DNA of 64,000 nt from Syntrophales bacterium. Its GTDB lineage: Bacteria > Desulfobacterota > Syntrophia > Syntrophales > UBA2210. The notes under the pieces were generated by a model, which saw nothing but the letters and a program-made list of their open reading frames with translations, was not told the DNA's origin and searched no databases. Both the position numbers and the translations under genes were made by a program. The stretch lies in NCBI GenBank assembly GCA_963666365.2, contig CAXXNF010000002.1, positions 1,216,001 through 1,280,000 on the forward strand, written 5' to 3'. Below are positions 1 to 64,000 of this stretch, in pieces; the stretch's first letter is position 1, and every line of letters starts with the position of its first letter.

Positions 1-389
1 TCTTGAACCACTGCTGGAGCAGGAGGCATTTCATAAGTATTATGGGATGATAGGCGTCATTTCCGGCAGCGCTTTTTCCAACGGGATAGTAGTGCATGAT
101 CAACGAGCCAATGCGGGACCAATCCACGATGTTGTTGATCTGTTCCATTCTGGCGATAGCCCGGTTCTTTTCGATGAAAGACAAAAGCGAGAGATCAGTA
201 AAGGTAAGATTGGAATCCATTTTCTTGAAGCCCATAGTTCCTCCTGCGCGGCATTGTAATGCGGGAACTATGGCATAAAAATGGTTAATAGTAAAGTAAT
301 ATTAATTGGATAGCTTTGAATAATATGGTTTTTCAGGGAGATTTTCTTGCTTCAAACTGGAAACAATGAGGGGTTTGTGCAAAGCTCTC
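1..389 (-). mobile_element. Partial second copy of the IS5-family element (transposase 5' part 235..1, runs off the window; terminal IR ends at 389)
   Basis: 1..389 nearly matches 1623..2011 with scattered substitutions and ends in the same TTGTGCAAAGCTCTC terminus. Confidence 0.92.
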
Positions 390-391
390 TC

Positions 392-481
392 TACGTCATG
401 GATCGAGGCTATCTGGATTTTTTTCGTCTCTACAAAATCCACCGCGCATCGGTATTTTTTGTCACACGGGCAAAGAGTAAT
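392..481 (+). pseudogene. Internal fragment of an IS4-family transposase
   Basis: Manual translation gives YVMDRGYLDFFRLYKIHRASVFFVTRAKSN, the DRGY...FVTRAK segment typical of IS4-family DDE transposases. Confidence 0.75.
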
Positions 482-541
482 TCCGGGGACAGGTAATTCC
501 GGGGACAGGTAATTCCGGGGACAGAGTAATTCCGGGCACAG
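477..541. repeat. Four tandem copies of the 16-bp unit GTAATTCCGGGGACAG (REP arm)
   Basis: Units at 477, 493, 509 and 526 (last has one mismatch and follows a 1-nt insert). Confidence 0.9.
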
Positions 542-597
542 TATACTTAATTCAAAAAAAGGATATCATCTCATATACGCACCGAATTAAGTATACT

Positions 598-2011
598 GAG
601 ACCTTTGAATAATGATCAATTTCTTCAAATTCGGTCTTTCGGACCATTTTTTTGAAGGAAAAAGTTTTGGGTTAGAACAACCGTTCTAGCCGTACCTGAT
701 ATTTTGTTATGATGAGTTCATCTTGCCTCCAACAACTGTCAATTTTGGGTCAGCTAACGCTCCCCCGTGGACATATGAGTATAATAGCACCCCCTTTCTT
801 ATGCCGGTACCACCCTTGTCCCCCTCAGGAGATTGAAGGCCATTTGCCTGAAGAGGACATCAATGGCATTCTTGATCAGCCTGGGGAACCTGGCCCGGAA
901 GGCATTGTGGTGAAGATGGGAAAGACCAAAATATTGTTCTACTATATAGCGTTTTTTCGATATTTGTTTATTTCGTTCTATTTCATAGTCCGTCAGCTTT
1001 GCCGTGGTCGTGTCCTTTCTCATGATGCCGTCTGCAATCTTGTTCATACTGAGAAAGGCCCTGTTCGGCTCGCCGAAGTACCCTTTATCGGCATACACCT
1101 TTTTGATAGGCTCTTCGGTATGACAACTGCCGGCGACGCAGAGCGGAAGATAGGGGCTGTCGTTATGGGATGCCGGCGTTATTTCGGTGGCAAGGACAAA
1201 TCCGTGGTGTATGTCGACAGAGGCATGCTCTTTGAGACCAAAGTGGGGGACATCGTTTTTCACCGTCCAGTCGGAGTCAAGATCGCGAGAATATTTAAGC
1301 GGTTTTCCCATTTTGTCCACTTTACCCTCGGGAGTGTTTCGTTTATGTTTTTCTTCTTTGAGCTTTTCCGTGCTGAGGGGATGACTGGCGGATTTCACCA
1401 GGCGGGCGTCAATGGCGATGCCTTCATTTATGGTTAACCCCTTGGCATCAAATTGAGAGAGGAGTTCATGATTGATTGCACGCATGGTTTCTTTGGACAA
1501 TCTTCCTCTGAACCGGGAGAAGGTGGAGTGATCGGGCGCGGGATCATCGAAAGAGAGCCCCAGGAACTTTTTGAAGGAGATACGATCATTGATCTGAGTT
1601 TCCAGTTCGGGATCGGAATCGATCTTGAACCACTGCTGGAGCAGGAGACATTTCATAAGAATTATTGGATGATAGGCGTTATTTCCGGCAGCGCTTTTTC
1701 CAACGGGATAGTAGTGCATGATCAACGAGTCAATGCGGGACCAATCCACGATGTTGTTGATCTGTTCCATTCTGGCGATAGCCCGGTTCTTTTCGATGGA
1801 AGACAAAAGCGAGAGATCAGTAAAGGTAAGATTGGAATCCATTTTCTTGAAGCCCATAGTTCCTCCTGCGCGGCATTGTGATGCGGGAACTATGGCATAA
1901 AAATGGTTAATAGTAAAGTAATATTAATTGGATAGCTTTGAATAATATGGTTTTTCAGGGAGATTATCTTACTTCAAACTGGAAACAATGAAGGGTTTGT
2001 GCAAAGCTCTC
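598..2011 (-). mobile_element. Complete IS5-family insertion sequence (1414 bp)
   Basis: Imperfect terminal IRs GAGACCTTTGAATAA / TTGTGCAAAGCTCTC; 5-bp target duplication ATACT at 593-597 and 2012-2016; single transposase inside. Confidence 0.93.
799..1857 (-). CDS. IS5-family DDE transposase
   Basis: 352 aa; PDHSTFSRFR, IAIDARLV, FGLKEH, VYADKGY and RYIVEQYFG motifs. Confidence 0.95.
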   Translation of the reverse strand: MGFKKMDSNLTFTDLSLLSSIEKNRAIARMEQINNIVDWSRIDSLIMHYYPVGKSAAGNNAYHPIILMKCLLLQQWFKIDSDPELETQINDRISFKKFLGLSFDDPAPDHSTFSRFRGRLSKETMRAINHELLSQFDAKGLTINEGIAIDARLVKSASHPLSTEKLKEEKHKRNTPEGKVDKMGKPLKYSRDLDSDWTVKNDVPHFGLKEHASVDIHHGFVLATEITPASHNDSPYLPLCVAGSCHTEEPIKKVYADKGYFGEPNRAFLSMNKIADGIMRKDTTTAKLTDYEIERNKQISKKRYIVEQYFGLSHLHHNAFRARFPRLIKNAIDVLFRQMAFNLLRGTRVVPA

Positions 2012-2032
2012 ATACTGTCCCCGGAATTGATC

Positions 2033-2870
2033 CCGCTCGCTCCTTCCCCGTGCCTCCGGAGAATAGGCGGGGATCATCTCGATCCCCATCTGCTTCATGG
2101 CACGCCCAAACTGCGTAAGCTGTCCTTTACTGACCGCTCCCCCGGCTTTAGGGGTGTACCAGTAGTGACTGCCACGATCTGTGTAAATTGAGCTAAACAA
2201 GCCCTTTTGAAGAATCACATCTCGTACGCCCTGAAAGCTGCTGGTGGTGCCTTCCTCCTGGACAAAGAACATGCTGTAGTGCTCATTGGTCGCATCATCC
2301 ATTGTCACGATCAGATCCCACTTCTTCCCCGGCACCCACTCATGGGCGCTACCGTCCTGATGAACAATCATCCCTGTCAACGGCGAGGGATCACGACGTT
2401 TCCGATGGGAGCCTTTCCTGGCCGTCTTCAAAACTAATCCCCTCGACTGAAGCGTGTTCTTCACCCAGGTGTAACTTCGCTGTCCTCCATCACGCCGATA
2501 CCATGAATAAAAATGTTTCACATTCCAGCCTCGGTAATGACCTTCATACTGCCGGGAAAGCGCCATGACTTCATCCACGGGAGCTCGACGTGATGACGCC
2601 TGCGTCATCCGCTTGTCTAATAAGCCATCTAAACCCCTCTCCTCGTAACGATCAACGTAGCGCCGGAATGTCCGGTCGCATACTCCCAATATCCGCGCCG
2701 CTTCCTCTTGGGTTAATCGACCTTCTGTCCATACACCATACGCCTCTTCAAATCGCATCTTCCGGATCTCCTGTAGTATCTCCGTCCGTCTCATTCGCCA
2801 CCTCCCGGTGACGCATTCTAACCGGACAGATTATGTGCTACAACTCCGGACATATTACTTGCTCCTAACA
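2033..2870 (-). mobile_element. Truncated ISNCY/IS1202-like (IS481-related) element; transposase starts at 2794 and is cut right after PEARGRSER
   Basis: N-terminal HTH plus HQDGS, DDAT, YTDRGSHY and AYSPEARGRSER motifs; end begins TGT at 2870 with two repeated CCGGACA..TTA..TGCT sites; the ORF tail to 1964 is read-through into REP/IS5 sequence. Confidence 0.85.
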
Positions 2871-2885
2871 CCTGCTCCTTGTAAC

Positions 2886-2914
2886 TTGACACGCTACCGT
2901 GTGACTGTTATCAT
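2886..2914 (+). promoter_or_regulatory. Sigma-70-type promoter of the TA operon
   Basis: TTGACA-17 bp-TATCAT. Confidence 0.65.
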
Positions 2915-2950
2915 ATCGGCCAATTGTGTAATCACTTTCAGGAGACATCC

Positions 2951-3199
2951 ATGGTAAGGACACAGATACAATTGCATGAAAAACAGGTGGCTATGCTGAA
3001 AAAAATGGCAGCAGCAGACAATACATCGATGGCTGAAATTATCAGACAGTCGATTGATTTTTATGCCAGGACTAAATCTGAGGTAATCGATGAGCAGCGT
3101 CGCAGCCGGGCAATGGCCGCCGCCGGTCAATTTGGATCCGGTGTGAAAAATTTGTCAACCTCGCACGATATGTACCTCACAGAGGCGTACGACGAATGA
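2951..3199 (+). CDS. vapB: Ribbon-helix-helix (CopG-like) antitoxin
   Basis: MVRTQIQL...SMAEIIRQSID RHH pattern; AGGAG before ATG 2951; ATGA overlap with the PIN gene. Confidence 0.85.
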   Translation: MVRTQIQLHEKQVAMLKKMAAADNTSMAEIIRQSIDFYARTKSEVIDEQRRSRAMAAAGQFGSGVKNLSTSHDMYLTEAYDE

Positions 3200-3594
3200 G
3201 CGTTTTTATAGATACGTCGGGATTGCTCGCAGTTCTGGACAGAGATGATGAAAATCATGCGGCGGCGGCAGAAGCATGGCAGCATATTTTAACATCTGGT
3301 GAAACCCTTGTGATCACCAATTATATTCTCATAGAAACCTGCGCTCTTGTGCAGAACCGTTTGGGCATGGCAGCGGTAAACGTCCTTCAGGAAGATATTG
3401 TTCCCGTACTCAGGATTGAATGGATTGACAGTACGGTACATCATGCGTCAATGGGAATAATACTTTCTGCGATGAGGAAGAAATTGAGCCTTGTTGATTG
3501 CGTCAGTTTTGAAACGATGAGACTTGGGGAAATTACCACTGCCTTCACATTCGATCGACATTTCAAAGAACAGGGGTTTGTTTGCCTGCCCTGA
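3196..3594 (+). CDS. vapC: PIN-domain (VapC-like) ribonuclease toxin
   Basis: VFIDTSG, ILIET, SLVDCVSF and TFDRHF acidic PIN motifs. Confidence 0.92.
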   Translation: MSVFIDTSGLLAVLDRDDENHAAAAEAWQHILTSGETLVITNYILIETCALVQNRLGMAAVNVLQEDIVPVLRIEWIDSTVHHASMGIILSAMRKKLSLVDCVSFETMRLGEITTAFTFDRHFKEQGFVCLP

Positions 3595-3699
3595 TCATCT
3601 GCAAAACACCTTTTCTTTGTACAGCGTGTGACGTTTCTGCTATAGCATTGGGAATCTCAGAATCCGGGTCACATCGGTAAGTAATTCCGGACTGTTTTC

Positions 3700-5823
3700 A
3701 TGAAGGGGAGGTTTATTTTGTCATTTCTTGAAAACCATTTTGACAGCAAATTTGCATGGCGTATTCCTGACGAAAGAAAATATCTCTTTGTTATCCTCAG
3801 CCTTCTCATTTTCCTCTTGATAATCTACTGGTACAGCTTTCAAGGAACGTGGATATTGGATGACATGCCCAATATCGTCGAGAATCCTCATGTGCAAATC
3901 AAAACACTCGATTGGGATTCGATACAGGGAACCTTCAGGGGAATCGATGGCAGAAATATAAACCGGCCTTTCGCCTATCTGACGTTTGCATTGAACCATC
4001 TATTTCACAGGCTTGATGTCTTTGGGTATCATATCGTCAACTTTTTCATCCATTTTGCTACGTCCTTCTTTCTTTTTTGTTTCATTTACAGGATGCTGCG
4101 GCTCCCCCTGTTGGAACAGCACTTCGACGAGGGGAAGGCATACGCGGTAGCGTTGCTTTCTATGTTTTTCTGGGCCGTCAACCCAATGCAGGTAACGGCT
4201 GTGACCTATATCGTGCAGCGCATGTCGAGCATGGCGGGACTCTTCTATATCCTGTCGATGTATTTCTACCTGCGGGGACGTACGTCAAGTGAACTTAGAA
4301 ACAAGGTGGCATTATTCGTTCTCTGCGTTCTCTCTGGCATTCTCGCCCTTGCCAGCAAAGAAAATGCCGTGCTCATTCCCTTTTCTATTCTCTTGTTTGA
4401 CCTATTGCTGATTCAGGGCGTAACACGCGAAAGCATTACGCGGACAGCGAAATGGCTTGTCATTCCGGTAGTGCTTTTTATATGTACCATCCTGCTTTTC
4501 GCCATAGATCTTTCGTCGTTACTCAAAGGTTTTGAGGGCAGGCCCTTTACTCTTACTGAACGGCTGATGACAGAACCACGGGTGATACTTTTTTACATCA
4601 CGCTTCTTCTTTACCCATTAAGTTCTCGTCTTATGCTTCTGCATGATGTGGAACTATCGACGTCCCTTCTTGCACCATGGACGACAATTCCATCGATACT
4701 AATAATTGCGGGGGTTATTTTCTATGCAATTTACATCGCTCGAAAGAATCCGCTAATCTCCTTCTGTATTCTTTTCTTTTTTCTCAATCATGCTGTTGAA
4801 GGATCTTTCCTTCCTCTTGAACTTGTCTTTGAACATCGCAATTATATTCCGTCATTCTTCTTTTTCATTCCGATTGCACTCCTCTACTTTGCATGCCTTA
4901 ATTTATTCAAAGCACATAAAAGGATGTATCTATTGATATTCATAACCTTCACATTCATAGTTGCGGCAATAGCACATACGACATATATAAGAAACGAGAT
5001 TTTTATGAGTCCTGTAACTTTCTGGGAAGATAATGTGCGAAAAACTCCGAAGCTTGCAAGAGCCTTGACCCATCTTGGAAAAAGTTATGCTATGGCAGGT
5101 TTGTCAGATAAGGCGGAAGCGGCATTTATGGAAGCCTATTCGAGAGAGGGGCATTTAAACTTTTTCAATCATTTTGACACTCGGCACAATCTCGCCGTCC
5201 TTAATTTATACAGACACAAAAATTACACCAAAGCAGCCGAATTGTATCGCAAGGCTCTTGCGATTTATGACAGCCATCCACCGGCATGGAAGGGTTTAGC
5301 TCTCGCCCTGCTGGGAATGGGGTCGTTGAAAGAATCAGAAGATGTTTTAAGGAGCGCCCTTGAACGATGGCCACAAAATGCTGAATTGCACAGCACGCTC
5401 GGTCTAGTGTTTCTCAAAACGGGAAAATATGAAAACGCCATAGCGGAAAGCCTGGAGGCTCTTCGAATCGACCTGAATGAAGTGAATGCGTATAAAGTTC
5501 TAGGGGCCGCGTACATGCACACAAAAGATTACGGAAAGGCACAGTCTAGCATGGAAAAATACGTATCCTCCTACTTCAAATCTACCGATCTGGAGGCTAA
5601 TCTGGCGCTTGTAGAAATTTACCACGCACTTGGCCGAAACGCTGATTTGGATTATACTGTTGGAAAGTTGATGTTTTTAAAGAAAACAAAAGACTGGCAT
5701 GATTTGCTTGAAACATATGTAAATAATTCACACACAAAAGCTTATGTGCCGGATCCGTCTCATATGAAAAAGATTTTTAATTCTTCCTTACAAAGACAGG
5801 AGAAACATCTAATTTTCCATTAA
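3700..5823 (+). CDS. Multi-pass membrane GT-C glycosyltransferase with C-terminal TPRs (TMTC-like)
   Basis: LDD..I..NP, RP, YH..N...H, AVTYIVQR, SKENA and EHRNYIP motifs; many TM segments; TPR helices in the last ~270 aa. Confidence 0.85.
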   Translation: MKGRFILSFLENHFDSKFAWRIPDERKYLFVILSLLIFLLIIYWYSFQGTWILDDMPNIVENPHVQIKTLDWDSIQGTFRGIDGRNINRPFAYLTFALNHLFHRLDVFGYHIVNFFIHFATSFFLFCFIYRMLRLPLLEQHFDEGKAYAVALLSMFFWAVNPMQVTAVTYIVQRMSSMAGLFYILSMYFYLRGRTSSELRNKVALFVLCVLSGILALASKENAVLIPFSILLFDLLLIQGVTRESITRTAKWLVIPVVLFICTILLFAIDLSSLLKGFEGRPFTLTERLMTEPRVILFYITLLLYPLSSRLMLLHDVELSTSLLAPWTTIPSILIIAGVIFYAIYIARKNPLISFCILFFFLNHAVEGSFLPLELVFEHRNYIPSFFFFIPIALLYFACLNLFKAHKRMYLLIFITFTFIVAAIAHTTYIRNEIFMSPVTFWEDNVRKTPKLARALTHLGKSYAMAGLSDKAEAAFMEAYSREGHLNFFNHFDTRHNLAVLNLYRHKNYTKAAELYRKALAIYDSHPPAWKGLALALLGMGSLKESEDVLRSALERWPQNAELHSTLGLVFLKTGKYENAIAESLEALRIDLNEVNAYKVLGAAYMHTKDYGKAQSSMEKYVSSYFKSTDLEANLALVEIYHALGRNADLDYTVGKLMFLKKTKDWHDLLETYVNNSHTKAYVPDPSHMKKIFNSSLQRQEKHLIFH

Positions 5824-5860
5824 ATTGCCTTTGCAAAGATCATGTAAACACGCATAGCCT

Positions 5861-5904
5861 TAAACGAAGAGGGAGCTTTTCTGCAAAAGCTCCCTCTTCG
5901 TTTA
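5861..5904. terminator. Bidirectional hairpin terminator between convergent genes
   Basis: Perfect 20-bp stem TAAACGAAGAGGGAGCTTTT / AAAAGCTCCCTCTTCGTTTA with a 4-nt loop. Confidence 0.85.
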
Positions 5905-5918
5905 GCTGTAATCAATTT

Positions 5919-6314
5919 TTATGATGGGGGTGTCCAAGTTCCTGTGGCGGTATATTCTCCATCACCTCCGCGACTTTTTACTTCGATTGCAACATTTGTA
6001 GATGATGCTGTACATTCTGATACCCAGTTGTCAGGAGCTGATCCAAGTGTAAATTCAGTCCCTGACGTCCAACCTGCAGCTGTCACTACCTCAGCGGGTG
6101 TTGCATCATCATTTCCGCTCAGCAATTCCTTTGCCCATGCCGTCTGCAATGTCCCTTTTATCTCAGCAATCTGGCCCATTGCAGCCTTTGCCTTCGCATC
6201 GGCCTGGAGGTCCAGATACTTCGGCACCGCCACTGCCGCCAAAATACCCAGGATGACAAGGACCGCGATGATTTCGATCAGTGTAAAACCTTTTTCTTGA
6301 TTACGTTTTTTCAT
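5919..6314 (-). CDS. pilA: Type IV major pilin (MshA/PilA-like)
   Basis: Class III signal peptide MKKRNQEKG|FTLIE followed by the hydrophobic helix; strong RBS; own sigma-54 promoter. Confidence 0.92.
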   Translation of the reverse strand: MKKRNQEKGFTLIEIIAVLVILGILAAVAVPKYLDLQADAKAKAAMGQIAEIKGTLQTAWAKELLSGNDDATPAEVVTAAGWTSGTEFTLGSAPDNWVSECTASSTNVAIEVKSRGGDGEYTATGTWTPPS

Positions 6315-6447
6315 TTTTCTACTCCTCCGTTTTATTTTTATAGCGTACTTTGTTTTTTAGGGTGGGAACAGCTCTTGTTCCGCAATTTGTTGTGTGCCGG
6401 TTCCTTCACCTCCTTGGGGATTTTTTATTTATTCCTGATCATTTTTA

Positions 6448-6464
6448 TTGCATATTTGGTGCCA
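6448..6464 (-). promoter_or_regulatory. Sigma-54 -24/-12 promoter of the pilin gene
   Basis: Minus strand reads TGGCACCAAATATGCAA (GG-N10-GC). Confidence 0.85.
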
Positions 6465-6583
6465 CTATGAATGTTTTATTCTTTATTGGCGTCTGATAAT
6501 CGATATATCGTCGTATCTTTTCGATATTTTGTTGTAATTGCTTTGTTTTTCAATGCATTATCTCCCCCTCTATTTCATCCCCT

Positions 6584-6731
6584 GAGACCTTTGCACAATC
6601 TCACAAAATCATCAATTTCGTCATACCGGCAGGTCCTGGATCAAGTCCGGGAGGTATCCAGTTTTTTCACGTACTTTCTGGATTCCGGGTCAAGCCCGGA
6701 ATGACAGAAAAGGGAATTATGCAAAGGTCTC
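6584..6731 (+). mobile_element. MITE copy 1 (IS5-type ends)
   Basis: GAGACCTTTGCA...TGCAAAGGTCTC; target duplication CCCCT/CCCCT. Confidence 0.92.
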
Positions 6732-6798
6732 CCCCTACCACCGGGAGAGGAAATTTTTCATCAGGCGCAAGGGGCGCCTGCAGTGCGTTGGCGTTTTT

Positions 6799-8179
6799 CT
6801 ACATATTTTGTTGTTTTTTTATTGTCTGTACATCAATTTGGTATTTTTTTGTCCGGTGCCAGAGGCTTCTCTGGTTGATGCCGAGGAGCTGTGCCGCCCT
6901 TGATTGTATGCCTCCGGTCTTTTCAAGCGCCTCTAAGATAATTCTTTTTTCAAAATCTGCAAGGAGCTCATCGAGGCTCCTGCCCTCACGTTCCGGAAGA
7001 GCTTCGTCCACGTGGGACATCGACATGTCGTGCGCCTGTTCAAGGCTGTGCGCAAGCCCGACTGTTTCGATACGCCCGTCTTCCGCCATGACGGCGGCCC
7101 TCGAAAGGATGTTTTCCAATTCGCGGACATTGCCCGGCCATTGGTAGGTCATGAGCTCCCTCATCGCCCGGGGTGTCAATGTAGATTCGGCGGATGTCTT
7201 TTTTTATAAAATGATCGGCCAGGAAAGGAATATCTTCTACCCGCTCTCTCAATGGCGGCACGATAATGGAAAACACATTTAAACGGTAAAAAAGATCTTC
7301 CCGGAATGTTCCTTCCGCCACCATGCGTTGCAGGTCCTTATTTGACGCGGCGATGAAGCGGACATTTACGTTAATCGTCTGATTCCCGCCCACACGCTGA
7401 AATTCCCGGTTCTGCAACACACGAAGGAGCTTTGCCTGCGTTTCCAGCGGCATGTCGCCGATTTCGTCAAGAAACAACGTACCTTCATGGGCCAGTTCGA
7501 ACTTGCCCGGTTTTCGCGCCGTTGCCCCGGTAAAGGCGCCTTTTTCATGACCGAAGAGTTCGCTCTCCAGAAGGCCTGAAGGAATAGCCACACAGTTGAG
7601 TTTTATGAAGGGTTTACCTCTTCTTCCGCTCTCCTGATAGAGTGCGTCCGCCACAAGTTCTTTGCCGACGCCGCTTTCGCCGAGAATAAGCACCGTCGTA
7701 TCGGTGGGCGCCACTTTCACGATCTGGCTAAGAACGTTCCGCAGTGCCCGGCTTTGACCGATTATAGTCGGAAATCGTTCATGGGCGTCGACTTTGCTGA
7801 TAAGATTGGTCACTTCCCGAAACACATAGTCGAAGTGGCCGATATCGTCCTGTTTCCGAAGTGCCGTTTCCGCTTCCGGAGGCGCCTTGGGGAAGGCGGG
7901 GGATGCTTCCGCCGCTTTGATGAACCTGCGAATCGGTCGTAATATAATAACGGTAATAATCACGGAGAAGAAGGCGGTTATACCCGCTACTATGGCCCCC
8001 AGGAGCATGAGCTGGGTCATTGACGCCCTGCCCGTATAGTGGGCAATGATGAAGATCAGGACGGCAAGCCCGGTGAATATGAAGGGAACCAGGACAAGCA
8101 GGCTGACGTGATAGGGAGACGGTCCCGTGAGACGTTTTTTTATATATTGAATTGTGCTGCGAATGGTACTCACCCTCAC
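6799..8179 (-). pseudogene. Membrane-anchored sigma-54-dependent activator (2 TM + HAMP-like + AAA+ + Fis HTH), frameshifted in the A7 tract at 7199-7205
   Basis: ORF 8179..7040 has GESGVGKE, GAFTGA, FLDEIGD and DLFYRLNV; ORF 7179..6799 has WPGNVRELEN and the HTH; removing one A joins them. Confidence 0.88.
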
Positions 8180-8245
8180 CCCAACCCTCTCCCATCAAGG
8201 GAGAGGGAGATCCGTTTTGGTGCCCTCTCCCATCAAGGGAGGGGG
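8173..8245. repeat. REP-like palindromes CCCTCTCCCATCAAGGGAGAGGG (2 copies)
   Basis: Hairpins ending at 8207 and 8245; related units at 9531-9656, 9880-9920 and 11705-11744. Confidence 0.8.
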
Positions 8246-8276
8246 TTTTCTTTCTGCGCTCTTACCCCCGGGAATT

Positions 8277-9497
8277 TTACCGTGCCATTTTTGTCAGATC
8301 CCACATGGGCAGGAATATGGCCAGGGCGAAGAATCCCACCACCCCTGCCAGGCCCACGATGAGGATCGGTCCGATCAGATCGGACAGCTGTTTGATCTGA
8401 TAGGATACCTCGTCATCGTAGTGCATTGCCACCTGATGCAGCATCTCGTCAAGGGCCCCCGTTTCTTCTCCCACGGAGACCATATCCACCACCATGGGGG
8501 TAAAGTAGCGCGCGCCCCGCAGCGGATTTGAGATACCCCTCCCTTCTTCGACCAGGTCTCTGATTCTGTCGAATTCCCGGGATATGGCATCATTGCCGAT
8601 TGTGCCCGAGAGAATATCCAGTGAACTGAGGACGGGGATGCCGCTTGCCTGCAGGATGGAGAATATACTGGCAAATCGGGCCATGGCCGCCTTTTGGTAC
8701 AGCGGTCCCACAATGGGCACCCGCAACAGGAGCCGGTCGCGCAGGAGGCGCCCCTGCTGCGTTTTCACGTAATATCGGTATCCCATGACAACAGCGATAA
8801 TTGCTATGATGAATACATACCAGTAGTTGATCAGCGCATGGGACAGCACCAGGCAGATCTTCGTGGGAAGGGGGAGTTCCAGTCCCGCTTTTTGAAATAT
8901 GGTCACGAATTTGGGGACCACGAAATAGAGCAGCACCACAAAGGCAATCCCCAGGGCCAGCACGACGATTTTGGGATACTGCATGGCGGCCTTGATGTCC
9001 GACTTGACCTTATGTTCGTGTTCGAGAATGTAGGCAAGCCTGTCCAGCACGTCGGGCAGGGTGCCGCTGGTTTCTCCGGCATTGATCATGTTGACGTACA
9101 GCGACGACAGGAGTTTTTCATGCTTGCGAAAGGCATCCGTCAACGACCGCCCTTCCTTGATATCGATGGCGATGGTGGCCAGCATATTTTTAAGTCGTTC
9201 GTTCTGCGTCTGGTGCTGAAGGATCTCCAGAAGCTGGACCACCGAAAGGCCGGCGGCAAGCATCGTCTTGAACTGTTTTGTCATCAGGATGATTTCTTCA
9301 GGCTTGACGCTTGCGAACCGTGCCAGCAATCCGCCCTTCGAGGCGCTTTCACCGCCCTTTTTGACCGGTGCGACCCTTGAAGGAATAAATCCCTGGGCGC
9401 TCAACATTTTGTTTGCCATATCGAGGGATTCGGCTTCGATGACGCCCGCTACGGAAGCGCCGCTTTGATTGATGGCTTTGTAGGAAAAGCTTGGCAT
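8277..9497 (-). CDS. pilC: Pilus platform protein PilC/MshG (T2SS F family)
   Basis: 406 aa; two T2SSF repeats (AGETSGTL, VGEETGAL); ends LAIFLPMWDL. Confidence 0.93.
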   Translation of the reverse strand: MPSFSYKAINQSGASVAGVIEAESLDMANKMLSAQGFIPSRVAPVKKGGESASKGGLLARFASVKPEEIILMTKQFKTMLAAGLSVVQLLEILQHQTQNERLKNMLATIAIDIKEGRSLTDAFRKHEKLLSSLYVNMINAGETSGTLPDVLDRLAYILEHEHKVKSDIKAAMQYPKIVVLALGIAFVVLLYFVVPKFVTIFQKAGLELPLPTKICLVLSHALINYWYVFIIAIIAVVMGYRYYVKTQQGRLLRDRLLLRVPIVGPLYQKAAMARFASIFSILQASGIPVLSSLDILSGTIGNDAISREFDRIRDLVEEGRGISNPLRGARYFTPMVVDMVSVGEETGALDEMLHQVAMHYDDEVSYQIKQLSDLIGPILIVGLAGVVGFFALAIFLPMWDLTKMAR

Positions 9498-9530
9498 AGT
9501 GTCTCTCTGTGTAGTGCTGTTATTAGTTTA

Positions 9531-9656
9531 TCACCCCCACCCCCACCCTCCCCCATCAAGGGGGAGGGAGTATGGATAGTGCAACCCGCCCCTATCAAGG
9601 GGGGAGGAGTAAGGATGGTGCAATCCGCCCCCATCAAGGGGGGAGGAGTAAGGATG
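9531..9656. repeat. Array of REP-like hairpins with 39-bp period
   Basis: CCCC(C/T)ATCAAGGGGG core three times; near-identical units at 9579-9617 and 9618-9656. Confidence 0.85.
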
Positions 9657-9660
9657 ATAC

Positions 9661-9808
9661 GAGACCTTTGCAGGACCTCATAAAATCGTCAATTTCGTCA
9701 TACCGGCAGGTCCCTGATCAAGTCCGGGAGGTATCCAGTTTTTTCAAGCACTTTCTGGATTCCGGGTCAAGCCCGGAATGACAGAAAAGGAAATTATGCA
9801 AAGGTCTC
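9661..9808 (+). mobile_element. MITE copy 2
   Basis: Same termini and body as copy 1; flanks GATAC/GGTGC (probably a decayed duplication). Confidence 0.9.
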
Positions 9809-9958
9809 GGTGCGCCTCCCATCAAGAGGTTTCTTGTACAACCATCATCCGTCGAGGAAGAGGAAGTTTTTTTCTGCACCTCCCCCTCCCTTTCATCTTT
9901 TCCCCCCGGGGGAGAGGAAAATCTGGAAAGGGAAATTACTGACGAGGGCGATTTTCAC

Positions 9959-11671
9959 TTATTCCAGATTCATGACCTTCGAGGCCGCTTCTTCCAGTGT
10001 GGTGATTCCGCGTGCGACCTTTTCGGCGGCATCATCTTTTAACATGCGAAGCTTGCCCGCACTCACGGCCGCCTTGGTAATTTCCTGCGCTGAGGCGCCC
10101 CGCAGTATCATCTCCTGTATGTCATCATCAACGCGAAGCACCTCGAAGACACCCGTCCGTCCGCGATATCCCGTGTTCATGCACTGCGGACATCCCCGTC
10201 CCCTCTGGAAGTTCGGATTTTCCACCTTATCGAGCCCCCAGGCGACAAGTGCCTTTTCCGGCGGCCGATAGGGTTCTCTGCAATAGGGACACACAGTGCG
10301 CACAAGCCGCTGCGCAAAGGATATCAGCAGCACCGACGACACAAGAAAGGGCTCGATCCCCATGTCCACAAATCGTGTGATGGCGCCGGCGGCGTCGTTG
10401 GTGTGGACCGTGCTGAACACACGGTGCCCCGTAAGAGCGGCCTGTGTGGCGATTCCCGCCGTTTCTCCGTCCCGTATTTCTCCCACCATGATCACGTCGG
10501 GGTCCTGGCGAAGAATCGACCGTAGTCCGCTCGCAAAGGTCATACCCGCTTTTCGGTTCAGCTGTACCTGACGGATATTTTCCATGCGATATTCCACGGG
10601 ATCTTCCAGTGTAATAATATTCACATCAGGCGTGTTAATCTCGTTCAGAATGGCATAAAGGCTGGTGCTTTTCCCGCTGCCCGTGGGGCCGGTGCTGAGG
10701 ACCATACCGTAGGGCTTGCTGACGGCCTTCGCGATTTTTTCCCGGTCTTCCTTCGACATGCCCAGCTTGTCCAGGCTGTAGACCTGGGCCCCCATGTCGA
10801 GAAGCCGCAGCACGATATTTTCGCCGAAAATCGTGGGAAGCGCCGACGCCCTCACGTTGATCTCCTTGTTGTCCATCTTGACGGTAAACCGGCCGTCTTG
10901 AGGAATGCGCGACATGGCGATGTCCATTCGCGAAAGAATTTTAATCCGGGAGATAATGGGCAGCACCATTGACTTGGGCGGCGCCGGCATTTCAACGAGT
11001 TTGCCGTCGATCCTGAATCGGAGGGACACGCTTTTCTCCTCGGGACTGATATGGACATCGCTCGCCTTGTCGTGAACGGCCTGGGCGATGATGGAGTTCA
11101 CCAGACGGATAACCGGCGCCTCTTCGGCCATATTCTGCAGCGAGCTGACCTGAAGATCACCGGTTGCCTCCCCTGCTTCTTCGCTTTCCACGTCAAGCTG
11201 AACATCGCCGATGTTCTCCATCAGCCCCATCATGCCCGACTGCGTGCCATAGGTGGCACTGATAAGCTGGCCGAGCTCTCTTGAGGAACATACGACGGCG
11301 GCCACTTCCATATTGGCCTGGGCCTCCAGGGCATCGATGGCGTTGATGTCCATGGGATCGGCCATGGCCACAGTGAGCAGATTAAATTTTTTTTTGAGCG
11401 GAACCGCCTGGTATTTCTGGGCCATTTCGAAGGGAATAAACTGCGCCATCGTCGGATCGCCCGGATATTTGTCCGTGTCGTACTTGTCAATTTTCAGCTG
11501 AATGCTGATCTGATCGATGATTTGCTCTTCGGTCACCATCCCCTGCTTGATGAGATACTCGCCAAGTTTGAGCCGCGCCTTTTTCTGGCCCGTCAGGGCT
11601 TGCTTCAGCTGATCTTCGCTGAGCAAACCCGCTTCTATCAGCATCTCGCCCAGCCGTTTTCTGATTCTCAT
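9959..11671 (-). CDS. pilB: Pilus extension ATPase PilB/MshE with N-terminal MshEN domain
   Basis: RLGEMLIEAGLL...KLGEYLIKQGMV tandem motif; GPTGSGKST, TLEDPVE, LRQDPD and a tetracysteine motif. Confidence 0.95.
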   Translation of the reverse strand: MRIRKRLGEMLIEAGLLSEDQLKQALTGQKKARLKLGEYLIKQGMVTEEQIIDQISIQLKIDKYDTDKYPGDPTMAQFIPFEMAQKYQAVPLKKKFNLLTVAMADPMDINAIDALEAQANMEVAAVVCSSRELGQLISATYGTQSGMMGLMENIGDVQLDVESEEAGEATGDLQVSSLQNMAEEAPVIRLVNSIIAQAVHDKASDVHISPEEKSVSLRFRIDGKLVEMPAPPKSMVLPIISRIKILSRMDIAMSRIPQDGRFTVKMDNKEINVRASALPTIFGENIVLRLLDMGAQVYSLDKLGMSKEDREKIAKAVSKPYGMVLSTGPTGSGKSTSLYAILNEINTPDVNIITLEDPVEYRMENIRQVQLNRKAGMTFASGLRSILRQDPDVIMVGEIRDGETAGIATQAALTGHRVFSTVHTNDAAGAITRFVDMGIEPFLVSSVLLISFAQRLVRTVCPYCREPYRPPEKALVAWGLDKVENPNFQRGRGCPQCMNTGYRGRTGVFEVLRVDDDIQEMILRGASAQEITKAAVSAGKLRMLKDDAAEKVARGITTLEEAASKVMNLE

Positions 11672-11780
11672 TAGAGTCCTTTGCTCACTGTCTATGCGTA
11701 AAATTCCCCCTCCCCTTCATCCCCTCCCACCAGGGGAGGGGAAAAGAGGGGGGAAACATCTTCATCTTCTGGTAAAAAGC

Positions 11781-11924
11781 GAGACCTTTGCAGAACCTCA
11801 TAAAATCGTCAATTTCGTCATACCGGCAGGTCCCTGATCAAGTCCGGGAGGTATCCAGTCTTTTCAAGCACTTTCTGGATTCCGGGTCAAGCCCAGACAG
11901 AAAAGAAAATTATGCAAAGGTCTC
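11781..11924 (+). mobile_element. MITE copy 3
   Basis: Same termini; target duplication AAAGC/AAAGC; small internal deletion. Confidence 0.92.
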
Positions 11925-11956
11925 AAAGCATCGTACCAACGAGGGGTGAGGCATCT

Positions 11957-13723
11957 TCACCTTCTGGTAAAGAACACCGTGCCCGGGGTCCATTCCGCAA
12001 TAATTTTTCCTTCAGCGGCAATTTCGGAAGGCACCGCCTCAAGCGCACGTTTCGCTTCAGCTTCATCATTAAAATCATTCTTCAACAGCAGGGAAAATTG
12101 AAGCCCTCTTTCACTCCAGTGCGGCAGCATCGTCACTGGAAATACCCCTGCTTTATAGCGCCGATATGCCCGCAACGCCTTTTCAAGGTCTGTAAATCGT
12201 GCAATCTCAACATGATAGCGTTCTCCCGTCGCCTTTATTGAAGGTTGCGCCGGGATCGTGGGAACATTGACGATATCTCCTGCCACAATTTTGTCAAGAT
12301 TTTTTATATGCGGGTTCACGTCAGCAACCAGGCGCATCATCCTCACATTACATCTGCCGTAAATATCTTCAATAATCGTCCACACAAAGGCATCCTGGAC
12401 CACTTTTACTTGCCCGAGGAGCGCAGGATAGGATAGGCGGCTCGCCATCGCTTCCTTTTCACTCACCGGCACGGCAGTTATCTTTGCGGCTGCCTCCTGC
12501 GGCACATCGACGGCCCCAGTAGGTGTGCCGCCCGCACTGGAGGCGAGTATCTCCCCTTCGGCCGGCACAACATCTTGTGCTGCTTCGACCGGTTTTACCG
12601 GTGGGGTACTCTCCCGTGCCTCGGGTGCCGGCGCTGGTACCAGGACCTTCGGTTCTTTCGGCGGCGGCGCTGTTGCTGCCTTTTCGACGGGAGAGTGCGA
12701 GGGCGTAGCAGCTTTCACGACATCGCTTTGCCTGTCTGTCGTTTTTTGTGTTACCTGTGCATAATCGGCCCGCGTCCCCCCGGGAAAGAGCGCGTTAAGA
12801 TAGCCCCGTTCGAACACAACCATGAGCAGAATCAGCACCAGTCCTGCAAGAATTGCCGTTTTGGCCCAGGGCGCTCCGGCCGGCCTGTTGTCTCCCTCTG
12901 ATACCCTTCGGGCAATGGATTTGACCAGTGCCGCACCGGCCTTTGTTTTGTTCTGAATAATGAGCGTTAGAAGGATCTGGTGGCACAGCTTCACGATCTT
13001 TCGCGGATATCCACCCGTCGCCTTGTATAACTGGCGCATGGCGCCCCCGGTAAACTGAACGGGAATTTCTTTCCCCCGCTCCATGGCCTGCTCGATGCGA
13101 AAGAGAACCATGGCTTTTGTATCGTGAAAATTCAGCGGCCCCAGACTGTAACTGAGATTTATACGGTCGGCGATTCCGGAGTTCCGTGCCAGTATGTCTC
13201 GAAACTCTTCCTGCGCGAATATCACTATTTGAAGGAGCTTGTACTCGTTTGTCTCATAATTGAGAAATTCTCTGAGCGTTTCGAGACAAAAGTCGGGAAT
13301 CTTCTGTCCTTCGTCGATAATCAGAACCACAATTCTTGACTTTTCAACGGCCTCGTCAAAAAGATATTTTTTTACGCGCTCCCGAAGCTGCCAGTCGGTC
13401 AGGGCCGTTTCGCTCTCTTCGATCAACCCGAACATCTCGGCTATGGAAATGATAAACTCGCGTTCGGTGCTGAAATGAGGATCCAGGAGCAGGTGCGTTG
13501 CCACCTCGTCATCGCTCGCAAATTTTCTGATAAGCTGTCGTGAAAGGGTGGTCTTTCCCGTCCCCACATCGCCGAGTACGACATTAAGCCCCCTCCGGAT
13601 ACGGATCGCCAGCTCGAGTTTCTGCAGACACTCCACATGGTGCGGCGACTCGTAGAAAAACTCCGGTTCCGGCGAATTCGAAAAGGGCTCCCGGGTAAGA
13701 TTGAGGATTTTATAATATTCCAT
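11957..13723 (-). CDS. ExeA/MshM-like AAA ATPase with TM helix, Pro/Ala linker and periplasmic LysM-like C-terminus
   Basis: REPFSNSPEP, GDVGTGKTT, IIDEGQ and TGGYPRKI motifs; NPHIKNLDKIVAGDIVNVP resembles LysM. Confidence 0.85.
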   Translation of the reverse strand: MEYYKILNLTREPFSNSPEPEFFYESPHHVECLQKLELAIRIRRGLNVVLGDVGTGKTTLSRQLIRKFASDDEVATHLLLDPHFSTEREFIISIAEMFGLIEESETALTDWQLRERVKKYLFDEAVEKSRIVVLIIDEGQKIPDFCLETLREFLNYETNEYKLLQIVIFAQEEFRDILARNSGIADRINLSYSLGPLNFHDTKAMVLFRIEQAMERGKEIPVQFTGGAMRQLYKATGGYPRKIVKLCHQILLTLIIQNKTKAGAALVKSIARRVSEGDNRPAGAPWAKTAILAGLVLILLMVVFERGYLNALFPGGTRADYAQVTQKTTDRQSDVVKAATPSHSPVEKAATAPPPKEPKVLVPAPAPEARESTPPVKPVEAAQDVVPAEGEILASSAGGTPTGAVDVPQEAAAKITAVPVSEKEAMASRLSYPALLGQVKVVQDAFVWTIIEDIYGRCNVRMMRLVADVNPHIKNLDKIVAGDIVNVPTIPAQPSIKATGERYHVEIARFTDLEKALRAYRRYKAGVFPVTMLPHWSERGLQFSLLLKNDFNDEAEAKRALEAVPSEIAAEGKIIAEWTPGTVFFTRR

Positions 13724-13813
13724 GGTTTACCGACCACACAGTGTATCCGTTATTTTGATGCCTGCGTACAAAAATCATATTCCTTATGCGCCGTAATGCC
13801 CTTTCAAGGGAGT

Positions 13814-13965
13814 GAGACCTGGGTTGCAGAACCTCATCACATCGTCAATTTCGTTATACCGGCAGATCCCGGATCAAGTCCCGGGAGGTATCCATTTTTT
13901 TCACGCACTTTCTGGATTCCGGGTCAAGCCCGGAATGACAGAACAGGGTAGTATGCAAAGGCCTC
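13814..13965 (+). mobile_element. MITE copy 4
   Basis: Slightly diverged termini; target duplication GGAGT/GGAGT. Confidence 0.9.
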
Positions 13966-14007
13966 GGAGTATCTCGGCCAAGGCATTCTCATGACACATG
14001 ATATCAA

Positions 14008-14173
14008 GAGATTGCCGCGCTCCCTCCGGTCGCTCGCAATGACAGGCTTCGCGTCTTTGCGAGGTATGCAGCAACGAAGGAATCTCGCCGCTCCCGTTGT
14101 CATTTCGAGAAGCGACGAAGTAATCGCTACCTCCGCTTTGTCTTTGCGAAGAGCGCAGCGATGAAGCAATCTC
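14008..14173. repeat. Cluster of GAGATTGC...CGCAATGAC-type REP units in both orientations
   Basis: Starts GAGATTGC and ends GCAATCTC; internal GTC(A/T)TT(G/T)CGA...AATC units. Confidence 0.7.
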
Positions 14174-14212
14174 ATCGCACACCAACATTGCGAGTTTGCC
14201 GCAGCCCCCTAG

Positions 14213-14255
14213 CCCTTCCCACTTTTTCCACTTTTCCTACTTTCCTTACTTTCCT
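14213..14255. repeat. Degenerate 9-bp tandem array (ACTTTTCCT-like)
   Basis: About 5 units directly after the pilQ stop; similar array at 52201-52273. Confidence 0.7.
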
Positions 14256-15809
14256 CTACGACGCATCTTTCGCCACTCCCGTATCCAGGATGCGAGGCGT
14301 AATAAATATCAGGACTTCTTCCAGATTCATGGCCTTGTCTTCCCCCTTGAAAAGCCATCCCAGTATGGGAATGTCCATCAACAGGGGAACGCCCTTGTCC
14401 CCTTTGGATTCTCTCGTCTTGCTCAGGCCCGATATGACGATTGTCTCACCGTCTCTGACAATCAACATGGTGTCGGTACGTTTTTTTATGATAAAAGGGT
14501 TCCCCTGCACATCCCGCGATGTGTCTACTTCATCCTTATTGACGACGATTTTCATCTTCAGATTCGACCCGTCAATGACGTGGGGGGTAATCTCAAGGCG
14601 CAGCACCGCATCTTCAAAGGCCACTTCCTGATCGCCGTCTTCGTTAATGGTGACATAGGGCACCCGCTCCCCGTTTTCGGTAAAGGCAGTCTGATTGTCA
14701 AGGGTGGTAATCGAGGGACTTGAAAGGATGTTGAGCTTTCCCTGCGTCTCAAGCGCCTGAAGCTGCACATCGAGGACACTGCCGCCGACTTTCCACAAAG
14801 TAAGACCCAGTGATGCCAGGCCACCCGCAGTCTGAGCCGTGATATCTTCAACGGGGAAATTTACACCATAATTGTTCTCCGATTGCGTACCTCTCACGTT
14901 GTACAAGGTGTCATTGATCGTATTCGTATAACTCCCTCCCCACTGGATGCCCAGGCTTCTGGCGGTGTCACGGGTCGTTTCCACTATGTTCGCCTCAATG
15001 CGGATCTGGGGCGTGGGCCGGTCGATTTTCTGTATCATGGGCACGATGCGCGCCATGTCATCGTCGGTCGCCTGCACGATCAGCGAATTCGTATGCGTGT
15101 TCACCTGAATCGAACCGTAGGGCTTATCTTTTTCATCCTTTACAAGCAACGTCTCCAGGCTGGTTTTCAGCTTCTCCGCATCGGCATAATCGATGGAAAA
15201 TACTTTCGTCTGAAGAGGCGACATTTTCATGCGAAGCAGCTCGCTCGCGCGCTTTTTCTCTCGAAACGTTTCCATTTTCAATTCGTCTTCCATGTCCTGC
15301 ATGGTGACGACTCGTATGATATCCCCCTCCCATACATAGGTCAGCATCTGAGAACGCATGATGCTTAAAAAGGCCTCGTCCCAGGGAACCTTGTTGAAAT
15401 CGACGCTGATTTTCCCTTGCAGCCCGTCCTTGATAAGTATGTTCTGGTGTGCCGACCGCGCAAGCGCCCGCAGAATTGTGCTCACTTCGGCATTGCGCAT
15501 CTTGAGACTGACCACAGCCCTGGGCAGCGATTTGAGGGTGCTTTTTTGCGCCTCCTCTGTCGATGCGGCGCTCTTCACCGCGGCCTCAGCGTCCTTCTTC
15601 CCGGGCACTTCGTAGGTCCTTTCTCTCGGCGCCGGTGATGTCCCCTGTTTTTCCCGTGCCATCACACGCCACTTCTCAAAAAAGGGATCTTTTACCGCCT
15701 CTTTCTGTGCGGCGCACCCCGCCAGCGCGAACCAGGCAAAAGTCGCGCACAGACAAAGCACAGGCCATCTCTTTGCGGTGAACAATTTCAATATATTCCT
15801 CCTTGACAC
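14256..15809 (-). CDS. pilQ: Secretin PilQ (lipoprotein signal)
   Basis: LAGC lipobox; QIRIEANIVE, LSSPSITTL, VPLLMDIPILGWLFK and LIFITPRI motifs. Confidence 0.95.
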   Translation of the reverse strand: MSRRNILKLFTAKRWPVLCLCATFAWFALAGCAAQKEAVKDPFFEKWRVMAREKQGTSPAPRERTYEVPGKKDAEAAVKSAASTEEAQKSTLKSLPRAVVSLKMRNAEVSTILRALARSAHQNILIKDGLQGKISVDFNKVPWDEAFLSIMRSQMLTYVWEGDIIRVVTMQDMEDELKMETFREKKRASELLRMKMSPLQTKVFSIDYADAEKLKTSLETLLVKDEKDKPYGSIQVNTHTNSLIVQATDDDMARIVPMIQKIDRPTPQIRIEANIVETTRDTARSLGIQWGGSYTNTINDTLYNVRGTQSENNYGVNFPVEDITAQTAGGLASLGLTLWKVGGSVLDVQLQALETQGKLNILSSPSITTLDNQTAFTENGERVPYVTINEDGDQEVAFEDAVLRLEITPHVIDGSNLKMKIVVNKDEVDTSRDVQGNPFIIKKRTDTMLIVRDGETIVISGLSKTRESKGDKGVPLLMDIPILGWLFKGEDKAMNLEEVLIFITPRILDTGVAKDAS

Positions 15810-15819
15810 GGAACCTCAT

Positions 15820-16332
15820 CTATTCTTCAACAAAGGGCACCGTAATCTTCCGCTGCCCTTCTTTGTCCTCGATAACCACCTCTGAGGGAGCAATGCCGAC
15901 AAGGGTATAACCCGGCAGTTCGAGCGCCTCGCCCACCCGGTAATCGACACCGTTGATAATCGCAAGCCGCACACCCCCCTCGTGGTCTATATAGCCGGTA
16001 TATTTCAGGTTCGGTCCCTCGTCTGCGGCTTTTTCTTTTTTCTCGTCCTTCGTGGAAGATCCCACATAAAAGGGATCACTCACCCACGCCTTTTGTGCAT
16101 TGTTCATAATATAGGCATCCAGTGACGATTGTTTGCTTTCCTTGAGCGCAACGGCCACGGTGGTTACCAGTGTATCGAGCTGGGTCATCTCCTGTGTTCG
16201 CGAAACCGCGGGTTTCTTCGCCGGTTTCGATTTTTGTGCCGAAGGCTCCAAAAAGAGGGCATACACGGCGTACAGTATCGCGACAGCCATAATCGCCAGG
16301 ATGATCTTTTCCCTCTTGCCTATTTTCTTCAT
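15820..16332 (-). CDS. PilP/GspB-like pilus alignment protein
   Basis: N-terminal TM, DPF motif and LAIINGVDYRVGE; lies between pilO and pilQ. Confidence 0.65.
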   Translation of the reverse strand: MKKIGKREKIILAIMAVAILYAVYALFLEPSAQKSKPAKKPAVSRTQEMTQLDTLVTTVAVALKESKQSSLDAYIMNNAQKAWVSDPFYVGSSTKDEKKEKAADEGPNLKYTGYIDHEGGVRLAIINGVDYRVGEALELPGYTLVGIAPSEVVIEDKEGQRKITVPFVEE

Positions 16333-16348
16333 TGCCCTACAATCCTTT

Positions 16349-16891
16349 TTATTCCACCGCCAGCCACAGTTTGATCGTGATTTCTTTTTCCTCGTCTCCG
16401 TTCTTGACCTGTATTTCTTCCACAGTCGTCAAATAGGGAATTTTGGCCACCCGGTACAGAAAATCCCGAAGGGACGGGAAGGGTCCCCTGATCACGGCGT
16501 CCGCTGAAATCAGGCCCGGATTCTCCTGCAACGCCGCCAGATCCGGTTTTACCGTTACCACCTTCAATCCCGCCGCTTCGGCGTGCGCCCTGATCACCGA
16601 AAGGATCGTATCTATCTGCGACTTCGGAAGCGTTGTCCTTGCCGAAACAATCAGCTCCTGCGGAAGCTCCGCTTTTTTCCTCGATGCAAGCTGCTGGTAA
16701 AGGGGCAGCAATTTATTCTGCTTTTCTATTTTGAACCGCAGGTCCTCGATGCGGCTTTCATAGCCATCCATCGATTTCAATGCCGGGTTAATCCATAGAA
16801 AGAAAAACGCCGCCAGCACCAGTGCGCTGAGCCCTCCAAGGATAACTATCCCGCTGCGCTCCTGAACTTTTAGTGTCGCTCCCTTTAGCAT
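16349..16891 (-). CDS. pilO: PilO-like protein
   Basis: TM + coiled coil + GPFPSLRDFL ferredoxin-like tail; operon position. Confidence 0.75.
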   Translation of the reverse strand: MLKGATLKVQERSGIVILGGLSALVLAAFFFLWINPALKSMDGYESRIEDLRFKIEKQNKLLPLYQQLASRKKAELPQELIVSARTTLPKSQIDTILSVIRAHAEAAGLKVVTVKPDLAALQENPGLISADAVIRGPFPSLRDFLYRVAKIPYLTTVEEIQVKNGDEEKEITIKLWLAVE

Positions 16892-16897
16892 GATTCC

Positions 16898-18823
16898 TCA
16901 ATTTAACGCTGCCGTTACCGTAAAGCGCAGCATGTCTCTTGCGCCTCTTTTCTCGGGCTTCTTTGTCTTGATGGAAGCCTTGTCGAAAAGGGGCGATGAC
17001 TGTAGTTTCACTATATAGGCGGCAAGGGTCGAATCCAATGTTTCTGATGCGCCTGACACCAGGCCCTCCATAACAAGCCCCTTCGCACCCTTGTCATCCT
17101 TTCCCCCGGCCTCTCCCCAATCAGCCTTGACACTGACAAGCCTGACCGGCTCGGGAGTAATCCTGGCGATCTCTCCGAAGGCAACAACTCCCACATACCG
17201 CTTTTTGATCTCCTGCATCGCCTCCTGCTCTTTTTTGACCTCCGAAATCATTCTGAGGATCATCGCTTCGTCCACCTGGACGTTCTGAGAGAGCTTTTTT
17301 TCCAGAGCGAAAGCCGATCGCTGTTTTTCATGGACGATGCCGTCGAGGTAAAGGTAATAGCCGAACACCGCCATCATGATCACAAGAAAACCGGCCATGA
17401 TGGACTTGTTCGCCCAATCCAGACGTTTTCTTTTCTCCTTGTCCTCGCTCGTATAAATAAGATTTAATGTCCGCGACATATCGGACAGCGCCACACCGAG
17501 CACAGGAACAAAAGCCGATCGTTCCGATATGTTGCTCGCCGACGTTACTCCACCCACGAACTGATGCGCTGGATCAAGCGGATCGAGCACATCACTGGCA
17601 ATGGCAAGCTGCCCGCCTATGTAATCCACGATGGGCAGATACACATCCATGGCCGTCGACACATAGACGGCGTTGACGCTCTCCCTGCCCATCGTTACCG
17701 AATAATGTTCAAAGGTGCGCTCCACCTGACGCACCAGCCGTTCCAGGGCCGGGTCTATCATATCGAAGACCCCGACTTTGTCCAGCCCGAATCGATCGTA
17801 AAGATCTTCCGCCGGCGGCGCATCCGGGCTGAGGGCGGCGATAAGCTCCCGTGCCTGATCGAGATCCATGGGCGTCTCATCATCGCGGGGCACGGCAACG
17901 ATTTCATTCTCCCTGTCTCCCGTCGGCACATCGAATATTGTCGACGGATTCTCGCCGAATGGGGGCATTTCTATGGTGGGCCTCTGGTTCGACCGCTGCC
18001 GACGCTTTTCTTCGTACTCATCCACCAGCGACTCCACCATGCTGTTGATCCCCGCCTTGATCCCCCGTGTCATCACAAGATTGCCCTTAGAAAAGATATC
18101 GATGCGCGACCAGCTTCTTCCGATATAAAGGGCCGCCACGGTTTTCTCAAAGGCCGGAATCCAGTTCGTACGGAAGAGGTTCTGCAGGGCAAGCGGTGCG
18201 ATCGTCAACCCGTCGAGCGGAAACCCTATCTTTTCAAAAAGCGCGCGCGTATCCTCGACTTCTTTTTTCGGCGTCGTGTAAAAGAGCACTCCGTACTTTT
18301 CTATCCCTTTTTCTATAACTTCGCCCTGCACCTCAAAATCGAAAACAACCTCTTCTTCATTAAAGGCACTTTCCTGCTTTGCCGTCCAGAGCACTACATT
18401 TCTCAGTTCCTTTCTTGCCACCTTTGGAACGCTTATGTTTTGCACCTCAACATTGGCCGCCGACATGAGGGCCCAGAGAGTGATACCCTTTGTCGAACCG
18501 CAGTAGTGTGACAGCTCCGCCTTAAGAAAATCTGCAAACTGCTGTGTGCCCCGTTCGATTCCCTTTTCCAGGGGAATGCGCGTGTAATCCAAAAGCATCC
18601 ACCCTTTGCCAGCCGTTTCGACAATCTTGACAAGGCGAAGCTGGGTGTAGCCGATGTCTATCCCGACAGATACTCCCTTCTGCCTGCCGACGCCGCGCTT
18701 TTTCCTTTCTTTCCTTTTCGACGCCTTTTGGGGAGTTTTTATACCGGGAAACTCATCCTCCTTGCCCCCCCGTATTACGTCGAGCAGTTTCTCCGTGGAG
18801 GTAATTTCCTTTTCCGTAGCCAC
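16898..18823 (-). CDS. pilM: PilM-PilN fusion protein
   Basis: VGIDIG actin-like PilM start; NLI motif, TM, coiled coil and LVMEG...LQSSPLF PilN-like tail in one 641-aa ORF. Confidence 0.8.
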   Translation of the reverse strand: MATEKEITSTEKLLDVIRGGKEDEFPGIKTPQKASKRKERKKRGVGRQKGVSVGIDIGYTQLRLVKIVETAGKGWMLLDYTRIPLEKGIERGTQQFADFLKAELSHYCGSTKGITLWALMSAANVEVQNISVPKVARKELRNVVLWTAKQESAFNEEEVVFDFEVQGEVIEKGIEKYGVLFYTTPKKEVEDTRALFEKIGFPLDGLTIAPLALQNLFRTNWIPAFEKTVAALYIGRSWSRIDIFSKGNLVMTRGIKAGINSMVESLVDEYEEKRRQRSNQRPTIEMPPFGENPSTIFDVPTGDRENEIVAVPRDDETPMDLDQARELIAALSPDAPPAEDLYDRFGLDKVGVFDMIDPALERLVRQVERTFEHYSVTMGRESVNAVYVSTAMDVYLPIVDYIGGQLAIASDVLDPLDPAHQFVGGVTSASNISERSAFVPVLGVALSDMSRTLNLIYTSEDKEKRKRLDWANKSIMAGFLVIMMAVFGYYLYLDGIVHEKQRSAFALEKKLSQNVQVDEAMILRMISEVKKEQEAMQEIKKRYVGVVAFGEIARITPEPVRLVSVKADWGEAGGKDDKGAKGLVMEGLVSGASETLDSTLAAYIVKLQSSPLFDKASIKTKKPEKRGARDMLRFTVTAALN

Positions 18824-18946
18824 GTGTTACCTCATTCGCCACATATAACGCCATACTATGATCATTCAAAGAACGGGGGCTGTGTTCCCCGCCTCATTCC
18901 CATCACTTTCCGATTCATATCTGTAAGCACTACAGCGTGCGCACAG

Positions 18947-19180
18947 TTATCTGCCACTCGAATTCACCGAAGAGGAGTTTGAATACTCTTGAAGTTCCGC
19001 TCGCGCCTTTTTGAGATACTCGTCGGGAAAATGTTTTATGGTCCGAAGACCATAGTTGATCACAGGAGGCGTTGATATGATTCCCTTACGTATGTAATCC
19101 CGCACCGTTTTCGACGAGACACCCAGTATCCGTGCTGCGTCTATGGTGGTATTGTAGGATTTCCCATTAATGATGATCAT
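18947..19180 (-). CDS. Small MerR/excisionase-like HTH protein
   Basis: TTIDAARILGVSSKTVRDYIRKGII; GAGGAG RBS. Confidence 0.8.
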   Translation of the reverse strand: MIIINGKSYNTTIDAARILGVSSKTVRDYIRKGIISTPPVINYGLRTIKHFPDEYLKKARAELQEYSNSSSVNSSGR

Positions 19181-19677
19181 AAGCTCTCCTCTTGTTCACA
19201 ATGTTCGTAGGGTACCTATCTACCGCATGGTTCGCACCAATGTCAAGGGTTTTTTTGAACACATGATAGTTCGCGCAGAGCATGGTGGCGCACAGGGAAT
19301 TTCATGACGGGAATGTTTCTGCAGTGAAGCACCCTCTCTGTCTATAAGTATCTGTTGTCAGGTCTTGTAATGCCAGCCCTTATGTGGTAGCGTTATCCTT
19401 AAGCATTTCTGTTGCAGGTTCTCTTTTTTGCTGCCAAGTGCGGATGTTTAGTTATGTGACCCATGCTGTTCTATCTCTTTACCCCGGCAATTAAACATAT
19501 CCTTTGACTCAGTGGTTCACATTTAATTCAATTATATCAGATAACTATGTATCCATGGATATGCATGTGAGCGTGTGCGTTAAACTTATAACAGAGCATA
19601 GCAGATAAACTTTTCTTCGTATTGCGGCGGAGAAATTCAACCATCCCGAAAGGGATATCAGGAAGGAGTCAATAAAC

Positions 19678-20028
19678 ATGAAAAAAGAAATGATGAAACC
19701 GTTTACTTGGGGTGTGGCAGTTGGAGCGATCGTGTTGCTGATAGTTGTTTTCGCCACCGGCTTTGCGGTAACAAAAAGTTCGGCCAATGAACAGGCCGAA
19801 AATATGGTGTCAGAAGCCGTCACAGACAAGCTTGCAACGATATGTGTGGCACAGTTTCAACAGGATCCCGAAAAAGACCAAATGCTTAAGGAATTGCAAG
19901 CGGTCGACAACTGGAAAAGAGATGAATATATTCAGGAACAAGACTTTGCTAAAATAGCGGGTATTAAGGAACTTAGTTCTCGCGTGTACAATGAGTGTGC
20001 AGAGCGCATTCTCGAGGCAAGCAAGTAG
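19678..20028 (+). CDS. Hypothetical membrane-anchored protein
   Basis: AAGGAG RBS, N-terminal TM, two Cys. Confidence 0.7.
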   Translation: MKKEMMKPFTWGVAVGAIVLLIVVFATGFAVTKSSANEQAENMVSEAVTDKLATICVAQFQQDPEKDQMLKELQAVDNWKRDEYIQEQDFAKIAGIKELSSRVYNECAERILEASK

Positions 20029-20044
20029 CGAGTAAGGAGTAAGG

Positions 20045-20172
20045 AGGGACACTTCCCTATTTTACGAAGTCATCCTGTTTTGACGGATACGTCATTGGTT
20101 TTATATATGAACACCTCAATTGAGCGATATGGCACGAACATTGAGAAAACCAGAAAATAGGGAAGTGTCCCT
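20045..20172. repeat. Inverted-repeat doublet AGGGACACTTCCCTATTTT / AAAATAGGGAAGTGTCCCT
   Basis: Perfect 19-bp arms at 20045-20063 and 20154-20172. Confidence 0.9.
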
Positions 20173-21907
20173 CTCCGCAAAGGATGTTGCGGATATTCTC
20201 GACGAAATCGGCGTGATGCTTGAGATCTCCGGCGAGAATCTTTTCAAGTCACGGGCCTACTACTCGGCAGCCCGCGCACTCACCTCTCTCGATGAAGGCC
20301 TTGACACCCTGATAGAGGAGCACCGCCTTTCATCCGTCCCGGGCATCGGCACTGCCCTCACCCAAAAAATTACCGAACTGGTCACTACCGGAAAGCTGGC
20401 CTATTACGACAGATTAAAGGAGTCGATACCCCGGGGCCTTATTGAAATGCTGAAAATTCCGGGGCTGGGGCCGAAAAAAATCAATATGCTTCATAAGGCC
20501 TTGTCCATTGAAACGATCGGAGAGCTGGAATACGCCTGCAAGGAACACCGCCTTCAGGATCTGAAAGGATTCGGCAGTAAAACACAGGAAAAAGTTCTCC
20601 AGGGCATCGCACAAATCAGGCACTACCATGAACGCCGCCTCTACGCCGAGGTCATCGGAGAGGCGGAAACCATTCTTTCAAAGGTGCGCAGTCATCAAGA
20701 CGTGATTGCCGCCGAAATCGCCGGTTCTCTGCGACGGTGCATGGAAACGGCAAAGGATATCGATATCCTAGCGGCCACGGAGCACCCGCACGAACTGTCT
20801 CTGTTTCTCGCCTCCCTTCACGGCATTGATCATATAATTGCCCAGGGCGACACAAAGGTCAGCGTTGCCATGGACTCCGGAATCAATGTGGATTTCAGGC
20901 TCGTCACACCCGTTGAATTCCCTTACGCCTTGCACCATTTTACGGGCAGCAAGGAACACAACATCGCCATGCGGGGCAGAGCGAAAACGAAAAATTTAAA
21001 GATGAACGAATACGGGCTGTTCAGTGGAGAGACGCTCCTGCCCTGCCACAGCGAGGAAGACATATTTGAGGCCCTGGGACTTTCGTACATCCCCCCGGAA
21101 CTCCGTGAGGACAGAGGAGAAATCGAGGCCGCCGAGATGGGCACACTGCTCGGCCTGGTCGATGTATCGGATATTCGCGGGCTCCTTCACCTGCACACGC
21201 AGGCAAGCGACGGCGCCGATTCCATTGAAGCGCTGATTCATGCGGCCCGGGACATGGGAATTGACTACATCGGCATCAGTGACCACAGTAAATCGGCCGC
21301 CTACGCCGGAGGCCTGAGCGAAGATGCGATCAGAGCGCAGCATGATGAGATAGATTTTCTGAACGAGCGCTACGGCAAGCCCTACGTATTAAAAGGGATA
21401 GAATCCGATATTCTTCCCGATGGAAGCCTGGACTACGACGACGTCACTCTTGAAACCTTCGACTTCGTGATTGCCGCCGTCCACTCCCATTTCCGCATGT
21501 CCGAAGAAGAGATGACCCTTCGCATCATCCACGCCATGGATAATCCGGCAACGACTATCCTCGCCCACCCCACAGGCCGTCTGCTCCTGGCTCGGGAACC
21601 GTACCGCCTTTCCATGGAGCAGATACTTTCCCATGCCGCCGAAAGGGGAACAATCATCGAACTCAACGCCAATCCGCACCGGCTTGATCTGGACTGGCGA
21701 TGGTGCCGGCATGCAAAGGATCTGGGCGTGAAAATCGCCATCAATCCCGATGCCCATACCGTCAAAGGCCTCGGCCATATCCGCTTCGGCGTCAATATCG
21801 CGCGCAAGGGATGGCTCAGCCCCTCCGACTGCATCAACTGCCTGGGACTGGCGGAAATAAAGAAGGTGTTAAAAAACAGGGACACTTCCCTATTTAAAAC
21901 GCGTTAG
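20129..21907 (+). CDS. polX: DNA polymerase X with PHP domain
   Basis: GSLRR...KDIDIL, VDFR and HFTGSKEHN; PHP motifs HLHT, SDH and NPDAH; start uncertain (20120, 20129 or 20165). Confidence 0.95.
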   Translation: MARTLRKPENREVSLSAKDVADILDEIGVMLEISGENLFKSRAYYSAARALTSLDEGLDTLIEEHRLSSVPGIGTALTQKITELVTTGKLAYYDRLKESIPRGLIEMLKIPGLGPKKINMLHKALSIETIGELEYACKEHRLQDLKGFGSKTQEKVLQGIAQIRHYHERRLYAEVIGEAETILSKVRSHQDVIAAEIAGSLRRCMETAKDIDILAATEHPHELSLFLASLHGIDHIIAQGDTKVSVAMDSGINVDFRLVTPVEFPYALHHFTGSKEHNIAMRGRAKTKNLKMNEYGLFSGETLLPCHSEEDIFEALGLSYIPPELREDRGEIEAAEMGTLLGLVDVSDIRGLLHLHTQASDGADSIEALIHAARDMGIDYIGISDHSKSAAYAGGLSEDAIRAQHDEIDFLNERYGKPYVLKGIESDILPDGSLDYDDVTLETFDFVIAAVHSHFRMSEEEMTLRIIHAMDNPATTILAHPTGRLLLAREPYRLSMEQILSHAAERGTIIELNANPHRLDLDWRWCRHAKDLGVKIAINPDAHTVKGLGHIRFGVNIARKGWLSPSDCINCLGLAEIKKVLKNRDTSLFKTR

Positions 21908-21991
21908 AGCGTTTGGAGTGTTTGAAGCGTTTAGACAACAGCGATCTAAACGTTACTAACGATCTTAACAATTAAATAGGGAAGTGTCCCT
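21878..21991. repeat. Second inverted-repeat doublet of the same family, with 9-mer repeats in the spacer
   Basis: Perfect 20-bp arms at 21878-21897 and 21972-21991. Confidence 0.9.
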
Positions 21992-22145
21992 ATTTCCTAT
22001 TGACAGAACCCCCCCGAACATACTAGCTATTACGCCTGAAGGGGTGGTCGGAGGTATCGGTGGAGTTCCGCACAAAGGGCGCATTCACTGTATCCCCGCA
22101 AATCGACAGCGCAGTATCAAAACCAAAACACGAAAGGAAAAAATC

Positions 22146-23003
22146 ATGGAAATCAAGAAAATCTGTATTCTCGGCGCAGGTCAGATGGGAAGCGGCATTG
22201 CCCAGATATGCGCCCAGGCCGGGTATGAAGTGACAATGAGGGATATCGAACAGCGTTTCATTGACGGCGGCATCAACAACATAAAGAAAAACCTGGCGCG
22301 AAGTCTTGAAAAAGGCAAGATCACCCAGGAAGAAGCCGACGCAACCCTGTCACGCATCAGAGGCGTTCTCGACATGAAAGAAGCCGCCGGCGATGCCGAC
22401 GTGGTGGTGGAAGTGGTTCTCGAAATTCTGGAACTGAAGAAAAAAATATTCAGCGAACTCGAGGAAATCGTACCCGCCCACTGTCTCTTTTTCACCAATA
22501 CCTCGGGCCTCAGCATTACGGAAATGGCGGCGATGACCAAACGGCCGGAACGATTTATCGGCACGCACTTCTTCAGCCCCGTTCCAGTCATGCGTCTTCT
22601 TGAAATCATAAAGGGCTTCGAAACATCGGAAGAAACCCTCGAAATCGCAAAGGCATGGGGCAAAAAAATCGGTAAGGAAATAATAATTGTCAACGAGGCG
22701 CCCGCATTCGCCGTGAATCGGCTCCTTTGCACCATGCTCAACGAGGCATTTTATGCGCTTGCGGAAGGCGTGGCTACCGCGGAAGATCTCGATAAAGGAA
22801 TGGTGCTGGGCTGCAACCACCCGATCGGCCCGCTTGCCCTTTCCGACGCGGTAGGTCTCGATACCCTGCTCCATATCATGGAGGGCCTTCAGAAAGAGCT
22901 TGGCGATAAATACAAACCGGCACCTCTTTTACGGCAGCTTGTGCGTGCGGGACGTTACGGGAAGAAATCCGGCAAGGGCGTCTACGATTACGGCAAAAAA
23001 TAG
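22146..23003 (+). CDS. hbd: 3-hydroxybutyryl-CoA dehydrogenase
   Basis: [27 protein letters not shown] and HPIGPL motifs; AAAGGA RBS before ATG 22146. Confidence 0.95.
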
Positions 23004-23114
23004 TGGCGGCGGCGTAAAGACCTCATATGCGGGATCTTTTAATTGACAAAAGCCGCACATACCACCTATATGTAGCAACTGTCCTTCATTGAAATTGAGA
23101 GGAGAAAAAGCACC

Positions 23115-24254
23115 ATGGATTATGAATTGTCAGATGAAATGAAGATGTTGCAGGATATGGCGTACAAGTTTGCCCAGGCTGAAATAGCCCCTGTATCCCA
23201 TGAACATGATCACGAGGAAAAATATACGCCGGAAATAAGGAAAAAAGCAGCGGAAAACGGACTCGTCGGCGCCTGGATACCGGAGGAATACGGCGGCGCC
23301 GGCGTGGGCATACTGGGGAATACCCTCATCGTGGAGCAGATATCGCGCGTCGACATCGGCATAGGCCTGAATATCTACGCGGCATGCTTCGGCCTTGAAG
23401 CGGTCAACGAGTTTGGAAGCGAGGCGCAAAAGAAGACCTACATGCCACCGGTCTGTCAGGGTGAGCATGTCTGGGCCGGCGCCTATACGGAGCCGAACGC
23501 GGGCACCGACGTGGCAGGCTACAAAACGAGGGCCGTCAAGGATGGAAGCGATTACATCATCAACGGCCAGAAGATGTTCATCACCAATGGAACGGTATGC
23601 GATTACATGCTCTGCCAGTGCATCACCAACCCGGAAGAAAAGCGGCACCGTCAATTCAGCCAGATCATCGTGCCGTCAAACGCGCCCGGGGTCACGCGAA
23701 ACAAGATAAAGGGCAAGATGGGTATCCGGGCAAACGATACCGCCGACATATCCCTGGAGGACGTCCGCGTGCCCCAGGAAAATCTGGTTGGCCAGGAAGG
23801 CAGGGGCTTTTACCAGCTCATGACTTTCTTCGACATCACCAGAATCATGGTGGCCGGACAGGCCCTCGGTCTTTCCCAGGGGTGTCTTGATGAAGCGGTT
23901 AAATACGCCAAGGAACGAACCGCCTTCGGGCAGCCCATCGGGAACTTTCAGATTTCCATGCAGAAACTGACGGAAATGGCCATCAGAATCGAGGCGCTGC
24001 GAAATCTGATATACAAGGCGGCCTGGACCGTAGACGAGGGAAAGCCGGACTACACACTGGCGGCAATGGCAAAATATTATGGAGGACAGACGGCGGTATT
24101 CTGTGCCAATGCGGCGGTTGAAATCCACGGCGGCTACGGGTATATCGACGAGTACAAGGTCCAGAAATGGTATCGCGACGCAAAAATTTTAGAGCTCTAT
24201 GAAGGAACCAAGGAAGCCGAAGTCATGACCATCGGCAAGGTTCTTCAATCCTGA
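23115..24254 (+). CDS. Acyl-CoA dehydrogenase
   Basis: TEPNAGTD, NGQKMFITNG, IHGGYGY and LYEGTKE motifs. Confidence 0.95.
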   Translation: MDYELSDEMKMLQDMAYKFAQAEIAPVSHEHDHEEKYTPEIRKKAAENGLVGAWIPEEYGGAGVGILGNTLIVEQISRVDIGIGLNIYAACFGLEAVNEFGSEAQKKTYMPPVCQGEHVWAGAYTEPNAGTDVAGYKTRAVKDGSDYIINGQKMFITNGTVCDYMLCQCITNPEEKRHRQFSQIIVPSNAPGVTRNKIKGKMGIRANDTADISLEDVRVPQENLVGQEGRGFYQLMTFFDITRIMVAGQALGLSQGCLDEAVKYAKERTAFGQPIGNFQISMQKLTEMAIRIEALRNLIYKAAWTVDEGKPDYTLAAMAKYYGGQTAVFCANAAVEIHGGYGYIDEYKVQKWYRDAKILELYEGTKEAEVMTIGKVLQS

Positions 24255-24270
24255 GGTGTAAGGACATAGG

Positions 24271-24299
24271 ATGTCGCGGCTCCTCCCGGGCCGCGACAT
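24271..24299 (+). terminator. Hairpin after the acyl-CoA dehydrogenase gene
   Basis: 10-bp stem ATGTCGCGGC / GCCGCGACAT; weak U-tract. Confidence 0.55.
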
Positions 24300-24395
24300 G
24301 ATTTGCAAGGGGGCGCCCCGCTGAGAGGCATCATTGCAGACCGACCTCCCGAGAGGCGGATAAATAGTTACTTTAACATCCGGAGAGGAAACATT

Positions 24396-24680
24396 ATGGC
24401 CCTGACAAAAGCGGATATCGTGAGAACTCTTCACGCCGATTCCAATTTCTCAAAAGAGCGGTGTACCGAGTTGGTTGAAAGTGTATTTGATCTGGTTAAG
24501 GAAGAACTTGTCTCTGGAAGCCCGGTAATGATTTCCGGTTTTGGTAAGTGGTCGATTCGAGACAAAAACCCTCGCCGTGGGCGTGACCCGCAGACGGGCA
24601 TGGAACTTATGCTGAACTCTCGCAGGGTCGTCACGTTTAAATGCGCCCGCAAATTAAAGGAAAGCATCAATGCCGATTAG
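24396..24680 (+). CDS. ihfA: Integration host factor alpha-like subunit
   Basis: MALTKADIV, ISGFGKW, RRGRDPQTG and RRVVTFK motifs. Confidence 0.9.
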   Translation: MALTKADIVRTLHADSNFSKERCTELVESVFDLVKEELVSGSPVMISGFGKWSIRDKNPRRGRDPQTGMELMLNSRRVVTFKCARKLKESINAD

Positions 24681-24781
24681 ATGCAACTCCCCCCTGCATG
24701 GAGCAGGGCAGCACACTGAATAATTCCCGCTATTAACTTTACTGAGGGTTCACCCATCTATGGGCAAGGGGGGCGGCAGCT

Positions 24782-26878
24782 TTGGGTGTGAACAAAGAAG
24801 CGCTGTTGCGTGACGCATCAGGCATTGCAGAGGCGGACCGTGGAATAGCGCACCGGATTCCTGATTGGCTGTTTCATCACCAGTGCCTGATGGAGAGCAT
24901 CGATACTTCGCACAGGGTGGCACAGAGCAAAGTAATCAACTCTCTCAACCATGCACACTTCACAGGCGCGCCGGCCTATGTCTATTTGAAACATCGCCTT
25001 TATGGAGACGGCATAATCGTGGCCACACGTCCTGATCCCTGTGCCGGTGAAAGAGTGACCTGCCGCTGGGTTGATCGGGAAGCGTCTTCTCTTTCACTTG
25101 ATCAGTATACCTTCGAACATCTTGTGATCATCGGCGAAGGGGCGCCCGTTATTATTCCCGGGGAAGTGGAAGCATTGAACGGCACAAGTCTTACCCTGAA
25201 ACTGCCAGACATAAGTTATACCATCGAACACCGCCGGACAATGCGCCATGCCTGCGGCGGCATCAAGGCCCATATCCTGCAGAGGGGGTTTTCCGCGTCG
25301 GGCGCACTGGTTGATTTCAGTGCGGCAAGCTTTCGGGTCCGCCTCGAAATGGAAGGAATGCTCCCCATCGCCTGGTTCAACAGGGATGCGCCCGCCACCG
25401 TAAGTCTGATAAAGGGAGATCGCATGCTCTTTTCCGGACCCTGCACCTGCACCAGGCAGTCAACGGACAGCATGGATCCGGAACTTGTCTTCAGTCCCGC
25501 CGAGCAGTCAATCACCCGTTTTGGGAACAAGACAATACGCAACCCGCGCCGGGAGATTGAACCGAAAGTACAGGCCGTGTTTGTACATCCCTTTTTCAAG
25601 AAGCAGTACACCCTGGGAATAGGCGATCTTTCCAATTCCGGATTTTCTGTTTTGGAGCGTGCCGCTGATTCGGTTCTCGCTGTCGGACTTATTATTCCTC
25701 GACTGTCACTCAATTTTAGCGGCGCCTTTACGATACACTGCATGGCGCAGGTCATCTACCGCCGGGAGATCGAAGAGGGGAAAATTCGATGCGGCCTTGC
25801 CATACTGGACATGGACCTGCACGACTTCAGCACGCTGAATCAGATTCTCAATTATTCCCAGGATTCAGGATCATTCGTCTCAAACACCGTCGATATGGAT
25901 GCCCTCTGGGAGTTTTTTTTCGACACCGGGTTCATTTACCCACAGAAGTACCGGCATATCTTCTCAAATATCGCCGATTTCAAAGAGATATACCGGAAGC
26001 TTTATCAGGAACACCCCGAAATCGCGAGACATTTTACCTATGAAAAAGAGGGAAAAATTCATGCCCACCTTTCCATGGTGCGTGCCTTCGAACGCACCTG
26101 GCTTATGCAGCACCATGCGGCCCGCCACAGCGAAAGCCGACTCGCAGGGTTTCAGGTGTTGAAGCAGACCGTACTGTTCCTGACTGGCCTGAGCCGTCTT
26201 CCTTCAGGATATATGGACTATGTCATGTGTTATTACCGCCCGGAAAACAGATTTCCCGACCGCCTTTTCGGCGGCTTCGCCCGGGAGGCGGAATCGCCGC
26301 GTGTGTCGTCGCTGGATCTCTTCGCCTATTTTTCTATCCCTGAAGACATCGCCGCCCCTGAACTGCCCGCGGACTGCAAGCTGCACGAAATCACCCCCCT
26401 GGAGATCTGGGAATTCGAACGGTTTTACAACCACCATTCGGGTGGTTTGCTGATCGAGGTGCTCGATCTCGGCTGCAGAAGCCGCAAGAACGGCGAATCC
26501 CTTGAAGACACATCCCGTCGCTTCGGCTTCGAGAGAACCTGGACGACCTATGCACTCCTCCGCCGCGGAGCGCTTACGGCGGTATTTGTGGTAAACCGTT
26601 CGAGTTTCGGCGTCAACCTCTCTCATCTCCTGAACAGCCTTACGGTATTTGTAATGAATGAGGAATTGCCCGGCGACATCATTCACAGTGCTGCCCACAC
26701 CCTTTCCAGAGCATTAAACCTTGACAACGCGCCCCTGCTTGTATATCCATCGGATTATGTGATTCATCACGATATTCCCTGTGAGAAATGCTATCAACTC
26801 TGGATTCTGGATATGAAACGTCATGCATACGATTTCATGAAATATACCCAGGACAGATTTCGTATGAGGTATCGCTGA
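24782..26878 (+). CDS. Large protein with two PilZ-like domains and a GNAT-like C-terminal half
   Basis: RRTMRH...DFSAASF and RNPRR...DLSNSGF PilZ signatures; C-terminal pattern resembles an acyltransferase fold; start uncertain. Confidence 0.7.
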   Translation: MGVNKEALLRDASGIAEADRGIAHRIPDWLFHHQCLMESIDTSHRVAQSKVINSLNHAHFTGAPAYVYLKHRLYGDGIIVATRPDPCAGERVTCRWVDREASSLSLDQYTFEHLVIIGEGAPVIIPGEVEALNGTSLTLKLPDISYTIEHRRTMRHACGGIKAHILQRGFSASGALVDFSAASFRVRLEMEGMLPIAWFNRDAPATVSLIKGDRMLFSGPCTCTRQSTDSMDPELVFSPAEQSITRFGNKTIRNPRREIEPKVQAVFVHPFFKKQYTLGIGDLSNSGFSVLERAADSVLAVGLIIPRLSLNFSGAFTIHCMAQVIYRREIEEGKIRCGLAILDMDLHDFSTLNQILNYSQDSGSFVSNTVDMDALWEFFFDTGFIYPQKYRHIFSNIADFKEIYRKLYQEHPEIARHFTYEKEGKIHAHLSMVRAFERTWLMQHHAARHSESRLAGFQVLKQTVLFLTGLSRLPSGYMDYVMCYYRPENRFPDRLFGGFAREAESPRVSSLDLFAYFSIPEDIAAPELPADCKLHEITPLEIWEFERFYNHHSGGLLIEVLDLGCRSRKNGESLEDTSRRFGFERTWTTYALLRRGALTAVFVVNRSSFGVNLSHLLNSLTVFVMNEELPGDIIHSAAHTLSRALNLDNAPLLVYPSDYVIHHDIPCEKCYQLWILDMKRHAYDFMKYTQDRFRMRYR

Positions 26879-26893
26879 CAACGTGCACACATC

Positions 26894-29806
26894 ATGAAAC
26901 ATCTTCCTCTCTACAGCACCCGAATCATCAGACACTACCTCGAGTATGTGGCGCTCCACTATCCTGAGATCGAGATCAATTCGCTCATCGAAGGTGCAGA
27001 CATCACGCCCTTCCAGTTGGAAGACGACGGTCACTGGCTGACCCAGGATCAGGTGGATCGTTTTCACAAGAAACTTGCCGAGCTGACACAGGACCCCAAT
27101 CTGCCCCGCGAGGCGGGGAGGACCTTTGCACCATCAAAATCTTCCGGCGTGTTGTCTCAATATGCCCTTGGCTTCATCACGCCCGGCACCGCCTATGCCA
27201 TGCTGGACAAGCTTTTCAGTCGCGTGACCAGGGCGCATGAGATGACGATTAAATACCTCGCGCCAAACAGCATTAAAGTAATCGTTACCCCCAAAGTCGG
27301 GGTTGAAGAAAAGCCCTACCAATGCGAAAACCGTTTCGGAACCTTTGAGTCGATAGCCAGTCTCTTCACCGGCAAGCTGGCCCAGGTCGAACACCCGACC
27401 TGTATCCACCGCGGCGACGAGGCCTGCACCTATATCATATCCTGGGAGCAGCCCAGATCCTTTGTCTGGAAACGCATCCGCAACTACGGGTCTCTTGTGG
27501 GGGTGAGCCTTTTCCTGGCATCGCTTTTTATACTGCCTCACGGGTATGTGCTGGTCTTTCTGCTGGCGATGGCGCTCCTTATCACCGCCGTATTTCTCTA
27601 CACGGAAAAACTGGAGAAACAGGAAATCAGCACCGTTCTGAAAAATCAGAGCATCCTTGCGGAGGATCTGCTCGATCAGATCAATGTCAGTTATGAAAAT
27701 TCACTGCTCGTTCAGGAGATCGGTCAGGCCGCCTCTGAAATCCTCAACGGCGAAAAAATTCTCGAACATATTACCGGCATAATGTCGAAGCGCCTCAGGT
27801 TTAAACGGGGGATTATTTTTCTCGCCGACAAGGACGGAAACAACCTCGCCTATACCGCTTCCTACGGATTCAGCCCTGAATTGTTGAAGTACCTGCAGTC
27901 AATAACATTTTATTTGGGAAATCCCGCCTCGAAGGGAGAAGTCGTCCGGGCCTTTCGGGAACAAAAGCCCTTTATGGTGAACGACACCGATCAAATCAGG
28001 CAGTATCTCTCTAAACGGACAAGGGAATTCGTGGACAAACTGGGAATCAACTCATTTATCTGCGTGCCCATCATCTATGAAGGCAGGTCCCTGGGCGTCC
28101 TTGCCGTTGATGCGCCGCGATTCGGAAAATCGCCCAACCAGAGCGATGTCAATCTCATCATGGGGATTGCCACGCAGATTGGATCTAGCCTCAACAGCGT
28201 CCGGTTCTATCAGGAGATCAGAGAACGCGAGGCGCTTTTCAGAAATCTCAGTGAAAGCATCCCCGACATTATTGTGACCGTGGCCATGAACGGGGGAATC
28301 ACCTACGTAAATCCCGCCGTCGCAAAGGTGCTGGGATATGCACCGAAGGATGTCATCGGCGCCAATGTGATGGACTTTGTAAAAGAGGGTTCCCGTGCGG
28401 ACTACCTCCTGCTGATGAAACGCATACACGATTCGAAAGATACGGTAAAAAATTTTAAGGGAACGCTTATCAGAAAAGACGGTGCGGAGAGGCTCTTTGA
28501 TATAAATTGCGTGCCCAATCTCAATAGCGACGGCGCCATAAAGGGACTGGTGGCAAACCTGAAAGACATTACAGAACAGCACTCCCTGGAAGCCCAGCTT
28601 CATCATGCATCGAAAATGGAGGCCATCGGCACGTTGACCGGGGGCATATCCCACGACTTCAACAACATACTTCAGGCACTGCGCGGCTACACCCAGCTGC
28701 TCCTCACACACAGACCGCAATCCGACCGTGACCGGCATTATCTCGTCAGTATCGATGAAATGATCGAACGGGCCACAAACCTCACCCGTCAGCTTCTTCT
28801 TTTCAGCCGTAAAGTGGAAAGCAAATTTTCGCCCTTCGACTTCAATCAGGAAATAAAAAAATGTTTCGACATTCTTTCACAAACGATCACCAGGATGATC
28901 ACCATTGAATTGAAACTCTCCGACGATCTTGGCATCGTCAACGGTGACGCCACGCAGATGGGCCAGATCATCATGAATCTCGCCCTGAATGCACGGGATG
29001 CCATGCCTGAAGGTGGTCGTCTTGCCATCACTACGGAAAACGTACAGATCGATGAGACGCAGATTATTGATGATGTCACTATAGACAGAGGCAAATACGT
29101 CAGAATCACCGTCTCAGACACGGGCACGGGCATGACGCAGGAGGTCAGGGAACGCATATTCGAGCCCTTCTTTACCACCAAGGACGGAAAGGGGACCGGT
29201 TTGGGCCTTCCCGTTGTATACGGCATTGTCACAAACCATGGCGGGACCATCGCCTGCCACAGCGAACCCGACAGTGGATCGACCTTCACCGTCTATCTTC
29301 CCCGCATAGACGCCCCCCGTGATGAAAACGCGGTCATCGTAAAGGCGGCTGCACCGGCGCCTGCCCTGAACGGCAGTGAAACTGTCCTGATCGTCGATGA
29401 CGAAGAAATGCTTCTCGAAACGGGAGAAGCCATCCTGGACCAATACGGATATACCACCTGCACGGCGCGCAGCGGCGAAGAAGCCCTCGAATACTTCGCG
29501 CTTCACAAAGATGCCATCGATCTTATACTGCTGGACCTGATTATGCCGGGCATGGGGGGACAGAAATGTCTCGAAGGTCTACTGAAAATCGACCCTTCCG
29601 TTCCTGTCGTCATTACAAGCGGGTACACGGCCGGCATCGACGCGCAGGAAATCCTGCAAAACGGCGCGACGGGGTTTATCAACAAGCCCTATCAGGTCAC
29701 TACGCTTATTCAGGAAATCAGAACGATTCTTGACTGTTCGACAAGAAATAAAGACGCCCCTGCAAAACGTCTACAAACATCCTCTCCCTTGAGGGAAGAG
29801 GATTGA
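26894..29806 (+). CDS. Hybrid histidine kinase (V4R-like sensor, 2 TM, GAF, PAS, HisKA, HATPase, REC)
   Basis: QCENRFG...HPTCIHRGDEACTY (V4R-like); SHDFNN, NLALNARDAM, GTGLGL, LIVDDE and DLIMPGMGG motifs. Confidence 0.92.
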   Translation: MKHLPLYSTRIIRHYLEYVALHYPEIEINSLIEGADITPFQLEDDGHWLTQDQVDRFHKKLAELTQDPNLPREAGRTFAPSKSSGVLSQYALGFITPGTAYAMLDKLFSRVTRAHEMTIKYLAPNSIKVIVTPKVGVEEKPYQCENRFGTFESIASLFTGKLAQVEHPTCIHRGDEACTYIISWEQPRSFVWKRIRNYGSLVGVSLFLASLFILPHGYVLVFLLAMALLITAVFLYTEKLEKQEISTVLKNQSILAEDLLDQINVSYENSLLVQEIGQAASEILNGEKILEHITGIMSKRLRFKRGIIFLADKDGNNLAYTASYGFSPELLKYLQSITFYLGNPASKGEVVRAFREQKPFMVNDTDQIRQYLSKRTREFVDKLGINSFICVPIIYEGRSLGVLAVDAPRFGKSPNQSDVNLIMGIATQIGSSLNSVRFYQEIREREALFRNLSESIPDIIVTVAMNGGITYVNPAVAKVLGYAPKDVIGANVMDFVKEGSRADYLLLMKRIHDSKDTVKNFKGTLIRKDGAERLFDINCVPNLNSDGAIKGLVANLKDITEQHSLEAQLHHASKMEAIGTLTGGISHDFNNILQALRGYTQLLLTHRPQSDRDRHYLVSIDEMIERATNLTRQLLLFSRKVESKFSPFDFNQEIKKCFDILSQTITRMITIELKLSDDLGIVNGDATQMGQIIMNLALNARDAMPEGGRLAITTENVQIDETQIIDDVTIDRGKYVRITVSDTGTGMTQEVRERIFEPFFTTKDGKGTGLGLPVVYGIVTNHGGTIACHSEPDSGSTFTVYLPRIDAPRDENAVIVKAAAPAPALNGSETVLIVDDEEMLLETGEAILDQYGYTTCTARSGEEALEYFALHKDAIDLILLDLIMPGMGGQKCLEGLLKIDPSVPVVITSGYTAGIDAQEILQNGATGFINKPYQVTTLIQEIRTILDCSTRNKDAPAKRLQTSSPLREED

Positions 29807-29807
29807 G

Positions 29808-30935
29808 GTGAGGAATCCTATCATGCCTGAAGAAATTACACGCTGCCGCAGGTGCATACTGCCTTCATCCTATCCCGGCATCGATTTCGACGCCGACGGC
29901 GTCTGCACCTTTTGTCGGGCGGCCCCTTCCCCCGACACAATACAGCCCGCCGCCCATCGGAAAACACAACTCAATGCAATTATTAATGCGTACAGGGGAA
30001 AGGGAGCGTATGACGTCATCGTCGGTCTGAGCGGCGGGAAAGACAGCAGTTATGTTGCCTGGTATCTTCACAATGAATACCATCTTCGCATCCTGGGGAT
30101 TAATTTTGATAACGGGTACCGCTCGGAATATGCCCTGAAAAATATTGCCGTGCTGTCCGATACACTGGGGATAGACGTCGTCACCATCGGACCGAACCTG
30201 AAGTTTCTCAAAAAAATGTATGCCCATTTTCTGCGCCGAAGAGGGGAATTCTGTTCCGTCTGCAATAATATGGGCTATCTTCTTGTGGCAAGTTTCTGCC
30301 GTCGGGAACAGCGGCTGCACGGGGTGTCTCCGCTTGCCGTCGGAGGATGGTCGAAGCGCTACGAGTTTCAGCCGGGCGTGTCGGTCACCTCAATGCAGTA
30401 TTTTTTCGAAACGCTCACCCCTTCCCTCTTCGAGGAACTCATGGCACAACCGTTCATCGAGGAGGCCGTGGTGGAGCGCTATCGCAGGCTTCACGATCCG
30501 CGGCAGGCACAGCTTGACACCACCGGCGGCTCGGAGAAGAACGCCGCCGCAATGGACATGATACAGCTTCCCGACTATATCCAATGGAACATGAAGGATA
30601 TTCCCGATTTTCTTGAGCAGACGCTTGGATGGCGCCGTCCGCCCGACATCCATGCAAGCCACTTCGACTGCACCGTTTTCCCCATCAAAGGATTCCTGAA
30701 GTATCGAAAATTCGGCCTCAGTCAGGAAACCATAAAGAACAGCGTAATGATCCGCGAAGGCGCTATGTCCAGAGAGGAGGCGCTGGCGCGTTGCTCCCTT
30801 GACCAGAGAGATGAGCCGTCAGTATACCGGGGATTTCTCGCGGACCTGGGACTTGCGCCGGAAGACGTCAGCGACGATGCCGAGTGGTCGTCAGGACAGC
30901 GGGAACATGAAAATAGAAACCATCACCATATTTAA
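29808..30935 (+). CDS. PP-loop ATPase, N-acetyl-sugar amidotransferase-like
   Basis: CRRCILP...GVCTFC, LSGGKDSS, FCSVC, HFDC and IREGAMSREEAL motifs. Confidence 0.8.
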   Translation: MRNPIMPEEITRCRRCILPSSYPGIDFDADGVCTFCRAAPSPDTIQPAAHRKTQLNAIINAYRGKGAYDVIVGLSGGKDSSYVAWYLHNEYHLRILGINFDNGYRSEYALKNIAVLSDTLGIDVVTIGPNLKFLKKMYAHFLRRRGEFCSVCNNMGYLLVASFCRREQRLHGVSPLAVGGWSKRYEFQPGVSVTSMQYFFETLTPSLFEELMAQPFIEEAVVERYRRLHDPRQAQLDTTGGSEKNAAAMDMIQLPDYIQWNMKDIPDFLEQTLGWRRPPDIHASHFDCTVFPIKGFLKYRKFGLSQETIKNSVMIREGAMSREEALARCSLDQRDEPSVYRGFLADLGLAPEDVSDDAEWSSGQREHENRNHHHI

Positions 30936-32073
30936 ATGTGAACGCCCCTTTTCACGCGCATTCGCTTCATCGAAACGCAAGCGGACACGGGCTGAAGCGA
31001 TCGTGCTGAAAATCGACTGCGAAAGAGGACTCTTCGGTTACGGTGAATGCACGCCCCGCCCATATGTGACGGGGGAACGCATCGAGTCGGTCTTCGCCGT
31101 CATTCGCACTATCATGGCTGAACAGCTTCTTGGTGAATCCTTTTCTTCGCTCCCGGACATCGCCATGGTTCTGGAGGGACTCTCGCGCACCTGTGAGACC
31201 CGTTATGGCCGTCCCGTCAACTCTGCACTCTGCGCCGTTGAGCTGGCGCTCATCGATGCGCTGGGAAAGCAGTGCAATGCACCGGCACAGAACCTTCTCG
31301 GTCCCGCACTGCGGGAACAGCTTCCCTACGCGCTGTCGATTCCTCTTTTATCCCTGCCCACGCTTCGAAACCTCTTGCCGCTACTGGACACCGTCCCCTT
31401 TTCATCGCTCAAGATTGTTGCCGGCATCGACAGGAACGATACGTTGAACCGTCTTCGCTTCGTCCGTGACGAATACGGATTTGGCGGAGATGTCACCCTT
31501 GAGGCCAACGGCGCCTGGACAGCCGATGAAGCACTCGTCATACTGGATCAGGCCGTTCCATTCGGCATAGCAGGGGTCGAGCAGCCCACGGAAAAGGACG
31601 ATCTGAAGGGCATGCAGAGGGTAAAGTGGGAAACGGGAATCCCCCTTATCGCAGACGAGTCGATGTGCAGCCTTTCCGAAGCGCGAAGGTTGATCGAAGA
31701 GCAGGCATGCGATATCATCAACATCAAAATCTCAAAATGCGGGGGGCTTCTTCAATCGATGGCAATCGCCCGTTATGCCCATGCAGCGGGGATACCCTGT
31801 CAGATCGGCGCCCATGTGGGGGAAACGGAAATCCTCTCATCGGCGGGAAGAGCGCTGGCACGCACCGTACCCGAGATCCTCAGATATGATGGATTCTCCT
31901 CTCTGCTTTTCGATCATCACGGCGGACATGCCCGCAATACCGACTGCAACGCACCGCACAGCGGAAGGGACATGGCCGGGCTCGGCATGGACGTTCAGGA
32001 CAGGTATCTTGTAAAACTCTGGTCTTCCGACGGCGCTACCAGACAAGTTCGACCCGCGCCAGCACACTTGTAA
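30907..32073 (+). CDS. Enolase-superfamily protein (muconate cycloisomerase/dipeptide epimerase subgroup)
   Basis: GYGECTPRPYVTGE, EANGAW, EQP, ADES, NIKISKCGG and GAHVGET motifs. Confidence 0.85.
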   Translation: MKIETITIFKCERPFSRAFASSKRKRTRAEAIVLKIDCERGLFGYGECTPRPYVTGERIESVFAVIRTIMAEQLLGESFSSLPDIAMVLEGLSRTCETRYGRPVNSALCAVELALIDALGKQCNAPAQNLLGPALREQLPYALSIPLLSLPTLRNLLPLLDTVPFSSLKIVAGIDRNDTLNRLRFVRDEYGFGGDVTLEANGAWTADEALVILDQAVPFGIAGVEQPTEKDDLKGMQRVKWETGIPLIADESMCSLSEARRLIEEQACDIINIKISKCGGLLQSMAIARYAHAAGIPCQIGAHVGETEILSSAGRALARTVPEILRYDGFSSLLFDHHGGHARNTDCNAPHSGRDMAGLGMDVQDRYLVKLWSSDGATRQVRPAPAHL

Positions 32074-32626
32074 AAACGAGCGTGGCATCGCCCGTCCCCG
32101 CCACAGACGCTGGTGAAAAAGCAAGACGGTAGGCCTTCCCGTAGGAGGGCTGCACGTAGGGGTAGAAGTGCACCATGAGGGGGGACACTTCCCTTATTTC
32201 CCTCACCTCGCGCGGTTCGTGACGATTCCCCTTCCCGTCGATAAGAAAAATTTTCCATATGGAACCGTAGTGAGCAAAGGTGTTCGCCTCTCTGTCGGGA
32301 GTATAGGCATAAAAGAGAAATTCCGTCGCGTCCGAGTGAGCGGCATCTTGCCGCGCCCTGCGTTCCGACGCCGACAGATCATAAAACCGTGCATATTCCG
32401 TCCAGTAGGCATCATTGAATTCCCGGTGTTTCCATGTAGCAACTATTTTGACCCTTGTTTCAAATTCGGAATATGCAGTCTTCTCCCGCGTCCACTTGTC
32501 GAGCGCCCTGCGGTAGTCCTTTGAAAGCGTCACAGGGCGGACGATATCGACATACTCGCCGAGTGCGGCGCATCCGCACAACAGACACGCGCACAGAAGG
32601 ATCAGCGCCGGCTTACACTTTCTCAT
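32036..32626 (-). CDS. Hypothetical lipoprotein
   Basis: MRKCKPALILLCACLLCGC lipobox; GGAGGA RBS; overlaps the end of purB. Confidence 0.75.
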   Translation of the reverse strand: MRKCKPALILLCACLLCGCAALGEYVDIVRPVTLSKDYRRALDKWTREKTAYSEFETRVKIVATWKHREFNDAYWTEYARFYDLSASERRARQDAAHSDATEFLFYAYTPDREANTFAHYGSIWKIFLIDGKGNRHEPREVREIREVSPLMVHFYPYVQPSYGKAYRLAFSPASVAGTGDATLVFTSVLARVELVW

Positions 32627-33923
32627 CGCGTCCTCCGAATACCCGGTCAAAAACGGTATCAAGATGGGGCAAAAAGTGTTCCGTCTTGAAGGCATCCTCG
32701 ATGTCGTTCTCGGTAAGACGGGACGCCACATCGGGATCTTTCAGAAGCAGATCCTTGAATTCGACTTCTTCGCTCCAGGATTTCATGGCGTTCCTCTGGA
32801 CAATCGCATAGGCATCCTCGCGGGAGATTCCGCATTCGATCAGCTTCAGCAGCACCATCTGGGAAAAGACCAATCCATGGGTCATATTCAGATTTCGGAT
32901 CATCCGGTCGGGATAGACCACAAGTCTGTCCACCATGCCGATACAGCGGTTCAGCATAAAATCGAGCAGAATCGTCGCATCGGGCCCGATCACTCGTTCG
33001 ACGGAAGAATGACTGATATCGCGCTCATGCCACAGCGCCACATCCTCAAGCGCTGCCAGGGCATAGGCTCTCATGAGCCTCGCCAGGCCCGTCAGATTTT
33101 CCGACAACACGGGATTCCGCTTATGGGGCATTGCCGACGACCCCTTCTGGCCCGGTGAAAAATATTCTTCCGCTTCCCTCACCTCCGTTCTCTGAAGATG
33201 ACGGATTTCGATGGCGAATTTCTCTATGGAAGCCGCGCAGATGGCCAATGCGGAAAAATACTCGGCATGACGGTCTCTCTGCACGATCTGCGTGGAAATG
33301 GGAGCGGGCTTCAATCCCAGTTTCTCGCAGACGTATGCCTCTACGGCAGGATCGACAAGGGAGAATGTTCCCACGGCGCCGGCAATTTTGCCGTAGCTGA
33401 TGGTCTCTTGTGCGCGAAGGAGGCGCTGACGATTCCGTTCCATCTCCTGGAACCAGAGCGCCATTTTCAGACCGAAGGTCACCGGTTCCGCATGGATGCC
33501 GTGGGAACGGCCGATCATCAGGGTATCTTTATGCTGAAAGGCCTTTTCCCTGAGACTTGCGAGCAGTCGATCCACATCGGCAATGATCAGTTCGATTGCC
33601 TCTTTCAGAAGCACCGCCAGCGACGTGTCAAGCACATCGGAGGAGGTCAGCCCCATGTGGATAAACCGGGCATCTTCCCCCACCTTTTCGGATACTGAGG
33701 TCAAAAAGGCGATGACATCGTGTTTTACGGTTTTTTCGATTTCATCGATTCTTGAAATGTCAAAGGCCGCTTTCTCTTTTATATTCTGAAGCGCCGACCG
33801 GGGAATTTTCCCCTCCAACGCCAATGCTTCGCAGGCCAGGATCTCCACATCCAGCCATTTTTGGAACCTGTTTTCCGGACTCCAGATAGAGACCATTTCT
33901 TCCCGTGAATATCTTGGAATCAA
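32613..33923 (-). CDS. purB: Adenylosuccinate lyase
   Basis: MIPRY, HDVIAF, GRSHGIHAEP and GSSAMPHKRNP motifs. Confidence 0.97.
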   Translation of the reverse strand: MIPRYSREEMVSIWSPENRFQKWLDVEILACEALALEGKIPRSALQNIKEKAAFDISRIDEIEKTVKHDVIAFLTSVSEKVGEDARFIHMGLTSSDVLDTSLAVLLKEAIELIIADVDRLLASLREKAFQHKDTLMIGRSHGIHAEPVTFGLKMALWFQEMERNRQRLLRAQETISYGKIAGAVGTFSLVDPAVEAYVCEKLGLKPAPISTQIVQRDRHAEYFSALAICAASIEKFAIEIRHLQRTEVREAEEYFSPGQKGSSAMPHKRNPVLSENLTGLARLMRAYALAALEDVALWHERDISHSSVERVIGPDATILLDFMLNRCIGMVDRLVVYPDRMIRNLNMTHGLVFSQMVLLKLIECGISREDAYAIVQRNAMKSWSEEVEFKDLLLKDPDVASRLTENDIEDAFKTEHFLPHLDTVFDRVFGGRDEKV

Positions 33924-34100
33924 TTTGCGTCACCCCCTGATAGATCAACAATTACTAGTACGATGGAGCAAAGCGAGTCAAGCAAATTTTACATTGCGCC
34001 TGTGTCGTATCGCCGTTTCATCCGTTTGAAGAGCCCCATGAGATACCCCTCTGTTTTACAGGACTTATAAAGTATTTTTTCCGACCGCCAAAAATTAACT

Positions 34101-34148
34101 TGACTATATATAGTATCCGTACTAGCATTTTGACCCTACATATTGTGG
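34101..34148 (+). promoter_or_regulatory. Tandem NrdR boxes
   Basis: TGACTATATATAGTAT (34101) and ACCCTACATATTGTGG (34133), 32 bp apart, match acaCwAtATaTwGtg upstream of nrdD. Confidence 0.85.
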
Positions 34149-34174
34149 TTTTCAATGCATGAGGGGGGGAGACC

Positions 34175-36283
34175 ATGCGCACAAAAATAAGAAAACGGGA
34201 TGGGCGGCTTGTTGCGTTTGACGCCGAAAAGATCACCCACGCCATCGCCCTTGCCGGGAGTGCAACGGGAGAATTCGACAAAAAGGTTGCAAAACGCCTG
34301 ACCATACGGGTGCTTAATCTCGCCGATACACTTTTTGACGATGAAGTCATCGGCGTAGAAGAGATACAGGACATCGTCGAAGAGGTACTGCTCTCTTCCT
34401 CATACAGGAAAACGGCAAAGGCCTATATCATCTACCGTGATCAGCATGCCCGCCTCCGCGAGATCGCCAACAGGATGGAAGTGGATCTGGTGGATCAATA
34501 CTTGAGGAAAATTGACTGGAAGATTAATGAAAACAGTAATATGGATTATTCACTCCAGGGTCTCAACAACTACATATCCTCTGAAGTGAGCAAGGTATAC
34601 TGGCTCAATAAAATCTATACGCCTGAAATAAAAGAGGCCCACATGAGGGGGGACTTCCATATCCATGATTTAAGTCTGCTTTCCGTTTACTGTGTCGGCT
34701 GGGATCTCTACGATCTGCTCATGGAGGGTTTCAAAGGCGTATCAGGCAAAGTAGAGAGCAAACCGGCCCATCACCTTCGCAGCGCCCTGGGACAGGTGGT
34801 GAATTTTTTCTACACACTGCAGGGAGAAGCGGCAGGCGCCCAGGCCTTTTCGAGCTTCGACACGCTTCTGGCGCCCTTTATCAGGCATGACGGATTGGGG
34901 TATCCAGAGGTGCGTCAGGTACTTCAGGAATTTATTTTCAACATCAACGTTCCCACGCGGGTCGGTTTTCAGACACCCTTCACCAACGTGACCCTCGATG
35001 TCAAGGTACCCCGCTTTTACGCCGACCAGAGCGTAATTATCGGAGGGAAACCGCAGAAGGAAACCTATGGAGAATTCCAGTATGAGATGGACATCTTCAA
35101 TCGCGCCTTTTTAGAAGTCATGTCGGAAGGAGACGCGAAGGGGAGAGTTTTCACCTTTCCCATACCCACCTACAACATAGGCAGGGACTTTGAGTGGGAT
35201 AACGCCAATCTCGATTACCTCTGGCAGATGACGTCCAAATACGGCGTTCCTTATTTTTCCAACTTCGTCAATTCCGACATGCACCCTGAAGATGCGCGGA
35301 GCATGTGCTGTCGATTGAGAATAGACAATCGCGAGCTTGAAAAACGGGGAGGTGGTCTTTTCGGTTCGAATCCCCTTACGGGGTCCATCGGGGTCATCAC
35401 CATCAATATGCCGAGAATCGGCTATCTGTCGTCAACGGAAGAAGAATTCATAAAGAGACTGGACAGTCTGATGGTAATGGCAAAGGAAAGCCTGGAAACG
35501 AAACGAAAGGTGCTGGAGGCGTACACGGACAGCAATCTTTATCCCTACACTAAGTACTATCTGAGAAAAATGAAAGAACGCTTCGGCGCCTACTGGAAAA
35601 ATCACTTTTCCACTATCGGCCTGGTCGGCATGAACGAAGCGTGCCTGAACTTTCTCGGCGTCACCATCGCCGACCCGCGCGGAAGCGCCTTTGCAAAGAA
35701 GATACTCGATTTCATGCGGAATCGTCTCATCGATTTTCAGCAGGAAACGGGTGATAATTTCAATCTGGAAGCCACGCCGGCCGAAGGCACCTCATACAGT
35801 CTGGCCAGGATCGATCGGCAGCGCTACCCCGAAATGATCTTTGCAAACGGGAACGGCCATGCCTCAGGCGCCCCCGGATCGAAAATACCCGGGGAAGTGT
35901 TCTACACCAATTCGACACAATTGCCGGTCAACTTTACCGACGATATTTTCGAAGCCCTCGATCTTCAGGATGAAATTCAGTCGCGATACACCGGCGGCAC
36001 GGTATTTCATATTTTTGCCGGCGAGCGCACCGACGATCCCCGCACAATCAAACAACTGGTGCGCACAATCTGCACTGCCTATCACCTGCCCTATTTCACC
36101 TTTTCCCCCACATTCAGCGTCTGTCCTCACCACGGATACCTGAGGGGCGAGCAGGATACCTGCCCGGAATGTGGGGATACATGCGAGGTGTATTCGCGCA
36201 TCGTCGGATATCTGAGACCGGTCAAACAGTGGAACAAAGGGAAACAAACGGAATTCAAAATGCGAAAAACCTTCGCCCTTTAG
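34175..36283 (+). CDS. nrdD: Class III anaerobic ribonucleotide reductase with ATP cone
   Basis: IRKRDG ATP cone, HIHDL, SMCCRL, EATPAEG and glycyl-radical RIVGYL motifs. Confidence 0.97.
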   Translation: MRTKIRKRDGRLVAFDAEKITHAIALAGSATGEFDKKVAKRLTIRVLNLADTLFDDEVIGVEEIQDIVEEVLLSSSYRKTAKAYIIYRDQHARLREIANRMEVDLVDQYLRKIDWKINENSNMDYSLQGLNNYISSEVSKVYWLNKIYTPEIKEAHMRGDFHIHDLSLLSVYCVGWDLYDLLMEGFKGVSGKVESKPAHHLRSALGQVVNFFYTLQGEAAGAQAFSSFDTLLAPFIRHDGLGYPEVRQVLQEFIFNINVPTRVGFQTPFTNVTLDVKVPRFYADQSVIIGGKPQKETYGEFQYEMDIFNRAFLEVMSEGDAKGRVFTFPIPTYNIGRDFEWDNANLDYLWQMTSKYGVPYFSNFVNSDMHPEDARSMCCRLRIDNRELEKRGGGLFGSNPLTGSIGVITINMPRIGYLSSTEEEFIKRLDSLMVMAKESLETKRKVLEAYTDSNLYPYTKYYLRKMKERFGAYWKNHFSTIGLVGMNEACLNFLGVTIADPRGSAFAKKILDFMRNRLIDFQQETGDNFNLEATPAEGTSYSLARIDRQRYPEMIFANGNGHASGAPGSKIPGEVFYTNSTQLPVNFTDDIFEALDLQDEIQSRYTGGTVFHIFAGERTDDPRTIKQLVRTICTAYHLPYFTFSPTFSVCPHHGYLRGEQDTCPECGDTCEVYSRIVGYLRPVKQWNKGKQTEFKMRKTFAL

Positions 36284-36287
36284 ACCA

Positions 36288-36980
36288 ATGGCAATAGGAG
36301 GCCTGCAAAGATTTTCCCTTATTGACTATCCGGGAACAGTCTGCGCCACTCTATTCACACAGGGCTGTACCTTTCGCTGTCCCTACTGTCACAATCCGGA
36401 ACTTGTCGACAAAAGGCTTTTTCAGGAACCCATTCCCCCTGCCGACGTAATCGATTTTTTGAAGACGCGACAGGGAAAACTCGGGGGGGTCTGCATTACC
36501 GGGGGCGAACCGACAATTCATGGAGACGAGCTGATCCGCCTGGCAGAAGAGATCGGACAGTTGGGATTCCGCATAAAGATCGATACGAACGGTTCCCGTC
36601 CCGCTGTCTTGAAATCACTGCTGAGGCATAATCTTCTCGACTATATTGCCATGGACATCAAGGCGCCGCTTTCAGACTACGCACGGGTTGTCGGCGCCCC
36701 CGTCGATCCCGCAGGCATAGAGGAAAGTATCGATCTGATCATGAGATCCTCTCTCGACTACGAATTCAGAACAACGGTGGTAAAATCACTCCTGAGCCCA
36801 TCGGCTCTGGAGAAAATCGGGAGGCGCATCAAGGGCGCCCGACGGTATGTCCTTCAGAAATTTAATCCTCAAAAGACCCTGAACAGTGCATACAGGAGGG
36901 AAACAACCTATGGCGATGATGAATTTGATGCGATTGTGACAATGCTGCAACGCCTGCTCCCCTCGGTAATCCTCCGGTAG
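36288..36980 (+). CDS. nrdG: NrdD activating radical-SAM enzyme
   Basis: CTFRCPYCHN and TGGEPT motifs; adjacent to nrdD. Confidence 0.95.
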   Translation: MAIGGLQRFSLIDYPGTVCATLFTQGCTFRCPYCHNPELVDKRLFQEPIPPADVIDFLKTRQGKLGGVCITGGEPTIHGDELIRLAEEIGQLGFRIKIDTNGSRPAVLKSLLRHNLLDYIAMDIKAPLSDYARVVGAPVDPAGIEESIDLIMRSSLDYEFRTTVVKSLLSPSALEKIGRRIKGARRYVLQKFNPQKTLNSAYRRETTYGDDEFDAIVTMLQRLLPSVILR

Positions 36981-37103
36981 GGCGGTACAGGCGCCCTCAT
37001 GGTCCGGCCAGTCGCCGCCAATATCTGACCTGCGCTTCAGGAAGCGGAAATCGACTTGTCAACACATGCAATATCTGATAGGTAGGGAAAATTCGCAACA
37101 GAG

Positions 37104-38129
37104 GTGAAGTGTTATCAGATGGATAGAGAAGAACAACGGGATGATTCAATCGCACAGGCACGGGAAGTATTGGAGATTGAAGCAGAAAGTATTCTGAATC
37201 TGATCCCCAGGATAGACAGTAATTTTTCAAAAGCCGTCGAAATTATTTCCTCATGCCGGGGAAGGGTGATTGTAAGCGGACTCGGGAAATCCGGTCTGAT
37301 CGGCAAGAAAATAGTGGCAACCCTCACCAGCACGGGAACACCGGCGCTGTTTCTCCATCCCGTCGAGGGGCTCCACGGAGATCTGGGAATCGTTACAACG
37401 GACGATGTGATTCTTGCCATTTCCAACAGCGGAGAAACACAGGAGTTAAACACCCTTACCTTAAGTCTTCGTAAAATAGGGGTCCCCCTCATAGCATTTA
37501 CGGGAAACCGGTCGTCGACGCTTGCACGGTCCAGCGATGCCTGCCTAGATGTAGGGGTGGTCAGAGAGGCCTGTCCTTTCGGCCTGGCGCCCACATCAAG
37601 TTCGACGGCAACATTGGCAATGGGCGATGCCCTTGCGGTCGCCCTTGTTAAAAAGAAGAAATTTACCGAGGAAGATTTTTATAAATTTCATCCCGGGGGA
37701 AATTTGGGACTCAGACTGCTCGCACAGGTCAGAGAGGCGATGATCACCGGGGGGGCTATACCAAAGGTAATTTCAGGAACACTCATCGCCGAGGCCGTAC
37801 AGGTAATGGATGAAAAGAACTTCGGCTTTGTCCTCATCACCGCCAGCGACAACCTGTTACTGGGCATTCTTACCGATGGAGACCTGCGACGATCGATCAG
37901 AAAAGGCATCGACCTGAATGGAAAAAGGGTGGACGATTTCATGACCACTTCGCCCCGCACCATCTCATCATCCTCCTCGCTTGCGGAGGCCGTGGAAACA
38001 ATGCAGCGGCACGAAATCACCACATTGGTCGTGATCGACGAAAAGGGCTATCTGGAAGGATATGTGCATCTTCATGATATTCTGGGACGCGGAGGCACCA
38101 TACGGATGTCGCTTCCACGGGAAGTATGA
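37104..38129 (+). CDS. kdsD: Arabinose-5-phosphate isomerase (KpsF/GutQ; SIS + 2 CBS)
   Basis: GLGKSG, HGDLG, SNSGET, APTSS and FHPGG motifs; start may be ATG 37119. Confidence 0.93.
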   Translation: MKCYQMDREEQRDDSIAQAREVLEIEAESILNLIPRIDSNFSKAVEIISSCRGRVIVSGLGKSGLIGKKIVATLTSTGTPALFLHPVEGLHGDLGIVTTDDVILAISNSGETQELNTLTLSLRKIGVPLIAFTGNRSSTLARSSDACLDVGVVREACPFGLAPTSSSTATLAMGDALAVALVKKKKFTEEDFYKFHPGGNLGLRLLAQVREAMITGGAIPKVISGTLIAEAVQVMDEKNFGFVLITASDNLLLGILTDGDLRRSIRKGIDLNGKRVDDFMTTSPRTISSSSSLAEAVETMQRHEITTLVVIDEKGYLEGYVHLHDILGRGGTIRMSLPREV

Positions 38130-38191
38130 AAACACCCACGCAGGCGCCGTCTCACCGGCGCCTGCGGTGTGAAGCGGGAAGGTTGCAGGGC

Positions 38192-38752
38192 ATGAACACA
38201 AATGAGTTGATAGTGCGGTGTCTCAAGTGCGGTCAGAAAAACAGAATACCGGAAAATCATCTCAATGATTCGCCCCGTTGCGGCAGGTGCGGCGCCTCTC
38301 TGGACGAGCTGTTCATACAATGCCTCACCTGCCACAAACTGAATCGAATTCCTGAAGACCGGCTGTACGATCTTCCCCTCTGTGGAAACTGCGGGTCACA
38401 GCTTTACGATGATTATGTACTCGATGTCTCATCGGAAAGTTTCGAAGAAGATGTGCTGAAACAAAGCGGTCTCGTGCTCCTTTGCTGCTATACGCCTGAC
38501 TGTGTTTTGTGCCGCAAGGCAATGCCGGTGCTGAAAAAACTGGCGCCCAGATATCTGGGCAATGTAAGGCTGGTTCGTTTGGACATCAGGAAACACGCCG
38601 AAATTGCGTCGCACTATGCGGTCGAAAGAACACCCACCTATCTGCTTTTCAGGGACGGGATCCATGTCGACACCATTGTGGGCGTCACCGCGATCGCAGA
38701 GATAGAAAAAAAACTTCGAAAGATAGCTGCAGGGGCACAGAACACATTATAA
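38192..38752 (+). CDS. Thioredoxin (TrxC-like) with two N-terminal zinc fingers
   Basis: Two CxxC..NRIP..CGxCG modules, then a Trx domain with CVLC and cis-Pro TPT. Confidence 0.85.
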   Translation: MNTNELIVRCLKCGQKNRIPENHLNDSPRCGRCGASLDELFIQCLTCHKLNRIPEDRLYDLPLCGNCGSQLYDDYVLDVSSESFEEDVLKQSGLVLLCCYTPDCVLCRKAMPVLKKLAPRYLGNVRLVRLDIRKHAEIASHYAVERTPTYLLFRDGIHVDTIVGVTAIAEIEKKLRKIAAGAQNTL

Positions 38753-38776
38753 GAAAAGGGCAACAGGATTATCCAA

Positions 38777-39631
38777 ATGAGTTATCCCCTTCTCGATGAT
38801 AAAGCACGCGTCCTTGACAGGATACGTACCACGATGGGACAGGCATCGGTGAATTACCGGCACTGCCTCGACACTATCAAGGATCAAAATCTCAAGGGAA
38901 CGCGATGGCGTGCGGCGGCGGTGCTCCTTCCGCTGTATTTCAAGCCTGCCGGTGAAGGCAGAAACAGAAACGATGAATTTGTGCTGCAATTGATCAAACG
39001 ATCTACCGCCGTCACACAGGGAGGGGACATAAGCGCCCCCGGCGGCATGCTGAGCCCCCGTATTGACGGCTTTCTGAAATCTCTCCTTCTCCTGGGATTT
39101 CCTCCCGCACTCAGGGGAAAGGCTCGACGGCATGTGAAGAAAAAAGGGGCCCGTGAATTTTCGACCGTTGCACTTTTTTTTGCCAACGCCCTGCGGGAAT
39201 CATGGGAAGAAATTCATTTAAATCCCTTCAATGTCGACTTTCTCGGCGCGCTTCCCACTCAGAACCTGATCCTTTTTACGCGCACAATTTTCCCTCTCGT
39301 CGGCGAGGTGAAGCGGCCATGGAAATTTCGCCCCAATGCGGAAGTCGACAAGGTTATCGAAATTCCCCTTCATGCGTTTTTCAATGCCGACAACTACGGC
39401 ATCTATTGCATACACAGCAACACAGGAGGAGAAGAATCTTATTTCGAATCGCCCTGCTTTATCTGTCGGGATGAGGACGATGTTGAGGAAATACTGTGGG
39501 GCGCCACTCTTCGTATTATCACTCAGTTTCTCGAATATACATTCGGCTTTCGAGCGCCGGCAAAACCACCATCGCGCATGGTGAAAAAAACCCTTCATCC
39601 TGAATATATGACCGGAAATGGCGACCGATAG
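38777..39631 (+). CDS. Nudix hydrolase, CoA pyrophosphatase-like
   Basis: AAVLLPL, KRS...QGGDISAPGG, ALRESWEE, PNAEV and LWGAT motifs. Confidence 0.85.
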   Translation: MSYPLLDDKARVLDRIRTTMGQASVNYRHCLDTIKDQNLKGTRWRAAAVLLPLYFKPAGEGRNRNDEFVLQLIKRSTAVTQGGDISAPGGMLSPRIDGFLKSLLLLGFPPALRGKARRHVKKKGAREFSTVALFFANALRESWEEIHLNPFNVDFLGALPTQNLILFTRTIFPLVGEVKRPWKFRPNAEVDKVIEIPLHAFFNADNYGIYCIHSNTGGEESYFESPCFICRDEDDVEEILWGATLRIITQFLEYTFGFRAPAKPPSRMVKKTLHPEYMTGNGDR

Positions 39632-39686
39632 ATAACAGGGACGTTGCCTGATCCATGTGCGCGACATCCCGCGCGCAGGGAGACCT

Positions 39687-39832
39687 GAGACCTGTGCACA
39701 ATCTCATAAAATCATCAATTTCGTCATACCGGAAGATCCCGAATCAAGTCCGGGAGGTATCCAGTTTTTTCACGCACGTTCTGGATTCCGGGTCACGCCC
39801 GGAATGACAATAAAGGAAATTATGCAGGTCTC
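39687..39832 (+). mobile_element. MITE copy 5
   Basis: GAGACCTGTGCA...TGCAGGTCTC; target duplication GACCT/GACCT. Confidence 0.9.
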
Positions 39833-39887
39833 GACCTGTTCGGTGAAAAGAGCCCATAACCCGTCTGTGCTCTCTATTGCCTGATGG

Positions 39888-40172
39888 TTACTCTACTATG
39901 ATCACATCTTTATTCAACTGCAGCACCTTCGATCCCACTCCGGGCACTTTTGTGATGTCCTCCGGAGTCTTAAAGGGGCCGTTTTCTTCTCTGTACTGCA
40001 CAATGCGCTGTGCCAGCTTGGCACCCACGTGCTTAAGCGCGACGAGCTCTTCCGCTGAAGCCATATTAATATTTATTTTCGCTGCATCTGCAGCCTGTAC
40101 GAAGGGAACGCACGTTGCCGCAAAAACCAGAACAGCCAGAATTGTCACTGCCTTTTTGATCGCTTGTTTCAT
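39888..40172 (-). CDS. comEA: ComEA-like helix-hairpin-helix DNA-binding protein
   Basis: Signal peptide, then KININMAS...VGAKLAQRIVQYREENGPFK...VPGVG; AGGAGAGG RBS. Confidence 0.92.
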   Translation of the reverse strand: MKQAIKKAVTILAVLVFAATCVPFVQAADAAKININMASAEELVALKHVGAKLAQRIVQYREENGPFKTPEDITKVPGVGSKVLQLNKDVIIVE

Positions 40173-40656
40173 TTGCCTCTCCTTTTTCACAACAGTATTT
40201 GATGGGTTATGGGCGCTCACTGCACAAAGACGGCAAAGGATGAGACAAATGCAGGAGTGCGGTCTACTCCGCATCCCTTCATTGCGGGCTGCTGCGTTTC
40301 ATACCCCCTTAAAGGGAGGCAAAAGGGCAACGTGGCAGAATAGGGTGTTCTGATTCGGGGAAGGTTTCGGAAGCGGAGAAGTGATACTGGCTACAAATGA
40401 TGGTGCCGTGATGATGCCGATTATATCGGTACAGGGTTGCGTCGCCGGCAGCAGGCCTTCTCGTCTGGCCGCCTTGCGCGACGATATTCTCTAATATACC
40501 GGTTCAAAATGCAACCCTATTTTATCGGAGGGCCAAGATACTTGACATCTTCATCTTTCTACATTACTAAGCCCTGTAAGGTGGCAAGGCGTACCGGTCA
40601 TAAAATGACTGTATGTAATTCTCCCATGGAACAGCAGAACAGAAAGGATCTCATCA

Positions 40657-41796
40657 ATGATCGACTTTACTCTGACGGAAGAACAAAGAGCGCTGCAGGA
40701 ACTGGCCCGCAATTTTGCAAAAAAGGAAATCATTCCCGTGGCGCTCAAATACGACAAGGAACCCTTCGTTCCCGATGAAATTGTAAAAAGGGCACACGCC
40801 GCAGGGCTGATGAACATGACCACGCCGAGGGAATATGGCGGACACGGCATGGGCCAGCTGGAAGCATCGCTCATGAATGAGGAAATTCTTGCCGGTTGCG
40901 CGGGCATAGGCGGCATGATAGGCATAAATTCTCTGGCCTGTGGGCCTATTCTGGTAGGCGGATCGGACGAGCAGAAGCGTCGCTTTCTTGTCCCTCTCTG
41001 CGATGCCGGGGAAACGGCCTCTTTCGGCTTGACCGAGCGAGAAGCCGGCTCTGATGCGGCCGGGGTAAGAACCAAAGCGGTTCGCCAGGGAGACAGTTAC
41101 CTGTTAAACGGACAGAAATGCTTTATCACTAACGCAAGCTACGCATCGCTCTACACCATATTCGCCACCGTAGATTCCTCGAAGGGAACAAAGGGAATCA
41201 CCGCCTTTGTAGTTTCCCGTAAATCCCCCGGCCTTTCCATCGGCAAAGTAGAAGATAAGATGGGCATGCGGGCACTCAATGTGGCGGAAGTTAATCTTGA
41301 TGACGTGGTCGTTCCTGTCGAAAATGTGCTTGGCGGAGAGGGGGACGGCTTCAAAATCGCCATGAAGACCCTTGATGAAGGCCGCGTCAACATCGCAACA
41401 ACGGGACTGGGCATTGCCCGGGCCGCTTTTGAAGCCGCACTGGCCTATGCAAAAGAGCGTAAACAATTCGGCAGACCAGTCGGAACCTTTCAGGCACTCA
41501 ATTTTATGCTGGCCGACATGGCTGCCGCTGTCGAGGCGTCACGGCTTCTCACATGGTACGCCGCATCGAAGGCCGACCATGAACTCCCCTTTTCAAGAGA
41601 GGCGGCGCAGGCAAAATTCTTTGCCTGTGATACCGCCATGCGCGTGACCACCGATGCGGTTCAGATTCATGGAGGCTACGGATACACAAAAGAATTCATG
41701 GTTGAAAAACTCATGCGCGATGCCAAACTTACTCAGATTTATGAAGGAACCAACCAGGTAAACCGCATAGTGGCGGGCGGCGCCCTCATGCGCTGA
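40657..41796 (+). CDS. Acyl-CoA (butyryl-CoA-like) dehydrogenase
   Basis: LTEREAGSD, NGQKCFITN, QIHGGYGY and QIYEGTNQ motifs. Confidence 0.95.
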   Translation: MIDFTLTEEQRALQELARNFAKKEIIPVALKYDKEPFVPDEIVKRAHAAGLMNMTTPREYGGHGMGQLEASLMNEEILAGCAGIGGMIGINSLACGPILVGGSDEQKRRFLVPLCDAGETASFGLTEREAGSDAAGVRTKAVRQGDSYLLNGQKCFITNASYASLYTIFATVDSSKGTKGITAFVVSRKSPGLSIGKVEDKMGMRALNVAEVNLDDVVVPVENVLGGEGDGFKIAMKTLDEGRVNIATTGLGIARAAFEAALAYAKERKQFGRPVGTFQALNFMLADMAAAVEASRLLTWYAASKADHELPFSREAAQAKFFACDTAMRVTTDAVQIHGGYGYTKEFMVEKLMRDAKLTQIYEGTNQVNRIVAGGALMR

Positions 41797-41895
41797 TTCA
41801 CTTCTGACTACCCCGTTCTCAGTAAGTGATGCGCAGCTCAATGCGGTTTCCGATGCAGGGGCATGAGGAGCTTCTCAGTAACAGGTTCATGTTTT

Positions 41896-41969
41896 CCCGC
41901 AGAGACGCCAAGAGGCAGAGAAAAGAATTTTATCTCTTCTTGTCCTCAGCGCCTCTGCGCCTCTGCGCG
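41896..41969. repeat. REP-like inverted pair CGCAGAGACGC...GCCTCTGCG
   Basis: Arms with an internal 8-mer repeat, able to fold into a long hairpin. Confidence 0.65.
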
Positions 41970-42197
41970 AGATTCTGTCTTTCCGTTACGCTGTTCGAGC
42001 GCAACGTGCGAGTTTACCGGGACAGCTTTACGAGACGCTGCGTGATCGAAACACCGGTCCGAGCCGGCCACGCCTCCATGCCCCAGAACGCCAGCAACTG
42101 AAGAAATAGTTCTTGACTGTTCCTTTTTCATGACGATATAGTAATTCTGCATTTGATGTGATGATATAGAGGGAGATGACGGCGGCCGTTCCTGACA

Positions 42198-42342
42198 AAG
42201 ACCTTTGCAGAATCTCATAAAATCGTCAGTTTCGTCATACCAGTAGATCCCGGATCAAGTCCGGGGGCATCCAGTTTTTTCACGCACTTTCTGGATTCCG
42301 GGTCAAGCCCGGAATGACAGAAAAAGGAACTGTGCAAAGGTC
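42198..42342 (+). mobile_element. MITE copy 6
   Basis: Same body with eroded ends; flanked by TGACA/TGACA. Confidence 0.88.
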
Positions 42343-42736
42343 TGACACCGCAGCTGTCATCATGTTATCCATCGTCTGTGGAAGCAATAAAGGATATACA
42401 TACAAAAGCGTACAGGGGAACGACATGCGCCTGCGCATTTCCTGGCGGCAGGAAAGATATGCGAAGCCTGAAAGAAACGGTGCATGTAGTACATTGCATG
42501 TTACGCTGATCCACCGCTGCTGAATGAACTACATCCTCCTTTTCACGCGCCACCGATACTCTGCAGGCTCTTTCGAATATCGCCGCGATTGTTCAGGTGC
42601 TTCTGTGTCAAAACTACAAATGAAGCGCCTTTTGTGCCGGTTAAGAGAGAAGCGAACGATAGACACGCTTCCTTTCATTAACGAGCAGATATCTCGACGA
42701 GCGGGATAGGCTCAAATTTCAAAAAAAGGGGGAACC

Positions 42737-43984
42737 ATGAAAGTGAAAAGGACTGTTCGAAACGTCGGCGTTCTTGTCGGTATCATGTGCCTGTTAACCT
42801 GCCTGGCGGCAACGCCTGCCCTTTGCGGGGAAAAAGATCCGATATTGCTGGGGCATATTCACAGCATGAGCGGCGCCATGTCCATGTACGGCATCAGCTC
42901 CGCCACGGGCGGTGAAATCGCCATTGATGAAATCAATGCCGCCGGGGGCATATTGGGACGGCCGGTAAAGCAGATTAACCGTGACGACAAGCTCAATCCC
43001 GAAACGGGGCTGCGAGAGGCGAAGGATTTAATATTAAGCCAGAAGGTCGACTTTCTATCCGGCACCATAAGCAGCGCCGTCGCCCTTGCAATTTCAAACT
43101 ATTGCATGCGGGCAAAAAAAATATTCCTTATCAACATAGCTCAATCATCCTCCCTTACCGAGGAAAAATGGCATCGCTATGTATTTCGCATTGATACCAA
43201 CGCCGTTCCCTATTGGGGATACGCCCCGGCATTGGCGCTGGCCCGAAGCTGGAAAGACAAAAAAATCGTCAGCCTTGGTTTCGATTACGAAACAGGACAT
43301 AACACCCTGAAGGCCTTCAAGGAAAAATATCTGGAGCTCGTTCCTGATGCCAAGATCATAGATGAACTCTGGGCGCCCCTCGGCACCACGGATTTTACCG
43401 CCTATATCACAAAAATAGCCAATTCGGGCGCCGACGCCTTTTTCCTTGCCTGTATCTACGGGGGCGGTGAACTTGCCTTCACGAAGCAGGCCTATGCCTT
43501 CGGTCTTTACGACAAGATGCATGCACTTCAATCATGCGCCGGCGACGTTGAAACATGGAGCGGCGTCAAGAAGGGCGAACCCTATCCCAAGGGGGCTCTG
43601 GCAACCTGCCGTTATCCCTTCTGGGCGATCGACAATCCCAAAAGTAAGGCCTTTGTAAAAGAACATTACAAGAGGGTGGGCTACTGGCCGTCCTACGGCG
43701 CAATGAATCAGTATTTCATTGTATATGCCCTCAAGGCGGCGATCGAAAAGGTCGGCGCCGTTGACACGGAAAAAATCGTTGACGCCCTCGAAGGGATGAC
43801 ACTGGATACATTTGTAGGCAAAATACCGATCCGGGCCTTTGATCATCAGGCGATGATGCCCAACTGGTACGGCATTATCGATTTCACCGACGATCTGACC
43901 TTCCCCCACATTACCGATACAAAAATGATCGGGGAGGAAGGTTACCATACCATCGATCAGATAAAAAAAATAAGGGGAAAGTAA
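42737..43984 (+). CDS. ABC transporter substrate-binding protein (LivK/HAAT family)
   Basis: Signal peptide; EINAAGGILGR, RDDKLNP and PLGTTDF motifs. Confidence 0.92.
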   Translation: MKVKRTVRNVGVLVGIMCLLTCLAATPALCGEKDPILLGHIHSMSGAMSMYGISSATGGEIAIDEINAAGGILGRPVKQINRDDKLNPETGLREAKDLILSQKVDFLSGTISSAVALAISNYCMRAKKIFLINIAQSSSLTEEKWHRYVFRIDTNAVPYWGYAPALALARSWKDKKIVSLGFDYETGHNTLKAFKEKYLELVPDAKIIDELWAPLGTTDFTAYITKIANSGADAFFLACIYGGGELAFTKQAYAFGLYDKMHALQSCAGDVETWSGVKKGEPYPKGALATCRYPFWAIDNPKSKAFVKEHYKRVGYWPSYGAMNQYFIVYALKAAIEKVGAVDTEKIVDALEGMTLDTFVGKIPIRAFDHQAMMPNWYGIIDFTDDLTFPHITDTKMIGEEGYHTIDQIKKIRGK

Positions 43985-44005
43985 GTATCTTTTTCGTTTA
44001 CTTCG

Positions 44006-44052
44006 GAATGCCGGGCGATGTGGCCTTTACCACCCAGTTTCGCCCGGCATTC
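44006..44052 (+). other. Intercistronic stem-loop after the binding-protein gene
   Basis: 13-bp stem GAATGCCGGGCGA / TCGCCCGGCATTC. Confidence 0.7.
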
Positions 44053-44071
44053 GGCAGAAAGGAGCATCCCG

Positions 44072-44956
44072 GTGACTGTTGAAGCGATGGCGGGACAGGC
44101 ATTGAGCGGTCTGAGCGTGGGAATGGTTCTCTTCCTCATCGCCGCGGGCTTATCCATTATTTTCGGCACACTCAAGGTATTGAATCTCGCGCACGGCACG
44201 ATTTATATGGTGGGGGGATTCCTCTGTTACTGGTTGACATCCACCCTGTCCGGCGTGATGGGAAACGGCGCATTCTGGCTCGCCCTGCTTGTGGCACCTG
44301 TCTTGACGGCCTTGATAGGCGGCATTATCGAGGTGGCGCTTCTTCGGCGCATCTATGCCGAGGAAATGCTCTACCAGTACATCCTCACCTTCGGCCTTAT
44401 TCTCATTTTCGGGGAACTGTGCAAGCTTATATGGGGTGTCGGCTATCATACCGTATCGGTCCCCTGGCCCTTAGACGGCAAGGTTTTCATCTTCGGCATG
44501 TCGTTCCCCCTGTACAACTTTTTCCTCATAGGCTGCGGCATCGTCGTCTTTGTCGGGCTGAGCGTTCTCATACGTTACACCGGACTGGGAAGCATTATAC
44601 GCGCCGTCACCTTCAATCGTGAAATGGCCAATGCCCTGGGCATCAATGTCCCGAAGGTGTATACGGGGGTCTTTATGCTCGGCTGCTGGCTTGCCGGTCT
44701 TGCAGGCACACTCATGCCCCCCATGTCCGTGGTCGCTCTCGGCACGGATATGGCCGTCATCATCGACTGTTTCATCATTGTCGTCATCGGTGGCCTGGGA
44801 AGTCTTTCCGGGGCCTTCATAGGCGCGATAATTCTGGGTCTGCTGAACGCCTTCGGCATTTACATCATACCGCGCCTGGCCGTCGCATTCGGATTTATAC
44901 TGATGATCATCATCCTTACATTTCGCCCCTGGGGTCTCATGGGCAAGCCGGAGTAG
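44072..44956 (+). CDS. livH: HAAT ABC permease LivH-like
   Basis: AAGLSIIFG..VLNLAHG and RPWGLMG motifs; AAGGAG RBS before GTG 44072. Confidence 0.9.
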   Translation: MTVEAMAGQALSGLSVGMVLFLIAAGLSIIFGTLKVLNLAHGTIYMVGGFLCYWLTSTLSGVMGNGAFWLALLVAPVLTALIGGIIEVALLRRIYAEEMLYQYILTFGLILIFGELCKLIWGVGYHTVSVPWPLDGKVFIFGMSFPLYNFFLIGCGIVVFVGLSVLIRYTGLGSIIRAVTFNREMANALGINVPKVYTGVFMLGCWLAGLAGTLMPPMSVVALGTDMAVIIDCFIIVVIGGLGSLSGAFIGAIILGLLNAFGIYIIPRLAVAFGFILMIIILTFRPWGLMGKPE

Positions 44957-44972
44957 GTAAAGGATATCGTCT

Positions 44973-45947
44973 ATGATGCACTTTTTCCAAAAATTATTTT
45001 CACGACCGCTGTGGTGGATTGTGGCATGCGTGATTCTCCTCTCTATGCTGCCCTTCATGCTGAGCGACAGCTGGACAAGCATTGCCACGGAAATTATTAT
45101 CATGTCGCTTGCGGCCTGCGCCCTCAACCTTATGCTGGGGTATGCCGGCATGGTCTCCTTCGGCCCGGCGGGGCTTTACGCCGTCGGCGCGTACGGAACG
45201 GCACTGGTCATGACAAAAACTTCGGCGCCCTTTATCATATCCCTCATTGCCGGACCGGTGCTCGCCGGGGCAGTCGGATGCATAGTGGGCTGGTTTTGCG
45301 TGCGCCGATCGGCTGTGTATTTTGCACTACTGACACTCGCCTTTGCCCAGATCATCTGGACGATTATTTTTGAATGGTATGGCTTTACCGGAGGCGACAA
45401 CGGCATTGTAGGACTCCCCACGCCGGACATTCTTTTCCCCATAAGAAATTCCTATTACTTCAGCCTTCTCATCGTCCTTATCGCACTGTTCGTCCTGTGG
45501 AGAATTATCAATTCCCCCTTCGGGAAAACCCTGCAGGCCATACGGGAAAATCCGAATCGGGTCGAGTTCATAGGCGCCAATGTAAAACGGTATCAACTCG
45601 CCGCCTTCGTTATCTCGAGCGTCTTTCTCGGCATTGCGGGATCACTGTACGGCGTGTTCAGCGGCAGTGTATTCCCCGACTACGCATACTGGATAAAATC
45701 CACGGATATGCTGATCGTCTGCCTTCTCGGCGGGATCTACACCTTCGTCGGACCGATTGTAGGATCGGTCATTTATATTCTTTTAAGTAAAATCATTGCC
45801 GTCCATACCATGTACTGGATGCTCTTTTTAGGAATGATCGTGGTGTTTCTGGTGCTCTTCATGAGAAACGGCATCGCGGGCTTCGTCTCAGAAAAGCTCT
45901 ACTTATCACCACAGAGCGACAAGGATGCAAGAGAGGTGGCGGAATGA
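44973..45947 (+). CDS. livM: HAAT ABC permease LivM-like
   Basis: GYAGMVSFG, YFALLTLAFAQ, TGGDNG and SPFG...AIREN motifs. Confidence 0.9.
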   Translation: MMHFFQKLFSRPLWWIVACVILLSMLPFMLSDSWTSIATEIIIMSLAACALNLMLGYAGMVSFGPAGLYAVGAYGTALVMTKTSAPFIISLIAGPVLAGAVGCIVGWFCVRRSAVYFALLTLAFAQIIWTIIFEWYGFTGGDNGIVGLPTPDILFPIRNSYYFSLLIVLIALFVLWRIINSPFGKTLQAIRENPNRVEFIGANVKRYQLAAFVISSVFLGIAGSLYGVFSGSVFPDYAYWIKSTDMLIVCLLGGIYTFVGPIVGSVIYILLSKIIAVHTMYWMLFLGMIVVFLVLFMRNGIAGFVSEKLYLSPQSDKDAREVAE

Positions 45948-46696
45948 TACTGAATGTAGAAGGAATATCGAAATCATTCGGGGGACTTTTGGCAACCGAC
46001 GGGGTGAGTTTTCATGTGGAGGAAGAGGAGCTTCTCGCCATTATCGGACCCAACGGCGCAGGGAAAACCACGCTCTTCAATCTTCTTACCGGCCATATCC
46101 ATCCTGACCATGGAAGAATATTTTTCAAGGGCCGCGATATCACCTACCTGCCCCCCTATGAAATCTCTCGTTCCGGCATGGGGCGCTCCTTTCAGCGGCT
46201 CAATATCTTTCCCCGGCTTACTACCTTTGAAAATGTTCAAATTGCCCTCTTTTCCACCTATCGTATCAACCATCAGCTCTTTTCATCGGCCAAAAAGCTG
46301 GTGCGAAGTGAAACGGAGGAAATCCTTGAGGATGTGGGATTGTACTCAAAAAGAACCACCAAGGGAGGGCTGCTCGCCCACGGCGATCAAAAGCGGCTGG
46401 AAATCGGCATCGCTCTTGCGACAAAACCGGATCTTCTCCTCCTGGACGAGCCGACAGCGGCAATGAGCCCCAGAGAAACCGAAGAAACGGCCGATCTTAT
46501 CAAGGAACTGGTGAGCGAGCGCAAGATCGCCCTCATATTTGTCGAGCACGACATGAATGTGGTGTTCGGACTTTCCAACAAGATAAAAGTCCTGCACCAG
46601 GGAAGAATCATCTGCGAAGGAACGCCCGATGAAGTGAAGGCCGATGCAGAAGTACAAAGAATCTATCTGGGAGAGGAAGAAACTCATGTTGCTTGA
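45944..46696 (+). CDS. livG: HAAT ABC ATPase LivG-like
   Basis: GPNGAGKTT, LLLDEP and EHDM motifs. Confidence 0.92.
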   Translation: MILNVEGISKSFGGLLATDGVSFHVEEEELLAIIGPNGAGKTTLFNLLTGHIHPDHGRIFFKGRDITYLPPYEISRSGMGRSFQRLNIFPRLTTFENVQIALFSTYRINHQLFSSAKKLVRSETEEILEDVGLYSKRTTKGGLLAHGDQKRLEIGIALATKPDLLLLDEPTAAMSPRETEETADLIKELVSERKIALIFVEHDMNVVFGLSNKIKVLHQGRIICEGTPDEVKADAEVQRIYLGEEETHVA

Positions 46697-47387
46697 GGTA
46701 AAAAATATCAACTCCTACTATGATTTGAGTCATATCCTTTTTGATGTCTCCCTGGATGTAAATGAAGGAGAAACGGTATGCATCCTCGGAAGAAACGGTG
46801 TGGGGAAGTCGACAACCCTGCGAAGCATTATGGGACTGACCCCTCCCCGCAGGGGAAGCATAAAATTTCACGGAAAAGAGATCGGAGGGAGACAGCCCTA
46901 CGAAATTGCACGTCAGGGTGTGGGCTTTGTCCCTGAAGACCGTCTCATTTTCCCCGACCTGACGGTACTGGAGAATCTCAGGATCGCAATACAAAAAAGA
47001 ACTTCCTCAATGACATGGACGGTTGAAAAGATATACGGGATTTTCCCCCGACTTCAGGAGCGTCAAAATCAAATGGGTGGCACCCTCTCCGGCGGGGAGC
47101 AGCAAATGCTGACCATTGCGCGCACCCTTATGGGAAATCCGGTCCTGCTGCTTCTTGATGAACCATCGGAGGGACTCTCTCCACTGATGGTAAGGGTTAT
47201 AGAGGAACAACTTCTCATGCTGAAACGCGAGGGTATGACCATGCTGCTGTCGGAGCAAAACTCGAGTTTTGCGCAAAAGGTCTCGGACCGCGCCTATATT
47301 CTGGAGAAAGGCCATGTCTGCTGGAGCGGCCCCATGTCGGAATTGAAAGACAACCCCGCGATCATGAAAGAATATCTGGGAGTATAA
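46686..47387 (+). CDS. livF: HAAT ABC ATPase LivF-like
   Basis: GRNGVGKST, LSGGEQQML and LDEPSEGL motifs. Confidence 0.92.
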   Translation: MLLEVKNINSYYDLSHILFDVSLDVNEGETVCILGRNGVGKSTTLRSIMGLTPPRRGSIKFHGKEIGGRQPYEIARQGVGFVPEDRLIFPDLTVLENLRIAIQKRTSSMTWTVEKIYGIFPRLQERQNQMGGTLSGGEQQMLTIARTLMGNPVLLLLDEPSEGLSPLMVRVIEEQLLMLKREGMTMLLSEQNSSFAQKVSDRAYILEKGHVCWSGPMSELKDNPAIMKEYLGV

Positions 47388-47415
47388 AAACCCATGGCAC
47401 AACAAGGAGGAAACG

Positions 47416-48930
47416 ATGAATATTGCTGATTTTCTTACCACGAGCGCCGCCCGAGTCCCGGATCATCCCGCAATCCGCTTCAAAGACCGCACCATCACCT
47501 ACTCCGCACTCAATCAATTGGTTGATGAGTGTGCCGCAGGTCTTCACGGTCTCGGACTGAAGGCGGGCGATTTTTGCATTCTCATGATGCCCGATACGCC
47601 GAACTGGCCTATTGCCTACTATGCCATCGCAAAGGTCGGGGCAGCCGTTGTGCCTGTAAACCCTGTCTACAGGCAGAGGGAACTTGCTCATATATTCCGG
47701 GATTCCGGCGCCACCGCCTTTGTAGGACACAGCGACTATCTTGCGGAGGCCGGGCCTGTGCTCGACACGCTTCCGGCCATAACGGTCCGCGTTGCCGACG
47801 GAAAAGAAAAATATGAAGGATTCATTGCCTTTAATGACTGTTTTATAGAGGGGGCGTCATTTGAAACCTGGTCCACCGAACCGGACGATCCCTGGATCAT
47901 CATGTACACCAGTGGAACGACGGGGCTGCCCAAGGGCGCCGTCCTGACCCACCACAATCTGATGAGCGACGCCAAGGCAGTCGCCGCAGTGCGGTATACG
48001 GAACCAAAGGACGTGGTCTTCAGCGTGCTCCCTCTTTTTCATTGCTACGGACAGACACACTCCCTCAACATATCCATCTATCTCGGCCTGACCATTCGCA
48101 TGTGGTCCCGATTCGATGCCGACGAGGTGTATGCCGCAATCGAGGAGGAGGACAGTTGCATCCTTTATGCCGTGCCTACCATGGTGAACCGCCTGGTGGA
48201 GCTGGCGGCGGTCAGACCGCCTCGACGATCGGGACTCCGTTTCTGCATTTCCGGCGGCGCCTCATTGCCCGTTGAAATACTCCATCGCTTTGAAAAGGCC
48301 TTCCACGCAACGATTTATGAAAGCTACGGCCTTACCGAATGTGCACCCACCTGCGTGGAAAACCCTTTCGGAAGAACGACGAAACCGGGATCGATCGGCC
48401 TGCCCATCCCTCCCTTCAGGGCCCGCATTGTCGACGAGAGCGACCGAGACCTGCCCGCAGGCGAAGTGGGAGAGCTTTTGATACAGGGTCCCGGCGTGAT
48501 GAGAGAATATCTGCATCAGCCGGCAGCAACGGAGGAAACACTGCGTGGAGGATGGCTCCACACGGGAGATCTGGCCCGCATGGATGAAGAGGGCTATATC
48601 TATATCGTGGATCGCAAAAAGGAGATGATCATCAGAGGCGGCTACAATATCTACCCCCGGGAGATCGAGGAAGTGCTCTACACCCATGGCGATGTCGTGG
48701 AAGCCGCCATCATCGGCGTACCCAATATCGATCTGGGCGAAGAAGTGGCGGCCGTTGTGGCGCTTCGCTCCGGATCGACAACGACGGCCGATGAATTGCG
48801 CGCATTCGTCAGGGAGCGCGTGGCGCCCTATAAATATCCCCGCATCATCAAAATTCTTGATGAACTGCCCAAGACATCGACGGGGAAAATTCTCAAACGG
48901 GCGATCACACTGGAGGGAGAAGTCAAATAG
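47416..48930 (+). CDS. Long-chain fatty acid-CoA ligase (AMP-forming)
   Basis: YTSGTTGLPKG, YGLTE, WLHTGDL and LPKTSTGK motifs. Confidence 0.93.
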   Translation: MNIADFLTTSAARVPDHPAIRFKDRTITYSALNQLVDECAAGLHGLGLKAGDFCILMMPDTPNWPIAYYAIAKVGAAVVPVNPVYRQRELAHIFRDSGATAFVGHSDYLAEAGPVLDTLPAITVRVADGKEKYEGFIAFNDCFIEGASFETWSTEPDDPWIIMYTSGTTGLPKGAVLTHHNLMSDAKAVAAVRYTEPKDVVFSVLPLFHCYGQTHSLNISIYLGLTIRMWSRFDADEVYAAIEEEDSCILYAVPTMVNRLVELAAVRPPRRSGLRFCISGGASLPVEILHRFEKAFHATIYESYGLTECAPTCVENPFGRTTKPGSIGLPIPPFRARIVDESDRDLPAGEVGELLIQGPGVMREYLHQPAATEETLRGGWLHTGDLARMDEEGYIYIVDRKKEMIIRGGYNIYPREIEEVLYTHGDVVEAAIIGVPNIDLGEEVAAVVALRSGSTTTADELRAFVRERVAPYKYPRIIKILDELPKTSTGKILKRAITLEGEVK

Positions 48931-49037
48931 CTGCAATATGGTGAATAGCGAACCGGCAAATAGAGTTTCACCCGTCCGACCAACGGACCCGGGCAAATTT
49001 TTTCGCGAAATGCAGCACCTATTTAACGGAGACGCAC

Positions 49038-49193
49038 AGACCAAATAGACCAGACAGATTTACCCCGTGAAAGGCGAAGCCTATTTCACCGGACCAAACA
49101 GACCAGACAGATTTACCCCGTGAAATGCGAAGCCTATTTCACCGGGGCCAAATAGACCAGAAAGACCAAATAGACAAAATAGACCAGAAAGAC
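49038..49193. repeat. Composite repeat: 9-bp AGACCAAAT array plus a 53-bp direct repeat carrying a GTGAAA...TTTCAC hairpin
   Basis: Units begin at 49047 and 49100; 9-mers flank both sides. Confidence 0.85.
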
Positions 49194-49195
49194 TG

Positions 49196-49828
49196 TTACT
49201 TTCCCGAAGTCCGCACAAGAAGGCCGCTTGAGGACACGCGGATTTCGAATTCCCCCCCCTCGTGAGCGTTGACAAAGGTGGCGGAGCCGTATTCGGCGTC
49301 AAGAATCGGTTTAAGGAAAGTATAACGGCGGCGCAGGTCGAACATATTGACGGGTTTGTCTCTGGATAGCCTGTGGACTGTCCGTAGTTTCCATTTCTCA
49401 TCTTCTATGCTGCGGTATCGTCCTGCAATACGATCAAGCTCATAGACGGTGTGAAGACCGAAGACGTTTGCAATGGGTTTCCACTTGAGAATATGCGCGT
49501 CGATGTAAAGTTCATCGCCGGCAAGTTCAAATGTTTCTATTCTGCCGTCAAAAAATCGCACATGGGCAATAAACCTCTTGTCTTTCAAGGGCTCGGTTTT
49601 TATCTCGGCGGCAAGTTCTTCATAGGTCAAGGCCCGGTATCCCTGAATTGCCGTGGTGGTTACCGCGAAGAAAAGCGCCAGGGAGAGCATGAGAAGCGAC
49701 AGCAGCAGAGAGGCGATACTTCCCATATAGCGGTGTTTTTTGGCGGAAATAATGCCTGAGATAAGAAAAAGTATGCACAGCGCGGCGGAAAAAAAGGCTG
49801 TCAGAACAAGCGGCTGCGGCATACACAC
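49196..49828 (-). CDS. Hypothetical membrane protein
   Basis: Two N-terminal TM helices, soluble C-terminus, GGGGGAG RBS. Confidence 0.7.
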   Translation of the reverse strand: MCMPQPLVLTAFFSAALCILFLISGIISAKKHRYMGSIASLLLSLLMLSLALFFAVTTTAIQGYRALTYEELAAEIKTEPLKDKRFIAHVRFFDGRIETFELAGDELYIDAHILKWKPIANVFGLHTVYELDRIAGRYRSIEDEKWKLRTVHRLSRDKPVNMFDLRRRYTFLKPILDAEYGSATFVNAHEGGEFEIRVSSSGLLVRTSGK

Positions 49829-49939
49829 TCCCCCCTTTCATGATACATACCCGGTGCATCCAACCCGTTGTCCCCCTTCATCGTTTCATGCAACGATGAA
49901 GGGCAGGAATATCCCCGCCCCTCACCGTTACTATTCCCT

Positions 49940-50932
49940 TTAGGCAGGGACAAAATCGGCGGGACGCACCTCCTTGAGGGTAATGGCCTCGGTGGGACAG
50001 GTAACGGTACAGACACCACACCCGAGACATTTTTCCGAATCAATTACGGCGATATCCTCATCGTTTAAAGAGATGGCATCGAAGAAACATCGATCAAGAC
50101 AGGTTTCACATCCGGTACACAAATCACCGTCCACCACAGCCTCGAAGCGACTCGGCGCAACCCATTTTTTGGGACCCTTCATGACGTCCCAGTTCAGACA
50201 GCAGTCACTGCAGCAATTGCAGATTACATGGCCCACCACCTGACGGTTATCGGCAACATGGACGAGGCCTTCTTCCTCCGAAAGCTTCAATATGGCGATG
50301 GCCTCTTCTTTATTGATGGCTCTGCCTGTTCCTCTTTCAATGTTGTATTCCGCCGCCCGGCCCACCTGCATGCACACTTCCAACGGTTTTCCGCATGCGC
50401 CGTCTATTACGCGGCAGGAACACTTGGTAACGCTCATGACATCGGCGCCTTCGATTATTTTCATCACGTCTTCATAGGCAAGTATCTGCGATTCAGGTTC
50501 GATTGCCTCGTTGACCGGTATCACTCTCATGAGCGAACCGGGGAGAAAGTCCATTATTTTCTGTCCGTACTCCGGCCATTCAGTCTTCATGTACGCCTTC
50601 CATAGATCGAGGACTTCCTGCGCTATACCGGGGGTCAGAACCGTGGAATCATGCATCTGAGGCACGCTTTTTACGCGATAATATTTCATGACATCGCCTT
50701 TTCTTTTAAAGATCAGCCCGCGATCAAAAAGCGATTGCATCATAGCCTCAATACTCTCTTCGGACAGCCCCGTTTTTTCGGCTAATTCCTTTACCTCTGT
50801 CGGCTTGGCCGCCGCAAGCATCACCCTGGCTTCGTCCTCGGTAATCAATACCTGGAATATCTTGGGCATGAGGGGAGACTCTCCCGCACCAATGCCTTCC
50901 GCCAGCTGCCTGCACAGTTCGATGTCCACCAT
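49940..50932 (-). CDS. Fe-S protein with N-terminal HTH and C-terminal 2x[4Fe-4S] ferredoxin
   Basis: CSCR, ICNCCSDCC, CTGCETCLDRC and CLGCGVCTVTCP motifs. Confidence 0.9.
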   Translation of the reverse strand: MVDIELCRQLAEGIGAGESPLMPKIFQVLITEDEARVMLAAAKPTEVKELAEKTGLSEESIEAMMQSLFDRGLIFKRKGDVMKYYRVKSVPQMHDSTVLTPGIAQEVLDLWKAYMKTEWPEYGQKIMDFLPGSLMRVIPVNEAIEPESQILAYEDVMKIIEGADVMSVTKCSCRVIDGACGKPLEVCMQVGRAAEYNIERGTGRAINKEEAIAILKLSEEEGLVHVADNRQVVGHVICNCCSDCCLNWDVMKGPKKWVAPSRFEAVVDGDLCTGCETCLDRCFFDAISLNDEDIAVIDSEKCLGCGVCTVTCPTEAITLKEVRPADFVPA

Positions 50933-50969
50933 AGTAAGCCTCCTTATTCATTTTTTTATGCACATGCGC

Positions 50970-51728
50970 CTATACTTTTACTACATTCAACGTGTGGTAA
51001 TGTTCTTTCACTTTCGCGATATAGTTTCTCGTTTCTTCAGGCATTCCACCTGTGCTTCTCTGAAGGTTTCCCATTCCCCAGTTATAGGCGGCCAGCGCCC
51101 GATCCACGTTGCCATCATAGCGGTCTAAAAGCATTTTCAGATACTTCACGCCTCCCATCACATTATCCCTCGGATCATAGGGATCTTTGACGCCCATGTC
51201 ATGTGCCGTCCCCGGCATGAGCTGCATCAAACCCATGGCGCCCTTGGAAGAGATGCTGTTCACCTGAAAATCACTCTCCGTCTTGATAACAGCCTTGACT
51301 AAATTTTCTTCCACCTCGAATTTAGTCGATGCCTCTGCGATTATACCGTCTATATCTGCCTTGGACTCTTTTGCCGCGACGGGCTCAGGTTCAATTGACG
51401 CCGCCTGTTGATTTTTTGACGAAACAGTCCCCTGCGGTGGATCGATATGTAGCGACATTTCACCTGACGACAGGGAAATCTTTCCGCAGGCCCGTCGGAA
51501 AAGATAGGAAAAATGGTCGTCAATCTGACGTTGAATAACGGCGACCATCTGCATCATTGAGGAATGGCCCAATGAACCGGCCATCTCTTTTCGCCTCGAG
51601 TGAAGGGCGCCTTCCAGTACCACACTGAATCCGCTCCCTTCTGTTTTAGCCGCCCTGACAGCCTTTCCTTCATGTCTTCCCATTATCGACATCAGCAAAT
51701 CGACGCTGTTCTCTCTAGGAATTTTCAT
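50970..51728 (-). CDS. Lytic transglycosylase (SLT domain)
   Basis: AVIKTESDF, GAMGLMQLMP and LAAYNWG motifs; start uncertain. Confidence 0.9.
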   Translation of the reverse strand: MKIPRENSVDLLMSIMGRHEGKAVRAAKTEGSGFSVVLEGALHSRRKEMAGSLGHSSMMQMVAVIQRQIDDHFSYLFRRACGKISLSSGEMSLHIDPPQGTVSSKNQQAASIEPEPVAAKESKADIDGIIAEASTKFEVEENLVKAVIKTESDFQVNSISSKGAMGLMQLMPGTAHDMGVKDPYDPRDNVMGGVKYLKMLLDRYDGNVDRALAAYNWGMGNLQRSTGGMPEETRNYIAKVKEHYHTLNVVKV

Positions 51729-51805
51729 AGGAACATCCCCTTGCATGCAGTGTTCTCTCTCCATGCCCTTCAAAGATTATGCCATTATCTACGCGAAACA
51801 CTGCT

Positions 51806-52069
51806 TCAAAAATCCTTTCTATCACCCACCGGCCCTTCATCTTCATCGGGAAACTGCGCTTCGGAAATACTTCCACCGCCCTCATAGCCACTTTCAGGCG
51901 CCCTTTCCATGCGTGGGCGGGGTTTTGCAAAGAATACAAAGGGAACGGCAAATATACCGAAGATGAATCCCATGAACATCCAGAATATTTTATTCAGACC
52001 TCTTTTTTGCGCAATAAAATAGAGGAGCACACCAAAGAAAGCTGACAATATTATTCCCAAACTATACAT
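51806..52069 (-). CDS. Small membrane protein
   Basis: Two TM helices, A.KRG...FW...GF.FG pattern, acidic tail. Confidence 0.6.
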   Translation of the reverse strand: MYSLGIILSAFFGVLLYFIAQKRGLNKIFWMFMGFIFGIFAVPFVFFAKPRPRMERAPESGYEGGGSISEAQFPDEDEGPVGDRKDF

Positions 52070-52200
52070 GATTGCTTTTTATTCCTTCCCGCATCGTTCA
52101 TCAACTCTTCGGCGCCGGCACGCGCCGAGTTTTTTTACTGTACACCAGTTTAATCCGCCGATCAAGAAATGCCGCCTCTTGACTTTTGCCCGTTGACGCT

Positions 52201-52273
52201 ACTCTTCCTGCTTTTTAACTTTTCTTACTTTTCAACCTTTCCTACTTTTCATACTTTATCACTTTCCCTACTT
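52201..52273. repeat. Degenerate 9-bp tandem array (ACTTTTCCT-like)
   Basis: About 8 units after the CoA-transferase stop. Confidence 0.7.
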
Positions 52274-52279
52274 CGCTCT

Positions 52280-53470
52280 TCATACCGGGACATCGCCAAA
52301 GAGCCCCTTTGCTTTCAAAGCATCGATGGCAGCATCATCATATCCGAAAGAACGAAGAATCTCCCTGGTATCTTCACCCACGGCGCCTCCCGATTTTCGA
52401 TACTGCGGCACATAGGAAGAATATTTTACCGGATGGGCGATTTGAGGAATTTTTTTCCCGTTCGGTCCGGGTACCTGCACCACGATTTCACGACTCATCG
52501 CATGATCCGTAGCAACCGCTTCCCTGAAGGTAAGCACCGGTTCTACACAGCCGTCAATACCCGAAAACATGTCGATCCACTCTTCCATAGTGCGGGTGCG
52601 GATTATTTCCCCGATGCGCTGTTTCGATTGTTGCAGACATTCGAACTGAAGCACTGAGCCTTCCACCATATCGTCAAGTCCCAGCACCGTGCAAAAAGCC
52701 TCAAAGAACTGCGGTTCCAGGCCGCCGAAGGCAATATACCGTCCGTCGGCGGTTTCATAAAAATCATAGAGCGATCCGCCATTGAGCACTTCCGTTTCGT
52801 ATGAGCATTCCTGTGCATCGTACAATTCCCTCAGCGCGGCAACCGCATGGTAGGGGAACAACCCATCGACCATGGCGACATCAATATGCTGCCCTTTTCC
52901 GCTGGTCATTCGATAAATAACGGCGGCAAGTATCGCCATGACAGTGTTATTCGACCCCGAACCCACATCGGCGACCTGTATCCCCATGAGACCGGGTCCC
53001 TGCTCTTTCCTGCCGGAATAGGACATTATACCTGCAAGAGAAAGATAATTAATATCGTGTCCCACCCGTTCGGCCCATGGTCCGGACTGGCCGTAGCCGG
53101 TGAGTGAACAGTAGATGAGCGAGGGGTTGATTGAGGAAAGATGTTCGTAGGAAAGTCCCAGACGGTCCATCACACCGGGACGAAACTGCTCCAGCACGAT
53201 ATCGTATGTGTCTATAAGTCGCTCGATTATTTCGATGCCTTTTCTGTCCTTGAGATCCAACGCAAGGGATCGTTTATTGCGGTTCAGGTATGCATGGGAG
53301 AAAGATGTGGTTCCCTTTTCATCCACAAAGGGCGGATTGATGCGATTCAGATCGATGCGCGAAGGCGATTCGATACGCAGGACCTCGGCACCGAGATCAG
53401 CCAGGACCATGGTGGCGAAAGGACCGGGAAGAAGTGTCGAAAAATCGAGAATCTTCAGCTGAGAAAGCAC
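52280..53470 (-). CDS. CaiB/BaiF family III CoA-transferase
   Basis: LLPGPFAT..LADLGAEV, NRNKRS, FRPGVM and GHDINY motifs. Confidence 0.93.
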   Translation of the reverse strand: MLSQLKILDFSTLLPGPFATMVLADLGAEVLRIESPSRIDLNRINPPFVDEKGTTSFSHAYLNRNKRSLALDLKDRKGIEIIERLIDTYDIVLEQFRPGVMDRLGLSYEHLSSINPSLIYCSLTGYGQSGPWAERVGHDINYLSLAGIMSYSGRKEQGPGLMGIQVADVGSGSNNTVMAILAAVIYRMTSGKGQHIDVAMVDGLFPYHAVAALRELYDAQECSYETEVLNGGSLYDFYETADGRYIAFGGLEPQFFEAFCTVLGLDDMVEGSVLQFECLQQSKQRIGEIIRTRTMEEWIDMFSGIDGCVEPVLTFREAVATDHAMSREIVVQVPGPNGKKIPQIAHPVKYSSYVPQYRKSGGAVGEDTREILRSFGYDDAAIDALKAKGLFGDVPV

Positions 53471-53601
53471 GGCATCCCCCTTGCGAAATGTTCAAAGCGA
53501 CGACTGCATAAAAAGCTCCCCATGATAAAGCATTTTACGGGTCCGTCAAAAGCGCCTCCGGCACATCCCCTACCTCGTGCTCCCTGATCACTGAGTTGGG
53601 G

Positions 53602-54246
53602 TCAGGGAATTTCGAATACCTGACCCACACCTCCCGCTCTGAAGGCTTCAGGATATCGCCGGGCTATTTCTTCCTTGTGCTGCGTACAGTGCGTGGGACA
53701 AATCAGATCGATTCCCTCGAGCAGCGTGAATTCTTCGAATCCATGAAATCCTCCTATGAGCGCCGATGTCCGGCCCACGGGGGCGACCGCTTCAAGAATC
53801 ACTTTTATACCCGGGTGGGAACACCCCACAACCGTGGCAAATCCTTTTTGCGTTTTTAGAAACAGCGCCTGTTCGATGCCACATAATTCGCCCGTAAGAT
53901 AGACGCCGTCGGCTGGTTCCATGGGGGCCTCTACCACTACCACCTCTCGTGCAAGAGAGGAAGAAATATCGAACGAGGGGGGCACAAACAGCCTGACATC
54001 ATCGTTCCGGCTGAGAAAATCGGGCAACCCTCCCACATGATCCCAGTGGTTATGAGAAACGATCACATCGTCTATCGAATCGGGGCTGACGCCCAGCAGT
54101 TCCATGTTCGAAAGAAGAATTTCTCCCTTGGCGCCGGTATCGAAAAGGATTTGCTTGTCTTCTTTTTCAATGAGACAGGCAAATCCCCAGTCGGCGGTCA
54201 GATCATTTCTCAATGAGGTATTATCGTACAGGATTGTCAGCTTCAT
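53602..54246 (-). CDS. Metallo-beta-lactamase fold hydrolase
   Basis: ILFDTG, SHNHWDHVGG, GCSHPG, GGFH and HCT motifs. Confidence 0.9.
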   Translation of the reverse strand: MKLTILYDNTSLRNDLTADWGFACLIEKEDKQILFDTGAKGEILLSNMELLGVSPDSIDDVIVSHNHWDHVGGLPDFLSRNDDVRLFVPPSFDISSSLAREVVVVEAPMEPADGVYLTGELCGIEQALFLKTQKGFATVVGCSHPGIKVILEAVAPVGRTSALIGGFHGFEEFTLLEGIDLICPTHCTQHKEEIARRYPEAFRAGGVGQVFEIP

Positions 54247-54250
54247 CACT

Positions 54251-54964
54251 TTACTCCTTTTCCGCCAAAAGCCACTCCACCAGTTCCTTGTCAAATATCT
54301 CCATCACATGCAGCGCTTCTTCCTGCCGCATATATTTTTTCGTTGCACCGTAGGCAGGCCCATCAAGTTTGAACAGTCTCTTTGCCGCCCTTCGGGCAGA
54401 TTCAAGAACATCATCCCCATTCGGTATCAGATCGTCGACAATCCCGCATTCGAAGGCCTCACGGGGGCTGTAGGCCCGTGCGTGAAGCAGCGCCTCCTTC
54501 CAGTAACGAGGAGGGATTGATGAACGGCAAATCGCCGATATCCAGCTAGGCAAGGCCATTTTATTCGCCACCTCGTTGATCTGAATTGTATAGGGGCCGT
54601 CAAGTGCCATAAAACGATCACAGGCATAGGATAAAATAGCGCCCCCTGCGATGGCATGCCCCCCATAGGCCGCAATGGTGGGTCGGGGAAACAAATAGAC
54701 CCTCAGCATTGTTTGCGCAAAGGTTCTCTGAAATTTCAACTGCTCCACGAGCGACTGTGTAGGAAGAAGCTTGAGATCGAGTCCCGCGGAAAACACACCG
54801 GGACGGCCCGTAAATATCAAGACATTAGCCTTATCGGACAATGTACGGTCCAGCGCATTATTCAGCTCTTGAAAAAACTCCCAGTTCATTACGTTCATTT
54901 TACCGTCGTCCAGGGTGATCTTTGCAATACCTTCTTCCATTACATAGTGCATTTTAGCCATCAT
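54251..54964 (-). CDS. Enoyl-CoA hydratase/isomerase family protein
   Basis: DDGKMN, FSAGLDL, GHAIAGG and NEV motifs. Confidence 0.9.
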   Translation of the reverse strand: MMAKMHYVMEEGIAKITLDDGKMNVMNWEFFQELNNALDRTLSDKANVLIFTGRPGVFSAGLDLKLLPTQSLVEQLKFQRTFAQTMLRVYLFPRPTIAAYGGHAIAGGAILSYACDRFMALDGPYTIQINEVANKMALPSWISAICRSSIPPRYWKEALLHARAYSPREAFECGIVDDLIPNGDDVLESARRAAKRLFKLDGPAYGATKKYMRQEEALHVMEIFDKELVEWLLAEKE

Positions 54965-55075
54965 TCAAAAACCGTCCTTCATTTTATTATTTTTTTATTC
55001 GGGTACCAAATATTCTCCCGGCATGCGGGAGCAGGCGGCGCCCGGGCGCCATGCTGCGGGCAGCCGCATTGCGTA

Positions 55076-55510
55076 TCAGAATGAGCCGAGCTGACAGGGG
55101 GATATTTTAATGGAAAGCGCCTGGCACAGGGCAGCCACGTCCATTTTCGGGCATCCGAACCGTGCAGCAATATCCCAGCAGGCGGCGCAACTCAGGCGCC
55201 CGTTGACAAGGGATTCCTCTATCGCCTTTCTGATCGGTTCATCAATCTGCGCAGCCGGTTCGACGATTCGCTTCCGGGCGCCATAGCCGAACAGCCCCAA
55301 TTGACATTTTTCAAGTTTTATTTCCAGTATATCCACCGCCATGCCCACCTCCAACGGTTCCACTTCACGGGTGCGCACAATCTTGAATGCCTGGGCACAG
55401 CTGATTTTTCCCTGAGATGCAGTTTCTTTCACCGCCTCCAGAAGCGCTTCACTCACCTTCGCCCCCTTCGGGTGCTTTGCCGCATAGTGACCGGCATCTT
55501 CGTGTGTCAT
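55076..55510 (-). CDS. Hypothetical protein with a duplicated Cys-containing domain
   Basis: GKISC...CQLGLF and GRLSC...CQLGSF; AGGAG RBS. Confidence 0.75.
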   Translation of the reverse strand: MTHEDAGHYAAKHPKGAKVSEALLEAVKETASQGKISCAQAFKIVRTREVEPLEVGMAVDILEIKLEKCQLGLFGYGARKRIVEPAAQIDEPIRKAIEESLVNGRLSCAACWDIAARFGCPKMDVAALCQALSIKISPCQLGSF

Positions 55511-55520
55511 GAATCTTCTC

Positions 55521-55985
55521 CTAATATTTCATGTAATGAAAGGGCTCTATGGCCGCCAGAGCCGCCGCGTCAAGGGTCTCGAACCGGGAATCCTTCAGCG
55601 CCTTCTGCGTCTTTTCAAGCTGATCGACTTCAATGACAAACACCGCCTTTTCCCAGCTCTCGAGTACAAATCCATAGGCATTTTCCACATTGACGCCCTC
55701 TTCCGCCAGAAGCTGAATCAGCTTATCCAATCCTCCCGGTTTATCGGGGATCACCACGGCTATGACCGGCTTAAGGCTCACCGTCAGACCGGCGGCGCCC
55801 AGCGCTTTGTGAGCTTTTTCAGGATCGTCGGCCAGAATATTGATGACGCCGAATGCTTCGGAACTTGCTATGGTGATGGCCCTGATATTGATTTTTTCCC
55901 GTGCCAGAATCGCGGTGACTTTCGCCAGCCTTCCCGGTTTATTTTCCGCAAATATAGATAGTTGATAGGCGATCATAGTTTTCAA
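55521..55985 (-). CDS. ACT-domain protein (paaK-associated)
   Basis: QLSIFAENKPGRL and PDKPGGL tandem ACT repeats. Confidence 0.9.
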   Translation of the reverse strand: MKTMIAYQLSIFAENKPGRLAKVTAILAREKINIRAITIASSEAFGVINILADDPEKAHKALGAAGLTVSLKPVIAVVIPDKPGGLDKLIQLLAEEGVNVENAYGFVLESWEKAVFVIEVDQLEKTQKALKDSRFETLDAAALAAIEPFHYMKY

Positions 55986-57280
55986 TCCTTTCTATTGTCG
56001 ATAACCCGTACGGCCTTGCCTTCGCTCTTGGGAAGCGAATTCGGTTCCACAAGCTCCACCCTGGGGGTAATAAGAATATCGCTCTTCAACTCCTCTGTGA
56101 TCTTCCGTCTGAGATTTTCCAGTTGCTTTAAATTACCGGAGAAGAACTCCTTTTGCACCTCCACCTTGATGATCATGTGATCGTTGTAGCCTTCACGTTC
56201 AAGTATAATCAGGAAGTTGGTCCCCACCTCGGGCACATCCATAAGTTTCTTCTCGATCTGGATCGGAAATATGTTGACTCCCTTGATAATAAGCATATCG
56301 TCGGTTCTTCCCGTGATACGCTCTATCCGGCGATGGGTTCTTCCGCATTCACAGGCGCCGGGGATAATCCGGGTAAGGTCTTTTGTACGGTACCGCAGGA
56401 TCGGCATGCCTTCCCGCCGGAGCGTCGTAAGCACCAGTTCTCCCTCTTCACCCTCTGCTACCGGTTCCAGCGTCTGTGGATCTATCAACTCTACCAGGAA
56501 ATTGTCTTCCCATATGTGCATCCCCTGCTGGCGGGGGCATTCGAAGGCCACACCGGGTCCGTTCATTTCGGAAAGACCGTAGGAGTTGTATGCCTTGATG
56601 CCGTAAAATTCTTCCACTTTTCCTCGCGTCTTTTCTGAGTGCGGTTCAGCCCCCAGAAAACCGATGCGGAGCTTTGTGTCTCTTCTGGGATCCACGCCAA
56701 GCTCTTGAAACACCTCGGTCAGATGAAGCGCGTAACTGGGAATGATGTGAATCGTCGTCGTTTCAAAGTCTTTTATCAACTGGATCTGACGCTTGCTGTT
56801 TCCGGCGCCCGCAGGGATAATCAGGGCACCGACTCGCTCCGCCCCGTAATGAAATCCAAGCCCTCCCGTAAAAAGTCCGTAGGTCATCATGTTCTGGAAT
56901 ACATCACTCTTCCTCATGCCGGTCATGTACATGGAACGGGCAACCATATCCGTCCAGGCATCCAGATCGCGGGAGGTGTGAAATATGACGGTCGCACGGC
57001 CGGTCGTACCCGATGAGGAGTGCATGCGCACCAGTTCTTCCTTCGGTACGCTCAAAAACCCATAGGGCCAATGATCTCTCAGATCATCCTTTGTGGTAAG
57101 GGGTATTTTTCTGATGTCGTCTATGGATTTAACCGAGTCGGGATCGAATCCAATCTTTGCAAACAGTCCTTTATAAAACACCGATAGGGATGCCTGTTTC
57201 ACGGAATCCTTCAGCCCTTGAAGCTGGCGTTCCTCCAGATCATTACGGGTCATAGTCTCAACTGATTTGTCCCAATACAT
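55982..57280 (-). CDS. paaK: Phenylacetate-CoA ligase
   Basis: HSSSGTTG, YGLFTGGLG, YGLSE, RYRTKD and GKAVRVID motifs. Confidence 0.93.
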   Translation of the reverse strand: MYWDKSVETMTRNDLEERQLQGLKDSVKQASLSVFYKGLFAKIGFDPDSVKSIDDIRKIPLTTKDDLRDHWPYGFLSVPKEELVRMHSSSGTTGRATVIFHTSRDLDAWTDMVARSMYMTGMRKSDVFQNMMTYGLFTGGLGFHYGAERVGALIIPAGAGNSKRQIQLIKDFETTTIHIIPSYALHLTEVFQELGVDPRRDTKLRIGFLGAEPHSEKTRGKVEEFYGIKAYNSYGLSEMNGPGVAFECPRQQGMHIWEDNFLVELIDPQTLEPVAEGEEGELVLTTLRREGMPILRYRTKDLTRIIPGACECGRTHRRIERITGRTDDMLIIKGVNIFPIQIEKKLMDVPEVGTNFLIILEREGYNDHMIIKVEVQKEFFSGNLKQLENLRRKITEELKSDILITPRVELVEPNSLPKSEGKAVRVIDNRKD

Positions 57281-57464
57281 TTTTTAGATCACGCTCCTTT
57301 GGAAATAATGTAAGGTTTGTACAACCGTAAGGGTAAATTATCAAGTCAAAACTGTTTTTCAGGACCCGAACTTCCCGGAAGGGAACCTGCGATGAAAATC
57401 ACGCTTCCTTTCAGAGAGCTTCTTTGCTAGATTGAATGCAGAAACTATCAGAAACAGGCATTCC

Positions 57465-58628
57465 ATGTCCCTTTTCCAACATACAAGCACCATCCTTGTC
57501 ACCTGTGCCGCGGGTATTGCACCCCACGTGGAGAGAGAACTCATTACGATGGGATTCCCCGTCGTCACGGGTCATGCCTTCGGCGTAGAAACAGAGGGGA
57601 CATTGGCCGATACCATGTCACTCAACCTGTACATCCGAACAGGCCAGCGCGTGCTCTATCTTATTGCGGATATGAAGGCCGACACACCGCAGGACCTCTA
57701 CAGGGCAGTCTACAATCTGCCCTGGGAAGAGTATATTGATGCATCTGGATACGTGTCGATTGCATCGGTCGTCGACACCCCGTCCATCAACAATTCTCAA
57801 TTTGCCAATCTCAAGTGCAAGGATGCCCTGGCGGACAGATTTTACGCCAAGGCAGGACGACGTCCACATTCGGGTCCGTCACGGGATCGCACGGTGCTTT
57901 TTCTCTACTGGAAGGGAAATCGTTGCAGCCTCTACGTTGACACCTCCGGTGAATCCATCTCCCGAAGAGGCTATCGCATACGCTCTGTGGAAGCCCCGCT
58001 CCAGGAAGCACTGGGCGCGGCACTTATTTATGAATCCTGCTGGCAGCAGCAAGAGCATTTCATTAACCCCATGTGCGGAAGCGGCACCCTTGCCATCGAA
58101 GCGGCCCTGATGGGACTCCAAAGGGCACCCGGTCTTACACGCACAAATTTCGGCTTCATGCACATCCTGGGTTTTGACAGACATGCCTGGCGAGCGCTTT
58201 GCAGCAGGGCATGGAAACAATCGCTGCACGATATTCCGGGTCGCATCATCGCCTCCGACATCGACAAAAACGCCGTCGCAGCGGCACGGGAGAATGCCGC
58301 CCGCGCAGGCGTGATGGAGTGCATTGAATTTATTACCTGCGACTTTCGTGATACTCCGATACCGCCGGGAAGCGGCGTCGTCATGATGAATCCGGAATAT
58401 GGAAAGCGTCTGGGCAACGCGGCAAAACTGCGCACTGTCTACTCCGAAATAGGAGACTTTCTAAAACGGCACTGTCAGGGATACCGTGCCTACATTTTTA
58501 CAGGAAATCTGGAGCTGTCAAAGCAGATAGGTCTGAGATCGAAAAAGAGGACTTCTTTTTTTAACGGCCCTCTCGAATGCCGCCTTCTTGAATACGAACT
58601 GTATTCAGGCAGTAAAAGAAACCCCTGA
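57465..58628 (+). CDS. THUMP-domain RNA methyltransferase (RlmL-like)
   Basis: DTSGESISRRGYR, NPMCGSGT and NPEYGKRL motifs. Confidence 0.88.
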   Translation: MSLFQHTSTILVTCAAGIAPHVERELITMGFPVVTGHAFGVETEGTLADTMSLNLYIRTGQRVLYLIADMKADTPQDLYRAVYNLPWEEYIDASGYVSIASVVDTPSINNSQFANLKCKDALADRFYAKAGRRPHSGPSRDRTVLFLYWKGNRCSLYVDTSGESISRRGYRIRSVEAPLQEALGAALIYESCWQQQEHFINPMCGSGTLAIEAALMGLQRAPGLTRTNFGFMHILGFDRHAWRALCSRAWKQSLHDIPGRIIASDIDKNAVAAARENAARAGVMECIEFITCDFRDTPIPPGSGVVMMNPEYGKRLGNAAKLRTVYSEIGDFLKRHCQGYRAYIFTGNLELSKQIGLRSKKRTSFFNGPLECRLLEYELYSGSKRNP

Positions 58629-58726
58629 AATAGACAAAAAGGTTTTTTACCTTGCAACTTCCGCCGTTAGTACATACACTGCAGCCGAGCAGTACGACGA
58701 AAAAATCAACAGGGAGGCCTCATACC

Positions 58727-60616
58727 ATGCCTGCGGCGACCGAAACCCACTGGCAGGACAAAATTGTAGCCCCGGAAGAAATAATAGGCCACATTCATCC
58801 CGGCATGAAAATATTTATCGGCACCGGTGCCGCTGAACCGAGAACGCTGATCAATGCGGTGATACGGTCGGAGGAACGAAATCTCAGAGATCTGGAATTT
58901 ATCCAGCTGTTAAGCCTGGGAGACGCGTTGCCGAAGGACGAAAAGCAGGCACAGAAATATCGCCTGAAGACTTTTTTTTCGGGATTCGTGGCCAGTGAAG
59001 CAATCGAACAGGGCCGTGTCGACTTGATACCCAGTGTACAATCGCGCATTCCCTCACTCATCTCATCGGGAATTATTGATATCGATGCCGCCTTTGTCCA
59101 GATAACTCCCCCCGATGAGCGAGGCTTTTGCAGTCTCGGCGTTGCCGTTGACGTCGCCCGGCTTGCCATGGAAAAAGCCTCTCTTGTGGTAGGCGAAATC
59201 AATACAGAAATACCCTTCACCATGGGAGACACCTTCGTTCACATCAGCGAATTCGACTTTCTTGTCAATGCAACATACCCGCCTCATTATTTTCCAAGGT
59301 GGCAGGTACCCGAAATCTTTAAAAAACTGGCGCTGAACGTGGCGTCAATGGTGGAGGACGGCGCCAGCATCGCCTTTACGTTCGGTCCCCTTTTTGAAGC
59401 ACTTGTGGAACCGCTCTCGCGAAAGCAGAATCTCAGCGTGCATTCCCTCGTAATGACCGACGCGCTTATGGAGCTTATAAAAAGCGGCGCCGTAACCAAC
59501 AAAAATAAGCTCTTTTTCAGAAACAAAAGCGTTACCTGTTACGCCCAGGGGACGCCGGAACTCTACCACTGGCTTGATCACAATTCTCAGGTGGAATTTC
59601 AGAACATCCACGTCGTCATGAGCCCGACCATTCTCGCCCAGATGGAACAATATATAAAGATACTTCCGGCACGAAAGGTGGATTTGAACGGCGTGGTGGC
59701 CCTCCAGGTGAGAAGAGGGAATGTGACTCTCGACCCCGGCGATGTCCATGCCGTCTTCTACGGCGCAGCCCTTTCTCCCGGCGGAAGAACCATTTTTGCG
59801 CTTCCGAGCCGAAACCGGGAGGGTGAATCGAATATTCTTTTATCGGCCAGCGATCAACCCAACCAGTTTACCAACAGTGAATCGCTCGACTTGATAGTAA
59901 CGGAATACGGGGTCGCCTCCATGAGGGGCCGAACGAGGCGCGAGCGGGCGCTGGCGCTGATCGATATCGCCCATCCCGACGATCGCGGGGAACTCGTCCA
60001 GCAGGCTAAAGACGCCAACATTCTCTACCGGGATCAGATCTACCTGACCGAATCAGGACACTGCTACCCCTACGACATCACCTACCGTCACACGTTCAAG
60101 GATGGGCTGTTTACCGTCTGGTTCCGTCCCATCAAGCCATCGGACGAAGACGATATGCGCAGGATTTTCTATCGCTTTTCCGATCAGGCCGTATATTATC
60201 GATATTTTACGCCGATCAAAACGATGCCCCATATGAAGATGCAGGAATACGTCAACATCGATTATCAGAATGTCATGTCTATCGTAGCAGTCGTGGAAGA
60301 GAGCGGGGTGGAAAAGATCATTGCCGAGGGGCGGTACGTATGCACCCCCCATAGTCCCTACGCCGATGTCGCCTTCATTGTCGACGAAAAATATCAGGGG
60401 ATGGGACTTGCCACTTACCTCTTTGAATTGCTCATCAATACGGCAAAGAAAAAGGGAATCCCGGGATTTTCCGCGGACGTGCTTACTGAAAACAAACCGA
60501 TGCTTAAGGTATTCGAGAGCTCACCCTACCCTGTCCACGCAGTTGTCAGCGCAGGGGTCTATGAATTGACCATCCCCTTTGTGGAGGAAAAAAGTAAAAC
60601 ACTCCCGCAACCCTGA
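58727..60616 (+). CDS. Acetyl-CoA hydrolase/transferase-like domain fused to a GNAT acetyltransferase
   Basis: PPDERGFCSLG and IVTEYGVA...IAHPDDR; C-terminal AFIVDEKYQGMGLA and ENKPML. Confidence 0.9.
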   Translation: MPAATETHWQDKIVAPEEIIGHIHPGMKIFIGTGAAEPRTLINAVIRSEERNLRDLEFIQLLSLGDALPKDEKQAQKYRLKTFFSGFVASEAIEQGRVDLIPSVQSRIPSLISSGIIDIDAAFVQITPPDERGFCSLGVAVDVARLAMEKASLVVGEINTEIPFTMGDTFVHISEFDFLVNATYPPHYFPRWQVPEIFKKLALNVASMVEDGASIAFTFGPLFEALVEPLSRKQNLSVHSLVMTDALMELIKSGAVTNKNKLFFRNKSVTCYAQGTPELYHWLDHNSQVEFQNIHVVMSPTILAQMEQYIKILPARKVDLNGVVALQVRRGNVTLDPGDVHAVFYGAALSPGGRTIFALPSRNREGESNILLSASDQPNQFTNSESLDLIVTEYGVASMRGRTRRERALALIDIAHPDDRGELVQQAKDANILYRDQIYLTESGHCYPYDITYRHTFKDGLFTVWFRPIKPSDEDDMRRIFYRFSDQAVYYRYFTPIKTMPHMKMQEYVNIDYQNVMSIVAVVEESGVEKIIAEGRYVCTPHSPYADVAFIVDEKYQGMGLATYLFELLINTAKKKGIPGFSADVLTENKPMLKVFESSPYPVHAVVSAGVYELTIPFVEEKSKTLPQP

Positions 60617-60632
60617 TCAGACCAAGGATAGA

Positions 60633-61709
60633 ATGACCATGTATGCAGTAGTCATGGCGGGCGGCCGGGGCACCCGATTCTGGCCGCTCAGCAGAGAATC
60701 AAAACCGAAACAGTTACTGAATCTGAGGGGAGAAAAAACCCTCATTCAGGAAACGGTCGAACGCATTGCGCCCCTTGTCCCTCTGGACAACGTGCTTATC
60801 GTCACCGGCGCCGCGCATGCGGACGATGTTATGGCACAGTTTCCGACGCTGCCAAGGGAACAGGTCCTCGTCGAACCGCGGGGAAGAAACACCGCCCCCT
60901 GCATAGGACTGGCGGCGCTTTCCATCAAAAAAAGGGACCCCGAAGCGGTCATGGTAGTGCTCCCGGCAGATCATGTGATTTCGCGAACACCCGCTTTTAT
61001 CGATGCACTTTCAACGGCAATCTCCACTGCACGGAAAAGCAACTATCTGGTCACTGTCGGAATCAAACCGGAGGCGCCGGAGACCGGCTATGGATATATT
61101 GAAGGGGGCGATCCCCTTTCGCCGGATACCGGTTCGTCAGTCCTCAGAGTAGCGTCATTTCGGGAAAAGCCGGATCTGCCGACGGCCCGCTCCTTTCTTG
61201 AAAAGGGGACCTTTTACTGGAACAGCGGCATGTTCGTATGGAAAGTTTCTTCCATAATGAAGGCGCTTCAGGAGACACTCCCCGAGCTGTACAGGGAGCT
61301 TTTGATGCTGGAAGGGACGCTGGGAACCCCCGATGAGAACGAGGCAATCAAAGAAGCCTACGATCGCATTGAGGCAATCTCCATAGATTACGGCGTGATG
61401 GAGAAGGCCTCCAATGTCCTTATCGTACCGGGTGATTTCGGCTGGAACGACCTGGGAAGTTGGGACGCCCTCTGGGCCATTTCGGAAAAAGACGGGAACA
61501 ATAATGTGCTACGCGGCAACGTTATTACGGCTGATGCATGCGACTCGCTTGTCTTCTCAAAGGATAAGCTTGTCACACTTGTGGGGGTCGATAATCTGAT
61601 AGTGGTCGAAACGGATGATGCACTCCTGATACTGAAGCGAGGCCATTCCCAGGACGTAAAAAATGCGGTGGAAATATTGGAAAACCGGGAATGGAAAGGG
61701 TACCTTTAA
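60633..61709 (+). CDS. manC: Mannose-1-phosphate guanylyltransferase
   Basis: AGGRGTRFWPLSR..PKQ, EPRGRNTAP, WNSGMF, SIDYGVME and WNDLGSW motifs. Confidence 0.95.
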   Translation: MTMYAVVMAGGRGTRFWPLSRESKPKQLLNLRGEKTLIQETVERIAPLVPLDNVLIVTGAAHADDVMAQFPTLPREQVLVEPRGRNTAPCIGLAALSIKKRDPEAVMVVLPADHVISRTPAFIDALSTAISTARKSNYLVTVGIKPEAPETGYGYIEGGDPLSPDTGSSVLRVASFREKPDLPTARSFLEKGTFYWNSGMFVWKVSSIMKALQETLPELYRELLMLEGTLGTPDENEAIKEAYDRIEAISIDYGVMEKASNVLIVPGDFGWNDLGSWDALWAISEKDGNNNVLRGNVITADACDSLVFSKDKLVTLVGVDNLIVVETDDALLILKRGHSQDVKNAVEILENREWKGYL

Positions 61710-61715
61710 ACATCT

Positions 61716-61970
61716 ATGACTGTTGCAACCATCATCGGCCTGGCCGCCGCCGTACTTTCGTCGCTTTCAATGGCACCGCAGGTCATAAAAATTTTCAGGA
61801 CCAAGAAAACGGATGATCTTTCTCTGGGCGCTTTCGGTGCGCTCGCATTGGGACTTTTTCTCTGGCTCGTCTATGGCATACTTATCGGGGAACTCCCCGT
61901 CATTCTGGGCAATGCCGTTGGGCTGGCCATGGTGATGTATATCGTCATCATGAAGATCCTGCACAAGTAA
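61716..61970 (+). CDS. SemiSWEET/PQ-loop sugar transporter
   Basis: 84 aa, 3 TM, PQ motif, DLS, WLVYG...PVI..N. Confidence 0.9.
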   Translation: MTVATIIGLAAAVLSSLSMAPQVIKIFRTKKTDDLSLGAFGALALGLFLWLVYGILIGELPVILGNAVGLAMVMYIVIMKILHK

Positions 61971-62699
61971 TCACTGCTTCCTTTTTTTTGACGTTTTCTT
62001 ATGAGGCGCCCGCCAGTGGCCGTTTACCGGAATAACCTCGAGTGTTACCAGCCCCTGCTTCAGCACCGGCCGAATCCAATCCTGTGTATCGACGATTTCT
62101 TCATCGGAAAGAATATCGCCCGCAAGGGTGACAATTCGATCGATGGCCGTACGACTGATGATCTCGCCTGCCGTCATCATGCCGCGGATCTCTCTGATGC
62201 CCTCTAATCCAATATAACGGCCGTCGTTATTCGTACTGCGCAGCCCCACGGCAGACATGGCGCCGATGCATCCCTGACCGGTTTCACCGCCGAACCAGGT
62301 AAATGCATCAAGCTCTTCGGTCAATCGTTTCGCCTCGTCAAGAGGAATAACTTCCCGCTGGGCGCGATATCCGAAAGAGAACAGAACCGGGGGCACAGCA
62401 TCGCGGCACGCAATGCAGAGCCCAGGATTGGCCCCCTCATGGAAATGGTTCTCGAGGAATGAGACGGCATATCGGGCAAGTTCATGAAGTTCGGCGCCGA
62501 TCATTTCCGCATCGATACAGGCACTGCTGTTATGAGACGTGTAGGGAATGTCGGGATGCACCAAGAGTTGATGCCGCGTGACGCGCCCCTGTGCGATCAT
62601 ACCCCTGCATGCCATCTCCTCCGCCAGCATCCGCGTCAGTCTTCCCGTTCCGATGCTCTCTCTGTTGTCCGTATCGTCAATTGCAATGAAGATCTTCAC
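61971..62699 (-). CDS. Hypothetical protein resembling the TiaS N-terminal (DDTD) domain
   Basis: IAIDDTD...GTG, RHQL.VHPDIPYTSHNS and GQGCIGA motifs. Confidence 0.75.
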   Translation of the reverse strand: MKIFIAIDDTDNRESIGTGRLTRMLAEEMACRGMIAQGRVTRHQLLVHPDIPYTSHNSSACIDAEMIGAELHELARYAVSFLENHFHEGANPGLCIACRDAVPPVLFSFGYRAQREVIPLDEAKRLTEELDAFTWFGGETGQGCIGAMSAVGLRSTNNDGRYIGLEGIREIRGMMTAGEIISRTAIDRIVTLAGDILSDEEIVDTQDWIRPVLKQGLVTLEVIPVNGHWRAPHKKTSKKRKQ

Positions 62700-62828
62700 A
62701 AGATCACGCCCCAATGATTTTCCCGCTTCCCGGAAACACCACATTTTACAGAAGCGCATCTTGATACCATCAAGACAGTCTATAATCAAGAGGATTGATT
62801 GCAAGAAATGAGGGGGTGGAAAAGGAGA

Positions 62829-63704
62829 TCAGTTCGAGAAAATTACTTTCCCGGTATCTTTCAGATCGTATCCGGGCAGATTTTTTGATATTTTTCTTAT
62901 GCGATCGGGGTCGAGGCACTCTTTAAACCGCTTCATGGTTCTGGTAAGCCACAGCTCTCTCGGCGCCACCAGATCGAACCGTTCGTCTTTGAGTGGAATA
63001 AAATCGAGCCCCAGCGGATGAGTGACATACTCAATGCCCAACCCGGTGTCGGCCTCATCAAACAATACCTTAAGAGCGACCTCAAGGTGCGTATCAACAG
63101 TGCTGACCGGCCTGAACATTTCCTCCGCCAGATCTTTTTGTCCTGTCAGATATTCAAAAAGGATTCTCGTACCCGAGCCTTTGTTCCGTGCGACGAAACG
63201 GGCCTTTTTTGCGGCAACATCCTCCATGTTCTTAATGCCCAGAGGATTTCCTTTTTTGACAATAAGGCCCTGCTTTCTATACCATAAATTGGTTATCACA
63301 TAGTGCTGATCGCTCATCACGCGTCTTATGAAAGGAAGGTTATATTCCCCCGTTTCCGCATCCAAAATATGGGCACAGCAGGCCTGTCCCTTGCCTTGCG
63401 AAAGGGCCTGTACACCTTCAATACTTCCTATCGATGCGTAATAGGCGCAGGACTCAGGAATGTTTTCCCGGGAGTAGAGGGAAAGAAGCCTTGTCAGAAG
63501 AAAGTCGTCGCTTCCCACGATATGGAGGTCTTTTTCGCGTTCCACATTCTCGTCAATCCAGCGCATGACATGACTCCTCGGGAAGAGCCATTTGCCGGCA
63601 ATGCGCACATGGGGAACCGTCCCGTCACGCACGAGTTCGTAAACTTTTTTTTCATTGAGTCTCAGAAGCTCTGCCAGTTCCCTTGTGGTCAGCATCTCAT
63701 TCAT
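62829..63704 (-). CDS. Excisionase-type HTH + periplasmic-binding-protein-like regulator (molybdate/tungstate-binding family)
   Basis: LTTRELAELLRL; GSDD, GSIEG, QGLIVKKGNP, RNKGSGTR and GYDLKDTG motifs. Confidence 0.85.
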   Translation of the reverse strand: MNEMLTTRELAELLRLNEKKVYELVRDGTVPHVRIAGKWLFPRSHVMRWIDENVEREKDLHIVGSDDFLLTRLLSLYSRENIPESCAYYASIGSIEGVQALSQGKGQACCAHILDAETGEYNLPFIRRVMSDQHYVITNLWYRKQGLIVKKGNPLGIKNMEDVAAKKARFVARNKGSGTRILFEYLTGQKDLAEEMFRPVSTVDTHLEVALKVLFDEADTGLGIEYVTHPLGLDFIPLKDERFDLVAPRELWLTRTMKRFKECLDPDRIRKISKNLPGYDLKDTGKVIFSN

Positions 63705-63738
63705 AATGTGGGTTTTCTAACACGAATCTACTATATGG

Positions 63739-64000
63739 TCAATTTTTTTCGCGGATCACCGGCTTCGACGATTGTTCACGAATAAGTTTTTTCACAAACA
63801 CCTCTTCCCGCTCCATCTCTTCAAGCCTTTCCTGGATATACTTTTTCGCCTCTTCATGCTGGGGAATGAATATTTTTTCCAGGGCATTCACCCTCCGTTG
63901 AACTTTTTTCAGCTCCCGCGAAAGCATAATGATCGTTTTGGTAATGCTGGCATAGGCGACAAGCACTTCAAGTGCTTTTCTCGATCGCTTCTTCGCTTCA
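63739..64000 (-). CDS. atpD: V/A-type ATP synthase subunit D, C-terminal part (gene starts beyond the window)
   Basis: ELKKVQRRVNALEKIFIP...LEEMEREE. Confidence 0.88.
   Translation of the reverse strand, partial: EAKKRSRKALEVLVAYASITKTIIMLSRELKKVQRRVNALEKIFIPQHEEAKKYIQERLEEMEREEVFVKKLIREQSSKPVIREKN

Follow-up and report, generated by a model that had tools for sequence, protein, structure and literature searches.

Genes 1 and 2 of the locus described here are its sole conserved unit; they are best explained as a two-gene signalling module and not as part of a four-gene pathway. The window, a stretch of 64,000 nucleotides from a Syntrophales bacterium, carries four forward-strand open reading frames (Table 1), the last of which is open from position 30799. 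An earlier note, made from the sequence alone, had described these genes as tightly coupled, and this is indeed the case: they are co-directional, 15 nt separate genes 1 and 2, 1 nt separates genes 2 and 3, and gene 4, when read from the ATG at 30907 (MKIETITIF), overlaps gene 3 by 29 nt. Scans for promoters and terminators yielded no more sites than shuffled sequence did. The four genes together do not make up a conserved unit: the window's order with all of them recurs in only one other locus (L046). The earlier interpretation as a whole, in which an acyltransferase and tailoring enzymes supply a signal to a co-encoded kinase, is partly supported.

Table 1. Position and composition of the genes and domains of the locus (numbering starts at the first letter of the window).
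Feature	Position	Strand	Length or residues	Description
Gene 1	24782..26878	+	698 aa	PilZN-like barrel, PilZ-1, PilZ-2, GNAT-1, GNAT-2; large uncharacterised family
PilZN-like N-terminal β-barrel	24899..25222	+	gene 1, ~40-147	pLDDT ~80 in full-length model
PilZ-1	25229..25501	+	gene 1, ~150-240	canonical RxxxR (R151, R155), D178-x-S180-x-x-S183
PilZ-2	25538..25855	+	gene 1, ~253-358	R253, R256 (R257 in window), D282-x-S284-x-x-G287
GNAT-1	25865..26341	+	gene 1, ~362-520	
GNAT-2	26369..26875	+	gene 1, ~530-698	secondary structure from model
Gene 2	26894..29806	+	970 aa	sensor, probably membrane-anchored, and hybrid histidine kinase
V4R/H-NOX-like sensor domain	26894..27481	+	gene 2, 1-196	Pfam Arabinose_bd
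Putative transmembrane hairpin	27485..27601	+	gene 2, ~198-236	two hydrophobic stretches, YGSLVGVSLFLASLFILPHGYVLVFLLAMALLITAVFLY, read by eye
Gene 3	29808..30935	+	375 aa	PP-loop ATP pyrophosphatase, WbuX (N-acetyl sugar amidotransferase) type
Gene 4	30907..32073	+	388 aa from ATG	enolase superfamily, MLE subgroup; Pfam MR_MLE_N, MR_MLE_C

The first line of evidence for the module is the pairing of its genes. Among 52 loci whose sequence extends at least 3 kb downstream of the gene 1 homologue, a partner follows on the same strand, no farther than 2.5 kb away, in 46; in 42 the partner starts no more than 600 nt from gene 1 and includes the N-terminal sensor domain, and in six no partner lies near gene 1. 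Many partner starts, taken from the longest reading frame, abut or overlap the stop of gene 1. In a sample of 301 genomes drawn evenly from the phylum, gene 1 is present in 34, the sensor N-domain in 37, and both in 29; the two lie on one strand no more than 300 nt apart in 14 of these 29 genomes and on separate contigs in 9. The neighbourhood comparison thus bears out a strongly conserved pair of genes 1 and 2, and does not bear out co-occurrence of all four genes. No published description of the module was found in the literature searched.

Gene 1 belongs to a family with 1155 homologues at E ≤ 1e-3 and 845 representatives of 50%-identity clusters (272 at E ≤ 1e-30), and has no match in NCBIfam. 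Over ~210 columns, Foldseek matches its N-terminal half to YcgR (5y6f, E 2.7e-8), MrkH, PlzA and MotI, two-barrel c-di-GMP receptors that it resembles structurally. Both PilZ signatures previously read in the protein are present (R151-RTM-R155...D178-FSAAS183 and R253-NPR-R257...D282-LSNSG287). Pfam calls PilZ-2 only (residues 255-356, 24.2 bits, cut-off 22.5) and makes no call for PilZ-1. Among 127 aligned family members, PilZ-1 retains R151 in 118, R155 in 119, D178 in 96 and S180 in 79, with S or A oftener than G at the last position of DxSxxG; PilZ-2 retains R253 in 123, R256 in 122, S284 in 112 and G287 in 122. Most members have Q at residue 257, and their PilZ-2 therefore reads RxxR and not RxxxR. 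From these features we infer that the N-terminal half is most likely a YcgR-like set of PilZ-type barrels that binds c-di-GMP. The closest characterised analogue of gene 1 is PixB of Myxococcus xanthus, which combines two PilZ domains with a GNAT domain and binds c-di-GMP in vitro; it depends on the acetyltransferase domain for its function and is placed upstream of the Frz kinase pathway (PMC8316039).

The C-terminal half of gene 1, earlier proposed to be GNAT-like, does adopt this fold, specifically as a tandem GNAT. The top structural matches to a model of the C-terminal 337 residues (m027491caf0df; pLDDT 94.6, pTM 0.92) are GNATs throughout, the best Foldseek matches being the tandem GNATs VipF (6wqc, E 7.6e-10), followed by 2wpw, 5kf1 and 7q3a, which cover residues 1-323 of the model; the strands quoted in the earlier note are β2-β5 of GNAT-1 in this confident model. 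Pfam and NCBIfam do not recognise the module, and a profile search of PDB sequences returned nothing. GNAT-1 contains a conserved His cluster on β3/β4 (H429, H443-445) and, in the β4-α3 loop, an incomplete motif A (R453-x-x-G456); of the 127 aligned members, W440 is found in 127, H444 in 126, H429 in 124, and G456, S510 and D512 in 118 each. GNAT-2 has a conserved G-x-N-L-S insert between β3 and β4 (N612 in 118, S614 in 121, Y671 in 126). GNAT-1 is probably the donor-binding, catalytic domain, and GNAT-2 probably binds the acceptor or has a regulatory role. It should be noted that motif A has its R/K-x-x-G but lacks conservation at the second G/A; binding of acyl-CoA can therefore not be taken for granted, and a different kind of donor is possible.

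The incomplete motif A, the β4-α3 loop of GNAT-2 with no Gly motif at all, and a GNAT family that escapes sequence-based recognition would also suit a catalytically dead adaptor, whose tandem GNAT does no more than serve as a scaffold or an acyl-CoA sensor. Gene 1 would then work like HapZ, a PilZ adaptor reported to bind the kinase SagS at its receiver domain when c-di-GMP levels are high (bioRxiv 10.1101/2020.02.11.943704). We regard this as very improbable. Conservation within gene 1 is highest in its GNAT half, where many invariant polar residues cluster on β3, β4, β6 and the start of α4; near-invariant H429, H444, K389, Y390, S510, D512, N612, S614 and Y671 fit an active site better than a scaffold. 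Moreover, the pairing tracks the sensor end of the partner and not a receiver domain, which the HD-GYP-type and cyclase-type partners of gene 1, unlike SagS, do not have.

The second line of evidence is the conservation of one end of the partner. The V4R/H-NOX-like N-domain defines the partner of gene 1. The Cys-containing, V4R-like N-terminus ascribed to the kinase was recovered as a V4R/H-NOX-like Cys/His domain with conserved C144, C170, H172 and C178. Scanned alone, the N-terminus of gene 2 scores 29.7 bits against Arabinose_bd (cut-off 27.6) and 22.6 bits against V4R, below the cut-off of 31; at E ≤ 0.1, 39 of 44 aligned partner N-domains match V4R and 31 of 44 match Arabinose_bd, and the N-domain profile matches H-NOX 4u9b (E 0.0028) across the H..C.H.G...C stretch. 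To judge from the sequence, the hydrophobic stretches probably form a transmembrane hairpin. In the remainder of gene 2, Pfam identifies GAF (287-433), PAS (448-561), HisKA (579-640), HATPase_c (684-804) and Response_reg (831-942) domains.

The other end of the partner varies. In 54 loci with a partner, the output end of the first partner is a histidine kinase in 35, HD-GYP in 9 and a class III cyclase in 5, the remaining five being shortened or broken; for the cyclase-type partners, a connection with c-di-GMP is not evident. In a quickly built tree of 48 gene 1 sequences the output label changes at least four times, three being the least number of changes forced by strongly supported branches. 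Since the sensor part is kept while the output swaps, the link to gene 1 runs via the sensor part and not via the output. A search of 150 listed cluster representatives of the gene 1 family also revealed fusions: P0196 is a complete gene 1 that runs directly into a HisKA-HATPase 37% identical to the core of the window's kinase, P0247 has residues 1-506 of gene 1 ahead of a transmembrane segment, GAF and HisKA, and P0149 and P0179 join NERD and a Ser/Thr kinase to gene 1. These proteins, predicted from metagenomes, could be assembly or gene-calling artefacts.

The best explanation, in our opinion, is that gene 1 encodes a c-di-GMP-gated acyltransferase acting on or through its sensor partner, a tentative reading to which we give somewhat less than an even chance. 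Gene 1 would be cytoplasmic, with a PilZ-type half that binds c-di-GMP and a tandem-GNAT half that transfers acyl groups, and it would act on the sensor partner directly, by acylation or contact. The status of c-di-GMP, and perhaps that of the acyl donor, would thereby be fed into a sensor that may also read a small ligand of its own. The conserved part of gene 2 would then be the V4R/H-NOX-like domain, the transmembrane hairpin and GAF(-PAS), with an interchangeable output end; the combined signal would exit via the kinase here, and elsewhere via an HD-GYP phosphodiesterase or a nucleotide cyclase. The c-di-GMP theme recurs around the module: REC-HD-GYP response regulators come after the longer kinases in five loci (L014, L016, L047, L055 and L064), and the window's own genome contains 4 GGDEF and 5 HD-GYP-type matches. 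The analysis establishes the folds, the motifs and the gene pairing; binding of c-di-GMP, acyl transfer and the direction of signal flow are inferences.

Signal flow might also begin at the partner. The V4R/GAF sensor would then control local c-di-GMP, by an HD-GYP output of its own or via a phosphorelay that ends at a REC-HD-GYP regulator, and gene 1 would be a downstream c-di-GMP effector enzyme with an acyl-transfer target unrelated to the sensor. Local c-di-GMP signalling is known to make use of phosphodiesterases co-encoded with their effectors. The nine HD-GYP outputs, the REC-HD-GYP regulators in five loci and the conserved PilZ arginines are consistent with such an arrangement, as is the precedent of HfsK of Caulobacter, a c-di-GMP-controlled effector of the N-acetyltransferase family that modifies a polysaccharide (PMC5362036). 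However, the majority of partners are hybrid kinases that lack an HD-GYP regulator in their vicinity, the five cyclase-type partners do not act on c-di-GMP, and both the conserved sensor end and the proteins that fuse gene 1 with a kinase core are left unexplained, so that we find this order of events decidedly unlikely.

Variable outputs combined with a conserved ligand-type sensor are fitted equally well by a model in which gene 1 makes the ligand. Here the c-di-GMP-gated tandem GNAT would produce an N-acylated small molecule or lipid, which the V4R/H-NOX-like domain would bind; gene 4, where present, would modify the product, and the sensor would set phosphorelay, c-di-GMP hydrolysis or cNMP synthesis, possibly in a feedback loop. 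A sensor kept while its output is swapped is the pattern expected of a synthase-receptor pair, and V4R, Arabinose_bd and H-NOX are families of known small-ligand binders. The MLE subgroup has among its members N-acyl- and N-succinyl-amino-acid racemases, which operate together with GNAT acyltransferases, and enolase-hydrolase fusions occur in three gene 1 loci.

Further support for ligand synthesis comes from a parallel module, found in 18 genomes without gene 1 (19 loci) and built around a sister enolase-superfamily gene. An LpxL-like acyltransferase gene (PF03279) overlaps this enolase from upstream in 18 of the 19 loci, and in 12 the neighbours include a sensor whose N-domain is paralogous (hhalign probabilities 95% and 93%); of the other seven, six are on short contigs and one (L104) has neither acyltransferase nor sensor. 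Lipid-related neighbours include patatin, FadL/TodX, an alpha/beta-hydrolase and a CDP-alcohol phosphatidyltransferase. The coupling of an acyltransferase to a ligand-type sensor, central to the earlier note, thus gains some comparative support from the parallel module and from the swapped outputs. Nevertheless, just 2 of the 34 sampled genomes with gene 1 also carry gene 4, whose absence from the other 32 shows that it is dispensable. Gene 3 is all but confined to the window's lineage, no conserved export or uptake gene adjoins gene 1, the predicted location of the sensor domain is the cytoplasm, and P0196, in which gene 1 is fused to a kinase core with no sensor domain, points to protein-level control and not to a free ligand. 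We consider ligand synthesis a real possibility, albeit an unlikely one.

Gene 4 is a recurrent, lineage-specific accessory of the module, present in 10 of 44 loci. Its assignment as an atypical enolase-superfamily enzyme stands: it matches MR_MLE_N and MR_MLE_C, its KxK motif reads K-I-V and so lacks the second Lys, and its first metal ligand is Glu in place of Asp. Among solved structures, 2p88 (E 3.5e-39) and YkfB (1jpm) come closest to it. All 10 orthologues of the ~377-430-aa type have K-x-[VIL], and all 10 keep the β6 Lys, making this a one-lysine MLE-type protein.

Gene 3 is a rare further add-on with a weak link to the module. It is present in 2 of 44 loci, its orthologues (58-59% identity) being confined to L046 and L029, and in L029 genes 3 and 4 lie on the opposite strand ~7.5 kb away. 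None of the 300 other sampled genomes of the phylum yielded a close orthologue; the best match there has 35% identity and does not share a contig with the gene 1 match of its genome. In agreement with the earlier note, a scan of reading frames across the window found no HisH/HisF or glycosyltransferase family. Gene 3 carries an SGGKDS PP-loop motif and an N-terminal CxxC...CxxC, and scores 181.8 bits against WbuX (TIGR03573), below the cut-off of 203.2.

Comparison with related genomes establishes that the core of the locus is a two-gene module with occasional accessories. The core pair is gene 1, whose product (698 aa) combines two PilZ domains with a C-terminal GNAT-like half, and gene 2, which encodes a V4R/H-NOX-like sensor joined to a hybrid histidine kinase (970 aa). 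The close same-strand packing that the earlier note described for these two genes and for genes 3 and 4 (a WbuX-like PP-loop enzyme of 375 aa and an MLE-subgroup enolase-superfamily protein of 388 aa) is present in every detail, including the two gaps and the overlap (see the table). Its proposal that the four genes form one operon does not extend to a conserved unit. Thus, among the 44 loci with at least 6.5 kb of sequence 3' of gene 1 (from the best 80 of 238), homologues of gene 4 were found in 10 and homologues of gene 3 in 2, and the full set in the window's order occurs, among the loci examined, in L046 only (L-numbers denote loci in relatives, G-numbers genomes of a 301-genome phylum sample, and P-numbers protein cluster representatives). 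In L029, genes 3 and 4 are on the other strand, approximately 7.5 kb away.

Positions of the genes, gene 2 domains and fused enolase-superfamily proteins (nucleotides of the window or of the locus named, unless residues are stated)
Feature	Position	Strand	Description
Gene 1	24782-26878	+	ORF
Gene 2	26894-29806	+	ORF, 15-nt gap after gene 1
Gene 3	29808-30935	+	ORF, 1-nt gap after gene 2
Gene 4	ATG 30907 (MKIETITIF), end 32073	+	29-nt overlap with gene 3
Gene 2 N-domain	first ~196 residues		V4R/H-NOX-like sensor
Two hydrophobic stretches of gene 2	residues ~198-236		Putative transmembrane hairpin, by sequence inspection
Gene 2 after the hairpin			GAF, PAS, HisKA, HATPase_c and receiver domain (Pfam)
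Enolase-hydrolase fusion	L006:15177-17267		
Enolase-hydrolase fusion	L049:14928-17018		
Enolase-hydrolase fusion	L038:14585-16672	-	

The linkage of gene 1 to its partner, as we term the gene 2 homologue beside it, is the first line of evidence for the module. A one-genome-per-species scan yielded 238 relatives. In the best 80 of these 238 loci, a partner lies on the same strand within 2.5 kb in 46 of the 52 loci that have at least 3 kb 3' of gene 1; in 42 of the 52, the partner starts no more than 600 nt from gene 1 and includes the N-terminal sensor domain. Since many partner starts, as defined by the longest ORFs, overlap or abut the gene 1 stop codon, the arrangement suggests that the two genes are translationally coupled. 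Among 301 genomes sampled evenly across the phylum, 34 have gene 1, spanning 23 of 201 genera, 37 have the sensor N-domain, and 29 have both; all these counts are non-independent because the sampled genomes are mutually related. The two genes are on the same strand within 300 nt in 14 of these 29 genomes, within about 5 kb in 6, and on different contigs in 9. Gene 1 occurs without the N-domain in 5 genomes, with the match at a contig end in 2 of them, and the N-domain occurs without gene 1 in 8, where 4 of the matches are weak (E ~1e-10 to 1e-12).

Three other neighbours were considered as parts of the module and rejected: a SAM methyltransferase, which takes, in convergent orientation, the place 3' of the partner in 30 other loci, an HDOD protein (14 loci) and a B12-radical-SAM protein (13 loci). 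They are not counted because, in the window and in a parallel set of LpxL-type loci (see below), the methyltransferase and the HDOD protein gave zero matches and the B12-radical-SAM protein a single one, at L091. Individual loci depart from the common layout: in L073, an additional, incomplete copy of gene 1 (326 aa) lies immediately 5' of an HD-GYP-type partner, the partner N-domain is interrupted by stop codons in L064 and L016, and the partner is in pieces in L028.

Gene 1 belongs to a large and uniform family of proteins approximately 700 residues long. Among the candidates scored, 1155 are homologues at E ≤ 1e-3, and their names, where present, are just "hypothetical" or "PilZ domain-containing". 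Part of the significance of the family is its size: when clustered at 50% identity, it has 845 representatives with E ≤ 1e-3 (272 with E ≤ 1e-30), and it is found in approximately one-ninth of the sampled genomes of the phylum. Most members are labelled Syntrophales, Smithella or Desulfobacterales. The short contigs with homologues in L017 and L048 bear the labels Thermoprotei archaeon and Pseudomonadota bacterium, for which binning errors, and not a true occurrence outside the phylum, may be responsible.

The two PilZ signatures reported previously in the N-terminal half of gene 1 stand, in that RxxxR and D/NxSxxG-type motifs are present in both domains and the arginines are nearly invariant. 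The Pfam PilZ family (PF07238) matches residues 255-356 (24.2 bits vs. a cut-off of 22.5) and is carried by 96 of 120 gene 1 homologues among the matches listed; the first PilZ domain is uncalled by Pfam, and an NCBIfam scan of gene 1 gave zero matches. Conservation was counted over 127 aligned family members. In PilZ-1, the arginines are R151 (118/127) and R155 (119/127), and the second motif has D178 (96/127) and S180 (79/127), with S or A commoner than G at its final position. In PilZ-2, R253 (123/127) and R256 (122/127) are followed by D282 (96/127), S284 (112/127) and G287 (122/127). PilZ-2 departs from the textbook motif in that most members have RxxR, and the window protein attains RxxxR through R257. 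In Foldseek, the N-terminal half aligns over approximately 210 columns with YcgR (E 2.7e-8), MrkH, PlzA and MotI, with which it shares the β-barrel pair and the RxxxR and DxSxxG-type motifs. These receptors are PilZN-PilZ adapters or transcription factors of approximately 220-250 aa without an enzyme domain, whereas gene 1 seemingly has three barrels, plus a tandem GNAT module of 337 aa.

The C-terminal half, which the earlier note called GNAT-like, was modelled as residues 362-698 from 133 diverse sequences (pLDDT 94.6, pTM 0.92); this model superseded a first full-length one from 24 sequences, with pLDDT 61 overall and a poor C-terminal half. The top Foldseek PDB matches are tandem GNATs, namely VipF 6wqc (E 7.6e-10), the clavulanate-pathway tandem GNAT 2wpw, glucosamine N-acetyltransferase 5kf1, MAB_4324, Eis and N-myristoyltransferase. 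A GNAT fold is found in 50 of the 50 matches listed, in the re-ranked Foldseek matches and in an independent non-Foldseek search alike. Since every listed structural match has this fold, the call was right at the fold level; the module is actually double, and residues 362-698 are, according to the model, a tandem GNAT fold. Judged by sequence comparison, the module is outside every GNAT sequence family. A Pfam scan of residues 362-698 gave zero families at E ≤ 1, the family profile had no matches among PDB sequences, and the ESM Atlas gave weak leads only (unnamed clusters, and Acetyltransf_1/9 at scores 0.85-0.86).

Near-invariant polar residues of GNAT-1 over the same 127 members are K389, Y390, H429, W440, H444, S510 and D512. 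GNAT motif A is a pyrophosphate-binding Q/R-x-x-G-x-G/A in the loop between strand b4 and helix a3. GNAT-1 has R/K-x-x-G456 in this loop (R453 in the window; G456 in 118/127), its second G/A being unconserved, and the b4-a3 loop of GNAT-2 shows no Gly motif in the 127 members or the model. GNAT-2 has a conserved G-x-N-L-S insert (N612 118/127, S614 121/127). Window positions 26105-26119 (gene 1 residues 442-446) encode a His-His-His run on strand b4 of GNAT-1 (H443 102/127, H444 126/127, H445 92/127), which, together with the invariant H429 on b3, is unusual among GNATs and might form a metal site or a catalytic cluster. Overall, the conservation pattern looks like that of an active enzyme with one donor-binding domain. 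Solved tandem GNATs (the histidine N-acetyltransferase 9emd, VipF 6wqc/7wx7, 2wpw, 5kf1, Eis and N-myristoyltransferase) are 6-14% identical to gene 1 and have no PilZ module, whereas gene 1 has PilZ domains, a partial motif A and the conserved His cluster H429/H443-445.

The product of gene 2 is a hybrid kinase, with HisKA, HATPase_c and receiver domains matched and both the acceptor His (SHDFNN) and Asp (LLDLIMPG) present. Its N-domain by itself matches Arabinose_bd (PF12625) at 29.7 bits, with a cut-off of 27.6, and V4R (PF02830) at 22.6 bits, below the cut-off of 31. In the aligned set of partner N-domains, V4R is matched at E ≤ 0.1 in 39 of 44 and Arabinose_bd in 31 of 44. The lone gene 2 N-terminal sequence, compared with sequences of solved structures, returned nothing useful; the N-domain profile matches the Shewanella H-NOX 4u9b (E 0.0028) over just 43 residues, the H..C.H.G...C stretch near the C-terminal end of the domain. 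In the aligned partners, C144, C170 and H172 never vary, and C178 and H167 hardly do. Because of these Arabinose_bd, V4R and H-NOX matches and the invariant Cys and His residues, the earlier description of this terminus as V4R-like and Cys-containing is reasonable. Inspection of the N-domain consensus showed neither a His at the usual proximal-heme position nor a YxSxR motif, in contrast to H-NOX proteins, and the N-domain is fused ahead of a transmembrane hairpin, GAF and PAS, which sets it apart from the H-NOX, V4R and Arabinose_bd domains.

The second line of evidence for the pairing is the constancy of the partner's sensor end. According to Pfam and a domain census, partners keep the N-domain, the hydrophobic hairpin, GAF and usually PAS, while the output end is variable. 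For the 54 loci that have a partner, only the one first encountered 3' of gene 1 was scored: the output is a histidine kinase in 35 (mostly with a receiver), HD-GYP in 9 and a class III nucleotide cyclase in 5, and the partner is broken or ended by a contig edge in 5. A second partner of a different type occurs in 3 loci, and the longest partner kinases, some with Hpt, are followed by a REC-HD-GYP response regulator (L014, L016, L047, L055, L064). A quickly built maximum-likelihood tree of gene 1 (48 sequences, all rows under 600 residues excluded) requires at least 4 changes of the output label, and its strongly supported branches by themselves require no fewer than 3. Since the sensor end stays constant as the outputs change, it is through this end of the partner that gene 1 is functionally tied to it.

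The third line of evidence comes from gene fusions, which were sought among 150 listed 50%-identity cluster representatives. In P0196, the whole of gene 1 is fused to a HisKA-HATPase core 37% identical to gene 2 residues 562-806. In P0247, gene 1 residues 1-506 are followed by a hydrophobic segment, a GAF domain (34% identity with the one in gene 2) and HisKA, and in P0149 and P0179 a NERD domain and a Ser/Thr kinase precede the full gene 1. These are metagenome predictions, known from protein sequence alone; if real, they point to a position of gene 1 on the input side of the kinase and favour control at the protein level.

Tight gene coupling, the fusions to kinase cores, and a link that follows the sensor end whatever the output are the reasons why we favour, tentatively and somewhat short of calling it probable, a direct action of gene 1, as a c-di-GMP-gated GNAT protein, on its sensor partner. 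If this action were protein acylation, it would constitute a new c-di-GMP route into two-component, HD-GYP and cyclase signalling. The c-di-GMP enzymes in the window's own genome amount to 4 GGDEF and 5 HD-GYP-type matches. A reading in which the partner sets the c-di-GMP level and gene 1 merely responds to it as an effector is in our opinion distinctly unlikely. We consider it very unlikely that gene 1 is a catalytically dead adapter resembling HapZ of Pseudomonas aeruginosa, which binds c-di-GMP through its PilZ domain and modulates the hybrid histidine kinase SagS (bioRxiv 10.1101/2020.02.11.943704). HapZ is described there as a single-domain protein that binds the receiver domain, whereas gene 1 has an enzyme module and is linked to the partner's sensor end. 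Both readings are less likely than direct action on the partner, and less likely than the synthesis of a sensed compound, which is the main rival.

According to this main rival, gene 1, sometimes together with gene 4, would make an acylated compound sensed by the V4R-like domain. We regard it as rather unlikely. The conservation of a ligand-type sensor speaks for it; the sensor-less fusion of gene 1 to a kinase core speaks against it, as does the fact that most genomes lack gene 4. At a threshold of E ≤ 1e-45, gene 4 homologues are confined to 2 of the 34 gene-1-positive sampled genomes, G000 and G210, and the one in G210 is directly 3' of the kinase.

Gene 4 matches MR_MLE_N (E 1.8e-12) and MR_MLE_C (E 9e-37) in Pfam. 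Its nearest solved structures are 2p88 (E 3.5e-39), which we take to be an N-succinyl-Arg/Lys racemase, and the L-Ala-D/L-Glu epimerase YkfB (1jpm). With these and with N-acylamino-acid racemase (1sja), it shares the fold, the Glu and Asp metal ligands and the strand b6 Lys (NIKISKCGG in gene 4), which is kept in 10 of 10 orthologues. It differs from these MLE enzymes at the end of strand 2, where the second Lys of KxK is replaced (gene 4 has K-I-V, and K-x-[VIL] is found in 10 of 10 orthologues), and at the position of the first metal ligand, which is occupied by Glu in 7 of the orthologues. The earlier label "atypical enolase" is thus apt, and since the second KxK Lys is replaced in all orthologues, a two-base racemase mechanism is unlikely. 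Three other loci have no gene of the gene 4 type close to the paired gene 1 and sensor, but instead a 696-aa fusion of an enolase-superfamily domain, with KxK intact, to an α/β-hydrolase.

The product of gene 3 contains a PP-loop, and its N-terminus is zinc-ribbon-like. WbuX proteins occur with HisH/HisF-like partners in polysaccharide clusters. Gene 3 shares their PP-loop and differs from them in its score against WbuX TIGR03573 (181.8 bits, below the curated cut-off of 203.2, in an alignment of 326 residues) and in its context, given that the scan of ORFs throughout the window turned up no HisH/HisF-like or polysaccharide genes, as had been noted previously. Because the best gene 3 match in the phylum sample beyond the window's genome is 35% identical and on a different contig from the gene 1 match of the genome concerned, gene 3 is close to a private add-on of the window's lineage. 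A separate cassette of genes 3 and 4 was also considered and rejected; the five best gene-3-like loci elsewhere have no gene-4-like neighbour within 1.5 kb.

The other point in favour of an acylated compound is a parallel module with lipid-related neighbours. Eighteen further sampled genomes have a gene-4-like gene, all without gene 1, and 19 loci from this set (within L087-L106) were examined. At 18 of these 19 loci, the enolase-superfamily gene is overlapped from upstream by an acyltransferase gene (LpxL/lipid A family); Pfam confirmed PF03279 in the four loci scanned, and tblastn identified the gene in the remainder. A sensor gene adjoins in 12 of the 19; of the 7 loci without one, 6 are on short contigs and the seventh, L104, is without acyltransferase and sensor alike. 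The sensor N-domain of these loci is a distant paralogue of that of gene 2 (hhalign probabilities 95% and 93%, approximately 180 columns, Cys motif kept), and the outputs of these sensors vary as well, being HisKA_3 kinases, a hybrid kinase and GAF-HD-GYP. Among the neighbours are patatin, a FadL/TodX outer-membrane channel, an α/β-hydrolase and a CDP-alcohol phosphatidyltransferase. In the LpxL-linked enolase subfamily, KxK is intact and the b6 Lys is replaced by Arg, the reverse of gene 4, so that opposite catalytic lysines are lost in the two subfamilies. Taken together, both sets of loci indicate that a combination of sensor, acyltransferase and one-lysine enolase recurs in two paralogous versions with different acyltransferases.

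The boldest reading is a hitherto undescribed class of acyl-signal circuit in Thermodesulfobacteriota, which we consider unlikely as a whole. The acyltransferase, a c-di-GMP-gated tandem GNAT here and an LpxL-like protein with a one-lysine enolase elsewhere, would make a lipid-like or N-acyl compound, the V4R/H-NOX-like membrane sensor would read it, and the outputs would be a phosphorelay, c-di-GMP hydrolysis or cNMP synthesis. If true, a second messenger would be coupled to an acyl signal in a closed loop, and the signal-receptor type would be new. It should be noted that a complex prediction pairing the entire gene 1 protein with residues 1-196 of gene 2, run without controls, scored 0.00 and is uninformative either way.

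To our knowledge, few c-di-GMP effectors are enzymes, PixB is the only PilZ-GNAT protein studied, with its substrate still unknown, and the signalling of syntrophic and sulfate-reducing anaerobes, to which most members of the gene 1 family belong by label, is almost unstudied. The pairing of gene 1 with one sensor module offers a concrete candidate for what a PilZ-GNAT enzyme acts on or supplies. The characterised protein closest to gene 1 by architecture is PixB of Myxococcus xanthus (MXAN_2604), which has the same PilZ-PilZ-GNAT order. The PixB paper reports that the protein binds c-di-GMP in vitro, that its acetyltransferase domain is needed for function, that it works upstream of a histidine-kinase pathway, Frz, and that its substrate is unknown (PMC8316039). 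As described there, PixB has a single, ordinary and recognised GNAT domain, whereas the tandem GNAT of gene 1 is undetected by Pfam; the spacing of the RxxxR motifs is approximately 210 residues in PixB (R121, R331) and approximately 100 in gene 1 (R151, R253); and a V4R/GAF sensor partner, which gene 1 has, is not among the features reported there for PixB. HfsK of Caulobacter is a c-di-GMP-controlled effector of the N-acetyltransferase family without a PilZ domain (PMC5362036). Gene 1 is set apart from PixB, HfsK and HapZ by its profile-invisible tandem GNAT and by a dedicated V4R/GAF sensor with a swappable output. Searches of full-text articles found no published description of the gene 1 family or of its pairing with the sensor.

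Upstream of gene 1, Pfam identifies genes of a PolX-type polymerase, 3-hydroxyacyl-CoA dehydrogenase, acyl-CoA dehydrogenase and an HU-like protein; downstream of gene 4, purB is on the opposite strand, with nrdD and nrdG beyond. Consensus scans of the locus for promoters and terminators gave a number of sites no higher than in shuffled sequence. The β-oxidation genes and HU (window 21984-24680) are syntenic in L005, L050, L066 and L069, at no more than 82% identity, and an enoyl-CoA hydratase gene is upstream of gene 1 in 22 other loci. The interval between gene 4 and purB (window 32074-32612) is approximately 540 nt long. Its sole ORF (32036-32731, - strand, 231 aa) is probably not a real gene, since it has no Pfam match and overlaps purB.

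Farther away, the - strand of window 7040-18823 carries a type IV pilus or type II secretion-like cluster with PilM, PilO, a secretin, an AAA_22 ATPase, a T2SSE ATPase with an MshEN domain, T2SSF and a sigma-54 activator; we take MshEN to be a c-di-GMP-binding domain. A DDE transposase (DUF772 and DDE_Tnp_1) with an adjoining helix-turn-helix ORF is found at 799-2794 on the - strand, and G+C is lower (0.43-0.48) across the first 6 kb of the window. At 58652-60616 on the + strand, an acetyl-CoA hydrolase/transferase is fused to an ordinary C-terminal GNAT domain (Acetyltransf_1).
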